This document shows positions 1-64,000 of a stretch of DNA of 64,000 bases, in pieces. The notes under the pieces are model-generated. The model had not been told where the DNA came from. It searched no databases and worked only from the letters and a program-made list of their open reading frames with translations. The stretch covers positions 186,001 to 250,000 of the forward strand of contig RSEE01000093.1 in the NCBI GenBank assembly GCA_003971905.1, in the 5' to 3' direction. The position numbers and the translations under genes were made by a program. This stretch comes from Moniliella sp. 'wahieum'. Its lineage: Eukaryota. Within the stretch, counting starts at the first letter, position 1. The number at the start of each line of letters is the position of its first letter.

Positions 1-588
1 AGTTGCTTGGCGGGGCCCATGTGGGCAAGATCATCCTGAGCCTCGGCCAAGAGCGCCTGCAGTTGCCGCACCTGCTCTGGGAGCGCAGTCAGCTTGTCCA
101 GCACGGCAGCCGTCTGGACAAAGTTGCGGTGCACCTGGGACACCTCGGCAATCAACTTGAATGACTCGTGCTCTTTGGCCGGCTGCTTTCCTGACGGGTG
201 GTCTGACATGCCGTCGATCTGGACAAAGGCCTCGCGGATGAGCGCAGTGTTGGCGGGTGCCCTGGAGCTTAATCAGTCCTTCGCGCGTCGCTTCCAGTTG
301 CTCCTTGGCGCCGCTTTTGAGCTTGGCTTCGAGCATAGCCTGCTCTTTCTCCAGCTTGCGCCGCAGCACAGCGATTTTGGCCAGGTCATCAGGCGATTTG
401 AGATGCTCGGACGCAAAGGAGCTTACCGCGCCGCCGGGCAGCGGCAGCGGGCCATTGCTAGTGCCTTTGCCATTGGCCTCGCGGGCGGGCAGCCGGTCGG
501 GCTGCACTCCGGCCGCAGCGGCAGCGGCCTTGACGCGCTGGCGCGATGGCAATGGGGGGGCTCGTGGTGGCGGCTGGAATTCGCTCAT
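1..588 (-). CDS. SEC6: Exocyst complex component Sec6 (EXOC3), N-terminal part; runs off the window start
   Basis: ATG at 588. 'HLKSPDDLAKIAVLRRKLEKEQAMLEAKLKSGAKEQLEATREGL', then after an apparent frameshift near 255 'IAEVSQVHRNFVQT', typical of fungal Sec6 N-termini. Confidence 0.8.
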
Positions 589-1193
589 GGCGGGCAGACG
601 ACCAAGTGGGGGTGGTGCGATGAAGGCGCTGGGCCCAAGCATGCCGCTGCCCGTCGCCGCCTCCGCCCTCGGCCTCGACGCCCCACCCCACACGTCACGC
701 GGGAAATGTTCAATTTCGCTCTGCTCTGAAAGATTGCGCATCGAATGCAACCAATCCCCACGGCCAGTTAGATGATCTTTTCTGCCATGCGATGCTCCGC
801 CATTGGGTTATCGACGCTGCCTACACCGAAGCGGGGAAGGACGATCCTTGCCTACGATCCCACCCTCTTTGCCCACGGATCCGAGCATCTATTTTTCAAA
901 ACGTGGTTAGGGCAGGAAACACGGGCGCACATCTCCATATTTGAGAGTTCTCTTACGTTTGTATATCAGTCCCTTTTTTCAGCGAGTGTTGGGCCAGTGA
1001 GGAAGAGGCGGCAAAACAAACTATACAAGGATCGTTAATACACAGAAGGAGGAGATGCATTATGCAGACACAAAAGCGGGGAGGGTATAGCGTCATAGTA
1101 ATGCGCAAACAAAGGATGCGAGATTAGGATACGGAGTAGGATAGGCCTCTTCTAATAGTGCTTCTCGTCGAAAAAGGGCGACAAAACAAAGAT

Positions 1194-4097
1194 TCACGCG
1201 ACTTGGTGGGAAGCTGGGAGCATGCTCAGAGCCCCATTGGTCCGGAGCAGGCACATGTTCTGCATGGCATATTTACCTTTGCGCCCACTGTCCAGCTGCT
1301 TACCCGACATGACCACATCAAACGCTTCCCGTGCCTTCTCCACCTCTCCCCGTGCGGAATACAACCGCCCGAGCTCATAGTAGGAAAAGTAGGCCAGGTA
1401 GTGGTCTTGCGACAGTTGACGGGCATGCGAGATCACCACCTTAAGACTCTCCTCCGCTGCTTGGTTGGCCTTGGCACGGAGAGGGGCGGATACAGGGGGC
1501 TCGCTGGCATGCTCCTCAGGGTAGGCCAGGTGCTTCTGCACGGTGGCATGAAGAAAGTGGGCCAGGCACAGGTCGTCCCAGTATGCCTCCGGGCCTGCCG
1601 GATACGCATCGGGACTTGGTGTGGCTTGGAGTTTGCGCAACGCAGCTTGTACCTGAGGGAGATGGGCTTGAAGCAGCGCAGAACCCGGGGCATGGGAGAT
1701 GCAGTGGTACACGTAGCTAAACTCGAGGGCTGGAAGCACCAAGTAGCCCTGGTTCTTGAGCTTGGCTGCTTTCTTCTGGACAAACTTTTCCAAGGGGATC
1801 GACTTGCCTGCAATTCGTTGCATGTGCTTTGGCGCCTCGGCCATCAGTTCCAGGGCATGAGACTGAGCCGCCCCGGGCTCAGCATCCGCCCACAACACCG
1901 ACGGTTCCCCCTTTTCACCCCACTGCTTCGATGCTTTGTAAGGGGAGACACCCTGGGCCCGGGCGATGAGCAAGTGCTGATACATGGTGGCGCCCATGCC
2001 CCACATGTAGACTGCTTTGGACCAATTGGATTCAGCCAGCAGCGTCTTGTAGCATCCCGCGGCCCCAGCCCAGTCTCCTAGGCTCATACTGCACAAGGCC
2101 ATGTCCCAAATACAGATGTGGCGGATCTGACGGTACTCCGATTGGACGTCGCGGGCGCGCGAGCGAATTGGGTGATGGCAGCCTCGGGCTCGACTTGGGT
2201 ACTGTGCAGACGACCGGAAAAGTAGAGGATAAAGACGCCCTTGGGGTAGCGCTTGAGATGGTAGTTAAGAATGTGGCTTGCCGTGTCCACGTCCACGCCT
2301 TGGACCGGCATAAACGTCGCAATGACCAAGTGGTACAGCAAAATGCTCATGTCCACCAACGGACGCCGGATGCCCTCTTTTCCAGCGGAACAGCGGGGGT
2401 GGCTACGCCCTTGCTCCAGCCACCGGGCTCCATGAGGATGCGCAACCCTTCTGAACAAGAGCCAGTATAGCCAAAGCAGGTCATCAGAGTCAAGACCTTA
2501 CTGGGAAGGAGGCCGAGACACATATTGATCAAGCCCGTTCCGAGTGCAACCCCCGACCGGAAGTCCTCGTCAATCTCAGCTTGAACCGAGGTGTTGCCCT
2601 TGCCCACTTCCTCGTCCACCCAGGCAAGGTATTTGGCCAAAGAGCGGTAGATACCGTAAGCGTTCCGCATACTCAGGGCCTCTGACACAAACCCCAGTAC
2701 ATCCCCAGATGCAAGGATGCCCATGACAGCTTTGAGAAAGGTGCTTTCAGCATAAACCAACTCCGCATGGCGTTGGACCATCGTCATGCTGTGCATGCTT
2801 GCCGGTGACATGCCTGATCCGCGCACGAACCGACCTAGGCTGGAGATAGTGCTGGAAGGTTTACGAAGGAGCGAGGCGATATGCATCGCGTCTTTCGGAA
2901 TGACGAAGCGGCAAGGAGATCGTCGTGATCGAAGGTCTGAGCAAAGACAAAAGGGAGCCTTTTGTTAATTCTGATCAAAACATCCACCCTTACGCCTTAT
3001 AGGGAAGAGAACTCACCATAAATGCCTTAAAAACTTGGATCAGGGCCGCGCCCAGAGCATAGTATAGACGGGAATCCTTGGTCTTCATCAGTTCCTCGGC
3101 AGCGAGCATGTCCGAGTTGAGGAACTTGTGCACCGCCAATCTGGCCACTTCCACATCTTGCCGCAGTTCGGCGTCGGACTGTGTCACATCCTGCGTACTC
3201 AATCTCGTTGTCGCTGCCGCCTTGGCAGCCACATACTTCATGCGCAACTTGGCGTCTGGCTTGTCCGAAGCGGTCGACGCTGGATCCGTGGAAATCGAGG
3301 GTTGTACAGCACTCGTGTTGTTTTTGGTGCCCGAGCTTGCGGTTGTCAATGCAAGGTCACGGCCTTTCGCGCCAGATGGATGGCCCTGTGAGCGAGCCAG
3401 GAGCGGATGAAGCAAGGGGCTGCTCTGTGGATCAGATACAGAGACCTCGCTTTGGGCATCTTGAAAGTCATCGCTGCTCTCGTTCTCCGAGTCATAGCCC
3501 GGGTCCGAAAGGGCAGGTGCACGTAACGGCCCCGTGGGGGAGGGCGGAGAGCGAATCAGGTCGCTGGGGATAGGTCGTGTTGGCGCAACCTTGTGGTTCT
3601 GTAGCTTTGTGCCAGGCAACGTCGACCAGGGCTGGGAAAAGCGCGGAGGGGGGGAAGCTGGCTCGATCCAGGCATCGGGGAGCGTCCGAGCTGAGTGAGA
3701 GTCGGTGGTGCTGTCGTGGCGAGGACGCTGATGGGACTGGTGTGGGGGGGGAGCGCCGGATGCGGCGGCCGGACAACGACCGGCTGGTCGAGTCGAGGAT
3801 GGCGCGGGGCATCGACATGCGCGTAAAATCGGGTGCGCTTCCGCGGCGAGCATCGGAGCCAAGGGTGGGTGCGTTGGGGGTGGCGCTGCGCAGGGATCGC
3901 AGCAGACCGCCCACCCGGCTGCCGCGGCGCGGCACATCGGGAGCGTAGGACTCAGGGGGGTCGTTGAGGGCGTCATCGCTACTGAGGCCGAGGTCGGTTG
4001 TGGATGTGAGGGTGGCGCTGGGGCCGGTGCGCTTGAGCGAGAGGAGAGCGGAGCTCGAAGACTCGCGGCGACGGCGTGGAGAAGCCAAGACGGGCAT
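1194..4097 (-). CDS. IML2/TTC39 (DUF3808) family TPR-like protein with a long low-complexity N-terminus
   Basis: Recognisable blocks in successive frames: 'HKFLNSDMLAAEELM..SRLYYALG', 'HAELVYAES', 'DFRSGVALGTG..LGLLPSKV', 'RYPKGVFILYFSGRL', 'ESNWSKAVY', 'IAGKSIPLEKFV', 'YYELGRLY'. Intron 3016-2937 (GTGAGT..CAG); several frameshifts. Confidence 0.8.
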
Positions 4098-4524
4098 GGT
4101 ATGCGGGGCAGGAATGGGGACGGAGGGGACGGTGGGGACGGTGGTGGCGGGAGGGCTGGCAGCGGCCCAGGGAGAAGATGGCTGGGGGGGCTGGCTGCTT
4201 ACGCGAGCGGCGCGGGGTTAGCGCTTAGTGCAGGTGTCGTATCGCAAAACACACACCTCGTGCCGGCGCAACAGCACAACGGGGTTAGGCCGATGGTCGG
4301 TGATCGATTCTCGGTGATCGATTGCCGCTCTGGCTCCAAGATCGATGCGAGCGGTTAGTCATCGATCGTCGCATCCCTCCGTATCCGCGTCCCACCGCTG
4401 GGAGCGCAGCCCCACAAAAGCCCCACCACACTGCCTGGTTGCCCGGGGGGTTCCCCCGCAGTCTACGTCACGGCTGTCACCGGTCACCCATCCCTCCCGC
4501 CATTCGCCTCGTTGCAATCGGACG

Positions 4525-4548
4525 TAACGCGTAACGCGTAACGCGTAA
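4525..4548. repeat. (TAACGCG)3 7-bp palindrome-core microrepeat upstream of the IML2-like gene
   Basis: taacgcgtaacgcgtaacgcgtaa read directly, followed by degenerate copies to ~4575. Confidence 0.9.
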
Positions 4549-5407
4549 TGCGTAGCGTAACCTGACGTAACCGCGTACTCTGACCTAGTAATATGTAATC
4601 CACGTGGATACGAACATGAGCGTGGCAGACAATCTGTGAACGATGAAAGTTCAAGTTGGACGCTGAGCAACCCCCATCTCCATCCAACCATTAACGTCAT
4701 TAACCACAGACTCTTTTCCGTAAGGCTCCTCCAGCCCTTAACCATATAAAAAACTGGTTGGCAGTCTTGGTGTCTTTAGAGTACTCGCATATGGTCCTGG
4801 ACGGGGGACAGACGGCTTTTGAGAGCGTTCGTGTGGTGGGTAGCCTCGTCACACTCCGCGTGCTCTCCACTAGTCGAAAACCAGCTTCTTTTTTGTCCGC
4901 AGGCGTCGCACAACTCTCAGCAGCCACGCCCACTGTATGGCCAATTCACCTCCCACTCGTTTGTCAGCACAGGAGAGGGTCATTGGCCATTGCCTTGGTC
5001 GGCTCGACGCAGGTGCATCGAATAGCCAATCTGGGACAACAGGGGACTACACTTGTACCCAATGAGCCACGCTGCGCGTTGTAGATAGAAAAGCAGGACA
5101 AAAAAAGGTATGCATCAAGGGCCCATGAGAATAGAGAGCGAGAACAAAGAGCAACAGGCAATATGCGGAACAAAGTACAAAGGATAGAAGGGGGACGTGG
5201 GCGGGCTGCTGGGCAAGCCGCGGTACGCTAGAACGACAGAACAAAAGGCAAGGAGAGTGCAAGTTGGCCGCAAAGGTCCACCCGATCCAGTCCCTAAGCC
5301 CCAGAGAGGGGGGGGGGGGCGTAGAAGGAAAGAGATGGGTGCAATGGAAGAAAAGACAAACGACAGAGACCGTGGCCGTGATGAGAAGCAAGATGGGGCG
5401 GCTCGAC

Positions 5408-6505
5408 TCATACCAACAGCGCCCCGAGCACCAGACCACCCACCACACCCGTCACGATTGGCAACGCTGCTCGTTGCTGCTGGAATTCCCGGCCGGGAGG
5501 CAAGCCGGTCGCGTCAAAGTTGGGGGTACGGATGCACTTGAGCTGTGGGTCGACGAGCAGCGTGGCACATGGATCCTGCATCGGCACGTCGCCTCCAATC
5601 GCCGGTCGGGGCGGAAGCACGACTACATCCCGCCCATCAATGTCTTCTTGCACAAACTGCGCCACGCCCGTTTCGCGACTGATGGTGAATGCGCGGGCGA
5701 GGCGAGCATGGGCATCGGCAAAGACATCGCTGCGCTTTTTCTTGGCTTGTCTCCGCTCTTGCCGCTCGGCATGCGTGCTCTTGGTCATGCCGTCTTTCAG
5801 GCGTCGTCCCATCTTCTTGAACCCACCTACGGGCTTTCCATCGACCAGCGACACAGGCGGCTCGGGTTCGGAAAGTTGCGCCTGCGCCTGTAGCACCCGC
5901 TCGGGCGGAGCTGAAAGCTCGACGCCCACGCCCAGTTGGCGTAGGCGGAACAGCTTGTTCTCCCACTCCACACACGCCCGTTCCGGGGCAGAAAGCGAGG
6001 CCAAGTACCGCTCCTCAAACAGCGGGTGGTTCCACGTACTTTGTCCGGCTCCCTTGTTGGCTTGGGTATCGACGTAGTACCACCTCGAATGGTCAGGCGA
6101 GAATTCGGCGACCCAGCCCGGCGGCAAGGCACGCTCTTGGCCCAGAGAAGAATCCAACACGGGCACGGAGCTGCTGGCGGGTCGAGGTCGGGCCGTGATG
6201 GTGTGCGCGCGAGTGGGGCCGGCGCTGGGCTGGGAGGGGGAGGAGGGTCCGGCGTGGGATAAGGGTCGGCGCGGACGCGGGGCGGCTACCGAGTCGCCAT
6301 AGGAAGGGGGCGCCTCGTCCCCGGCGGGAGGTGGTGCTAGGGGGGGGGGGAGGTCAGGTGGGGCGGCGGGACCGCCGGGGGCATCGAGCGGTGGCGGGCG
6401 TTCGTCGGCGGGGGTGGAGGCGGAGGTGGAGGCAGAGGCAGAGGCAGAGGTGGGGGCGGAGGTGGGGGCAAGGAGCGGCGGAGGCGGGGCAAGAGACAGG
6501 GCCAT
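5408..6505 (-). CDS. Proline-rich WW-domain protein with hydrophobic C-terminal tail
   Basis: Intact 365-aa ORF. WW domain 'LPPGWVAEFSPDHSRWYYVDTQ...STWNHP', a PPSY motif, and tail 'LPIVTGVVGGLVLGALLV'. Confidence 0.8.
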   Translation of the reverse strand: MALSLAPPPPLLAPTSAPTSASASASTSASTPADERPPPLDAPGGPAAPPDLPPPLAPPPAGDEAPPSYGDSVAAPRPRRPLSHAGPSSPSQPSAGPTRAHTITARPRPASSSVPVLDSSLGQERALPPGWVAEFSPDHSRWYYVDTQANKGAGQSTWNHPLFEERYLASLSAPERACVEWENKLFRLRQLGVGVELSAPPERVLQAQAQLSEPEPPVSLVDGKPVGGFKKMGRRLKDGMTKSTHAERQERRQAKKKRSDVFADAHARLARAFTISRETGVAQFVQEDIDGRDVVVLPPRPAIGGDVPMQDPCATLLVDPQLKCIRTPNFDATGLPPGREFQQQRAALPIVTGVVGGLVLGALLV

Positions 6506-7007
6506 GGTGGTGGGTGGGAGGGGCGAGAGGCAATGTGACCGGTGACGGGTGAAGGGGAAGGGAAAGGGTTAGCGCTGCGAGCAGGTGGAGGCGGCTGGGT
6601 CGTTGGGGCGACGACAGATGCTCGCTCGCGGAGAGCAGTGGCGAGTGGAGGGACAGGCGAGGCACGCGCCCGCAGTGGCAATGTCCAACGCGAGCAGATA
6701 GGATGGTCGGGTGTGGCTGGCGTGTGGCTGGCGGTGGCCTGCGGGGCCAGTCGGGCGCCTGGCCTGTCTGGCCTGCACCACTCGGACCGAGCACCGCACG
6801 TGCTCAGTTTGCAGTATTTCTTACTGAGTACGCCTTGGCCCGAACAGTGCCTGCTGCGCCTCAGCGCACGCCTCCCCCATCATGCATCACCCACCCCGCC
6901 CACGTGGAGCCCAGGCGCGTCTGACCACGCCACACTGCCCTGCCCTGCCATCAGCTACCGCCATCTTGAACATTGCACATCATGCATCATTGCACCGCCC
7001 GATGAAA

Positions 7008-7108
7008 TAACCCTAACCCCACTCTGGTCAAATCAGCTCAAAATGTGCCGCAGCCGGAGCACGCAGCCAGTCGGGGTGCCCGAGGGTTCGGTTGCTGTAA
7101 CCCTACCC
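7008..7108 (+). promoter_or_regulatory. Telomere-like TAACCC elements upstream of RPL35
   Basis: taaccctaaccc at 7008-7019 and taaccctaccc at ~7098, 100-200 bp upstream of the RPL35 ATG. A similar motif lies upstream of RPL29. Confidence 0.45.
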
Positions 7109-7203
7109 GCCCTCCGCCTGGCGCTGCTGTTTGGACCCGGGCCTGTCCGCCGCGTCGACGCTGGCCGGCTCATCTCCTCACCAGCACAAGCAAGCAAGTC
7201 GAG

Positions 7204-7658
7204 ATGGTACGTGTGCTTGGCCTTGCATCTTGCCGTTGTCCGCCGCGGCTACTGACCCCTCGCGTCTGTGTTTTGCTGCGTTCCGCCAGGCCAAGATCAC
7301 AGCAAAAGAGCTTCAGGCCAAGTCCAAGGCTGAGCTGACGACGCAGCTGGAGGAGCTCAAGGCGGAACTGCTTTCGCTCCGGGTTGCCAAGGTCGCCGGT
7401 GGCTCCTCCTCGCGCATCGCCAAGATCAACAGCACGCGCAAGGACATTGCGCGTGTGCACACGGTCATGCACGCCAAGCAGCGCGCCAACTTGCGCGAGT
7501 ACTACAAGAACGCCAAGTACCTCCCGCTCGACCTGCGCGCCAAGAAGACGCGCGCCCTGCGCCGTGCACTGGCCCCCGAGGAGAAGAAGGCGACGACGGT
7601 GCGGGCGCAGAAGAAGGCGCATGGCTACCGCAAGGTGACCTACGTTCTCAAGGCCTAA
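7204..7658 (+). CDS. RPL35: 60S ribosomal protein L35 (uL29)
   Basis: Exon 1 is the ATG alone (7204-7206), intron 7207-7289 (GTACGT..CTGAC..CAG), exon 2 'AKITAKELQAKSKAELTTQLEELKAELLSLRVAK...YLPLDLRAKKTRALRR'. Confidence 0.97.
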
Positions 7659-8094
7659 GCCGCAAGGGTTGAATGGGACTATGCAGCTCTCCTATCCCTG
7701 CCCTCGCTCGTTTGGGGGCGCCTCCTCGCCCTGCCCCCTCTCTCTCCCCATCCCCCACCTTCCGCCCCTTAACCTCTTCTTCCTCTTTCCTCCCATGCAA
7801 TACAAAAAGGTGTCCTCTGGATGCCGTCTTTGACCGAGTTGGGTCTCTATGTTCTGTGGGAAAGGGCGCATGCGAAGCGTGAGCAAGGGCCGCAGCCTGG
7901 AACGGGTTACTAAAAGGGACACGCCACTGGTGAGCCGACTACCAAACGCCCAATAGAATGCGACCCTCACTGCAGGGGCAAGAGCAAGTACAAGTACAAG
8001 TACAACGTGAGGCAAGGGGTCATGGATCGTAGAACCGCGAGCAGGGAGGGAGGGGAGGGGATCAATGGCAAAGGATGACGCCGTGGGGGGCAGG

Positions 8095-8147
8095 ACGAGA
8101 CGAGACGAGACGAGACGAGACGAAACGAAACGAGACGAAACGAGACG
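8095..8147. repeat. (GAGAC/GAAAC)n pentanucleotide microsatellite
   Basis: About 10 tandem copies read directly, just past the RhoGEF stop. Confidence 0.9.
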
Positions 8148-10099
8148 CTAGGAGCACACGGGCACGGGTACCGCCGCATTGCACAGATTGGCAACGCGGG
8201 TGCAGAGCGTCAGGGCATCTGCCAGCAGGGGAGCATGCGAGTCTGGTGCAGTGGGCACGAGGGCATGCAGCTGCTTGAGAAGGAAGTAGCGTGGCAGGCA
8301 CTGGGTTGGCATGATGGCCACATCGAGCGGAGCCAATTTGCCCTTGGGCGGGTGGGAGCGGGAAAGCGAAGGGAAGAGGAGCTGGTGGACGAGGGTGCAC
8401 GAACGCCGCGCAGCGCATGCAGCAGCGGGGGCGCAGCGCAGGTCCATTGCACCAACGCCGTTTCCAGCAGCGGCACGACCGAGGCAAACGCATGCGCGAC
8501 CCCGGCGGGAGTGGGTGTCGACTCGAGGTGACGCAGCAGCGTGTGGCTCAAGGTGATCAAGGGTGGCAGGTGGGTCCGCAGACCGTCGCTTGCTCGTGGC
8601 CAGCTGGCAGAGTTGGCCAGGTGGAGAAGGGTGGATAGGTGGGCGGCGTAACTGCGTTCGCTCTGGATCAATTCCCGGATCACTGGGGTATATCAGAATC
8701 GAGACTCAATTAATCAGCCACAAACGGAACGGGACGAACGAGGCGCTCATCGCAACGAAACCACGTACAGAAAAGGACCTTGACCTGTTGTGCCTCCAGC
8801 ACTTCGGATGCCTGTCGAGGCCGACCGGGGGGGCTGACTCTGAGCAGCTCTGAGCGCGGCTCAACCGTAGCGTTTCGGCTTCAGAGGAAGTTGAAGTCAG
8901 ATTAAGGGAAAGTGTGCTCAGCTGGGCCGAAATGGAGGATCGGAGATGGACATGAGCCTCGATCGCACGAAGAAATTGGAGGTCGTCGGCAATGTGAAAA
9001 GGGAACGCAGACGGTGGTGGGAGAGGGCGTTCAGGAATCTGGAGGGGATTGGTCAAGGAAGGATCCCTAGCGGTTGTTAGAGAATCAAAATACTCTGCAC
9101 CCGAGACAATCCATTCCGCCGAGAAGACCGAGGTGTCGGCGGTGGCTCTGCCTCACTCGCGCTCGAATCGTCGGGGGAGCGGAGGGGGCTGTCGGGGAGG
9201 GAAGAACGACGTGAGCGCGGCTTAGACGCAGCAGAGCTCAATCCTTGCCACGCCTGGTCATTGACCCCCGAACGAGCTCTCAGTTTCAGCCCCCAAAGAT
9301 CGATCCCGGACGTGAGAGAAAGGGACGAGGAACTACTTGTTCGTCCTGACCTTACTTGTACCACCACCGCTTCTTCCGATTTCTCCTTTTCTACTGAAGC
9401 GGGAGACATGGTCAAGGTACGGAGAAGCGAGCAGGAGGTCAGAAGGGATGGCCTTCGCTTGCGCAAGGGCATTGGCGTGGACGAGGTAGTGTCTGCCAAG
9501 GGTCGAGCCTCCACCTTGAGTTGGGAGAGTTCTGGGAGCGCAGGAGATGGGCGAGCGACCTGGCAGGCCGGAAGAGAGCGGACGACCTCCGTCGATGACA
9601 TGGAGGAAGAGGAGGGGAAGGCTAGCGAATACAGCCCTAGAACGTTGGTCGTACACGGCAATTCGGGGGAGGAAAGATGGTGAGTGGTTCAAGTGGATGA
9701 ATGGGTACGAGAGAAGGAGTGCGGCTGAGAGGTGTGCGGTTGGTAGACGGCGGGGAATATAGGGGAGCGCCCGCCCAGAGGCTGGCGGGGGTGCTTCTGC
9801 CTCGCATCAACACGGATGGACGGGGTCTGAGCTTGATGGGGTTGGAGGTGGGGTCGAGCTCGGGCTCCGGACTGGCCGGTGGGGTGGTGGCGGCGGTGCG
9901 AGCGGAGACGGCAGGAGATGCGGTGGATGAGGAGGGCGAGTGCGGATGGGACAACGCATGATGAGAGTCGGACAAACGACGGCGATGGGGGACGGAGGAT
10001 TGGGGTCCAACAGTCAGCGCGCCGACGCCCTCGAACTGGTCCAGCATGGAGTAGGTGGTGTGGTGGTGGTGGAAGCGGTGGTGGCGGGGAGAAGGACAT
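8148..10099 (-). CDS. RhoGEF (Dbl-homology domain) protein with Ser/Pro-rich N-terminus
   Basis: DH conserved regions 'IRELIQSERSYAAHL' and 'DVAIMPTQCLPRYFLLKQL'. Probable intron 8768-8683. Multiple frameshifts; start at 'MSFSPPPP' is tentative. Confidence 0.65.
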
Positions 10100-11867
10100 G
10101 CACGCGGCTTCTACGGCGGCAACTGCCAGCAGCAGCGTGCAAAGCTGGGTGCCCACGAGCAGGATCAGCAGCGTGGGTGCACGGACCGTCACGCGTCCAC
10201 GCGTGCTTCTGGTCCCCATGCCTGTGAAATATAGGCCTGGCCTGCGCATCGCGGGGATCCTGGGACTGCCCCCGTTGCGGACGAGGGCAGCCAGCAGGGG
10301 GGCAGTGCCTGGCCTGCAGGCTGCAGGGCAGACACTGAGCTGATGCGTGCTGATGCGCTGCCCGGTGTCGGAGGCGGCGGCACAGGGCCAGAGGGGGTGC
10401 TGTGCTGAGTCTGGGCAGTGGGCGCCGGCGCGGAGGCAGTGTGGGCTGCGGCTGAGCGCTATACGCTGAGCGATCTGGGTCGCCAAAGAGGACGCGGGGG
10501 GACGGCGGGCACAGCCAGCACCGCGCAGCACACCACCCGAGCCCGAGGGCGCAGACAGGCGCCAGGCCGCCGGCGGGGATGCGCAGGCGACGTCACCTGT
10601 GTCGGATGGGCGCGGGGGATATGAGGCAGATGGATCGATGGGGCGACCATAGTAAGGTGCGTGGCTGCGCTGCTACTGGGTCCGACAGCTGGCTGTGATA
10701 GACAGGCACCGTGACAGAGTCAAGAGTCAAGACCTATGCCGCCCTCGTAGATCGTACGGCCTACAGGCCACACCACACGTTTGCCGAGATCATTTGTCGC
10801 GATCAGAGCGTTGGCAAGCTGGGCTCTCTTCCATTGCAGATTCCATCGGCACATCGGCCACATACTATTTCTGTTTTCATGCCTCTCGTTACCAATCCAT
10901 CCATCAGATGGCCACGCAGTGCTCTTCATTCATGTGCATCATCAATCGAATCATCATTGCACGCACACGAACCGCCCTAGAAGCTTGAGCTGCTGCATGG
11001 CAAGCCGCCGTTGCAGCCGCACTTGGAAAAGGGCGATAACGCGAACGCTTGATTAATAACCCTCTGTTGTTAGGTTCGTTCACCTGTGGGGTGTGGGGTG
11101 GATGGCCAGGTGCGAGTGTGTGCACACTGCCCCCATCTATCTGCTGCGTTCTACGCGTTAAGGTGGTGCTGTGGGGATTCGCTGTTATGGTATAGTGCAG
11201 TGGTGGTTCGATCATCGATCATCCCGTATTCGTGATATCTGTGTTGTGCGCCGGCGCACAGGTTCGCTCTCAGACGACCTGACGAGCTGATGACACTCCT
11301 GCTTCGCCAACCAGCGTCCACCACGCTTCTACGCCCCATCCTGGGACTGGCATCCCATATCTTCTCCATCGAGACTGGTCTCCCCACTGGCCATCAAACT
11401 CGTCCACATTGGCAGTTGCACCGCACAACAGAAAGTAGTAGCCCTCTCTTCCCCCCAAGGCCCGACCATCAACATCCAATACTGTTCTTCCAGATACCCT
11501 CCCGAGAAATACCCTCCTAGTCCTCCCGAGCACACATCAGGCTGGGCCGATACAATATGCGTAGCCGTCTTCGTTGTTCTTCGGACACTATACTTGGATG
11601 AACTGCCGCTGCTGTTTGTGGATTGCTTTGTCGCAGCCGTCCGTTCTGATTGGGTCAAGTCGATCGATCGATCAAGGCCATAGTACAAGTCTATGGGCGA
11701 AGGGGCCTGGAGACCCCCCCCCCCCTACCGGTAGAGAGCAGGAGAGAAAGGATGAAGTAAGGATTTGAGAGCGGCCAAACATCAAAATGGGAGAGGCACT
11801 AGCTCATGTTCTGAACCTGGATGCAACGGCATTTGCCAGGCTATTATCCATCATACTCTTCGAGGGC

Positions 11868-14800
11868 TCACACTTCCAAGCCTCGGCGGCACTGGGGGCA
11901 CTCGGTCTTGATCTGGAGCCATTGCTCAAGACAAGGTGTATGGAAGACGTGGTGACACTACGAGGCGCAACCTGGGTCAGCCCAGTCCCCCGCCACATCA
12001 CAAAACAAAAAAAGGCAACAGGGCACGGCACGTACTGGGGTCACCATTAGCTCCGATCGACGGTTGCGTGCCAAGGCCGAGCGCCACGCCGCGCTTGCCT
12101 CGATCATCTGTCGGCCCCAATCGTACACCCCATGCACGAAGCGCAGCAGGAGCGAAAGCTTGGTAGACGGGTAAGTAGCGTGCGCCCGAGAGGCGGGGAC
12201 GAGGCGGGTGAAGAAGCATGGGAGGAGGGATGAGAGTGCCGGTGATTGTGGCTCGTACCGGGGCCGGCTAGGGTGGGGAGTAGAGCTCGCTTGGTCCAGC
12301 AGAGCTTCGTGCTCCTCGGGTACATCCTCCGAATCGGACCCCCCCGCTTCTAGATCCTCCTCACTTTCCGAAACGGGGCCCGAACCCACGACGGGCACCA
12401 CAATCGGCTCAAAGCAAATCGGGCAATCTCCCAGCTCAATCTTGCCATCCTTGGCCGCGGGGATGTCCTGCCCTCGAGAGCGGACCAAAGCCAGCGCATC
12501 GGAGGCCGACACAAAGTAATTCCACCGTTGTTGGGGCGCGATCCCAAGGCGGACCAAGACGGCGTCGGAGAGGAAAAAGGACGGTCCAAACGCACCCTGT
12601 CCCATGAGGATAAGGGCCTGCACAAGAATGTAGCCATCCACCACGCCAGCGAGCCACGGCTGCGGAGTAAAGCCAGCATAGTTATCGGGATACACCAAGA
12701 AGTACGTGGGCAAGACCATGCGCGCCAACGAAACCAGCGCAATAAACTTACCCTCCAGAGCACCACGTTGATGTCGCTGCACATTGCGCCAGATTTGAGG
12801 CACCCAGAAACTGTGCACCATAACGAGTACGGCCGTCAGAGAGTGCAACACCATTCAGTGTAAACAACAGCGCCGGTACGCCCAACATCAATGTCATCGA
12901 AATGGGACGGAGGCGGATGACCTTAAAGGCAATCTTGGCCATGCGGACCAGCAACCATCCCCGAGGCTGGGCCGGGCTCGCAGGTGGGCCGGTAGGGCGC
13001 CAGCAGGAGCCGAAGTGCCCTGCGCGCCCTCCGATTGCTCGGCGGCAGGGGAGTTCTCGGCTGACGGGGGGGGTCACTAGGCGAATTGGAAGCCGAGGCG
13101 GCCGATGCAGCGGCAGCGGCACTTTGGGCCTCCATTCGTTCTCGAGCTGCCTGCTCCCGATTGGTAATGTGGTGCAAGTGCCAAATGTTGAGCGTGTGTT
13201 GGTATTCGAGCGCGATAAATAGCATGGCAAACCCAAAGGCGGTTGCATACCAAGCTGGCGTGTCTCGTTGGCCTTGAAAAAGATGGCGACAACAAGATGC
13301 GTGGCAAAGAAGGACACGTCCGATATACAAAACAGGGCCCACGTCGGCCAAGCAAGACGGGCGAGCGCAGCGGGGGACGTGGAGCGATCCATGCTGCGAG
13401 TAACGAGGTGGCACAGAAACAGGAGGAGAAAGACCACCCCCGTAGTGTACCGAAGCGCTCGTGATGGCCGCAGCAGATCCAACTTGCCCGTCATGCGGGT
13501 GCGCCCAAGCCAATCCGAAAACTCGTCCGTTCCCTCGGAAGAACGGCGGGAGTGGGTGGCGGAGCAGGAGGGTTGAGCACCTAGCACGGAAGATAGGTCT
13601 GTCTCCACTCCCCGAGTCGCATTAGAAGGAAGCATTCGGGCGACCAGAGCACCCCACGCATCTGTGGAGACTCGGGAAGATGCAAGTGGGGCCAGCCGCG
13701 CGGGTCGCGCATAGCCCACTCGGCCCTGCGCACCGCTTGGGCTCCCTCGGCCTCCCCCACAGGTTGCATATGGGCATACAGATGGAAAGTGCAGTTGTGG
13801 GCCCAAAGGGGGTCAAGGTGCCGGGAAGATGAAGGACTGGGGCGCACGGGTGTCGACCCATTGACCCCGCCACTCCCCGATCCCATCGTCTGATTCCCAT
13901 TGTCAGAGTGAGACGAGTCAGGCGGTTTGATTGGTCCGGGTGCAGTCGTATCTTCATCTCGCAGCCGACGCGTTACCTGCTCCACTTGGGCCGACAGAAC
14001 GGCATGGAGCGTCTGTAGCACGCGTGACCACAGTCCCCAGGCCGATGCGTTGCGTGCGGCATCCGCCAATTGCGCCTGCTCCAGGGGATTGGTGGCGGGG
14101 GTGAAGTGAGGTTGGACAACTGATCCATCACCTCCTGCCACCCCACCTCGGGGAGGGGGACCATCTTGAGCGATTCACGCGGATCGATCCAGTGTGGATC
14201 GGTGGTGGTGAGAACTTGGGCATACAGTAGACCATGTGGGCGCACATGCACACCTGTCACGTCAAACTCAAGTCCCTCGGGCATGGGGTCCATCGGATTG
14301 GCGTGAACAGGCGCGGCAGGTGGCGCTTGGTTCACAGGTGGGAGTTGTCGGCCACAAGCGGGAATGGAACGTTGCTCCCATTTGGCTGAAGCCTTACCTA
14401 GGCTAAGCGTGCCCACAATTGGCACCACGCCAGCCGCCGTGCCTGATACAGAGGTCTCGAGCAGATCCAAGTCGACTTCGCCTCCAAGAATGTGACGAAA
14501 GGCAGTCAAGTTGCTGCCTCCGTATATGCCTGGGAAGGCGTTGGAGGAGCCGAATAGCAAGGTAAGGAGATCGTTCTGTTGTCGGGCCACGCGCTCCTTG
14601 GTTCGGCGATCAAGACGGTCCACCACGGACCCAGAGGGGGGGGTGGGAAGGTAGGATGGTCACTCGGCCCTGGCGCAGCGGGCCGATAGGGCTTGGCAGG
14701 CTTGCTGGCCATGGGCTTGGGCTGCTGAATGACAAAGGCGGGGTCAAGCGACCAGGAGCTGGCGTGCCAGATGCCGCGAAAGGAGCCGAGGTAGGAACGT

Positions 14801-15274
14801 GGCGGAAGCGGCCAGGCACGTGCAACGGCCGCTGCTTCGGGCGCCAGGGAAAGGGGGGCGGTGGGCGAGGGGGGCGCTGGTTTAGTGAGCGACAGGTTGA
14901 GCAGCAAATCCGGAACGACGGGCAAGGCGGTGCGGTTGTAGGGGTTGAAGTCGGAGAGGGTGTAGTGTGATGCGGGGCGCACCTCGTGCCATGTCGGCTG
15001 CGACGATGGAGGCGGCGTACATGTGCGCCAGGGGCTCAGCAAAGAGTGTGTGGTTGTCACGGCCCGCGCGGTAGCTCAGGTCCCAGTGCTCCAACTCACG
15101 ACGGTCGCCGGTCAGGAGCGCGCGCAGCTCCCGGGCCTGGGTCAAGACGGAGCGGAGCTCGCTGGCGTCGTGCTCGAGCTGGCGCAGACCCTCGTCCCCG
15201 TCCGAGGGGTCCTGGGCAGCGGCGGCGGGCACAAGGCTGAGCAGGGCACTGGCGAGGATGAGTGCCAGCAGCAC
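11868..15274 (-). CDS. TUL1: Transmembrane RING-H2 E3 ubiquitin ligase, Tul1/Dsc1 family
   Basis: Signal-peptide-like start, lumenal 'NCTFHLYAHM' and 'GVLWSPEC', TM region with 'HSFWVPQIWRN'. RING 'DCPICF...MVTP|CHHVFHTPCLEQWLQIKTECPQCR' completed across intron 12034-11958; stop at 11868. Confidence 0.88.
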
Positions 15275-15702
15275 ACACGCCCGCCCTCCTGCCCGGAGGA
15301 CGGCAAAGGAGGCTTGTTCCCGCCCTCATTGTGTGTCCATGGCCTGGGCCGGGGTGTACAGAATGGGCGCGGGCGGTGGTGGCGGCGAGCATCGGCCGCG
15401 TCCGCCGGCTGGCCGGGCCTCGTCTGCGTCAGCCTGACCCTCTGGCTCCCGACACGTGTCATCGATCATCATTTCAACTCTGAAGGCGGGGCAAATCGCA
15501 TCCTGCGGTCGATTAACCATTTTCACCCGCCATACGCCCGAGCTACGTTTGGGCAGACGCAAAACCTGGTGTTCATTGGGACCATCAATTCCACAAGGGC
15601 ATCCCCCCCATCCCATCTCCATGCCGCGCGGACGAACAAACAGAAGAGGCTGGGCCAAGTGGTCAAGGGAAGAAACAGGATAGAGAAGAAAAAAGGATGT
15701 AG

Positions 15703-17449
15703 CTACATGATTGTGCACTTGCACTTGCCAGCGCCGATGGTGTCTTCCGTCTTGGGCGCAGCCTTGGCAGCAGGCTTAGCAGCAGGTGTGGGAGCAGGAT
15801 TGGGAGCAGGATCCAGAGCAGGCGCTGGGGGCATATGGGAAATGGGCTCCGGATTCTGACGACGCGGGGTTACTTGAACACGACTCGTTGTTGTGGGGGA
15901 GGAGGGTTGGGCAGAGAGGGTGCGGGAGCCGAGGCTGACCCAGCGATTGGCGATGTCCGCGACGTGAGTGGGGATTGGACGGCCCAAGGCATGGTACCAG
16001 CCTGGGAAGTCTGGTCGGCAGTACCAGGGAGACTGGCTGGGGAAGCGGGGCTGTGCGTTGACACCGGCTCGATGGGTTGAGCGGCTACGCGGTGGGATAT
16101 GGCCTTCTTGAGGGGCTGAAGAGAAACCAATTGGCTCGCGTTAATACACAAAAGCGTGGTACAAGTAGAGGAAGAAGCACGCAAAAGTAACATACCAATG
16201 GAGGAAGGTGGATTGTCATCACGACGCAAGTCAGAAGCAGAAACTTGGTCATGGTTGGTGGGCACAGAGTGGACGGGGTGGTTAACACTGGGGCGGGGTT
16301 CGCGTTCAATTCTGGTTTCATCCGCAGGAGGGGTTGGCAGGCTTATCTCCTTGAGATCGTAGGGTTGCCGTGGATGTCCCACTTGTCAACCAAGCCGCAC
16401 GAGGCCAAAGCGGCGGCCATGTCAAAGTTGGGATCCTCGCGGGATGCCTTCAATTGGCGTTGTGCCTCATCTCCTCCGGCAGCAGCTGCAGCCGCCAAAA
16501 GTTCACGTGCACGAGAGAGACGAGCGCGGCGAGCGACAGTGGGAATTTCGTTAACAGCCGGCTTCGATGGCGTGATGCTAGGCGCAAATGACGGGGGGAT
16601 TCGGACCGCTTAATGCCTCCCAATGGGCCAAACTCTTCAAGCTCAACAGAGCTGATCTCCCCTCGGTGAAACTGGGACAAACGTTGGCGCTTGATTGAAG
16701 CCATACGGGCCCGAGAACGAGAAAACTGGTATCCTCATCGGCTTGAAACGTGCCAATCGAGCTTACTGAGAGGTTTTGGGCTCTCTGGGCGTGCTAGCCA
16801 TGGGGAACGTTGCACTGGATTGGGTTCGGTTATGCGACTCCTTCCCAGGTGTTTCCGCCCTGGACCGTTCCCAGAAGCGGCGGGTGAAGTTTCCCCCGTC
16901 TGCGCCCAGACAACAACGGGGTAGAGTTGGCGCGCCCATTGTTGGACCGTAGGGATCCACTACGATTCATGCTGCGTGATGGCCGACGAGGACGTGAATC
17001 CCAAGTAATGTAACGGTCACTCACGTCGGGAGCAGGTCCACCCAAAGGGCCGAACTCGGACAGCTCATCAGCACTCAGCTGAGCCGCTTGTGATTTAAGC
17101 CGGCGCCTGCCCAGTGGAGTGGAGACATCAGCACTCAAATCGCCAGCCGAAGCGGCTTCTTTCGAGAGGGGGTTGCAACGGATATGTCAGCGTTGGGGAC
17201 GGAAGCATCATGCGTTGAAGCATTCCCTTGAGTTTGGCCAAGGGTGGTGGGCCATGCGGGGGGGGGGCGAGCGCGATGGGGAGAGGGGCTGGGAGTGTCA
17301 TATTGAATGCGACGGTCAAAGGGGGGGGTTCTGTTGGTCTGGGAACGGCGGCGACTGCGAACGGGGTGGAGCGACTCGAGTGGGACCCAGTCGGATGCTT
17401 GCGGATCTGGCAGGCCAGTGCCAGCGCCGCTCGCCGCGACGGTGGCCAT
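15703..17449 (-). CDS. Hypothetical low-complexity protein with repeated EL(S/E)EFGPLGG motif and C-terminal CAAX (CTIM)
   Basis: Chain of overlapping minus-strand ORFs (17449-17135, 17138-16830, 16704-16450, 16382-15870, 15987-15703) apparently joined by frameshifts; ends '..GAGKCKCTIM*'. Confidence 0.55.
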
Positions 17450-17869
17450 GACGGCAGACGGAGCAGAGAAGGCAGGGGCGAGGAAAGAGGCGGAAGGGTG
17501 GGGGGAGCGGAGGGGAGAACGGGCGGCAGTGCAAGCGACCGAGTGTCACTGGGGCGGGCGAAACGGGGGGGCGATGGTGGTGGCGATGGCAGTGGCGGTG
17601 GGGGTGGTGGCCGCCGTCACATCTCGGGCGGCAATGGGCCCAGAGCCGCCCACAATTTCACACAGGCGAAGTTCGGGCCTTTGCAGGCATTTGGCCTTGG
17701 AATTGAGGCTGCCTTATTTAATTAGTCAGTCCCACTGGCATGGCAGTTCTCCAATTTCAAACGGCTGTCCAGCTCATCACATCGCATGTGACGCAGTGAC
17801 GCAGTGACGCCGTTCCAGCCACTTTACTGCCCCTCGCGTTTTCACGCCACCATCTCAGCTTCCCGCGCC

Positions 17870-19059
17870 ATGTCCTCGCCACCATCCGAGGCGTCTCTCA
17901 GTCTGCATGACCTCATCAAGATGCTCGTCTCCCCCGCGCCAACCAGACGCGGGCGCGGGGCATCCGACACGTCTCCTTGGCTAACAATGCGCGAGGCGAT
18001 GCCAGTCGCCGGCAAGCTTTATATGCACGGCGACCTGACCTCCTCTCGTCTCTCCGTATTGAGCGCTCCGTTGCTCGAGGATTTGGGCGTCCAGCCGGCA
18101 GAAGTTAGAAGGAAGGCTCTTGCAGCCGTGCGTGCCGCTTTGGACAACCCCGAGTGGGCACCCAAGCTGCGCCTGTCGACATCGGTTACCCCCGCCCCCG
18201 CCGCTACGCCTGCCAAGCAGAAACGCGCATTCACCTCCAAGGCCATGGCTAACGTAGGCAACACAACCAGCCCTGACTCTGCATATTCAAAGGCCTCTCC
18301 TCGCAAGCGGCCACGGAATGCAAGTCCGGAAACATTGGCACGAGATTGGGGGGATACATCTTTCTCACCAAACAGAGACCATCCCGTACCCAAGACGTAC
18401 GTGTTCAACGAGGTCCTGGACCTATATAAGCTCCGCGGGAGGGCAGTGGTCGTCAACCGTGCGCCCGTATTGACCGCCTGGGCGACAGTCGTGCTCGAGA
18501 AGATGGGGTTTGAACGAGACGAAGCCCTGAGTTTGGCGCATTGCTATGTCTCGCATACTTCCACCGCCCGCGGCCTGGCGATCGGTGCGTTCCCCAAAAA
18601 GGGGCCTGGTAGTCGACCTGAACCCGTGGGGTAGGCCCCAATCAGCCTCACTTTGAGTTGATGGGTGTTAAGATTCCCGTCATGCAAGTCCAGGGCGATG
18701 TCGGACTAGAGGAAGAGGAAGAGTCCAAGCGGTACCGCGGCATCAGCGAAGGGCAAATGGTACCGCCCGACAAGGCGTACGACTATCTCAAAAGCAGCAT
18801 GCTGATGAACCTTCCCTTTGTCATGGGTGCCATGTATTTACTCGCCGATGCGTGGTGGGCGAGGGCGCCGGAGAGCCTGACCCTCAGCGTTTGGAGCGCG
18901 TAGCGTGGCGCCTGTACGTGGACTTTCGCCCCGATACCGGGGGGAATGGGGGGGAAGCGGGCTGCTTTAAGCCTAGATAAGATACTTTCCCTCCGGCCCA
19001 ACTTCGAGGAAACGGAAAAGACGGCGCAGGATGGATCAAATGCGGAGGATGATACATAG
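17870..19059 (+). CDS. Conserved fungal hypothetical protein
   Basis: 'VVVNRAPVLTAWATVVLEKMGFERDEALSLA' block, then 'FELMGVKIPV' and 'YVDFRP..WGKRAAL' after frameshifts; recalled as a conserved fungal family of unknown function. Confidence 0.6.
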
Positions 19060-19114
19060 ACAGAGGGAGACAAGAAACGAAATCGGATGGATGCGGCATT
19101 GGAAAAGGAAAAGC

Positions 19115-20968
19115 TTAGTTAGAGTACGTTACCGCTAGCAAATCTGTCGGCAATGGGAGTGCCTTGCTTGCGAGGACTTGAAAGCATCGGCGGGTCAGGC
19201 GCCCCGCCCACCCACCGCGAGCTCGTGGGGGAGTGTGTAGTGCGCTTGGAGTGCTTGGTGATAAAGATAGAGAGCTCGAGGTGCATGGGTTGGTAGTACG
19301 TCTGGCTCGCCTGGCGGACCGAATGGAGGATGCGGTCAAACCCACAATCCAGCAGGCCCCTAATCAATGCTTGCGGTCCCACCCACTTGCCCTGGCCCGA
19401 CACAAACTCAGCCCGGACCAAGGTTCGCACCGCCCAGTTAATCAGCTTCATGTGGGCAGTAAGATAAGCGATAGCTTCAAACTCAACGCCCCCTGTCATC
19501 CCCCCGGCACCTTTGGTTGAGCAGCAGCTTCAACAGAACGAGGGTCCATCTCCTCGAACCGCCAAATCGTGTTGCGCGAGTGACAAAATACCCAGAAGTA
19601 GTCAGCCACCACGCGAGCCATGTCGTACACCAACGTTTTGAAGGGACGGGGCGTATGAGCCGCCCGAACGAAATCAACAATCGCCTCTTGATCGGGGTCC
19701 CGAGGAGAATGAAGAAGGATAATGACCAAGTGCTGGGCGCTCGTCAACGCACCATTGGAGAGCAGCTCATCGCACCGTTCCAAACACTCCGACCCTTGGC
19801 GCGTCTCTTGAACGCCAGCCAGCTGCGAGGATTGCATGTCCAACTCGCCCGCAATGATAATCAAGTCAGTCGAGTAAGAGCTTGCGCACATAAAGGTCCC
19901 CGGCTTCTTCTCTGACCACAGGAGGTCGGTCAACGCAACAAATGGCTTGGGTGCCTGGCTCGACAGAAGGGACTTGCCCCGAGCCGAGGTACTGAGGATG
20001 ACAAGCGAACGAAGCAGCTCGTACAACAATTGATCATCGTGCTGTTCCTCCCTCCACTCCATATCCAATAATCCCTTGAGAGTATCCAGCAGCGCGCCAT
20101 ACCCACCTTGCTGTGTTCCAAAAGATTCGACCCACGCCGGGGATTCGGCAGCTAGAGCTGTACGAAGGCGCTTCATCTCTCCAATCTCGATGTTTTGGAC
20201 CAAGGTGGTTTTAAGAAGGGAAGCAAAGTATTGTGGTGTCTTGGGGGCAGCCGTTTGTTTAGAAAATGTCGACGCGGCCGTCTGTAGTGCTCTGATAGGC
20301 TGAGAGGCAGCCTGTACCGTACTCTTATGAGGCTCTGGCACAGCAGATACCGTCGCCACGTCGGCTCCACGTCCCAAGCGGAGCTTGCCCATCTTCGAAG
20401 GCGACGCACTTCGGCGACCAGTGATCTTGGAGGGGGAGGGAAGACGCATTTTGCTAGGAGAAAGAGTGCCCCGCCCAAAGAGCTTGGAAGGCGACACTGA
20501 GCGTCTCGGGCTGGTCGTGGTAGCTGGAGCTGGAGCCGAGGCAGGTGGGGTGGAGGAACGAACAGGGGCCGGCCCTAGTCCAAGCTGCGGAGGAGGAATA
20601 GATGCCTTGGTCTCCGCTGCTACGCCCTTGACTTCGGAGAGGTCCAGGGAAGCCTTGCCCTTGAGCATATTCTGCTGCACAGAAGCAGGTAACGAAAGCA
20701 GTTTCGCGCGGGTGGCAGCTGGGACTTCGAGGTTGTCCTGTGGTGGAATACCCAGCGTCAGCATGCCATACGGTCAAGAGGAGGTTAGACGCACGAGCAT
20801 AGCGGCAAAGACGGGGGTGACTTGGTCCATCGTCAGTGGCTTCTTGGGCGACGAACCGGGCTGAGGCTTGGCCGAGGCAGGAACAGGGCGCGCCGCTCTG
20901 GCAGCAGCCTGAGCGTCACGATGGGCCAGATAAGATCCGATGGGAGCAAGAGGGGTTCGCTCCGACAT
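19115..20968 (-). CDS. Formin GTPase-binding (Drf_GBD)/armadillo-type protein, Rid1-like
   Basis: 'FAAML|DNLEVP' across intron 20793-20738; 'MKRLRTALAAESPAWVESF..GGYGALL..LLDMEWREEQHDDQLLYELLRSL', 'DYFWVFCH', 'PKVPGG(MT)GGVEFEA'. Confidence 0.75.
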
Positions 20969-21202
20969 GGTGGTGGTGGTGGAGACAAAGAAGTAGATAG
21001 CGGGAACAACAGAGCAGGCCGCCCGCGCTCGCTCCGTCCGCAGGAATCCAGTCCACGCTCCCAGCTCGGCTGTGGTAGAAAGACAGCCAACGTCCACATT
21101 ACGTTACCAGACCCCCGATTTGCACACCATACATCATGCATCCCACATCACCATGGGCACGGTCTCTGAGCTGTCACGTGTGATGTGGGGAATGTGATCA
21201 GG

Positions 21203-21226
21203 TGACATGTGACATGTGACATGTGA
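21203..21226. repeat. (TGACATG)3 7-bp palindrome-core microrepeat in the divergent Rid1-like/RPL29 promoter
   Basis: tgacatgtgacatgtgacatgtga read directly. Confidence 0.9.
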
Positions 21227-21442
21227 TGCCGCAGGGCCACGAACCCTAACCTGTAGAAAGAATACGCAAAACTTGCCGCAGTCAACCCTATCGCCTCCTG
21301 TGGCTGGCTGTCTAGGCCTACCAATGAGCCCGAGGCGCTACTTCCCCACCACAAAGCTCCGCTAGAATCACGAGGTGCGTTATTCGGCCTGCTTATGCCG
21401 CTCCGTGTCCGTCGTTAACCCCATTCGTCCCCACAGAGCAAA

Positions 21443-21646
21443 ATGGCCAAGTCCAAGAACCACACCAACCACAACCAGTCGTCCAAGGCGCACCGCAACG
21501 GCATCAAGAAGCCCAAGTCGTCGCGCTACCCGTCGCTGCGCGGTGTGGACCCAAAATTCATCCGCAACCAACGTTTCGCTAAGCACGGTACTGAGAAGTC
21601 CCTGCGCGAAGCCAAGGCAGCCAAGCACGCTACTGTTTCGGCCTAA
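21443..21646 (+). CDS. RPL29: 60S ribosomal protein L29 (eL29)
   Basis: '[44 protein letters not shown]'. Probable 5'UTR intron ~21375-21437. Confidence 0.97.
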
Positions 21647-22485
21647 GCCATAGGCTCGTTGGTCTGTGCGGTGTTGCAACACCGCTTTTCTAAAAAGCGC
21701 GTCGTGCCCAGGATGGCCTGCTTCCACTGGACCTTTGTAATCGGCCCGGGCATTGGTCACTCACGCTTCCTTTGCTCTCTGGCTGATGTGCTTCAGTGAA
21801 CCTGCAACTTGTCTCGATGCTTGTCCATGACCTTGTGTACTGTTTGTTCCCATATGATTATGCATCCTTGTGCACAAGCCCGATTGCGGAACTTCATATG
21901 TGACCTTGCAAAGGGAATCAGCTACTTCCTTTTGAGTGCACACGCGACAATCCCACCATTAGTTTTGCTAGCAGCTACCCACCGTAGTGTTCGTTCCGAA
22001 GGCGCACCACTGATGAAAGTGATATCACTTTACCATACTCTCTAGTGCTCCCTCGGGTTACCGCCCGCTACCGCTCGCAGGCAGATCGATGAGCTGCAGC
22101 CGCAAGGTTACGGTCTTCAGCAAGCTGAGCTGAAGTGTCTCAAGGCCAAGTCCGAAGCCTCGTGGCCAGATCGGGGAGAGCAAGAGAACAACTGAGAATG
22201 GCAGAGGAAGAGTCCAGTTCCTCCGACCTGAGCATGGCATGCTTAGCGCTTACAAGCCGTACCGCTATAAACAACTGGACTTTGCCATATGGACAGTTTC
22301 CCATCTCATCCACCTGCTCTCATGGAGTATAAAACCAGGCTGGTTACATTCAAGCCAATGCAGCAGATATGAGAAAGAGCACGAAAAGGGTTGACGGCCA
22401 TCGATGTGGTTCCGTACAGAAATGGTCGTAAGTGCGCTCAACAGAGTGTAGGTGTAGAGGAAGCGTGCGAAAATTCAATCGACAT

Positions 22486-23007
22486 TTAAGCCGCTTCTTC
22501 TTGGGTCCGCCAAGAGGAGCACCGATATCCTTGCCACGCAGCTTGACCCCGAGGGCACGCTCGAGCTTGGCCAGAATCTGCGGATTGGGGACGGCGCGAC
22601 CCGACTCGTAGTCACCAATCACCTGAGGTTTTTCATTGATCTTGGTGCCAAGCTCCTTTTGGTTGAGGCCCTTGGCTTGGCGGGCCTGGCCAATGGCTTT
22701 GCCCACGCTAGGCGCCACTTTGGGAGGCGCCGTCACTTCGTTCTCGCGGTCCAGTTTTAGCGAGACGGGCATGGTCTACACCTTCGTGGCCCTTGTTGTG
22801 ACCAGCCGCGGTCTTGCGGTTGTGTCCGTGATCGCGCCAGCGGCGCGGCCACGGTCGTAGGCATTCTGGGATGCGGTGGTGCCGCTGCCCGAGGGGCGGG
22901 TCTTGTAGCCGATTTTGACGTTGGTCTTGGTCTGGGGGAGGGGAAGGAAGGTCAGGGCCAAATCCGGGAGCAGGGGAAGGGGAGAACAACGTACCCCAGG
23001 CAGACAT
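22486..23007 (-). CDS. MBF1: Multiprotein bridging factor 1
   Basis: ATG 23007, intron ~22994-22931, '[65 protein letters not shown]'. Frameshifts near 22770-22820; stop position uncertain. Confidence 0.92.
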
Positions 23008-23424
23008 GGTGGCGAGAATGAGGATGAGGTGGTGGTTGAAGGAGTGGCGGCGAGGGAGGCTGGAAGAAAGGCCAAGTGCACACCCGGCGGCCAGTGCCCA
23101 GTTCCCAGTGGTTCTGTCGTCATCGACACCAATCACGTCGACGCGTCCTCTGGGCGGCGGGGGGCGGGCAGTTGGCCAGTCGCCTGTGACTCGACGCAAT
23201 CGATGCATGACTCGACGTCATCGAAAGCAGGCGAAGCGGAGCGGATTGAATATTGAACTTTGAAATTGAATGGTGTGTGCGGTGCCAGTTCGCGAACACA
23301 CATTCCGCCCATGCCCTCCGACGGCCATTCCGCGCCGGAATGAGCAGGGCGGCGGGCTGGACAGCCATCGTTATACAACGCTTTGCTGCTCCCCGTCTCT
23401 TCCTCGGCAGCCACTGACACACGC

Positions 23425-25041
23425 ATGTCGCTTCTGTGTGCCATCTCGGGCGAGCCGGCGCTCGAGCCCGTCGTGTCCGTCAAGAGCGGCCGCGTGTACG
23501 AGCAGCGTCTCATCCGCAAGTATCTGGCCGAGCACGACAGCCAGGACCCCATCGACGGAACTGTCCTCGACCGCCCGCGACTTGGTCGCGGTCGCCACGG
23601 GCGCTCGGACCCGCACGGCGCAGCCCCGCCACGCAACGCCCACTTGACGTCCGTCCCGTCCCTGCTGACCTCGATGCAGAGCGAGTACGATGCGTTGCTC
23701 TCGAAATGGCAACGCTCAAGCGGCAGTACGACACGACGCGGCAAGAACTCGCTGCCGCTCTGTACTCGAACGACGCTGCGTCGCGCGTGATTGCACGCGT
23801 CCTGCGCGAGCGCGACGAAGCACGCGATGCCTTGGCCTCAATCGGAAGTGCCCTTCCTACTCATCTACCTCGAACACTGCCGACGCCGCCTCTGCAGAAG
23901 ATGCGGACATGCCAGATGCTGCCCGCTGTCGAAGCAGGTCTGCCTACTGAGCTGGTTGACACGGTCAACTCGCTTGCGGCTCAGCTCACCTCGGCCCGCA
24001 CGGGGAGGAGCAAGCGTAAGGCGCCTTCTGCCTATGGTGGTTGGCAACCTATACGGCCGCCAAAGGCGCTGCATTAGCCTTGCAATCGTCGACGACAATC
24101 GCACACCCCGCTCCAGTGGCTGTCACCTACCCACCCTATGCCTTGGCTTCTGCCGAACCCGGGGCCGTGGACCTCGTATCGACGGAAGGAACTGAACTTG
24201 GGCGTCTATCTCTTCCCGATACGGCCGGTGTGTCGGCACTGGCACTGGCGCTGCCGGCCCAGCCCACTCTAGGCCAGATTGCAGAGCTGCCACCTTTTAC
24301 TCTCGCTGCATCGGCCGATGGTACTTCGGTACATGTGGTAGCATTGCGCGACACGATCAAAGTGACGGCCACCATCTCCTGGCGGCGCTGGGTGGGGCCC
24401 AGCACACTCCACCTGTTGCCTTGGCGGTGCACCCGTCTCATGCGTTTTTCGCAGTCGGGCGGGCGACGCGGTGGCGCTCTTTGTTCCCTCGGGAGGTGAG
24501 CCTGTTCTGCTTGTCCGTGTCCAAGAAGGGGAGCAGATCACCGCAGCTGCTTTCCATCCCGACGGCCAGCTCCTCGTCACGGGCACAGCGAGCGGCAAAA
24601 TTGTAGTGTGGGACGTCAAGACTGGAGCACAAATGGCGGTGTTTGAGCCGACTGGCGCGGCCGAGGCGCAAGCCGGGCATGCGGTTGTGCCTGGCGGTCT
24701 TGCCTTTAGCGAAAATGGCTACACACTGGCTTCAATTGCCCAGGGAAGTTTGGCAGCTGTGATTTGGGACCTACGCAAGCTGGCGCCGGTGACGGCCTTG
24801 ACTTTGCGGTGGCCCCCACGGCCTTGGCGTTTGACCCCAATGCCCAAATGCTCGCCCTGGCGGCACCGGGTGAAGTGACACTGTACGCTACCAAGGGATG
24901 GAAGCCCCTCCTCACCTCGCCCCTCGAACCTGAGGCCACGCCACGGCTGTGGGCTGGGACCAAGCCACCGCGCACTTGTCCATCATCCAGTCCCGCACCG
25001 ATGATGCGCTCTTGTCGGTCTTTGCCCCACCCAAGGCGTAA
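23425..25041 (+). CDS. PRP19: Pre-mRNA processing factor 19 (U-box, coiled coil, WD40)
   Basis: U-box 'CAISGEPALEPVVSVKSGRVYEQRLIRKY', Prp19 segment 'TRQELAAALYSNDAASRVIARVLRERDEARDAL', WD40 'AFHPDGQLLVTG..WDVK', 'FSENGYTLAS..WDLRK'. Many frameshifts. Confidence 0.92.
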
Positions 25042-25235
25042 GGTGCTTCCCCAATAATCAACCCTCTGACCACCAATCTCTCGACCACTTCCTCTGACAG
25101 TTATCTTCGTGATTCCTCTGTGTAGATGAAGATCACGTCCCTCCTCTTGTATGACGCATGTGGCGGCGAATTACTGCAAAACAACCATGATGGATTGGAC
25201 TACTACAGACCTTGTTTGCGGTAGATTCAGTTGGC

Positions 25236-26386
25236 TTAGGCGGTCTTAGTCGGCACGTCCTGGTCGATGGGGCTTTGGGGCCGGTTTGCCCACCCATCCA
25301 ACTCTGCCATGATCGTGGTCAGTCGGACTGAATTTCTAGCAGGAGGCCCACTTACCTCGTCATAAATCACCGCGTTGACCCCGAGGCGTTGGAGAGCAAG
25401 CCAAATGATGGCGGCTGTCATGCCCGACCCACAAGTAGCCACTGCCCCGGGAGCCGGAGGAGGAAGCGTGCCGCGCAGCCTCCAGGCCCTCTGCACCACC
25501 AAGTGCATCCGAGGCTGCACGCCACAGTTGGGGCTGCTCCCCCAAGGTGGTGTAGGTATACTCCCGCGTACCATCGGTCCAACCGACTGTTGGCCTTGTG
25601 GACCGGGCACAGCTTCAGCAGAGCGGAAGGTGTGGGAAGTGACCAAGTTTGGTGAAAGGCAGACTAGTACTTCCGGGGATATGACCAGAAGACATGCCTT
25701 TCCGCGGCTCTGGCGTCTCCTGTGAACCGCGCATGGGAGCGGGCATCAAGGATAGGCACGCCACCCGGCTTACCTGTGCTCAGACCGTGCCAGAGCCACG
25801 ACTTCATCGTACGTCACTGTCGCCGCCGTGGGGGGCTCGAGTCCGCCTGATTTGGTCTCGGACGGAGCCAGGGCAGGCGGCAGCGGCTGAGGGGCCTTGC
25901 TCCAAGGGGTATCCCTCCTTGAGCCAAGCGAGCAGGCCTCCATCTAGCACCGAGACACGTTCGTGTCCACGGGCAACAAAGTAAAGGCAGTGCGGGGAGC
26001 GGAGAAGGTGCCCTCCACATCATACGCAACAACATGGTCGGACGGAGAATACCAAGAGCTTGGCGCGCGTCGTCAAAGGTGCGTTGAGAGGGCAGCATGT
26101 GCGGAAGAGGCACCCCATTGACTGCAGCCGGGGTGGCGACAGCGTCTACGTCCCAAAACTGGGCATTAGGAAGACGAGGGCCCCGATTGTACTCCTCCTT
26201 GGGGTTGCGCCCAGAGGCAGGCATGTGCCACGAAGCATCAAGGAGCACGATGCGCTGTGCGCATCGGCGAGACGCGTGTGGCTCTTTGGGCGTCAAGAGC
26301 AGAGGCGGTGCAGCAAGGGCCGAGGCGCGGGCCGAAACCGTTTGGGCGGCAGCGGCGGCGCTAGAGGGGGACATGCTGCTGCTCAT
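25236..26386 (-). CDS. TUM1: Tandem-rhodanese 3-mercaptopyruvate/thiosulfate sulfurtransferase (Tum1-like)
   Basis: 'VLLDASWHMP', 'LPHMLPS', active-site loop 'TCGSGMTAAIIWLAL', 'YDE|SWMGW' across a short intron near 25355-25303. Confidence 0.85.
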
Positions 26387-27379
26387 GTTACGAATCCCAG
26401 AGGCAAGGAGACGAGGAGAAAGACGCCCAGCCGAAGAGTGACATGGACGCTACGCCGGTGGTGGCAGCACATCACCAAAGCACGTAACCTCCATGTTGGA
26501 AGCCCCAATTGCAATGAGCCACTTTCAAATTGCAATTGGCACGGTCCGTGCGCTGAAGACGTCCAACTGATGACGTTCGAGGCTTATTGCGCCTGTGAGG
26601 CTTATTTTTGGTGCTTGATCGGTGAGACCTGGATCCCTGCCTGTTGAGGCTTGATGGTCTTCGAGGGTGATGCAATCGCACTCGTGGTGGTGGTGGTCTA
26701 ATCCAGCCAACAACACCTACAAGAGGGACATCAAACTCTTCAGGTAACCGTTAGTCGCCACCAGGAGTTATATTAGGCTGCGGAACGAGAGAGACAGAAG
26801 CGAGGAAGAAGCGAGGAAAAAAAAATGGAACTCCTGCAGTACTATATATACTTAGGCCTGTGTGAGGAGGGACTGGAGGGACCTTGGTCAAACACATATG
26901 AACCACCCGGTGGTTCAACCCCCCCCCACCCCCAAGCCCAGGGACCAAAGAAAACCCGTAGCCCAAAAACGCGGTAAAAGAAAGGACCAAACGAGAAGAA
27001 AGGGGAGAGCCAAATGGAAGTGCTGATGAGAGAGATGTATAGAAAGGAGTAGTTGGGAAGACCAACCGCGGTTTGGTGAATCAATCAATCAGAGAGATAA
27101 TCAATTAAAGGAGAGTATGGGGAACCACTAGTTCGCCGTGATGTGACACCACGCATCGGTCTCACGGATCTTACTGAGTCTGCCGAGCTTCTCGGCAAGA
27201 ACATTGACTTTGCAGTGTCGTCGAACTGTCACGACGTCATATATTTATGAAGAGGAAGAGACAAGGAGGAGGCTGGGAGGCGGTGAAGTGTGGAAGCTCT
27301 TCAAAAGGGATATATGATTCCACTGCTCATTAACTCGGCCAGCCTTGTTCAAAATGCTGAGGGTTCAACAGAATGAGCA

Positions 27380-28720
27380 CAACGATTGCTCTACAAACAT
27401 ATTGTAGCAGGCATCCGTAATAAGGTATGCCACCTTTGCAGCTCAGGTAGATATGGCTTGCACCCACGTGGCAACCAAGCTCTCGATCCCGACAATCGAG
27501 AGGGGGTACGCGCGTACCAAATTATACGGAAAAGAAGCACGATAGAAAGCATATTGGGAAGTTGGAAAAGCAGGTGAGGACAGGCACAAGTATATAAGGA
27601 TAGAGAAAGAGATAGTGCCAATGCCGTCATCGGCTTATTGTGGACGACCTGCCTATATAGAAAAGGCATGATAAATGTATGGGAAAAGTTAATGCTTTCT
27701 TGTGGGCTTGAAGACGGATGGTCGCGTTTTCCAAAATCATGTTGCGCATCCGGGAGCATGGTTCATAGTGTGCAGTCCCCGCGCAGGCCTATTCACTAGA
27801 TGTGGAAGCGACGGGAGCGTAGTTGCCCCCCCCCCCCAGAAACATATATCAAGAGGATTATAAGGACGCGATGATATATAGAAGCTCTGATGTATCAACA
27901 CGGCAAACAAAGGGCAGAAAATCATGCCCAGACCCTTATAAAAGGTGGTGTTGCCGTCGAAGAACAGCGTAAAAACCTCGACTGCTGGTGGTCTATTAGT
28001 TGGCAGTACTGCAATCGATCAGGGTAGGTAAGTCTCCACTGCTAGGCCAACCCTCCCATGCACCCCTCATATAAGCTCCTATCTGCGTCTCGATGAAAGG
28101 AACCGCCGCTGGGATACGTAGCAGTCTCGCGGAAGAATAACACTCCCGGAGACGCGCCCTAGTGTGCAGACCACGTCACCCCAATGAAGCTCCCGAAGCA
28201 AACGATGTGGGTGTGCCACAAGCCCATGACTCGTGCCCAGCATCGAAAACCTTCTTCGTATGTTCTCCCGTCATACGAGAACTCATTCTTACTATTCTCC
28301 ACAGCAGCGATCACCACCAAACGGAAGAGCTTGGGACCCATATGGAAAAATCGAACAACAAGTTGGCCCGGTGTGCCAATCGGAGATGCTGCACAACAAA
28401 CTGTTGTGAGCTCGTTCTAGTCCGAGACCCAAAGGCCAAGTGAATCAGCGCCGATGAGACTGTGGATATCTTCACCTGGGGTGTGGTATGACCCTATCTT
28501 TTAAAGACGAACTGAGAAGACGCCAAAGTCAGCATGTCAGCAGCACGACTAAGCAAATTCATGGACATAACGGTGGAGTTAAGCATAAATCATTGTGAGA
28601 TGTGGAACTATTTGTGGTCCAGACCAGAGATGATGTAATGTGGGCGGTAGGTCCCAATTCGACCATCGCAGAATTGCCCCCGACAGAGACCATTGTAGGG
28701 TGCCTAAGACGTTATTAACC
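27380..28720 (-). pseudogene. Decayed, apparently intron-containing gene for a possible multi-pass membrane protein
   Basis: Minus-strand branch/acceptor signals (CTGAC..CAG at ~28512; TTAAC..TAG at ~27653) and hydrophobic fragments 'GLGMIFCPLFAVLIH', 'HYLFLYPYILV', 'VVRFFHMGPKLFRLVVIAAV' broken by stops and frameshifts. Confidence 0.2.
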
Positions 28721-30959
28721 CAAGGCCAAAAGGGTTGTCCTGGTTTAAACTGGTCCATCTCATGAAGGTTGACAGTAAATTAACATGGGACACATATCGG
28801 CCAAAATGTTGGGATCCGTGCCATCATTACAATGACGGTGGCGTTCATACAATACCGTGTAGGTTTGTGGAGTTCAACAACGTCCGCACTAAACACCCGT
28901 CGAATGGCATATGATCTCATTGATCTGACTCGAACGGAGACCTCCGTCGATCAAACGTCGCTAGTCATCGACTGCCTTTTGCACACCTGTGGATGTGCAT
29001 GTGGGAGGTTGTCGGGACAGACGAAGAATTTTTCAACCTAAATTTCTCTCCGTAAATACCCTCTTCTAGAACCTCCACAACAGCTGGTACGCCCATTTCA
29101 GTACCTCACCGCTTCTCTGTCACGTCCAGGAGACGGTCCTCAGTAGGCAGCCAGGAACGAGTCTAATAGTCGCATGGACATATAAGCATAGAAGCATGGA
29201 ACGGATGAGAGAAATGAAGCTGCCGTTCAAATGTTTCCACAGCAGCAGGAGGCGTTACCATGCGACGTGGGTTTAGGACGGGATCTTTCAGTAGCTCGAG
29301 TATAGATATTGTAAGACGTTTCGACGGAAGATTGTTTCGTGGATGAAAGAGAAAGCCAATATGAATAGAGCAAAAGCCCGCCAAGACCAGATAGAAGATG
29401 CCATGTGCAATTCGTTGAGTTTTAACGCGCGAAGACAGACACTTGAGTGGACCAATCGCCGTGTGCCCGCTTCTCGGTGTCGTCACAGCCACAATCTTCT
29501 CCTCGAGGGATGAGAGTCGGTTAGAGTTAATAAGACTATGTATACGTGTTGATTGTTGGAATCACTACTGACTCTCGCATGTGGTGGCCACACCGAAATC
29601 GTCTTCCCATGAGGAACAAATGGTAAGAGATGAGTTTGGTATTGGCTGAGCCGTTCTTTGACCAGCAGTTGAGAAGCATGATGTTCGAAAATTCAGTGGG
29701 AAAAAGGAGACGGATTATGGTCTTCGACCCAGTCGCCACCAGCAGGGGCGAGGTAACTCCTATAATCTATGGGCCTGAAAAGAGGCATTGAAGGGACCTT
29801 GATGAAACGCACGGGAGCCACCCGATGATTTAACGTGTTACTCTACCTCCAACTGAGTGGGGAGGAGGAAACATTAAGGGTTCTTATCCGGACAATATTA
29901 TCTTCACCTTGAGACTTATAACCGATAAATCAACTTATAGTACATGTGCCCAAACGATTGGGGCGATCTTCCCTCCACTTAGTTGTTCAGGGGTGGCTAT
30001 ATCTGACGGCAACAGAAGCAAATGTGCTACCCGGGATTGTCTCTTCATGGGGGGATATCCCTCACCGTGAGTACGAGGATAAATTCGACGAAACAGTTAC
30101 TCATTCGAAGACGCGGTGTAAAGAAAGGGATGGGTCCAGCCGGAGACCGAGAGGCCCTTGGACACACGTCGTATGTGTAGGCACAAGTTCGGGCATGCGC
30201 ACAGAAAAAGTTTGATTGAAAGTCTCTCAAATCATCTTATGCCGGAGTTGCTTTTCATCATCGTTTCTGTTTGTGGTGGGGCCACAGAGGCGGTACATTT
30301 CCGGATGGTGCAGCGGTGAAGACAAGCACGACTATTGCGGGCCTGATGGAACCCAAACCTTTCCCCGCCCTCATAGTTATAAAAGGACAGGAAACGAGTT
30401 GGTTTGGGGGGATGGTGTATAGAACTCTCGTTACACGTGTAGTATAGAGGGTCACCGGTCACCCCCGACGCGAGAGACTCTCTGAGATGGCGGAAACCCA
30501 CCTCTTCTGTCCTCCATTCTTTCGGTACCTCTCTTCACATGCGACTCCTACATGACGTGCATATGATGGGTGCAGTTTTGACAATGCGATGGGGAGCTTG
30601 TGTTCGAAGAGCGGCCGCACATAGTATAGAGATGTGTGGCACGAGAACGAGGCATATAAGAATGTGTCGGGTAAGAGGTACTAATAAACCGTCCTCTTGT
30701 TGGACGCAATTTCAAGGTTTGTGATAGAGGGCGTGACTGTGAGTGTTTTATAGGGGTGTTCGTACGGGTGTTCGCACAGCTTTAGTGGGAGATTTGCTGC
30801 GGTCTTCGCCGTCAACAACAGGCCTCTCTTCTCTTCTCATCATGCTGTTTCCCCACCCCGTGACAGAGAGTCCCGTTACCACCCTCTCCCGGTAATATCG
30901 GTAATGCTAACCGAGCATTGATGGCCACGATGCATGAGCCGATTGGAAGCTTTGAGACC

Positions 30960-32810
30960 CTCACATGTGAGTGACATGTGACACACGTCTATATTCCAAC
31001 GCCGCCGCCTCTTCCTCCATTCGCGGTGGCGCGCTATATACGCCCGGGGACGTACCAATTATCATCTTTCCCTCTGCCGCACAGATTTGGCAGTGCCATT
31101 CCACTTCGACAGGACTTGGATATATATATATGCCGAAGACGCGACTACCATCGCAATTCCCATTTGTGAGCCCATTTCTGTCAGCAGTAGCAGGAAGCAG
31201 GGTATGTGTGGCTGCGAGATGCTCGTTGAGCGACACTGAACGTTGAATGTTGAAGAACGTACGTTGAACACGTTAAACGTTGAGTGCATTGACTTCTTGA
31301 GCTTAAGCGCCGCGGAAATTGCCGTTTAACGTGTTTAACGCGCTACACGATCGGCTTCGATCAGGCGACGTTGTGCAAGCGAGATACTGTGCATTTGTGG
31401 ATGCATTCTCACAGAGGCTGTGAGAATGGAACGAGTAATGCTAGTGATGAGCGCGCTTTTAGCTGAAGCGACTCTACATCGCTCAGCGTTGACGCTCACC
31501 TCCTGAGCTCTCAAGTTTTACTCCTGAGTAGTGCTCAAGCCCTCACGCGTCACGTACTGAGGACTGAGGCTCAGTACGTTCAACGTTCAACGTTCAGTAT
31601 CAGTCCACAGGACGAGACAAAACTATACCGTCGCGAGTCGCAGGCCACCTGTCACATACATGTCACGCCGAGCTTCTTGTATTCCTTCGCACATATCTCT
31701 CAGAGCGGCTGCTGTGCGGTATTCGGCTAGGTTTACTTACTTTTGCATGCACACGTTTGCAGCTAATAGATGTTTCATCCCGTCTGAGGTCGATGATCGA
31801 TGCGGCCTGAGGCCTGAGGCCATGCATGGAAGCGGTTGTGTTTGCGTCTGATGCGTGTGCAAAGGCAAGTGTGTGTGTGGACGGAAATAATACAACGACA
31901 ACAGTGTTGCTTTTATCGAACTTCTTTGGTTGACGTCTTATTGGTGGCATACTATATTGTTAGTACCCTCGCATCGTCATGCATGCATCATGATCCAGGG
32001 GGAAGAATGGCTCTTGAGCAGCTTGAGTGGGCGTCCCTGTCGTATTTGGAGTACTTGTCGTATTTCGCTTGTTCTTCCAGCACAGACGAAGCCGCCCTCT
32101 TGTTCCTCTCCCGTTGGCGTTCAACGAACAACGTTCAACGTGTTCAACACGTTGCACAAGCTTCAAACGAAGCGCTGTAGTTTCCTCGTGTACGTGTGAC
32201 TTCGTCATGTGACTTTGTGACTTTGTGAACATGATGCATCAGGACCACAGAGGCTGAGCCTCAGGCCCAGGCCACCGATTGCCGCCACATCGCGTCACTA
32301 GTCACTATAGTCACTAGAGTCACTAGCGTCAACCGGCGATGGAAAAACCAATGCCCGACTCAAGTACTCAAAGGACCTGCAGTGTGATGCATGTGATGGC
32401 ACGTGACATGTGACACTGGTATCTGACAGTCAGACGGGACGTTCGCGACGCGTCGCTAGTCACTAGTCACTGTGACGAGTATTTACCAGTTGAATTCTTA
32501 GTGACCGAGTGACCGGTGACCGGCCCTAGCCTGCTCCGCTTAGCTTGGCCTAGCCTGGGGACCGGCTTACCGGTTACCGGTTACCAACAACGCGGTACGT
32601 ACACTCTGTTTGGATCTAAGATCTCTGATCTCACCATGTCACACCTTCTCACACTCGTTTGCCAGTGGCGAAAGCACATGTGCCTGGGTGCGACTATGGG
32701 CGCTGTCAAGCTTCAAGCTTCAAGCTTCAAGGCGCGCTTCAAGCTTCAAGGTAGTGTCACCATGTCACCCATTCGCGCTAAGCTTAATCATTCATCAGCC
32801 TAGGGCCTAA
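30960..32810. repeat. Dense cluster of 7-bp-period TNA-[4-bp palindrome] microrepeats with many different cores
   Basis: acgttcaacgttcaacgttca (31576), ggcctgaggcctgaggcc (31804), tgatgcatca (32232), tcactagtca (32295), tgaccggtgaccgg (32510), ttaccggttaccggtta (32567), (tcaagct)3 (32706). Confidence 0.85.
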
Positions 32811-33396
32811 TCGATGACAGGACTGGCCCAGCACAACCACCATGGCGTGAGGCGTTGCCTAGCGGTGCACGCACTGGCGGTGCACTGTTACATGTTAGGG
32901 TTTTGCACACCATCCTTAATCCTTGCAGCCCACACTCATTTTCCTAGCCTGCACCCTGGCTGAGCACCGAATCTCAGATCGCAGCATTCGCTACATATGC
33001 AGGCACCCACTTCTTGCATTGTGAGTTGCATGTGAGTCCCGACTACCGAATGAGTACTTGGTGGCTGTGTATGAATGAGATCGACGGTGGCCCGCCACAG
33101 GACCCTGCGGCCTGGAGAGCGACTGCAGAAGCGGCGACACCGCAGGACAAAGGGCTATGTGATACATCGCACATAGGTACTAGGTGGTGGCGCTGGTGGC
33201 ACACCCGAATCTATGGAGCGTCTAAGCAGATTATTAGCAGAACATAGCATTGTAATGGGTTGCTGGTGTCCTCCTCAAAACTCTGGTGCGCGAGGCACCA
33301 TCACGTCAATCACGAAGATAAGTAAACGTTCGGGGTAGTAAAAGTTCGGGGGAGGCATCCCTGAGAAGCCAGAGGCGGGGGGCCAATCCGCATCGA

Positions 33397-35057
33397 TTAT
33401 TTCGTCAGCTCTTTGAGTTCGGGGAGGGTCTTGGTCATACCCGCCTTGTCCCCCAAAGCTACCGGTGAAGATTCCGGGTCGAGGAGGGCAGCAAGTGCGT
33501 CGTTGGGGTTGGTCGCTCTCCGCTGCGCGGCATAGCGGGTGAGCCTGGCAGACAACTGGGAGACGCAGGTATTGATGCTGGTCGACGCCCGGGAGCTTGA
33601 TCGGTCAAGCAGTAAAAGGCCGTGGCTCAAGACGCGGTTGGCCAATGAGGGGTCCGGGTCATAGAACTGCTCGGTCGGGTGGGTACTTGGCTAGGGTCGA
33701 CCCAATAGCCCGAGGTGACCACCGAAATCGCGTCGGCCGACAGCGCCGTGTGCCACATAACTGCCACAAGAGGCAGAGCAAGCGCCCATGCAGCGTGCAT
33801 ATCAAACGTGCGATACAGCGGCGGTCGGTCCACCGCCCAGTCGAGGCTAGTGCCCGCGAGAACCAGGAGCAATGCAACTCGCAGCCGGTGCAAGATCGCC
33901 CGTCTTCCCGCAGAGGCAGTAACACCACTACTCGCCACTTCATCAACGTCGTTTTGAAAAAGAACGCCACCCATTACCATGGGTGTGGATCCCGACCACC
34001 AATGAGGCCATAGCGTCAGGAAGAACCAGACCCCCCAGACGGCGGGGAAGAGCACCTTGTTGACAGAGACGAAAAAGGGGGCACGGAGTAAAGTGCAAAC
34101 CATACCGAATGCCTCAATACCCAGCACGGTATACACAACCTTAGTCCCAAGCTTGAAGCGCTGGAAGCTCTGAAGACATAGCAGGGTGACGGGAAAGGTG
34201 GGAATTCTTGCCAGGTGGGCTCCACCGAGCCAGGCGAGCCAAGCCCTGGAACAATGTCGCAACCAGGGCGACGTGCAGCCCAGCTGCCATTGCAAGATCA
34301 CTGCGCGGCGTATGGCGAACACTCCCAATCACAGCCCCAAACCCTGCAATCACCCAAGCGAAGGTGGTGTAGGTGTAGAGGTTAGCGAGAGGGAAGGTGC
34401 CGGGCAGAGCGGGAGGTGAAGGAGTGTTGGCGCTGGGACGGAAACGCAGTAGCGCAATGATATGGACGATAAGGGTGAGTGTCATCCCCAGTGCTGCGAG
34501 GGGCTCCTCCATGCCACCCACTCGGACAAAGACCCAATGACCATTGTACTTGACCATCTCCTTCAATATGGGCGGCATGGCATCCAGGGCGGTCTTGGCC
34601 CTCGCATTCGCTTCGGCCGAGATGGCGGGGAGACTAGCGTTGGGCAAGGCGGCCTGGGCTTGGAGCAGGGCATTTTGGCGAATGGCCTGAGTACGTTGGA
34701 TGGCATCGTTAGTGAGGGTGTGGGTGCAGCGATAGGCGGTGTCCGCAAGGCAGTCCCACAGCGTCCAGCGCATGCTCCACGGTTGGTTGCGAAGCCACCC
34801 GTCACCACGGCCCGTGATACCATCATCCACGCCATCAGGGCCGCAGACGTCGTCATAGCGGGATTGGATGCAGAGGCTGAACTCGGTCGTGTCGGCGCCA
34901 TTGCTGGCAAAGGAATGGTGGTCGACGGAGTCGGCTTCCGAGATGGTGTAGAGTGTCGGTGGTGGCGGGCCAAGGGTTGGGTAGGAGCGACAGTGGCCAT
35001 CGTGCTCATGGCCAATGTGGCCACGGTGACGAAAAACAGTGGGCAGCGCCGACGCAT
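33397..35057 (-). CDS. Per1/PGAP3-like GPI-remodelling family protein (CREST superfamily), divergent
   Basis: Signal-peptide-like start, 'ASNGAD..FSLCI', 'RWTLWDCLAD..YRCTH', 'VKYNGHWVFVRVGGMEEP', 'DRPPLYRTFDMHAAW' matching Per1 architecture; several frameshifts. Confidence 0.78.
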
Positions 35058-36939
35058 GACACCAATAGTTGTGAGAGAGGGGTGGGTGTTGTTGGTGGAA
35101 GAGGGGGAAGGTCGATGCTGGGGGGCAAGCTTTTTGTGTGAGTTCAAAGCTCGCTTGGATGGAGGTGCGCAATATAAAGCTGGCGAGGGCTGGGCGTTTG
35201 CTTGCGCCTATCATTGACTTGAAGCTGAAGGCAGGCAAAGGCAGCAGGAGGTGATCGTCACGCGTCACACACCACACATGCATGTGCATGAGCGCTGTCT
35301 CAGTACTGAGTAGTACGTAGTTGCGCAGTGCACCGGCGCATCAGAGCACCAGCGCCAGCCGCCAGCCCTGTACTTACAAGCCAGTCAAGTACATAGCATT
35401 GATTGGGACTTCGCGCACAGATGATCGATGATCGATGTCGATGACAAGCCTCCAGGGGGCGCTGAAGCTGAAGCGCTGAAGGTGCTGAAGCTTGACGCTC
35501 TGTAGTGCAGAAACTGTCGCAAGCCTCACTGAGGAGGCCCTGAGGCTTGAGAGCTTGAGGCCTGGGCCTGACGTCTTTCGGGTGTGGGAACATGTGAATA
35601 TTGACTATTGAATCGCCGACAAGAACCGAGCACTCGGACTGAGTACTGAGTGACTCTAGTGAGGCTAGTGGCTGCCTCATTCGGTCGCAAACACACCCCG
35701 ACGGCACACACTCAGACAGGATTTCACCGTTTAAGACATTTAACGTTTTAAGTTTTAAGACGCTACGCGTTCGTAGCTTGAAGCTTGGCTGGCGTCCTTG
35801 TGCGACGATCGGCCTAGACCTTTTCCTTTTTACCGGTCGACAGATGCTCGCACTCAGCTGCCTATCGACATCGAGTATCGGTTACTCTCCTCGCCGTTTG
35901 TTTCCACATCCGTTTATCTCCCCTAATTGATTATATTGCTCACGAAGTGTTAGGATTTGAGCGCCTCCGGCCCTCAGGCCCTCATCAGACCCAGGCATCA
36001 GGCCCTTCGGCCCAGGCCTCGGGGTCTCTGGGCCCGAGTCGGCTTGGATTTTAACGACTGTAATGCCGATCAGATCGATCATCTCTTACTGTGACCATAT
36101 CATTGGCAGAGCTTAAGGCCGTGTGGGACAAAGAAGCGCTGCACCTAAACCAACTTCCTCATCCGGCGTGTGTTGCTTGTTGGGGCCAAACTCCATTTAG
36201 GAAACACAGAAGAGCCATCACATGCACAGTAGGTCAGGACCCTCTGGCGCCCGCTATCCGTTTTTCCAAACCCAACTAGATAGCTCGCGTGTGGATACGA
36301 ATGGGCGTGGCAGATGACATGATCCGAGCGGTGAACTCGGTGAACCGGGGAACGGGGTGCCGGTGGACATCCATCCCCCCCATGAGACTCTTATTTGGTA
36401 AGTCTCTTTCCTACAACCTAACACCTTGCTGTACCACCCCCTCTTGGTGATTAGTATTATCCTCGCGTCGTCATAACTAAAGGGGGAATCAAGGTTTTTT
36501 GACTGCATCCCTGGTATTGGGCGTTCTTGTCGCATTCTGCTTGTTAAAAATCGGAAAAAACACCCGGGGTGTGTGTGATGCACATACAGCGTCTAGACCT
36601 TCGGCCTTATAGGCCTTAGGCCTTAGGAGAGTATCGGTAATATGATTACGACACCATCTCGTCCCCATCTCCACTAAGGACTGTATGGCCGGGTTCTAGC
36701 CTCCCGCAATGGACGCACCCCGCCCAACATCAAAATCCACCCCTCTTTCGGCAATACCAATGCTTCGGGCATTGTCAACAACCGCGCGCCCTAACATCAG
36801 AAGCTGCCAGTTGCTCCGCCTGCCACCGCTCTGATCCGTCGTCGTCCACGATGCACCATAACAGATACACCACATTACACTACAGCCGCCCTCATACCCG
36901 CCCCCGTCGCGTACGTATTTTTGCTATTACTTTCGCACT

Positions 36940-39910
36940 CCACGTCTCCCTCTGTGGAGAAGAACGCGCCGCCGATTCAGTCCAATCAAGCCCGGCCTTC
37001 TCCATATGCTGCACCCCAGATGCATTCGTCTTCCTCTTCTTTTCTTACTCTTCTGTCTCTCTGCCGTCAGGCACAGTAAACGTTCCAACATCAGGGATAA
37101 GGCATGTCCACGGCTGTCCAAAACTCTTTGCACTACGCAGCGCACGTGTGCGCGAGATACCATCTGCTTTCGAGAGTATTAAAAGAGTTCCCCAACAAAA
37201 GACACGTGCGTACAACGAAACATTGGTCTTCAATACTTCATGGCTTGCCAAATACGGCCATCGCTTGGCCAGTGCTCTCGGGGGAGTGTAACATGTAACG
37301 TTTGATCCTCCATAATGGCGCACCGCTTATATTACTCCGCAGCCTGGCGCCTTAGTACATCCTACCACTTACCAAAAAAGGAAACCCCGACCCCACCCAT
37401 CGAAGATCAGAATGGCTCACACAATGTGCGAAGATCTATCCGACGGGTCTCGCTAAGCCCTACCCGTCCAAAAGGCTCGCAATGCATCTACCCTGGGTCA
37501 AACCCTCGACACACCACTCCTGCGGTCCATCGTCTTGGATGAACCCGAGCAGGTTTGCCGTAACCCTAACTCTTTGAGGTTATTTAGCGCCACCCCCACA
37601 AATCCCTCATGATGCTGCGGTTTCATTTTGGGGCGAGAACAGTTATGGCCAGCGGCAACGCAATCGGCCTACACTTCCCCGGAAATGGCGATCATTCTTA
37701 TGCCCGGCATGGAGGATGATGCCGAGACCCAGGGCCTGCTTGGTGTCCCTGCGTTGCGCTTTCTGCAGAAAAAAGATGCTATAGCTAGGACATATATCGT
37801 CTGCATGCGTCAATAACAACATATACTAAAACTCTCACTCTACATACCCATCCTCTGGTCAGACTCACGCCGTGCTATAGGGGTGTGGTCATGATGCATC
37901 ATGGGGCGGGACCCCAGACGGAGCCCGACCCCAGGATTTAATGGGGGTGAAATCCCTTAGAAGTGGAATCAGAGTTACCTACTGTTGTATATGTCCGGCT
38001 TCACAGTTCCTGGTTGAGTGCTGAGCCGAGCCGGTGTAAAGGCGAAGGAGAGACCCTCTATAGTTTGGGTGGCTGTGCCTGTGTACAAATACCGCAGTCC
38101 AGACTCTCTGAGGTAGGAGCAGCGTACGTACGTCGCCAGACTAGTTAAAGGGGTCAAGGAACTCCGGGGTAACGGGGGTACCTGGGGCGTGTTACCACAC
38201 TCGACGCGCTGTATAATGGAGGCGGAGAATCAGACACGGAGTCCTAATGAAGGGCACGCGCTACCGAGAGAAGAGTAACCGCAGTTTGCAGAGTGGTCGA
38301 CGTATTAAGTCGTAACGAGCGCGCCATCCATTGACGAACGCTCTGTGAGCTTTACTTCATTCGAAGAGGCTGTTGTGGCCAGTTCGACGGTCCTACAACC
38401 GCCCGCACCGCCATTGTCGCGCTCTCACCTGAGGCCTATAGTCTCGTCAGCAAGGAGTTCACCCCCTCCGTCTGTGAGGCAAGTTCAAAAAGCAGCTGTC
38501 AGAGGACACGCCTTTTACCATTTGAGACACCAATTCCCAGGTGAAGACGAAGAGTCTCAAGTAGAGGAGGGGGAGAGAGGAAACTCCTGAAAGCAGGCGC
38601 CGCGCCTTCTCACTTTCATTCAAAGACACTATCATTTTAAGGAAAGTTACTTTCTGGTGCTGCTGCCAATGATGATGTGTTGGATATGGCAGAGTTTGGA
38701 ATGCCTGTTGCGCCCTCCCTTTCCGAGCAGGAGAGTCCATCGAACCTTTGCAGCGGTACACAGAGAGAAAATGCGGCAGCAGAGCGCACCCGGTGACGCA
38801 GGGAAGCAACCGAATACTGCCGAACCCTGAACCCGTGTTAGCCCGGGGGGTCTTCCTCCGCCACATGTAACCGCGACCCATCATCCCCTGTCATATAGTT
38901 TGGCGGATCTCGCACCCATTTCCAATTTCTTCGTCCCGAGCGTCTCGATCTTTCCCTGTTTCTTCCACTTCGCACCATGCCCTCTGTTATTGCTTTCTCC
39001 ACGAACGATTGACTCTGTCTCCTCCCCTTAGCCCTAACCATGACACTCCCCGCCCCCTCGAACGCCTATTACTGACAACTAGCCCATCATCTTCATCAAT
39101 GGGCCAGCGGGAATGGGCAAGTCGTTTCAACATAATACTCCTTTTTCCCACATCAGGGGTACACTGGGCCTCAGTGCCACCGCGGTTGCTTCTTCCGGCA
39201 TCGCTTCCCTCTTACTCTCGACGGCGGTGCCCCCCACTACCCGCTCTAGTATATACCTTTAAAATCCCCATCAATTGCCTCAGCACCAGCTCTTCCTTTT
39301 TGTCAAACACGACAGAAACGTTTCGTGCCCTCCATCACACCTCCTTCTCAACGGTTATAAGCCGGCAGATGTCCAGGACAACAATGCTGCTGTTCCCCTC
39401 GAGTTTCTTAATAGGCTCACCCCTGCAGGTTTTCCTCTTCACAAGCTACCCTTAAAGTTATTGGTATGTCGGCTACGCTCCTCCGGAACCTCAATGAGGC
39501 CGCAGGTTTGATCAATGGCACCCATCTCTCATGGCCATATGGCCCGGTTATATTCCATCGGGGCCGTCATCCTCAATGCGGGCAAAAGACCCCAGACAGC
39601 ACACCTTTTCCCCATTATCCCCCTCCGCATCTCTTTAACAAAAGCGACATTCGCTTTAGCCGCAGGCAGTTTCCGATTACCCCAGCCTTTTCCATGACCA
39701 TCAACAAGCCCCAGAGTCAGACCCTGCGCCATATACGTGTTGACGCCTCCTTACCCCTACTTTGCACACATGGCCAGCTTTTTTATGTCGCTCTTTTTGT
39801 CTAGCATCTCTCTTTCCGCCACAGGCTCAAAGATCTCCTCCCGCGTTCCAGGACCACTTGCAACACTACCGATCGCCAGGTCTTCGAATACGGCGGCGAG
39901 GTGGGGTGCC
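36940..39910 (+). mobile_element. Degenerate Helitron (Rep/PIF1-helicase) relic with internal deletions and insertions
   Basis: N-terminal 'EERAADSVQSSPAFSICC..GTVNVP' and 'TRAYNETLVF'; Walker A 'IFINGPAGMGKSF' (~39090); 'VPLEFLNRLTPAGFPLHKL', 'LLRNLNEAAGLINGTHL', 'RRQFPITPAFSMTINKPQSQTL', 'HGQLFYVAL'. Confidence 0.85.
38889..39045 (+). mobile_element. Solo LTR-like element, copy 1, nested in the Helitron relic
   Basis: TGTCA...TGACA termini. Shares cccatttccaatttcttcgtc, ttccctgtttcttccacttcgcaccatg and ccacgaacgatt with the copy at 47635-47824. Confidence 0.7.
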
Positions 39911-41529
39911 TGTTGAAGGGGCCGCGACAATACTATTACTGCTGCTCCGAGGATGAACAATGGCGATGGCCTGTTTGTTGGGGAAGACAATGTGGGCGAC
40001 CAGGACCCCAGCTGGTCATTCATGTGCAGGTCATTGGTTACCATTGCGAGACTTGGAGGACGTGATGCTCTCGGAACAGTCCCCGATGAACCTCCTGCCG
40101 ACATCCGAAGACGATATGTACATTGTCCATGAGATGCTCCTGCACGAGAAGGCCCAGGACGACGAGATTGATCTGGATGAGCTGCGAGGAGATGCCCTCT
40201 TATATTACAACGAGAGGATCATCGGGCCTACGGCCCCGTCTGCGTACCATCGATGCTTTACCTTGCGCCGGAGGGTCTGTGCTGGGGCTTGGCCCCAGCC
40301 TTCCCTCGTGTTGGTGGTGACTGTCCACGACAATGTTTTTCCCTTGGCCACAGTTCCACATGCCCCTTTCCCCCTTGGTCCACCGTTTCATAGGCATCTT
40401 TTCCTGCTCGTCCACGCTGTCCACCGTTCCATTGTCAACAGAGGCTTCCGCTCCAGCATGCAATCTCGGTTAACGTTCCATCATATTTTCAGTGTGGCGT
40501 AGCACACCGTTCCGTTGTCAGTAGCAGGAAAGTAAGGGAGTCGGAAGCAGGACAGAGTGGCTGTGGCGTGTCACCCACAGAATCGGGTTGGCGAAAGCCT
40601 GTACAGGCTCAATCCTTTTGAGATATCAGAAATGGAGAGCGAGGGGGGGTTTCCCATGGAAGTGAGGCGCCTGCTCTTGGCTGCTGCTTCGTCAGGGAGC
40701 CCCGCCTGACGCTCTCTCTTTGGGCAGGAGGGCCATCGTAGAGCAACCGTTCCGTCGTCACCACCTTTTCCACCGTTCCATGGGCCAGCGTTGACTGGGA
40801 ACCGTAGCCGCCTCACAGGAACCGTTACGTCGCCACTACCTTGGACACCGTTCCATTGTCCACCTTTGATTGATAAAGGCAGCCAGCGTTGCATCGGCTA
40901 TTGGCCCTTCTGGCCACCGTAGCCACAATAGATTGACCGTCCCACCGTCCGCATTTATGTATGATGCTGAGGTGGGTGGCTGGGCCGCACATGCTAATAG
41001 GTTAGAACTTGATAACGCCGTCTGTGGTTTATTATATAGGGGGATGAACCAGTCTTAGCTCCATACCATGAATGCCCACGCATATAATGCAGAGCAACCT
41101 TCAACCACACCAAAACAAAGACCCTCTTGTTCATATCCATAACCCAGCATTAAAACGTTTGTCATTCCCTTCTCGCGGACAAGATCGTCAACGTTCATGT
41201 CTCCCTCGCTACTGGCATATTGCACACTGATGATCAGTATAACGCTTCAGCGCCGGACGCACCCAACACACCGACCGACGAGCGACTGAGTTTGTTGGGT
41301 GCATGCCATCGCACTTCTTGAACTGCTAAGGCTGTATTGCTTGCAACGGACAACATGCAACACATCGCTGGCTCCACCAACTGTGGGTGTGGCCCCCAAG
41401 GAGCGGGAATGCCCGACTTGCTTGCATCTGCAATTGTGCATTGATAGAATTGACGTGAATTGCTTGACTTGAATCGGTGCATTACGTACGCATCCTTCCT
41501 GCCCATTTACCCCGCCCCGCACCACCAGG

Positions 41530-42875
41530 CCGAGGGCTCAGGTTGAGCCCCACCGGCAGGCTCACGCCCCCGCCTGCTCGAGCCAGCGGGCGCGGTGCAG
41601 CACATCGGGCGCCTCGATCCCCGCCCGACTCTGCACCACCTTGAGCTCGCGCCGGCGGAAGCGCTCCACCTCCAGCTGCGCCTCCCACCCCGACCCTCCA
41701 TGTGCGTGCCCTGCCAGCGGCTGCGGCGTCACTCGCGCGTCCCCGTGCGCCTGCGCCGCCTGCCACGCTGCCTCGGTCGGCAGCGGCGGCAGGCGCGCAA
41801 TGTAGGCCTGGTGGCGAGATGGATTGCAGGCTGGCGATCGCCAGCTCCACTGCCCGACTCAACGGCGTCGGCGCCGAGTGCAGCTGGTCCAGCAGCACCG
41901 ACCGGGACAGCGGCGTGTCTTCCCGCGCACCACCCATTGGCGTACCGGGCGTGGCGGGCGTCCCGGGTGTGCCGGGCACCGAACCGGCAGGCGAGGGCAA
42001 GGCCGAATTGGACACAAACTGGGCTTCTTCGGGCCGCTTGTACCGTCCGAGCACAAGCAGCAAAAGATCGCCCACACCGGAAAGTAACCCTCCACCTCGG
42101 GAAATTGGATGCACCAAGGCCTCAGCCGACTGGCGGGGGTCGTGGGACGAACCAATCAGCGTCATCAGCTTACGGCCGTCCCCACTCGTGTTGGACATAC
42201 CCAGGCGGTTCATATCTGTCTCAGGCAGCTCCACCGAGGTGACCAGCACGTGCGGCACAAGGTACGTCGTGTGCAGCGTTTCCAGCGCTTCGTACAAGGT
42301 TGCCAATGATGTGATTTTCGTGCCCGACAAAGCCCGGGGGTTGCGATAAGTTCCATTAGCCTGAAGCGCACATCCACTCGACCAAGGGGGCGGATGGAGG
42401 GGGGGGGGAGGACATACTGCGCTTCAAATTGGTTGGGTGTGATCATGCTGGCGAGGGGAAGCATATCGCGATAAATAGGCAGCACATCGGGTCGACGTAC
42501 ATGCCGCGATCCATGTCCCCCATCACGGGGTCCAGGACATAGAGCAAGTCAGGATTGATCTGGCGCAAGCGGCGGACTAACTGCTCCACTGTCGCAGCGC
42601 CTTGGGTCCAGGACAGTAGCCCGTCAAGACACGCGCATAGCGCAGCAGACCATTCTCCCAGTCCGGCAAACAAGTCGGACAGGTGGGCCGCATCGAGCAC
42701 CGAACCGCCCCAACGGCAAACCCGGGTGGTTGCTGAACTGGACCGTGTTCACCACATCCACCTCCCAACCCAGCAGCTGGAGAGGAAAGGTGGCCGATCG
42801 GTTGCCTACGTACCCGCACACCACATGGCTCTGGATCGAGAGCACACGCGTCGGCTCCGGTACGTTGGCGGCCAT
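41530..42875 (-). CDS. BUD16: Pyridoxal kinase (Bud16/PdxK family)
   Basis: '[41 protein letters not shown]', 'YVLDPVMGD', 'ITPNQFEA', 'SGVGDL'. Intron near 42415-42333; frameshifts; 3' end approximate. Confidence 0.9.
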
Positions 42876-43029
42876 AGCGATGGTGGGGGTGGGGGTGCCG
42901 GACAAGCGGCTTTCCGCGTTCTATGCCGACGGGCAAAACGTGGGGATCCCAACTTCTGACTCGAGGCCCGGCGGCACGGGTTCCTTATTAAATGGCCATT
43001 CCTAATTCCGCCTTGGGCCGGATACGGTG

Positions 43030-43150
43030 TCAAGCTTCAAGCTGCAAGTACTCCGCTATTTGCTCAGCACGCGTGCTGGACTGAGTACTGAACGTTCAAC
43101 TTGAACACGCTCTTGTGACGCGTGACGCGTGAACGTTGAACGAACGTGAC
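43030..43150. repeat. Mixed-core 7-bp palindrome microrepeats in the BUD16/NAPE-PLD divergent promoter
   Basis: tca-agct-tca (43030), tga-gtac-tga-acgt-tca (43082), tga-cgcg-tga-cgcg-tga-acgt-tga (43116). Confidence 0.85.
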
Positions 43151-43246
43151 GTCGAACGGCAATGCGCCTGGGAAAGATGAACGGCTGAGCAAGCATTCAC
43201 GAGCGTCCTCGCTCGCCCCCACCGCCACCACCCACCACCACCACCA

Positions 43247-44974
43247 ATGCCAGGGGACACCGCGGACGCACGCCCAAAGTGGTTACTGCATCAGTTAGTG
43301 CAGTCGTACGACGAACCGCCACCGCACCACGTCACCCGCTCTGCCACCTCGTGTCTGCCCTCGCTCGCCGGCCTGTCGAACTGCATCATCGGCATGCCCG
43401 ACGCGGGCACCTCCCGCTACCCGCCCGATGCGCCCTTTGTCCGCACCGGTTTCCGGAACCCATGGCCCAGCTGGCACAAACCGACACCCTTCCAAGTTTG
43501 GAACGGGCTAGAATGGGGACCGTCGGGTCCTCCTGCCGCCCCTCCGCCTCCCAGCTCGCCCAACTCGGGTGATTCATCGGACCCGCCTTCTCCCCCTTCC
43601 CCAGCTGCAGAGACGGAGGCTGACCAGGAGTTGGACGTGGCTACGGTGCCTCTGGCAGACTGGCCTGTCACTCTTCCCCGCAACAAGGTACGAGCGACTT
43701 GGATCGGGCATGCCAGCACGCTCGTGGAGTTCCCGCTGTACCACGGCGATGTGATCCGGGTCCTGTTTGATCCCATCTTTTCCGATCGGTACGTTTACGC
43801 CTTTCTATTCCGTTTGACCATGGACCCACCCTACCAACACCGCTTTGTTCTCCAGGTGCTCTCCGACGCAATCGTTTGGTCCGCTGCGCTCCTTGCCGAC
43901 ACCAATTGAGATTGAGAGTTTGCCACCGATTCATTTTGTCCTCATCTCGCACTCGCACTACGACCACCTCGACTGGTCCTCCATCAAGCGCCTCGCTCAA
44001 CGTAACCCGTCTCTCGTGGTGGTCGTCCCGCTCGGCCTCGAGTGCTGGTTCTACGCCACGGACCAACCGCCGATCCCAGAAGGCAACGTGTACGAGTGCG
44101 ACTGGTGGGACAAGGTGATAGTTAGCATCCCCACGCTCCCTGCCACGCAACTCACATTTACCTGCACCCCGGCCCAGCACGGCTCGGGCCGAATGGGGTT
44201 GGATGCCAGCACGAGCCTCGGGCCAGCTGGTACGTCACCTACCGCCGCATGCCTACCCCCACCCGCCACGGAGCTGTGTTTCGTACCTTTTTCGGTGGTG
44301 ATACGGGCTTCCAATTCCACGATCCCGCCCCTGCCGCGCCCGAAACTTCGCCCACGACGACCGAAGCAGAAAGAGAGGACGAAGCCTTGCCCTTGCTCGA
44401 TAAGGAGCCCTACCCGATCTGCCCGGCTTTCGACGAAATTGCCTCACGCCTCGGCGCGCCCGACCTGAGCTTACTGCCGATCAGCGTGGGTGCAACCTTA
44501 AGTTTCCTCAAGGGATTTGACCCGTTCCCTGTTGGCTACTCGCCCATCCCCTGCGGATTGAACGAGGGTCTGACAGCGGCGAACCACATGACGCCAAGGG
44601 ATGCCGTGCGCTGTTTCCGTCTGATGGATCGCGCCGGGTCCTGGTCGGACGAAGGCAGGCATATCCGAGCGCGCGCTCGAATTCCAGTTCCTAAACCAGC
44701 GCCCGTGGCGGTCGCGATTCATTGGGGTACGTTTGTCGGTGCGGAGGACGAGGCGAGAGGATCGGTACGACAGCTTCGTGAGGCGTGTGGTGAGTTGGGG
44801 GTCGAATTTACTCGCTCCTATCGCCCTACCGACCGTTCGGCCTTTGTCGCGCTCAACCCTGGCGAGTCGGTGCTTCTCCCCTTGCGACCCTGGTCCCGGG
44901 ACTATGAGGACGACAGCGACAGCGACACAGACCACGACGTTGCGCACGTTGATCCTCCCGATGTGGACGAGTAA
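43247..44974 (+). CDS. NAPE-specific phospholipase D-like metallo-beta-lactamase (Fmp30-like)
   Basis: 'FRNPWPSW', 'ATWIGHAS', 'LFDPIFSDR|CSP' across intron ~43789-43856, 'ISHSHYDHLD', 'CTPAQHGSGR', 'FFGGDTG', 'HMTPRDA', 'IHWGTF'. Confidence 0.9.
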
Positions 44975-47634
44975 ATGCGTGGATGAGTCGGAGTGTTGGG
45001 CCGAAGGCTGTCCAGGCCTTTGCCCTTGCCCCAACCCTTCTCTTTTCATAGCACAACCCCCCCTTTGCACAGCAAAAACAACAGCTCACGTCCTCTTGAG
45101 CACTGAGTACGTGAAGATGGAGAGCGTGTCGCGTACATTGAGAGAGGAGGGATCCCCTGCCCCCTGCCGCCTCTCGACCTTTACCGCCCACGACTTCCGT
45201 CTCCTAATTCCCTCGACCTTGCAAAGCCAGGCCGAGCAAACGCCCCTGTTAATCCCATTCAGTCAAGATCTGTCGCACCTGTTGACCCGCATGACCGACG
45301 AGCTTCACAAAAGGAATCGTGGCAGCTCATGATTAAGCTAGAACGCATTTCTACGAATCGAAGCAGATATAGATAGGTACATTATAGGAGTTGAGGGGGG
45401 CGCTGCGCAACAAGTGTCCATTCGCGTGTGGGTAGCAGGCTGCGGGCGGATTCAGGGGGTATATACGGATCCGGACACGCCGGGAAGACGTCCCTGCGTC
45501 AACAAAGGCCGTATTACTAGGGAACTGTGGAATTTGGTACCCTACTGTTAATGCGAGCGGAGTATTCGTAGCTTTCCAACGCTCTTTCGAGCCAACTCGA
45601 TTCTAACCCTCTCAGAGAGCGACAACTGCTACTGCTAATGATGTAAAAGGGGAGAGCCATGCAGGGCGACTAGCACCGTCAAGAAATCGATGTATGCCAG
45701 GGTACAATACCAGAACCAGAACGGCATCGTGATAGCATCGCCCAAGTACGAAACCATTGTCACACGGAAAGGAAAGCATCATCATCCTCATCTTCATCAT
45801 CCAAAACGAAGATAAGAAAAGCTTCGCAACAGAGAAACAAAACAACGATTCACGATACTGTACAAAGGGGAATCCGTAATCCGTATAGCCGGTAACAGCG
45901 TTGTATATCGATCTTCAATGCACCTCCTCTCCCATGGGAATAATGAGGAAAACAAGAGAAGAAGAGCAACAACGGTATCTACCTACCCCGCAACCGACGG
46001 TCTCCGCGTGGGTGTGCGAGCGAGCACCTCGTAGAAGAATAGCCGTCCAGAACCGCAGAAGTCTCAGAAAGACTAGCGCTCAGCCTGGGCGGAGAGTTTA
46101 AGCGCTGAGAGCATATATGCCAGCTATTCCTCTATATACGATCCCAACCCGCGGGCCAAAAGCAATGGTGGCAACCGGATCGAATGCCAAAACCTATATA
46201 AAAGGCCAATCCCGTCCAATCATTAGTCCGTATCTATAGCCTCACATGTCACATGAACAACAAGTTGTTCCAGAAACGTTCTGGTTCGTTCTCTAATATC
46301 AGTACAATAGTCACCATGATATGCTTATAGTGTTCAACGTTCAACGTTTAACCTCCCATTGCTCGTTATTGAGTGTAATGTTTAGAATCGACATCTGCCG
46401 TTAACTGTGGTATAATATGGTAGAGTATAGTCCGTGTTCAGACGGTGAGTACTATGGATGCGCATTCGCTAGCACATTTCGGATGTCTGTCCGAAAGGCG
46501 CATCAGTGATGCTCAACTTTTTAATGTGCTAGTATACTATACGACACACCCCTTCCCGGGCCAGCACCACGCCCTGAAGAAGGGGCCAGGGGTGATGATA
46601 CTAGTATCATTGCGGGGGGACTTCTGTTGTTGACTGCCAGTATGTTGCGCCTATCGATACCGGAACTGGTACTACTGCTTTTGAGAAACCCAACAATTCA
46701 TGTTGATGACTTGTTTATGTGGAACTTCTCCGTGTTCTATAGGACACAGCGCGGAACAAAAACAGTATATTGATCTAACCTCTGGGCCTTAGGCTTAGTC
46801 CTTATTTTCAGTATATCGGGGCATTGTTGGTCATCTGTTGTTTGAGAATCTCTCCCCCCCCTCCACGGTACTCGTCCTCATCCGTCAGTATAAGAACTGC
46901 CCAAGGGAGAAGATAAAAGATCGGTGGGGAAATACTTCGCAAGCTGTCTTGCTTCTCCACGCTCTGCGGTGACACGCGGTTTCGGTTACGGGATGGGTTT
47001 TACAGTGGAGAGACGGTCGTCTATAAAGAACAGGGAGGGTCGGAGATATCTTGACTGTATATAGGTGTGCGTGACATGTGACATGAGATCCTCGAACGCA
47101 CATGATCTCTTCCGCTTGCTGTTGATTAGATAGATAGGGCACGTGCCGGTTGATGAAGTGATATTATACACAGATTGTTATGAGACGAAGAGATATCCAT
47201 AGAGATCAGTAGGAGATCACAGCAAAGGATTATTTGGGTCGTATTTCACTTTTGCTTGACGGGTGCAGGGGGGAGAAAAGAGGGCTAATTTCTCACACAG
47301 TATGCAATCAAGAAAAGATAGAATGAAGAACAGAGGCATGTGTGTGGAAACACTGAAAGAGGGGAGATATACAGAGAGCGAGGTGTAGACAACATGTGCG
47401 TGCCAACAGCGAGAAGAGTGACCAAGAGATCTGCCATTACTTTGACCCAACCCAACCGAGTGTTTCAACAACCAACAGACCGGACAAACAGATGGGATTC
47501 TGATTCGACGCACCCCCCGGTCTCTCCTATTCCATCACCGTGCTAATCGGGGTACCATATAGATTGTACAATTCCAGTGGAAACAGAGCAGAGAGTGATT
47601 CGGATCTCTCCCGTGAGTGAGAGCAAAGAAAGCC

Positions 47635-47824
47635 TGTCATAGTCAGGGCTAAGGCGAGGAAGGTCAGAGTCGAGAGACTAGGTCAAGGGATGTAGCAATC
47701 GTTCGTGGAGGGGAAGAAGCAAGAATAGAGTACATGGTGCGAAGTGGAAGAAACAGGGAAGAAGCGAAACGTACGTGCTGACGAAGAAATTGGAAATGGG
47801 AGCCAGACCAGCGAAACTATGACA
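47635..47824 (-). mobile_element. Solo LTR-like element, copy 2 (inverted)
   Basis: Perfect 9-bp terminal inverted repeat tgtcatagt...actatgaca; flanks aagcc/aaccc (4/5 match, probable TSD). Reverse complement aligns with 38889-39045. Confidence 0.75.
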
Positions 47825-50800
47825 AACCCCCACCTTACAAACGATGGTCCGCGGTCGCCCCTATCGTGGCAAACCAGAGAGGCTGTGGAAATGAAGAAGG
47901 ATGTGATTTCCGGATTGATACCAGCCAGGTCTGCTCGATACGTATATTATAGTAGACGAGCAGAGGGTTGTATGAATGAGAGTGCTCTTCTGATCGACAG
48001 AAGGTACTGACGGCTATATATTATAGAGTCAAAATCTCGTGTTCACAGCATTTTCGCCCCAATTGAAGGACGCTGATCCACCAAGGGAATAACGCCTCCT
48101 TTCAGTTTTATATAGAAGGAAGGGTTAGACGTAGCGTTCCCCCTGTCCCAGCCTTAAGCTCTGCCAATGAAATGGACGTACTCTAGAAGGAATGGTGAGG
48201 AACCTCTTTTGCTCAGTTGTGAAATGGGACAATTGTAGAAGAGAGAAGAGGACAATTTCGACCACACCAAAGAGTGGCATTCTGCATCTCGCGATCGGGT
48301 CAATACTCGGCTTTCTTTTTCAAAAACTGCGGGAGAGAAGAGCTCAAAAGGGGAGAGACAAACTGTTTTGCATTTTCCCGATGAACAACTCACAAGCTCT
48401 CTACCCAAAGCGAAGAGTTTTTCGCCGTCTGGATGGCAGAGCAGACCTCCAGCACCAAAAGGAGATGTATGAAATGACTGTGAACACATATTCTTGTAGC
48501 TGTCGAACAGGAAACTCGAATGCTAACAGGAATCAAAAACGACTGACAACTATAACGACTCTGCTGTAAGGAACCCTGCGCAGGAATGCGTACCCACCAA
48601 GCCTTTTCAGCCAGATCTCGTGAGAGGAAGCTATACATTACCGACAGAGCATTATCCGCTTTTTGGATCCGTGTATACAATACGGGGTAGGAAGAGTTTT
48701 TGTATTCTCTTTTACAGCAGACAATGACTTGTTTTTCTGATTTTTGCGCCTCACAGAGTGACGGACGAGATCCGATCGCCATCGACACGATCGCCCGTCT
48801 CCACCACAGCATCAATGCTCTAGTGCACCACCTGGACTGCATTTATCCGATTCGCTATATTACCACGGCAAACGGTTGTCGCATGTCAGGGCGGATGATG
48901 TGGGTGAGTTTTGTCTGTCGTTCTATGGACGTCTTCGCGATTGCTCCAAGGTGGGCGGGAAAGTGCATCAAATGGTAGAGGTGGAGCAGCACACAACGGT
49001 GGTGCGTCTTTTGTTTTCAGCGATGAACCCCAAGTATCCGGCCCTCTTCTCCCGAAGATGTTCTCATGTTTCGTCGTAGTGACCTATAGGGTGGACGCTC
49101 AACAAAAATCCTTCCGTTACCAGGGGCATTCCCGACGCCAATCCGCTTTTCTATAACGCAGGAAAGGGAGGCGAATTCGACCATAATGTATCGAATCGCC
49201 AGGAAAGAGGAGCTGAGGACTTGTTCATGGCTGTGATACTACCGAAATCTCCATCATGAGACTGATGACTCTCACATGGTACCCATAAGTGGGAAATCAA
49301 GTGACGAACGGGCACTGCGGGCAGGCTTTTAGCTATGGCCATTAACAAGTCCTAAGGGCACGGACTCACCACTCAACGGAGTACTGAGTATACTGCGTAA
49401 TATTGAATCTCGGTCACCTCCTCCATCCCCCCTTTACCCTCGATCGTTTCTATTTGCTCCCTGTTGTGCGTCTCCCTCACGGCATTATATTGCCGTTGGA
49501 TCTAGTAGTCGGGGGCTTCGCCGAATCGTCTCTTTGTTTTTATCAGTATGATGAGGTCTCATCAGCTGCATCAACGAGGAGAAAGAACAACGCCTATTAT
49601 ACGAGCAGCATCAGTAAAACCCGCTCGGGTTGCTGAGCCGATGACGGAAGGCGTTGATGAGGCTGTGGAGTCTATGAGGAGGGTGCTGTGGAGGGAACTG
49701 AGGATAGTATTGATGAACTCATGTAGCCGATGCAATGGACGGTGTTGAACGTTGACGTACGTGAACGTTGAACATAGAACGCTGAACGTTATCATTGGCC
49801 TGAGGGGTCCTCTACACCCACCGGCTCCTCTAACGGCCTACACTGCTGTAATATTATGATTTCCCGTTCTACAATAATACAAGTCTGGATTATAACCTAA
49901 CCCATCCCATCCACTTGGTGCTAAAAGCCGAGGAGAGGGCGAATGTCCGTGGCGTTAAGAAGATTCGATCGGCCTTGCTCGTTCTGCGATACTAAACGTA
50001 CGTTAACTACCAGGCACTGCACAGCCCCGGCCGACCAACCACATGCAGCCCAACACACATCTCCGACCCCCCCTCTCCGTGCCTTATAGCCTCAGGCCTG
50101 AGCCTGAGGGCGTCGTGCACGCGACTGGGTTCCCGCCATCTGGCCAAGAGGGGTCGCGCTGCCAGCTGCATGCGTTGCGCCAGTGCCCACGCACACTTGC
50201 GCACTGTGTGAAGCGGAGAGCAAGGGCAGATATCGTCGGCAATATATAGATCGCCAGTGGCCTTCTCTTCGGAGATTGGGCAGCTCAGATGTATCAGGTC
50301 TCAGGCCCTTAAGCCTTAGGCCTTAGGTCTCCAGGCCAGATCCCACACACCACCCCAGCCCCCCCCTGAGCCCGAGGTTCTTGCTGCTGTTGGATTCGGC
50401 TGTGGGCGAGACAAGCGGGGCTGGACGTTGGCAGGCCTCAGGGGCAAGAGTGTTGTTGGCGACGGTAATAAGGCGGTAATGCACACTGATTGGATATTGA
50501 TGCCTTTAATTTGTTTCGACAGGCAGTAGTGCGTCAGCGTCGTCCTTGAGTCCAGACGCGGCGTCGCCTCTAAGCCCCCCACGGTCCCTTATGAAGATCT
50601 CAAGCCTCAGGGCCTCAGGCTTCAAGCTTCAAATGCCAACAAGGACTGAAAATCGAACGCTGCTAGTAGGGAGTAGGTCCAGGGACAGGCGTTCTCCGTG
50701 GCTCTCGGCATGGATATTGGCGTCTGACCGTACTGAAGGGTACTGAGCTCTACCAAGCACTGTACTGAGTTACTGATTTTGACCACTGGACGACTGTCGA

Positions 50801-51775
50801 CCGGCGACCGGCGGCCGACGCCCGGGGTGCCCATGTTCTAGGCGTGTGTGAAGCTTGAAGCAGGCCAATTCAAGGGGAGGTGGTATAGGGGGGCAGGTGC
50901 GCTTGGCTGGCTTGGCCGGTTTGCCGTTCCGGCGCGCTGTATACGTAGGTGCGTACTAAACGAGGTGACGCATGACGTGCGATGCATGATGCCACTCCAG
51001 CCGAAGGTCACATCAACACTACGTTGTGTTCATTCAACTGAACGTTCCATTCAGAATTGCTCAAAACCGATTAACGACCAGGCGCTCAGCTTGCTCATGC
51101 TGCGCTCAGCACTGGACTGAGCGTCCTGAGTAACCAATAACTGAGCCTGCGCTACCTTTTTGCTGTGGCGGGATTAAGGCCTAAGGAGTAGCGATCGGGT
51201 GGTGGAGAAACAACAGGCGCTCGGGCTGTGTGTTGACACACACGCCCCCCTTCATGCTTCAAGCTTCAAGCGTCAGCGCCAGCGCTTCAGCCTCCTCCAA
51301 AGTACCTACATACCTGGTTAGCCGCTTCCAATGCACTATGCCCCTCGAATCCATCCATGCAGCCATCCATTCTAGATCCAGGGCAGCCGTCCCAGTGCAC
51401 ATCCACAACAGCTGTGACCAGCCTGCGACCCCGGCTGGCCAGGCCCGGTTACTCAGGACTAACATCCGTGCCAGTACTCAGGTCAGGCCGGCCAGGGCTC
51501 ACACGTTCCCAAGACAATTCTCCAAAGCAATAACATACAGCAGCCCTAGATCAAAACAGAGATTTTTTCTGATGGTACAGTCAACATGTGGTAGCTGGGG
51601 GTAGTGAGCCTAGTAGAAACATGTCGGAGAGCAGGTGGGGGGGGGGGAATGCGTCGCGGGCGCAGGTATTCAGAAAGGAGAAAAGGGCAAGGGAAGAGAG
51701 AGATGAAGAGGGTATCGTCACGTTCCTGGCTGAGCCATGCTGGGAGCAACTGAGCTGTCGACTCAGCTCGCCAGG

Positions 51776-53471
51776 CTATCCAACGTGAATACGTCTCTTG
51801 GGTCCAGCATCGCCGGACAATCGTCGTGCCAGTGGCTGGATCAGCTTGGTGGGGAAAGGGAGCAATGCCGGGGACGAAGTGGGTGAGCTTGTGCGACTCG
51901 GAATCGGTTGGTGTAGCACCGTCCCCGGGGCAGGATACCGTTCCGGCATCACGTCATTCGGTACCGTAGAAAGGGAGGTGGTGCACCAACCAATCCAGGT
52001 GCCGAGGCATCGCAGCCGGGACCATTTGCAGTGCCCGGGGGCAAACCCCAGGGGGCGGTACTGGTCAGGCAGCGGGGGAAGGCGCAGGTGGCTGGGGGAG
52101 AGGCGTCGATGGCACGGCCAAGGCTTGAGGAGAGGAGGCGGCGGAGAGATAGGCAACCATGTTCTGGTGCATAAAGTTGCGAATGGTAGCCATCTGCATT
52201 TGCATCTGCACGTACGTGTCGACGAGTTTGCGGGGCAACAGGCAGGGTCAAGCCAGTCGTTCGTGGACGAAGACATGAGCCAGGTCTGGGGGAGTCAACT
52301 CGGCCGCGGCGCTGAGGGGTACGGTTTGGCCAAGTCCGCCTTGCCCACCGATCCCATCGTCTGGTACCCACCACGTCCATCTGAAGCTGGGGGTCACAGC
52401 GGTAGGGACATTGACGGATGGGGGGGGAAGGGAAGGGCCTCGTCGAGAAGGTGGAATGGGACGAAGGACTCAGGAGCGGGAGAGAATCGATCGCAGTGGT
52501 TCCGGACGAGGAAAAGGATGCCGAGGTAGGGATGAACCCAAGGAAGACGCGATGGTATCCGATGGAGGGTGGTTCCTTCGGAGCTTGCCCCGTTCGAGGT
52601 AAAGGTACCGCTCGAGGTGGGTGAAGAGGTTGAAGGAGAGGCCTGAGGATACGGGTGAAATAGAGGGGCCGCCATTGGCGAGCCAAGTTGAATGTCCCTG
52701 ACACCGTTTGTAGCCCTGTCGGGTTGGAACAAGGGTTGGTGGGAGAGGTCAGGCTATTCAGCGAGATTCGCAATGCTTGAACCTGGAAAGACACAGCGAT
52801 GCTGCCGAGCCAGGTTCAAAAGCCGCGTATGGCCATCGTCGGGGGAAGCGCTGCCGGTCTCATTGGCCGATTCGGGCGTAGACGCAGTAAAAGCTGTGGA
52901 GGTAGCGGCAGTGCCAGCAGTAGCCTCTTTGCTTGCCTCCAGGGGTTACGGCGGGCAAATTTGGCACAGCGTGCGCATTTTTATTTTCGGTACATGACAT
53001 GCAAGCTGCGTATTCCAGGCCATGAGGTCAATGACAGGTCAAGGAGGAGGAGGGTTGAAGGATCAGGGGCTGGGGGGGGGGGAAACGTACCCTGTTGTGC
53101 TTGCGCAGCTGGCCGACAACTAGGCTTGCCCTCCGGAAGACGTCCTTGTGGAGGCGAGCGTGGCGCACGAGCGAGTCGTGGCGGCTAAACGTCTTGCTGC
53201 AGCAGGGGCACTGGAAGGGACGGTAGTCCACATGGCGGTATTCATGGCGCTGGAGGTGGAGCAGACGGGCAAAAGAGCGTCCGCATTCTTTGCATACAAA
53301 CTGGCGCGAAGGCGACGCACTTGCTGCCGAGGCGGATGCTGCGCCGGCACCACTGGAGGCCAAGCCGTCACTGCTGCGACGGCGGCGGTGGCGGCGGGGG
53401 TTTGCGCCGGAGCCAGTGGCGGGGGCAGGGGGTGGCCCGGACGGGAAGGCAGGGTCACTGTGGGTGTCCAT
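51776..53471 (-). CDS. C2H2 zinc-finger transcription factor (two fingers plus a 4-Cys motif)
   Basis: 'FVCKECGRSFARLLHLQRHEYRHVDYRPFQCPCCSKTFSRHDSLVRHARLH'; intron from 53090 to ~53006, then 'CMSCTENK.CARC'. Ser/Pro-rich tail with frameshifts; 3' end uncertain. Confidence 0.8.
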
Positions 53472-56400
53472 GACGAGGGGCGGTGAAAGCGGTGGCGGGC
53501 GGGCGGAAGGGCGTGCGGGGGTGAGCACGTTGAGCGAGAAAGGGCGCGGGGGTATATATGAAAACCCCTCGTCCCGTCGTGCTCAACTCTGGGTTTCGAC
53601 ACACGGCCCTCGTGCCGCACCGCCCCGGGTGCGGACGCTCCCCCGTGGTGCTGCTCGTTCTTTGGGCCGTACCAATGGCCCACTGCCCCGTGCTGGCCGC
53701 GGCCAGCGGCCTGTTTTCTCTTTGCGCTGCTCGGCGCCGCTCGCTCTCTCGCAGGTACGTACCAGCGTTTAGCGCTTCTGGGCGCCTAGCCTCCAGCAGC
53801 TTAAGCCCGCCGCAGCGTGCATTGTGCATTAGTATTAGTTGCCGTCCAAGACTAACGCGCACCGCGTAACGTCTACTGCGCATCCCGACGAAGCTGGTTG
53901 CAGCGGGGACGGGGGCAGTGTCGCGTGCTGCGCCTCAGCGCCCCGGCTGAGCATGCGGGTGGCGTGCCGAGGCCGGGGGCGCACACAGGCAGCACACGCC
54001 CTGCACTGTGCCGCGATGCCTTGCCACCGCAGCACGCCGCAGGGGTGGGCGCGGCGCTGAGGCTCCGTCGGCACGCGTCACATATCATACGTCATGCACA
54101 TGCGTCATTCGTCACAGGTGACACATGTCACAGCGGAGGTCCACGTACCAACGGGCAGGGCGCTCCGCGGTAAAAAGCGGGTACAGCAGGCACAGCGTCC
54201 AGCGTCCAGCCGCACGCAGCCAACGCCGAGGTTGAAATTTGAAGCTGGAAGGGGCACAGGGTGGCTGGTGGCGGGCGGCCACGAGTCAGCGCGAGCGCTC
54301 AGCCCTTCGGTCAAGCTGCAAGCTTCAAGCTTCAAGGGGCGCCAGGAGTGCCTGTATGCGTGGCTGACTAAAACATCCCAGCGCCAGTGCCTGGCCTGGC
54401 TGCAAGCATGCGTATTACGTGGGTAGCGTTACGTCGGGAACAAGCGTAGGACGACACTGCCGCTGTGCCTTCCCCGCACTCGGCGTATGCTCTGGGGTGC
54501 GCCAGGGTGCTGGCCTCTTGTGGCATTTGAAATCGGACGCAGCTGCCAGAGCGTATGCGCCTGTTGCATGTTACGGGGGCTGACAGACTGGCGTGAGATG
54601 ATTGATGCACATGGTAGGCCTCGCCTGTACAGGCAGCTAGCAAAGGTGGCTGGATGCAGGATGTTGGATGCTGTTCGGATGTGCGATCTGAGATCGGATG
54701 CATGATCCAGGGCCAGCGCTCCAGCGCGTTTGTATGTTGGTGCTGGTTTGGTGCCACCTGCTGTCATACACAGTTCGACCATTTTTGTCCATGTCAGGCC
54801 TCGGGTTGCTCATGACATGCATCAGCTGAGCGGCACCGTGGCAGCTGCTGTAACCAGGCTGCGTCCGGCGTAAAGCTGTACCCCTGCCGCTTGCGTCCCC
54901 CCTGGCGAGGGCCCAAGCGTCAGTGAGAGGGTGGCAAACCAGCATCCTGGCTCCGTAGCGCTCACATGCTCAGGGCGACCTGTGACATGTGACCGGTGCC
55001 CTGTATATACATGTCGCACCAATGCATCAATCATCAGTTCCTTCTCGTATCTCTCTCGATGGGACCTGCGAGACGGAGAAAACGCAGAGGACAGAGAGCG
55101 AACACAGGCGAGAGCAGTTTCCGCGTCTCTCTCGGCCTCGGCAGCCTCGGCCTCGGCATCGAGTCTTCTCGGGCAAATCAAAACACATGCCTGCCGTCGC
55201 GATAAATGTGGCATCTCCATCCTAGCACAAACCCATTCGCGTCAAATGGCGCATGTCACATGTTGTCACACTGCATGGCGTCACTCACCAGGCCTCAGAT
55301 GCTAGTCGCCAATTGCCAGGTACTACTGAATCAAAAATGACAATCGTCGCCCACGGTTACGTCACGCGTCACGCTAATGCCGCTGCGATACAAGCGTTAC
55401 CGTTACGCGTTACGCGCAGGTAAGAACAGACGTTAAATTTTAAACGTGTCAACGCGTAACGCGCAGAACGTCTGACCACATGCCCAGCCCCTTGTCCCTG
55501 CCAACTGCATCCTGCACATCGGCACGATCCAGCTCCAGGGGCACATCCATCTTCCAATGCCCATGCTCAGGGGCACCTGGGAGAGCCCACGAAATCCAGC
55601 TTAGTAGCACTGTGCGTCGGTGATGTGACCGTGCGGGATAGCAGGAAGAAATGTGTGGGATATGGTACCGGCGCAACATACACCAGCGTACACCTTTGTC
55701 TTACATGTTACAAACGAGAGCAACATGAGAAGCAAGCCACCGCCTAGCTCGCTGGGGCCGGTCACGATAGGCCACTAGGTCACTACTCAGCCGGTCAGGT
55801 TATCTCTCCTCAGGACCTCGCAGGCCCTCAAAAACCAAGGACGGCCAGGCTGGTCAGAGGCTGCCTCACAGGCCTCAGGTAACCAACAAAAAAAACGAAT
55901 GTGTGTGTGAATTATTGACAGGCCCGCGCGTCAAGGTGGCGCTAGACTCCCCCCTTTTTCCCTGTGGTGTGTCGGAGTACCAACACCTGCACCAGCACGC
56001 ATCAGGGGCCTCACACGCGTCACGGGGCTTCACATATATATCAGCTACAGGATAAACCCGCCGTGTCAATGCAAAAGCGGCTTTTACGAGCTTAATTAGC
56101 TGCCGGCGATCATCGATCAAAATTCAATGCGTGTTGTCTTCCGTTTACCTTTACCGGTCCACAGACCACGGCGGCAATACGATGTGGGAGCGGAGAAGTG
56201 AAAGCGGCGAAGCGGAGACCGAAACCAAGGCTGGCACCGAAGTGAAAGGTGGCAACGGAAGCGGAATCAAACTTGCCGTGTCACGTGCCTGTCTCGCATT
56301 CTTTGTATGCTCTTCTAAGATCTAAGCGCTAGTAAGCCACGACGCCGTTCCGAGTCCCCCAGGAAGCAGATGATCGACGGAACTGAGGGTGTTTCTGCTG

Positions 56401-56759
56401 CTGATCGACATGGACTACGGAACGGTGGAGGATGGAACGGTAACGCGCTGGAGACTTGTGCGGGAACAGTCCTGGGCGCACCCATGACAGTTCCTCACGG
56501 ACTTTCCCCGATAGGCAGGAAACGAGAGGAGGGGACAAGAGGGGGAGAGAAAAGGAGGGGGGAGAGGCCAACAGGAAGACTTCTGTTGTGCGTGGCCATG
56601 TAGTGCCCCAGCAGCGAGATCTCGCCTGCAATTTTCTGCTTCATATTTTCTTCTCTGGGCCTCAATGCGTTTGGTGCCGCGCCTGCAAAGAGAAGAGCAG
56701 GAGGTGCATACGGTGTATTATAGAAGAACAGAGATCAGGCACTGGTGGTGCAGTATTGC

Positions 56760-58080
56760 ATTGCACATGAACTACGCGTGGAGTCTATGACGGTGGCTTC
56801 ACCTTAGGACACAACAGGGGAATAGTGTCGGGGTAAATAGCGAGGAGTCAATGGTCGACAATGACAAGGGTATGTGTATCCCCACGCGCCTGGACGAGGA
56901 AAATGTGGACGACAATGAGGTAAAGTCAAACGAGAAGAGCGAGAGACTAGTCTAGATGAAGTAGTGGCCAATCGCAATTTGAGGCGGAGCAATGACTCGG
57001 GACGGATGACTTGGAGTACAAAGCCATGAGGGCAGTTCCAGAGTGACATCCCTACCTCAGAAGCGTTCAAAACGGGTAAGGAGTGGTAGAATGAGAGTGC
57101 TGGAAGCTGGAGGATTAACGCCAAATACCACAGTTGGCGTGGGGGTTACATCAGAGGCCTGAATCATCAACAGTATCACGCGGCATGATGGTATTGGGCG
57201 AGGTGACACTGTTGGGGGCTCGGTGCGGAGGAATAATAAGGGTATACTACTAGCTGGAGTCGGTGGAGAAACGAAGAGATCGCACCCGGTTCGTCTCGGA
57301 AGATATATAGATACCTTTAGCGCCCACCCAAGAGGGACTCAGCTTCCAATAAGTCCGTGCAATCGACGAAAGATGATATGTGCATGTGGAATACTTCTGG
57401 GGAACGAGAGGGGCACCATGAAAGCTCCAGCGTAAGAGTATCAGGACAAGTGGCCTGTGTTATTAGTGTCAATGCCTTCACTGTGCACATAACCTCCCAT
57501 TGCTACTATATTTGGGTTGGTGGTGAAGATGAAGATGGATAGATGACATTTCTGATGTCATGTTGAATGCAGATATGTGGTTGGTCGCCTCAAATAACGA
57601 TCAACTAATGGTGGGTCCAGGTTTCAGCACCGACTCACGCCAACAAGGCCACAGAGGCCTCTCGAGATTCCCAACAAACCCTTTCTTCTGGTGACGTTTA
57701 TTGCATGCAGCGCCACAGCGCCAAATGAAGATCCAGGAAATGAGTCAAGAACAGCGCAAGAACATCAACGAGGCATATGGCCGCCATGTGCCTGAGCACA
57801 GCAAACTGCGGCCAACTACACTTGACTTTACTCCATGCCGACAGCCAGGTGCCTTGAGAGCTCGCCGACAGCCATCAGGTCCCGATCGGCCTCCACATCA
57901 TCCGTCCCTGGGCCGTTCCTCTCTCGCACACAGCACCCCGCCAAGAGTGTGATCTGGTGTTACCGCTTCAGCACATCATGGCTTGTGCGTTCCCGCTCCC
58001 ATCCAAGGCTGGCGCACTGCAGACTGTGCGGGAGCCGATCCGATATCATGTGCGCGCATCCCGGACACTCATGTTCTCAC
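56760..58080 (+). mobile_element. Highly decayed piggyBac-like (DDE_Tnp_1_7) transposase relic
   Basis: Collinear degenerate motifs: 'ELRVESM' (cf. xDESM, ~56770), 'GSVRRNNKG' (cf. GTVRxNRKG, 57217), 'YQDKWPVLLVS' (cf. WxDxKxVxxLS, 57439), 'YIWVGGEDEDG' (cf. YNxxMGGVDxxD, ~57505), 'RST-WWVQ' (cf. RxxKWW, ~57600), Cys-rich end 'CRLCGSRSDIMC' (~58020). Confidence 0.5.
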
Positions 58081-58593
58081 TGATCCCACCGAGGAGGAAT
58101 TATGAGAGAGAGGAAAGACGTGGAAGGAAAGAAGGAAGGCCACAGGCATACGGCCGATCATGTCGATCATGGGAGAGGGAATGTTCGGAGGATCGGGGAT
58201 GGAGTGAATCACACTCTGACTCAGGTACCAACGAGGACAAATGTGTCCCGAAAAAGGTGGTACACGAGGAGACAGCAAAAACGCCTGCGTGGAACATCAG
58301 TGGGGGCGCCGCATCTACTGTTTCATCAGCTGCATCATGCATCAGTAACAGCAATGCGCCAAGAGCGCCAAGAGTCAGATACGACTAAGAATGTGTCATT
58401 CTTTCCCCAGAGGTCATGTTTGATGGCACATGCCAGTGGGCGCTATAGCGGCAGCCTATAGGCTGCCACGGAGGTTGCCAGTAAATTGTTTGGGCATCCG
58501 AGGAAAATCTCATCATCGAAGAGTCTCATTCTGGGGTGCGGCCTTCCGTCTCCGTTCTCGACCCCCCCCTCTGTTTGCGCCCTCGCAGCGGGT

Positions 58594-58794
58594 TGTCATA
58601 CTTTGGCTGATATCTCGGTCCCACCATTTCCAATTTTTTCGCGTCCCGCGAGCGTCTCGCTCTTTCCTTGTTTCTTGTTCCGCTTTTCCTCATGTCTTTT
58701 GCTCTTGTTTTGCCACGAACGATTTAATCTCGACTCTGGTCTCTCCTATGGTCTCCCTCGTCTTTGTTAGAGCCCAGAGACTGTAGGAGTGACA
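58594..58794 (+). mobile_element. Solo LTR-like element, copy 3
   Basis: TGTCA...TGACA termini with a perfect 5-bp target-site duplication CGGGT on both sides. Internal ccatttccaattt, gagcgtctcg and ccacgaacgatt are shared with copy 1. Confidence 0.8.
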
Positions 58795-60849
58795 CGGGTT
58801 ATTATTATTGCCTTTTCTCCCACAAGTGATTGTGCATCCCCTACTGTAATTGCATCACTACCACATTCCTTCCCCTTGTCGTGCTCGCCTTCCACACCTC
58901 TACGCGGGAGGGGAGCTATCACCATCCGGTAACGGTTGTCCGCAATCGGTTGCGTGTGTTGGTTACGCACTCTGCGCGTACGACTCGTCCCAAAAAAGCA
59001 CGAAACCGCAAATTAAACATGCCACTGCATAGCTTTACGGTGACGTGGTGACGTGACGCGTGATGGCGTTCTGGCCTTGTCACACGACCGCAGTCCACAT
59101 ATGAGGAGGGCAGCCATTGTCAGGCACACCGCAGTTCACAGGCGGGGTTTGCATTATATGCAAATCGTTTGGTATTCAAAATCGGTGTTTGGCGCCTCCG
59201 GCCTCCGTACCCGGCATGGTCAGCTTCCATGTCCCTCATCTCGTAGGATCTAAGCTCTATTAAGGCCCTAAGGCCTAAGGGCCTATAATAGTCCTTTTAG
59301 ACACACTAGTCAGTCTGAGATCTGACTATTGAACGTTTTGAACGTACTATACGTTGAACTGAATCGGGGCCATATCTGATTGCGGCAGAAACTCGTCCCT
59401 GGGCAACAGATTCCAAAAGCCTGAGGCTCAGCGCTGGGCGCCCGATCCTGCAGCAAGTGCATAACACTTGCGGATGCGTGACGCTGCGCGGTTACTCAAT
59501 AGGTGCAGTTGCCCGGGACCGGCGGCCGGGGGGCCTGCGACCGATGGGCGAGATGGAATTGGAAGGTGATGGACCGCGACCGGGCACGGCGACCGCTGGT
59601 ATCGCCGGAGTACAGAGCGCCGGATGCTTTGGCCGAACGCCACTGGAGCAACGCGTACAAGTTGCCGCGGGCCCAGCACTAGCCAGCAGTACGCGCAGTC
59701 CGCACCCTGTATTGAATTTGAGGTCTGAGGCCCTGAATACTGAGTCCGGGGTCTGAGACCAGGCACTGTTACTGAGTTTATACGTTCATTGTTCTGAATG
59801 CACTACTGAGTTAACTGAGTTATTAGTGACTAAAGAGCAATACATTAGCGCACCGATTAATAATAAGCTGCTTTCTAGTTGCCATGGTAGTTACTGTGTA
59901 TTAGGTTACTGCTGTCGCTGACTAGCAGCCAGGGGCGAGTCTAATGAGTAGGACTTCCAAGTGGAAGCGATATGGCTACAATGTGAGCACCATGTGAGTG
60001 TGACATGTTGTAGGGGCGGGGTTTGTACCTAGTACTTCTAGAGTACTCAATCTTTAAGTGATGCATCTCTGTGATATATGCATGTGTGTTGCGTATCCGT
60101 ATTCCTGTGTATCGATCGTGCATCCCAGGAGAAAAGCTGATCACAAAGACGATTGTCACTATCCAGAACAACGCGTTGGGGCCAGAGCAGTACATCAATA
60201 TGAAATGCCATTTAGGGGTGCATGGGAAAAACGGAGGCACTGTGAAGCGTCCGGTGTGATCAAAAGTGGAGAGAAGGCTGACGAAGGGACCCTCGGAGAT
60301 GTATAGTATACTTTTGCGCTATACTCTTTCGCCGTTTGTAATATGCACATGCATCGCAAGAACCAGACCCCAGTCCCGGGCCTCTGTTGGGAAGTATAGA
60401 GGGACGCACAATCGTTGAGTGTTGAGCGTGAGTGCCACGGCTTGAAAAATGCGAAATGATCCTATGTGTATACCCGTTACGTGTTACGTTGAACATTGAG
60501 GAGATAGGTGGGCTGTGCAAGTTTGAGCATTATCAGTGAAGAGACCTGCCAAAACTGTTAGGGGGGGCGTGTACAGAAAACGTGTTGCGCTGGTTCTGTC
60601 CTTGGGGGACAGAGATGCTTCGACGATCTGATCTATATCTGAAGGCTGCACACAACACGGCCAACTAGTCCAACTGTCAGTCGTTTGGTGTGTGTGGCAA
60701 CTTGAACATCCATACCGATCATCACAATTGTGCAGAAGGGTCTAGCCCTGGGCCATCCTCGAGCCCTTGTTTTGCCGAAAAAAAGCCGTGGACGCAGCAG
60801 CCAGCGTTAGCCGGTAACCAACGTTCACAGTATTCTGAGGTGGTGAGTC

Positions 60850-61940
60850 TGAGTACTCAACGGAGTAGTGACTACTAAGTGAATCGTGGTGGATAGTGAC
60901 TAGTGACTAGTGAGATCTGAGAGTAGCTCAAAGCTTTTGCCTATATTATTGTACTGTGTGGCGGGATGCTGTGCCAGAGCGCCTGAGCTCAGCGCCTCCG
61001 CGCCTTCGCAAGCCCTCGAAGGTTTCCTCTATGCCAAACGTGCTGCAGCTCTTACTGACAACGAGATGGAACGTATAGGAAAGGGGTTTGGTATAACTCA
61101 GCACTCACACGTCACATACCCAGTATACTCAGGGCGACCTCTTCTAATATGTATGCAGCGGAGAAGATCTAAGATCATCGATCATATCAATCTGCATATC
61201 ATATACTTCTTGGGGGGTTCCCCCCACACCGGCACGTTTTCGTTCTTCCGTACACAACTGGCCCCAACGCAAGTTATTCAAGAGAGACATTGAGGGGCTG
61301 TGGTGCAGGATCTACCTTTAAAATTTGATGGCACCAACAAGTACTAAGGCCTGAAGATGTGCATGATGCACGTGACGGCGTCTCAATAAGCTGCTGAATC
61401 TTCGATGCACCTACTGCCATTGCCCATTTCTGTTTTGAGTACCTTGCGTATGATCCAGATTCTAGGAACAGTTGTACAGCCAAAGCAGACCTACATTTGG
61501 CCCCGGATGTCCTTCGAAACGAAGCGTTCAGGAGGACACGGATCGGCCCTACTATGATATATGGTACACTTGCGAGTATATAGTGTCCATCGTCTCGTAT
61601 TGAGTATTGCAGATGCTGGAGAAGAGAAACCACGATCGATTGTGGTGCAAGACGTTTGGGGTCTAGATTGATATCGACCTCAACGTTCCCATATCTCTCA
61701 GGCCTCATGGATCATCGATCATCAGGCCTCAACGTCTCAACGGCCTCAACGTCGGCCGACCTCGGCGTATTACTCAGTTACTCGGGTGGCAAGACGGCTA
61801 CCACAGGCGGCACTCAATACTGCAACCACTACTTGAGTATACTGAGTACTGAGTACTGAGTATCCGTCGACATTTTGTTCGGTGTCCACCATACTCACCC
61901 CCCCCCTAACACAATCACCTGCCCGAGGCCTGAGGCCTGA
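60850..61940. repeat. Cluster of 7-bp palindrome-core microrepeats upstream of the second C2H2 gene
   Basis: tga-ctag-tga-ctag-tga-gatc-tga (60897), tca-ggcc-tca-tgga-tca-tcga-tca (61698), (tgagtac)2+ (61843), ggcc-tga-ggcc-tga (61927). Confidence 0.85.
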
Positions 61941-62412
61941 GACTCAAGCTGCAGGAGAAGCGAGTCCGAGCGCTACCTACGACAAACTGTGTGGGACCGT
62001 CATACTTCAACGGCTTATTTGCCCAACTCTACTACCCTCCTATGCCAGCCTCTCACGCATTGAACAAAGTAGTCATAGTATATGCGTCCGGGCCCCGGAC
62101 TTGGTCTGGATCCCTAGGGCCAACAGCTCGCTGTCGATGACTACAAGTACTTTTGGGTTTCAGTGTCCAGCGTATAGCATAGGGGCAATGAGCGCTGAGC
62201 GGCGCTGACCCAGCAGAGAACCCCGCGGACCACCAGGAGAGCAAGTAAAAAAGTACATATATCTCCGCTACGCTCTATATGGGATGCCTTTTTCCTTCCC
62301 ACATATCCTCCCGTCCTACACACGAATCCTCCATCCCGCGTAGGGCAGCCGGTTTTTTCCCACCAATTTCTCATCGCCGAGATCAACCTGGACTTGTGCT
62401 ACGGTAACCCCG

Positions 62413-63672
62413 ATGCCCCCATCCTCCAACTCCTACTCCCGAAAGCAGCAGATGCCCCGCTGCAAGAACCCACGCCGTCAGAAGCTCGCTATCGAGCCCA
62501 GCAATGAGGGTGAGCATCGCACCTTCACATGCACCGTCTGTTCCCGCCAATTCCATCGCCTACTCCACCTCCAACGTCACGAGTACATCCACTCTGATAA
62601 AAAACCGTTCCAATGCCCTTGGTGCCCAAAGGTAAGTGTCTCTCCCTACTGCTCCCTCCTCCCCACAGTACAGGGCAATGAGTGCATAGTGTACTGATTA
62701 TTTTTTTATCCTCAATGCAGTCTTTTACACGCCAAGACTCTCTTGTTCGCCATGCTCGACTGCATGTCCAAGAAGGAGACAAGAAGATGGTATCTCTCTC
62801 ACTCAACAGGCATAAGGGTATGTTTGTATCCAAATCAGTGGGCAATACTCTGTGACATGCTAACCCATCACGACCCGTCTTTCTTTTAACGATTATAGCG
62901 TGCATGTCCTGTACTGAAGAAGGGCAGTGCGAACGGTGCGCGGCGTACAATCGACGTTTGCTAAAGCGTAAAAACAAAGAAGACACTCTATCTCCATCTT
63001 CTCCTCCGCGCAAACGCACCTCTAGGAAGCCCACGAAGGAACCCAAACCTCCGGTACCCCCTCCGCTTCACGTGCCTCAATGGCAGGACCATGTTCGGCC
63101 CTCTCTTTCACCCATCTCGGCCGAGGAGAGAGCCCCACCAACCTGATTGAAGACTGTTTCAGTCCAGATAGTGGGACGGGTAAGTGGCGCCTCGTTTGAT
63201 CTTATGTGTTGAGGAGACGGATCTAACCCGACCCTGTTTTGCCCCCTAAGATCCCTTGTCGCCTACCGCTACTCCCGAGCTGCTCCCACCAGACCAAACA
63301 AGAACCACTCGGGACCACAGTATTTCTTCGTCAGAGTGTGGCTCTCTCATGAGCGGTGGCGATGTGCTACCGTCCTACTTGGCTCCTCCTGTATTCTTTC
63401 CCAGCATGCTTACCCCCCGTGCATTTGTGGAACCTGGCGCCATGACCAACTACACCCTCTCGCCCTCCTACGACTGCCGATCCCAGTCGATTTCCCCTTT
63501 TACGGCTCACTATGGTGGAACGGACCAGCCCCTTATTCCTACACCTCAAAGCGGATACTTTGATTCTTCCTTTTTCCCTACCATAACGTCTCCTGCTTCG
63601 ATCCTTGCTAACACCCTTCCATCGATGGTGTCCAAGATCAACTGCTCGATATGCTTCGCGCGTGCGAAGTGA
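62413..63672 (+). CDS. C2H2 zinc-finger transcription factor, paralogue of 53471-51776
   Basis: Exons 62413-62631, 62721-62817, 62899-63179 and 63251-63672 bounded by GT..AG. 'FTCTVCSRQFHRLLHLQRHEYIHSDKKPFQCPWCPK|SFTRQDSLVRHARLH', then 'ACMSCTEEGQCERC'. One apparent frameshift before 63143. Confidence 0.82.
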
Positions 63673-64000
63673 TGGAGCTTTCCCTTTCCTTACCTCGGGC
63701 TTCCTGAGGCGCATCAATTGATTCCCTTTTACTCTCCTCTGTTGTCCATCCCCCTCTATGGTCCATTTGTTGTCTTCCACCTAGTCTCCTATTCTGATTG
63801 ACCTTCATGATCATGTACTGTTTCCTGGTTACCAGGTGTTGGCGGTAGGTAGGCGTGCACAATCATGTAGAGTCTCTTCCGCGACTGGGAGGTTTTCTTG
63901 CCCTAGAGGAAGGGCATCAGGTCTTTTTCATCCGTCGTGTCATTACATGATAATATGGTGTTGGCGGAGGGAAATGAATGCTGGCGATTTGACCGGTTGA

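Follow-up and report, generated by a model that had tools for sequence, protein, structure and literature searches.

Seven-base palindromic repeats at T-N-A sites in the intergenic DNA of a smut-related fungus: possible scars of a cut-and-rejoin process

Genes and arrays in the window

The window, i.e. the whole 64-kb stretch of DNA analyzed here, is nuclear DNA of an intron-poor basidiomycete of the Ustilaginomycotina, a smut-related fungus; the placement is based on a piece of the MBF1 gene (minus strand, 22353..22775). The Prp19 gene (plus strand, 23425..25038) is intronless and shows about six frame changes relative to its 551-aa homolog, which indicates both an intron-poor host and an indel-rich assembly. 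The Per1-like gene (minus strand, 33388..35085) is likewise intronless with frame changes, and the rate in these two genes is approximately one indel per 270 bp. Scars of the type described below flank the Per1-like gene on both sides (32.2-32.9 kb and 35.26-35.65 kb). Rfam and tRNA scans of the window yielded no match, a search of metagenome contigs with the Per1 protein gave no confirmed relative, and neither CpG depletion nor RIP-type depletion was found in the window.

The non-coding DNA contains numerous short repeats with a period of 7 bp, in which T-N-A triplets alternate with 4-base palindromic cores. They are spread over all intergenic zones of the window and avoid Pfam-supported gene pieces, and degenerate copies at many stages of decay adjoin perfect ones. 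The stretch 30960-32810 opens with two adjoining single-core scars, TCA-CATG-TGA and TGA-CATG-TGA (30961..30981), followed by a decayed run punctuated by TGA and TAA, with core ACGT (GAACGTT type) and lag-9 variants (31225..31340), and by a single TCA-CGCG-TCA scar (31543..31552), the half core of which is repeated in the right flank while the left flank is unrelated. Next are (ACGTTCA)x3.0, with the unit AACGTT plus C (31576..31596), (GGCCTGA)x2.6, with the unit AGGCCT plus G (31804..31821), and a degenerate CGTTCAA run with the lag-9 variant GTTCAAC-gt-GTTCAAC (32118..32148). TGA-TGCA-TCA (32232..32241) is among the few cases with complementary middle bases. A GTCACTA run with core CTAG (32292..32331) includes lag-9 units with cores CTATAG, CTAGAG, and CTAGCG; the same core recurs in (GTCACTA)x2.9 (32452..32471), with a single TGA-CATG-TGA scar (32404..32413) in between. 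Core CCGG is found with middle base G in (GTGACCG)x3 (32500..32523) and with middle base T in (ACCGGTT)x3.4 (32561..32585). The longest array of the window, (TCAAGCT)x6.7 with core AGCT and one interruption (32706..32750), and TAA-TCGA-TGA (32808..32817) complete the stretch.

Elsewhere in the window, there are (CGTAACG)x4.6 with core CGCG and middle base A (4523..4561), (ATGTGAC)x4.9 with core CATG (21192..21226), (GATGATC)x3.7 with core TCGA (35420..35444), (TAGGCCT)x2.6 with core GGCC, middle base T, and a lag-9 neighbor (36594..36627), (TACTGAG)x3.3 with core GTAC (61840..61862), (GCCTGAG)x3.0 with core GGCC (61921..61941), and a single TGA-GCGC-TGA scar (62189..62198). Several chains are mixed. 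At 43082..43139, GTAC-ACGT and CGCG-CGCG-ACGT chains share TGA, the new core being the next two bases of the flank; at 60894..60920, in TGA-CTAG-TGA-CTAG-TGA-GATC-TGA, the last unit corresponds to a TGAGA-tc-TGAGA event on the terminal TGA. In such chains (43116, 60897) the TNA is shared and the new core consists of the next flank bases. A preliminary description of this DNA had listed arrays with cores ACGT (31576), GGCC (31804), TGCA (32232), CTAG (32295), CCGG (32510 and 32567), and AGCT (32706), as well as TCGA (35422), CATG (21203), CGCG (4525 and 43116), GTAC (61843), GATC (60911), and GCGC (62189); every one of them was found in place, and its count of at least seven cores within 1.9 kb rises to nine different cores in 30960-32810.

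Composition of the repeats and structure of the junction

The pattern T.A-N4-T.A occurs 213 times in the 64-kb window, and in 94 of these the core is palindromic, compared with 8.3, 8.5, and 14.4 expected under Markov models of order 1, 3, and 5, respectively, while the 119 non-palindromic cores are close to the Markov expectation. The excess of palindromic cores suggested in the preliminary description is thereby borne out. The middle base is identical on both sides in 80 of the 94 palindromic-core cases (2.2 expected); the repeat is therefore a direct one, since in a fold-back copy the middle bases would be complementary. Among patterns of the form XYZ-P4-XYZ, enrichment is limited to TGA (33 versus 0.8 expected), TCA (30 versus 1.0), TTA (10 versus 0.2), and TAA (7 versus 0.2). 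It is seen for 4-base cores only (80 versus 2.2 expected), and as to outer bases, for A...T alone: the half unit is duplicated in 92 of 322 palindromes with outer base A, compared with 9 of 285, 2 of 277, and 2 of 195 for C, G, and T, respectively.

The period is equally restricted. Perfect tandem repeats of at least two copies number 47 at period 7, as opposed to seven at period 8 and five at period 9, in agreement with the special status previously ascribed to this period, and exact 6-mers recur 250 times at lag 7, with 19-146 recurrences at other lags. Pairs of TNA with the same N were found 117 times at lag 7 (24.8 +/- 5.3 expected), 64 times at lag 9 (25.8), and 43 times at lag 8 (23.5). 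Among the 47 period-7 units, 33 consist of a 6-base palindrome plus one base, as do 10.4% of all 7-mers, and in 32 of these 33 the palindrome is of the A....T form. The cores in use number at least 12, with roughly equal shares. Cores composed only of A and T had been reported as not seen; they are in fact present (AATT 3, ATAT 2, TTAA 1, TATA 0), but rare, and the earlier statement holds only approximately, the total of six being well below the background expectation of 20.3 (p = 8e-5). A single core is found in 69 of the 79 chains, so most represent single events rather than true arrays, and none of the perfect arrays reaches four units. Ordinary slippage, already considered inadequate in the preliminary description, is rejected as the source of a microsatellite here, given this constrained unit, the single-core chains, and array ends that fall at the palindrome centre.

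The repeat is most naturally read as the odd palindrome y'x'-T-N-A-x-y. In a set of 82 arrays, starts fell at y' (26), T (16), N (15), and x' (11), and ends at y (29), A (15), and x (13); the commonest joint classes of start and end were (T,y) and (N,y) with nine arrays each, (y',A) with eight, and (y',x) with seven, while the full (y',y) class had just four. Hence array ends lie at the centre of the palindrome, and one end of most copies lacks half a unit. Past the first mismatch, 19 of 73 positions match (26%), compared with a window-wide lag-7 identity of 27.8%. Since the ends are half-unit and the flank beyond them is unrelated, half of each palindrome has been made new from the flank; for the same reason, decay of full duplications was rejected, as it does not account for background-level matching past the array ends.

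The typical product is TNAxy-y'x'-TNAxy or its mirror image, i.e. a direct repeat of 4-7 bases that ends two bases after the A, and the spacer of 1-3 bases between the two copies reads as the reverse complement of the left copy's end. Within the core, the new half is reverse complementary to the 2-3 bases adjoining the A. 5-mers that recur at lag 7 and whose last two bases, reverse-complemented, form the spacer were found 130 times versus about eight naively expected, and 97 of the 130 start with T-N-A. The shift stays at 7 because the bases gained at one end equal those lost at the other. The rarer shifts of 8 and 9 show the same junction with less trimming: in 19 of 53 lag-8 pairs, one end of the spacer holds a 4-base palindrome, and the extra base is as predicted from the flank in 13 of the 19, single-base details of these variants being unsafe at about one indel per 270 bp in the two genes. 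The 6-base palindrome A-xy-y'x'-T is a junction product derived from the flank; it is neither a pre-existing site nor a piece of a mobile element.

Proposed origin of the repeats

The 7-base insertions most likely record an undescribed cutting process rather than landing sites of a protein. With a probability that we would put at about one half, each unit is the scar of one break-and-rejoin event that adds seven bases at T-N-A, the agent being a cut-and-paste transposon of the hairpin-forming kind or a transposon-derived nuclease. In the proposed model, each strand would be cut two bases 3' of an A, the two cuts being 7 bp apart and symmetric about N. Both duplex ends would then carry the 7-bp overlap and be sealed as hairpins, and the opening of these hairpins one to three bases off the tip would produce palindromic overhangs. 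Upon end joining, one overhang would be kept and the other removed, or, if the site was already palindromic, the two overhangs could anneal. A route of this type is known from the insertion and subsequent excision of hairpin-forming cut-and-paste transposons (hAT, Mutator, Transib) and from RAG P nucleotides. Multi-unit and mixed-core arrays would result when a later event strikes the TNA of an earlier scar. Intergenic DNA would be the preferred site of action of such an agent, presumably a hairpin-forming element whose target duplication is 7 bp long (nnTNAnn) or a nuclease that descends from it. The depletion of all-A/T cores fits the model, as one of its steps needs pairing of 4-base overhangs.

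Simulation of the hairpin model reproduces the y' and T starts and the y and A ends, whereas simulated plain duplication of 7 bp gives only about seven detectable arrays per 90 events. The 15 arrays that start at N, with the left copy lacking T, compare with 0.9 per simulated replicate, and the simulation produces them only if half-sites with A alone are allowed. Products that keep both overhangs (lag 11), predicted by the model, were not found in the window. Both copies of the target site are retained as a direct repeat, and the junction bases are of P type, as in excision footprints. Of the two readings offered in the preliminary description, the one that has gained ground is that of scars left by cutting, fold-back, and templated repair, given array ends at the palindrome centre, unrelated flanks, a new half that is the reverse complement of its neighbor, and the same junction at lags 8 and 9.

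Several other models were tried and rejected. First, a 5-bp duplication with two P nucleotides (Transib-like) predicts a mirror product TNAxy-N'A-TNAxy, which is not enriched. Second, for a 4-bp stagger (topoisomerase II-like), the target has no symmetry about the 4-bp centre. Finally, placement of stop codons in three frames misfits both the palindrome and the mixture of strands.

The search for a resident element in the window was negative. No candidates with a TNA-centred 7-bp duplication and inverted ends were found in the 64 kb; TNA-flanked inverted ends numbered nine, compared with 14 in the reversed-sequence control; and the Pfam search of 186 ORF pieces of the window revealed no transposase domain, only a weak Pif1 2B match. 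Dispersed repeats in the window are the arrays alone, and its inverted repeats are same-core arrays in opposite orientation and nothing else. The density of scars is very high for transposon footprints, with approximately 80-100 recognizable events on about 1,700 intergenic TNA sites by our arithmetic.

The absence of a transposon from the window, the high density of scars in all intergenic zones, and the symmetry of the target about N could instead point to a non-mobile host nuclease, topoisomerase, or recombinase making staggered breaks centred on T-N-A, with fill-in, end joining, and polymerase turn-around writing the scars. It also speaks for this reading that fill-in of staggered breaks gives short duplications, e.g., 2-4 bp for trapped topoisomerase II. 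We nevertheless regard it as unlikely. Fill-in alone would create plain duplications of any TNA-centred 7-mer, but such duplications are not enriched: TNA is at the centre in about 5 of 14 non-palindromic period-7 tandems, which is about chance (a rough rate of ~0.36), and plain duplication performed poorly in the simulation given above. Moreover, without hairpin ends it is not readily seen what would balance gain and loss so exactly that the lag is held at 7.

A structure-driven replication error, in which heptamers of quasi-palindromic sequence fold into small hairpins, in flaps or in nascent strands, and are preferentially duplicated and expanded, is equally unlikely in our estimate. It would explain why the units are self-complementary except for N and why the weakly pairing all-A/T cores are depleted, and it is consistent with the local clustering of same-core arrays (20 of 139 pairs within 500 bp versus 10.0 +/- 2.9 expected). 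Yet it needs a pre-existing palindromic 7-mer, while the half-unit ends and unrelated flanks of most arrays indicate that the palindrome was created in the event itself, and isolated TNA-centred odd palindromes are barely enriched (195 versus 167). The strict requirement for T-N-A and A, as well as for period 7 alone, is left unexplained, and the predominance of single events and of perfect arrays shorter than four units is unlike growth by slippage.

It is decidedly improbable that the repeats are footprints of a transposon that duplicates a 3-bp TNA target and leaves two bases of each inverted end behind. The duplication plus two and two bases would give period 7, a palindromic core, and the same middle base on both sides, and TNA (TWA) is the target duplication of PIF/Harbinger and some IS5-group elements. 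The core would then be set by the ends of the element, independently of the flank, but there are at least 12 cores in roughly even use, and half of the core is repeated in the flank: class (1,1) contains four arrays, compared with 14 in (1,3)+(3,1), 10 in (2,3)+(3,2), and 10 in (0,3)+(3,0). TNA pairs at lag 3 are not clearly enriched (45 versus 33.4 +/- 6.8 expected), nor do TNA-flanked inverted ends exceed the control. This reading is largely refuted.

The other reading of the preliminary description, arrays bound by a dimeric or multimeric factor that recognizes T-N-A at 7-bp spacing, fared worse and is given little chance. In its favor, the flanks are constant and the arrays are intergenic, many of them upstream of gene starts at distances of up to a few hundred bases (4218-4561, 6536-6989, 21203, 23247, and 35258-35650). 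However, a protein needs neither an arbitrary palindromic spacer nor the same unread middle base nor half-unit ends; most sites have a single spacer, in keeping with the share of single-core chains; T-N-A alone is constant while the cores vary; and decaying copies lie beside perfect ones.

That an unpolished long-read assembly produced the arrays as a sequencing or assembly artefact is hardly credible, despite the frame changes in Prp19 and Per1 at about one per 270 bp, since known consensus errors are indels and motif-linked substitutions, not 7-base flank-templated insertions with at least 12 cores, and the arrays decay in grades and avoid Pfam-supported gene pieces. Nor does the pattern appear in 477 kb of other assemblies with the same seed array. 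For that comparison, the seed (TCAAGCT)3TCA was matched to about 570 metagenome stretches, and 120 loci (477,106 bases) were analyzed. In these 120 unrelated loci holding the (TCAAGCT)3 array the grammar was absent, with no companion cores; palindrome-plus-one arrays other than the seed numbered 12 in the 477,106 bases, compared with 27 in the 64-kb window.

Relation to known systems and significance

Formation of hairpins on the flank, their opening by host enzymes, and footprints left by end joining are described for hAT, Transib, MULE, and RAG (PMC5499845). As in hAT, Mutator-like, and Transib footprints and in the P nucleotides of RAG/V(D)J joining, the two target copies persist as a direct repeat, a few bases reverse complementary to the flank end are added at the junction, and the joint is made by host end joining. 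In contrast to the transposons among these, the overlap here is 7 bp, the target is nnTNAnn, and the window holds no element; target duplications are 8 bp in hAT, 9-11 in Mutator, and 5 in Transib. To our knowledge, the density of scars is far above that of hairpin-type excision footprints.

Target motifs of transposons are palindromes, and Galileo of the P superfamily has a 7-bp palindromic target duplication, GTANTAC (PMC4168063). Galileo and 1360 thus resemble the present case in the 7-bp duplication and in an odd-palindromic consensus about a free central base. They differ in having A-N-T at the centre and fixed outer positions, whereas here T-N-A forms the centre and the outer positions vary freely, so that the GTANTAC consensus does not apply; moreover, the insect elements are present as copies, while only scars are found here. 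Excision of P-type elements uses long staggered cuts and no flank hairpins. PIF/Harbinger and IS5-group (IS1031-type) elements share the symmetric three-base target T-N-A/TWA, but their duplication is 3 bp, compared with the 7-bp overlap here, and no such element was found in the window. The Tc1/mariner footprint (TA, element tips, TA, as in TA-CATG-TA) also places target repeats around a 4-base palindrome; its core is constant and comes from the element tips, whereas here the core is copied from the flank and varies by site. Fill-in of staggered breaks, by trapped topoisomerase II or staggered Cas cuts, likewise gives tandem duplications of a fixed length set by the stagger, but without inverted junction bases and with lengths of 1-4 bp. 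Heptanucleotide repeats and other slippage microsatellites have head-to-tail units, as do some loci here with 3-6 units of 7 bp; they differ from the present arrays, which have a constrained unit grammar, stem mostly from single events, stop at half units, and are bordered by unrelated flanks. A literature search found no published description of the TNA-palindrome heptamer grammar, and a search by six of the unit heptamers found no paper in which two of them are printed. Simple-repeat surveys, including the SSR surveys that this search brought up, usually go no further than 6-base units, and a heptamer grammar would therefore be overlooked.

In its broadest form, which we put forward only as a tentative possibility, a lineage-specific agent continually writes 7-base palindromic scars at T-N-A in the intergenic and promoter DNA of a fungus of the Ustilaginomycotina, being either a new cut-and-paste element that makes a 7-bp nnTNAnn duplication and is excised through hairpins or a host nuclease descended from such an element, and about one intergenic TNA in twenty is still scarred. 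If this is correct, the addition of seven bases at T-N-A with a fold-back junction would be a clean and countable mutational signature, and the geometry of the break (each strand cut two bases 3' of an A, a distance of 7 bp between the cuts, and opening of the ends one to three bases off the tip) could be read from sequence alone. The signature would also offer a direct way of tracing, across the full genome, the enzyme or element behind it. Excision-type scars could then form a visible share of fungal promoter DNA and would be a source of de novo palindromes, restriction-type sites, and short repeats, as well as a signature of the lineage. Length polymorphisms of 7 bp may also serve as strain markers in a group that includes many plant pathogens and skin yeasts.

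Palindromic heptamer arrays and their distribution

Palindromic cores occupy 94 of the 213 T.A-N4-T.A sites in the window, as compared with 8.3-14.4 expected under Markov models of orders 1 to 5, and non-palindromic cores are as numerous as expected. This bears out the palindromic preference reported in the preliminary description, and all arrays named there are present at their positions. The period of 7 bases is also distinct, with 47 perfect tandems of at least two copies vs 7 and 5 at periods 8 and 9, respectively; exact 6-mers recur 250 times at lag 7 (the distance between repeated copies) vs 19-146 at other lags. Units composed of a 6-base palindrome plus one base account for 33 of these 47 tandems vs 10.4% of all 7-mers, and 32 of the 33 have the outer bases A....T. 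By outer base, 80 of 322 A....T palindromes take part, as opposed to 6/285, 4/278, and 3/195 for the others. Among core lengths 2-10, only length 4 is strongly enriched (80 vs 2.2 expected), and enrichment of flanking triplets, 64 in all, is limited to TGA (33 vs 0.8 expected), TCA (30 vs 1.0), TTA (10 vs 0.2), and TAA (7 vs 0.2). The middle base of TNA is nearly free; it is identical on the left and right in 80 of the 94 palindromic-core sites, and 53 of 67 arrays have G or C there vs 65% of background TNA sites. The reported lack of all-A/T cores holds as a depletion (6 vs 20.3 expected) and fails as a complete absence, six being present.

The lag-7 signal is restricted to kb-sized intergenic zones at 4-7, 15, 21, 26, 31-33, 35, 43, 46, 49-51, 54-55, and 58-62 kb. 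Near-perfect arrays of at least three units total only 556 bases; thus, these are many small sites, not long satellites. An intergenic proxy (52% of the window) holds 61 of 67 arrays, a soft figure, as the proxy was partly drawn from the lag-7 map. Overlaps with Pfam-supported ORF pieces are limited to arrays 6536 and 35258/35300, the former at the very 5' end of the WW stop-to-stop ORF and the latter at that of the Per1 one. The first ATG of the WW ORF is downstream of array 6536; array 35258 is just inside the first-ATG Per1 ORF and array 35300 upstream of it, both preceding the start of homology to Per1 relatives. Three segments without long ORFs and with lower G+C (~0.48-0.52), 27000-30900, 46000-49500, and 56000-58000, have almost no lag-7 signal and differ in this from neighbouring intergenic zones; no Pfam match, dispersed repeat or CpG depletion was found in them.

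Scars (the 7-base units at TNA sites) with the same core are locally clustered, e.g., ACGT at 31237, 31274, 31580, and 32118, or GGCC at 50092, 50316, and 51175. Window-wide, 20 of 139 same-core pairs, in both orientations, lie within 500 bp vs 10.0 +/- 2.9 in permutations, which suggests either that later insertions broke up old arrays or that there was local re-use. Two AAGCTTC arrays (32705-32737 and 54310-54342), 21.6 kb apart, are 94% identical in a 33-base stretch that takes in a few bases of flank on either side (G before, AAGG.GCGC after); either chance or a small duplicated segment could account for this.

As a control, 120 loci (477,106 bases) were fetched from ~570 metagenome stretches holding (TCAAGCT)3TCA, a perfect array of 24 bases present in the window. 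Non-seed palindrome-plus-one heptamer tandems numbered 12 in these loci (two of them A....T) vs 27 in the 64-kb window. Since other cores are scarce in the control, the grammar belongs to this genome or lineage, and is not a property of any DNA holding one such repeat. The ~570 stretches come from many environments, each without other cores, and the TCAAGCT heptamer recurs independently as a simple repeat.

Host genome and assembly

Domains detected by Pfam in the window ORF pieces are eukaryotic nuclear: TTC39/Iml2, WW, ribosomal L29, DUF2921 E3 ligase, formin GBD, MBF1, Prp19, Per1, metallo-beta-lactamase fold, and C2H2 fingers. Scans of the window for tRNA and Rfam families found none. The best named relatives of the MBF1 piece are in Ustilaginomycotina only, Sympodiomycopsis (88%) being first, followed by several Malassezia, Microstroma, Tilletiaria, Tilletia, Pseudozyma, Ceraceosorus, and Ustilago, with identity of up to 94% in further assemblies; from these relatives we take the host to be a basidiomycete of this subphylum.

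The Prp19 (23425-25038) and Per1 (~35085-33388) genes are intronless, as they align to homologues without gaps, and contain about six and two to three reading-frame changes, respectively, or about one per 270 bp. The aligned pieces abut, so these changes are indels and not introns, and their presence in essential genes implies many indel errors in the assembly, which is probably unpolished long-read data. Every conclusion here is based on this single 64-kb window of an error-rich assembly.

A weak match to the Pif1 helicase 2B domain (39415-39801, plus strand, E = 4e-5), among broken ORFs at 38.4-40.5 kb, could be what is left of a Helitron, or else a cellular Pif1; its surroundings showed neither Rep nor any other transposon domain. 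Tandems of period 5, 6, and 12 (GGCGGA, GACGA x10.8, TTGGGAGCAGGA) at 6407-6487, 8094-8147, 15752-15822, and 17570-17610 occur where the DNA is G+C-rich and dense in ORFs; their units fall outside the TNA grammar, and they look like coding low-complexity repeats.

Anatomy of single scars

Most chains (69 of 79) have a single core, five have two and five have three. The start and stop of lag-7 identity were measured in 82 arrays in the register y'x'-T-N-A-x-y, where x and y are the bases after A, and y' and x' their complements. Starts at y', x', T, N, A, x, and y numbered 26, 11, 16, 15, 0, 7, and 7, and ends 9, 9, 1, 6, 15, 13, and 29, respectively. These counts give the odd palindrome y'x'-T-N-A-x-y as the natural unit, two of which meet in the hexamer A-xyy'x'-T. 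Arrays fall most often into asymmetric (start, end) classes, with nine each in (T,y) and (N,y), eight in (y',A), and seven in (y',x), and only four are of the full type (y',y); a typical site reads TNAxy-y'x'-TNAxy or NAxy-y'x'T-NAxy, or the mirror image.

Past the first mismatch, 19 of the 73 positions needed to fill out the half unit agree (26%), which is the background level (window-wide lag-7 identity, 27.8%), and short ends are therefore not decayed longer repeats. As the flank there is unrelated, the palindrome lacked its first half before the event; that half was copied in reverse complement from the two or three bases after A. An unbiased search for lag-7 5-mer repeats whose spacer is the reverse complement of the last two bases found 130 vs ~8 expected, 97 of them starting with T-N-A. 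Even the shortest class requires the A (92/322 vs 9/285, 2/277, and 2/195 for other outer bases). Both target copies are kept as a direct repeat at lag 7, the junction bases being the reverse complement of the flank end. Related products occur at lag 9 (64 vs 25.8 expected) and lag 8 (43 vs 23.5), many having the same 4-base palindrome beside one TNA, then one or two bases repeating the flank before the first TNA. In the mixed chains 43116-43139 and 60897-60920, TNA is common to the units and the new core is identical to the two flank bases that come next. A few direct repeats of 7-8 bases without T-N-A, their copies separated by gc or ct as a reverse-complement spacer of 2 bases, such as TGGTGGC gc TGGTGGC, were seen at 33185, 41748, 58358, and 8838. 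They may have arisen by chance in triplet-periodic DNA, or the process may on rare occasions act outside its consensus.

Origin of the scars

We give about even chances to a break, hairpin and rejoin process with a transposon-type agent. Each strand would be cut two bases 3' of A, symmetrically about N, both break ends bearing the 7 bp pq-T-N-A-xy. Each end would be sealed as a hairpin and opened d = 1-3 bases off the tip, leaving a 3' overhang that is palindromic and 2d bases long. End joining would keep one overhang (+d bases) and remove the other (-d bases), so that the net gain is always 7; less trimming would yield +8 or +9 products. At an already palindromic site the two overhangs would be complementary and could anneal, favouring re-use of old scars and G/C-containing cores. 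In the transposon version, insertion would supply the duplicated overlap and excision the hairpins.

Simulation of this scheme on Markov sequence produced 25 y' and 23 T starts, and 25 y and 22 A ends; when plain 7-bp duplication was simulated instead, 90 events left ~7 detectable arrays. A weak point of the scheme is the shortfall of N starts, 0.9 simulated vs 15 observed, unless sites with one half-site only are used. By rough arithmetic (~1,700 intergenic TNA, ~100 events), ~6 second hits on scars are expected by chance vs ~15 implied, an estimate requiring little preference for re-hitting. No candidate element (inverted ends, 7-bp duplications, dispersed repeats) was found in the 64-kb window, and no transposase domain was detected by Pfam in its 186 ORF pieces.

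That a nuclease outside any mobile element makes the breaks seems improbable to us. We hold slippage or flap-hairpin expansion to be equally improbable: it fits the pairing bias seen in the depletion of all-A/T cores and the local same-core clustering, but the palindrome is made de novo, single events dominate, and the T-N-A rule is not accounted for. Tip-derived footprints of a TNA-duplicating element are quite unlikely, being contradicted by the match of cores to the flank. Slightly less likely still are the binding arrays offered in the preliminary description, which account for location but for nothing else. A sequencing or assembly artefact is very unlikely, given that cores are templated from the flank, decay is graded among arrays, and genes are avoided.

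PIF/Harbinger and some IS5-group elements have the 3-bp target T-N-A, alike in sequence, but a 3-bp duplication does not fit the scars. To our knowledge, the 7-bp overlap matches no hairpin-type superfamily, and scar density is far above that of transposon footprints. On overlap length, density, and the lack of an element in the window, membership in a known transposon group is not supported. The break, hairpin and rejoin process resembles hAT, Transib, and Mutator-like transposons and RAG in its route, these systems being described in PMC5499845 as having flank hairpins, opening by host enzymes and end-joining footprints. Galileo, according to PMC4168063, makes a 7-bp duplication with the odd-palindromic consensus GTANTAC, similarly palindromic about a central base. 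Listings and abstracts of the literature searched contained no description of the TNA-palindrome heptamer grammar. Surveys of simple repeats usually stop at hexamers. We class the scars as being of the excision-type or P-nucleotide kind, and tentatively consider, at well below even chances, that they may mark an undescribed element or nuclease.
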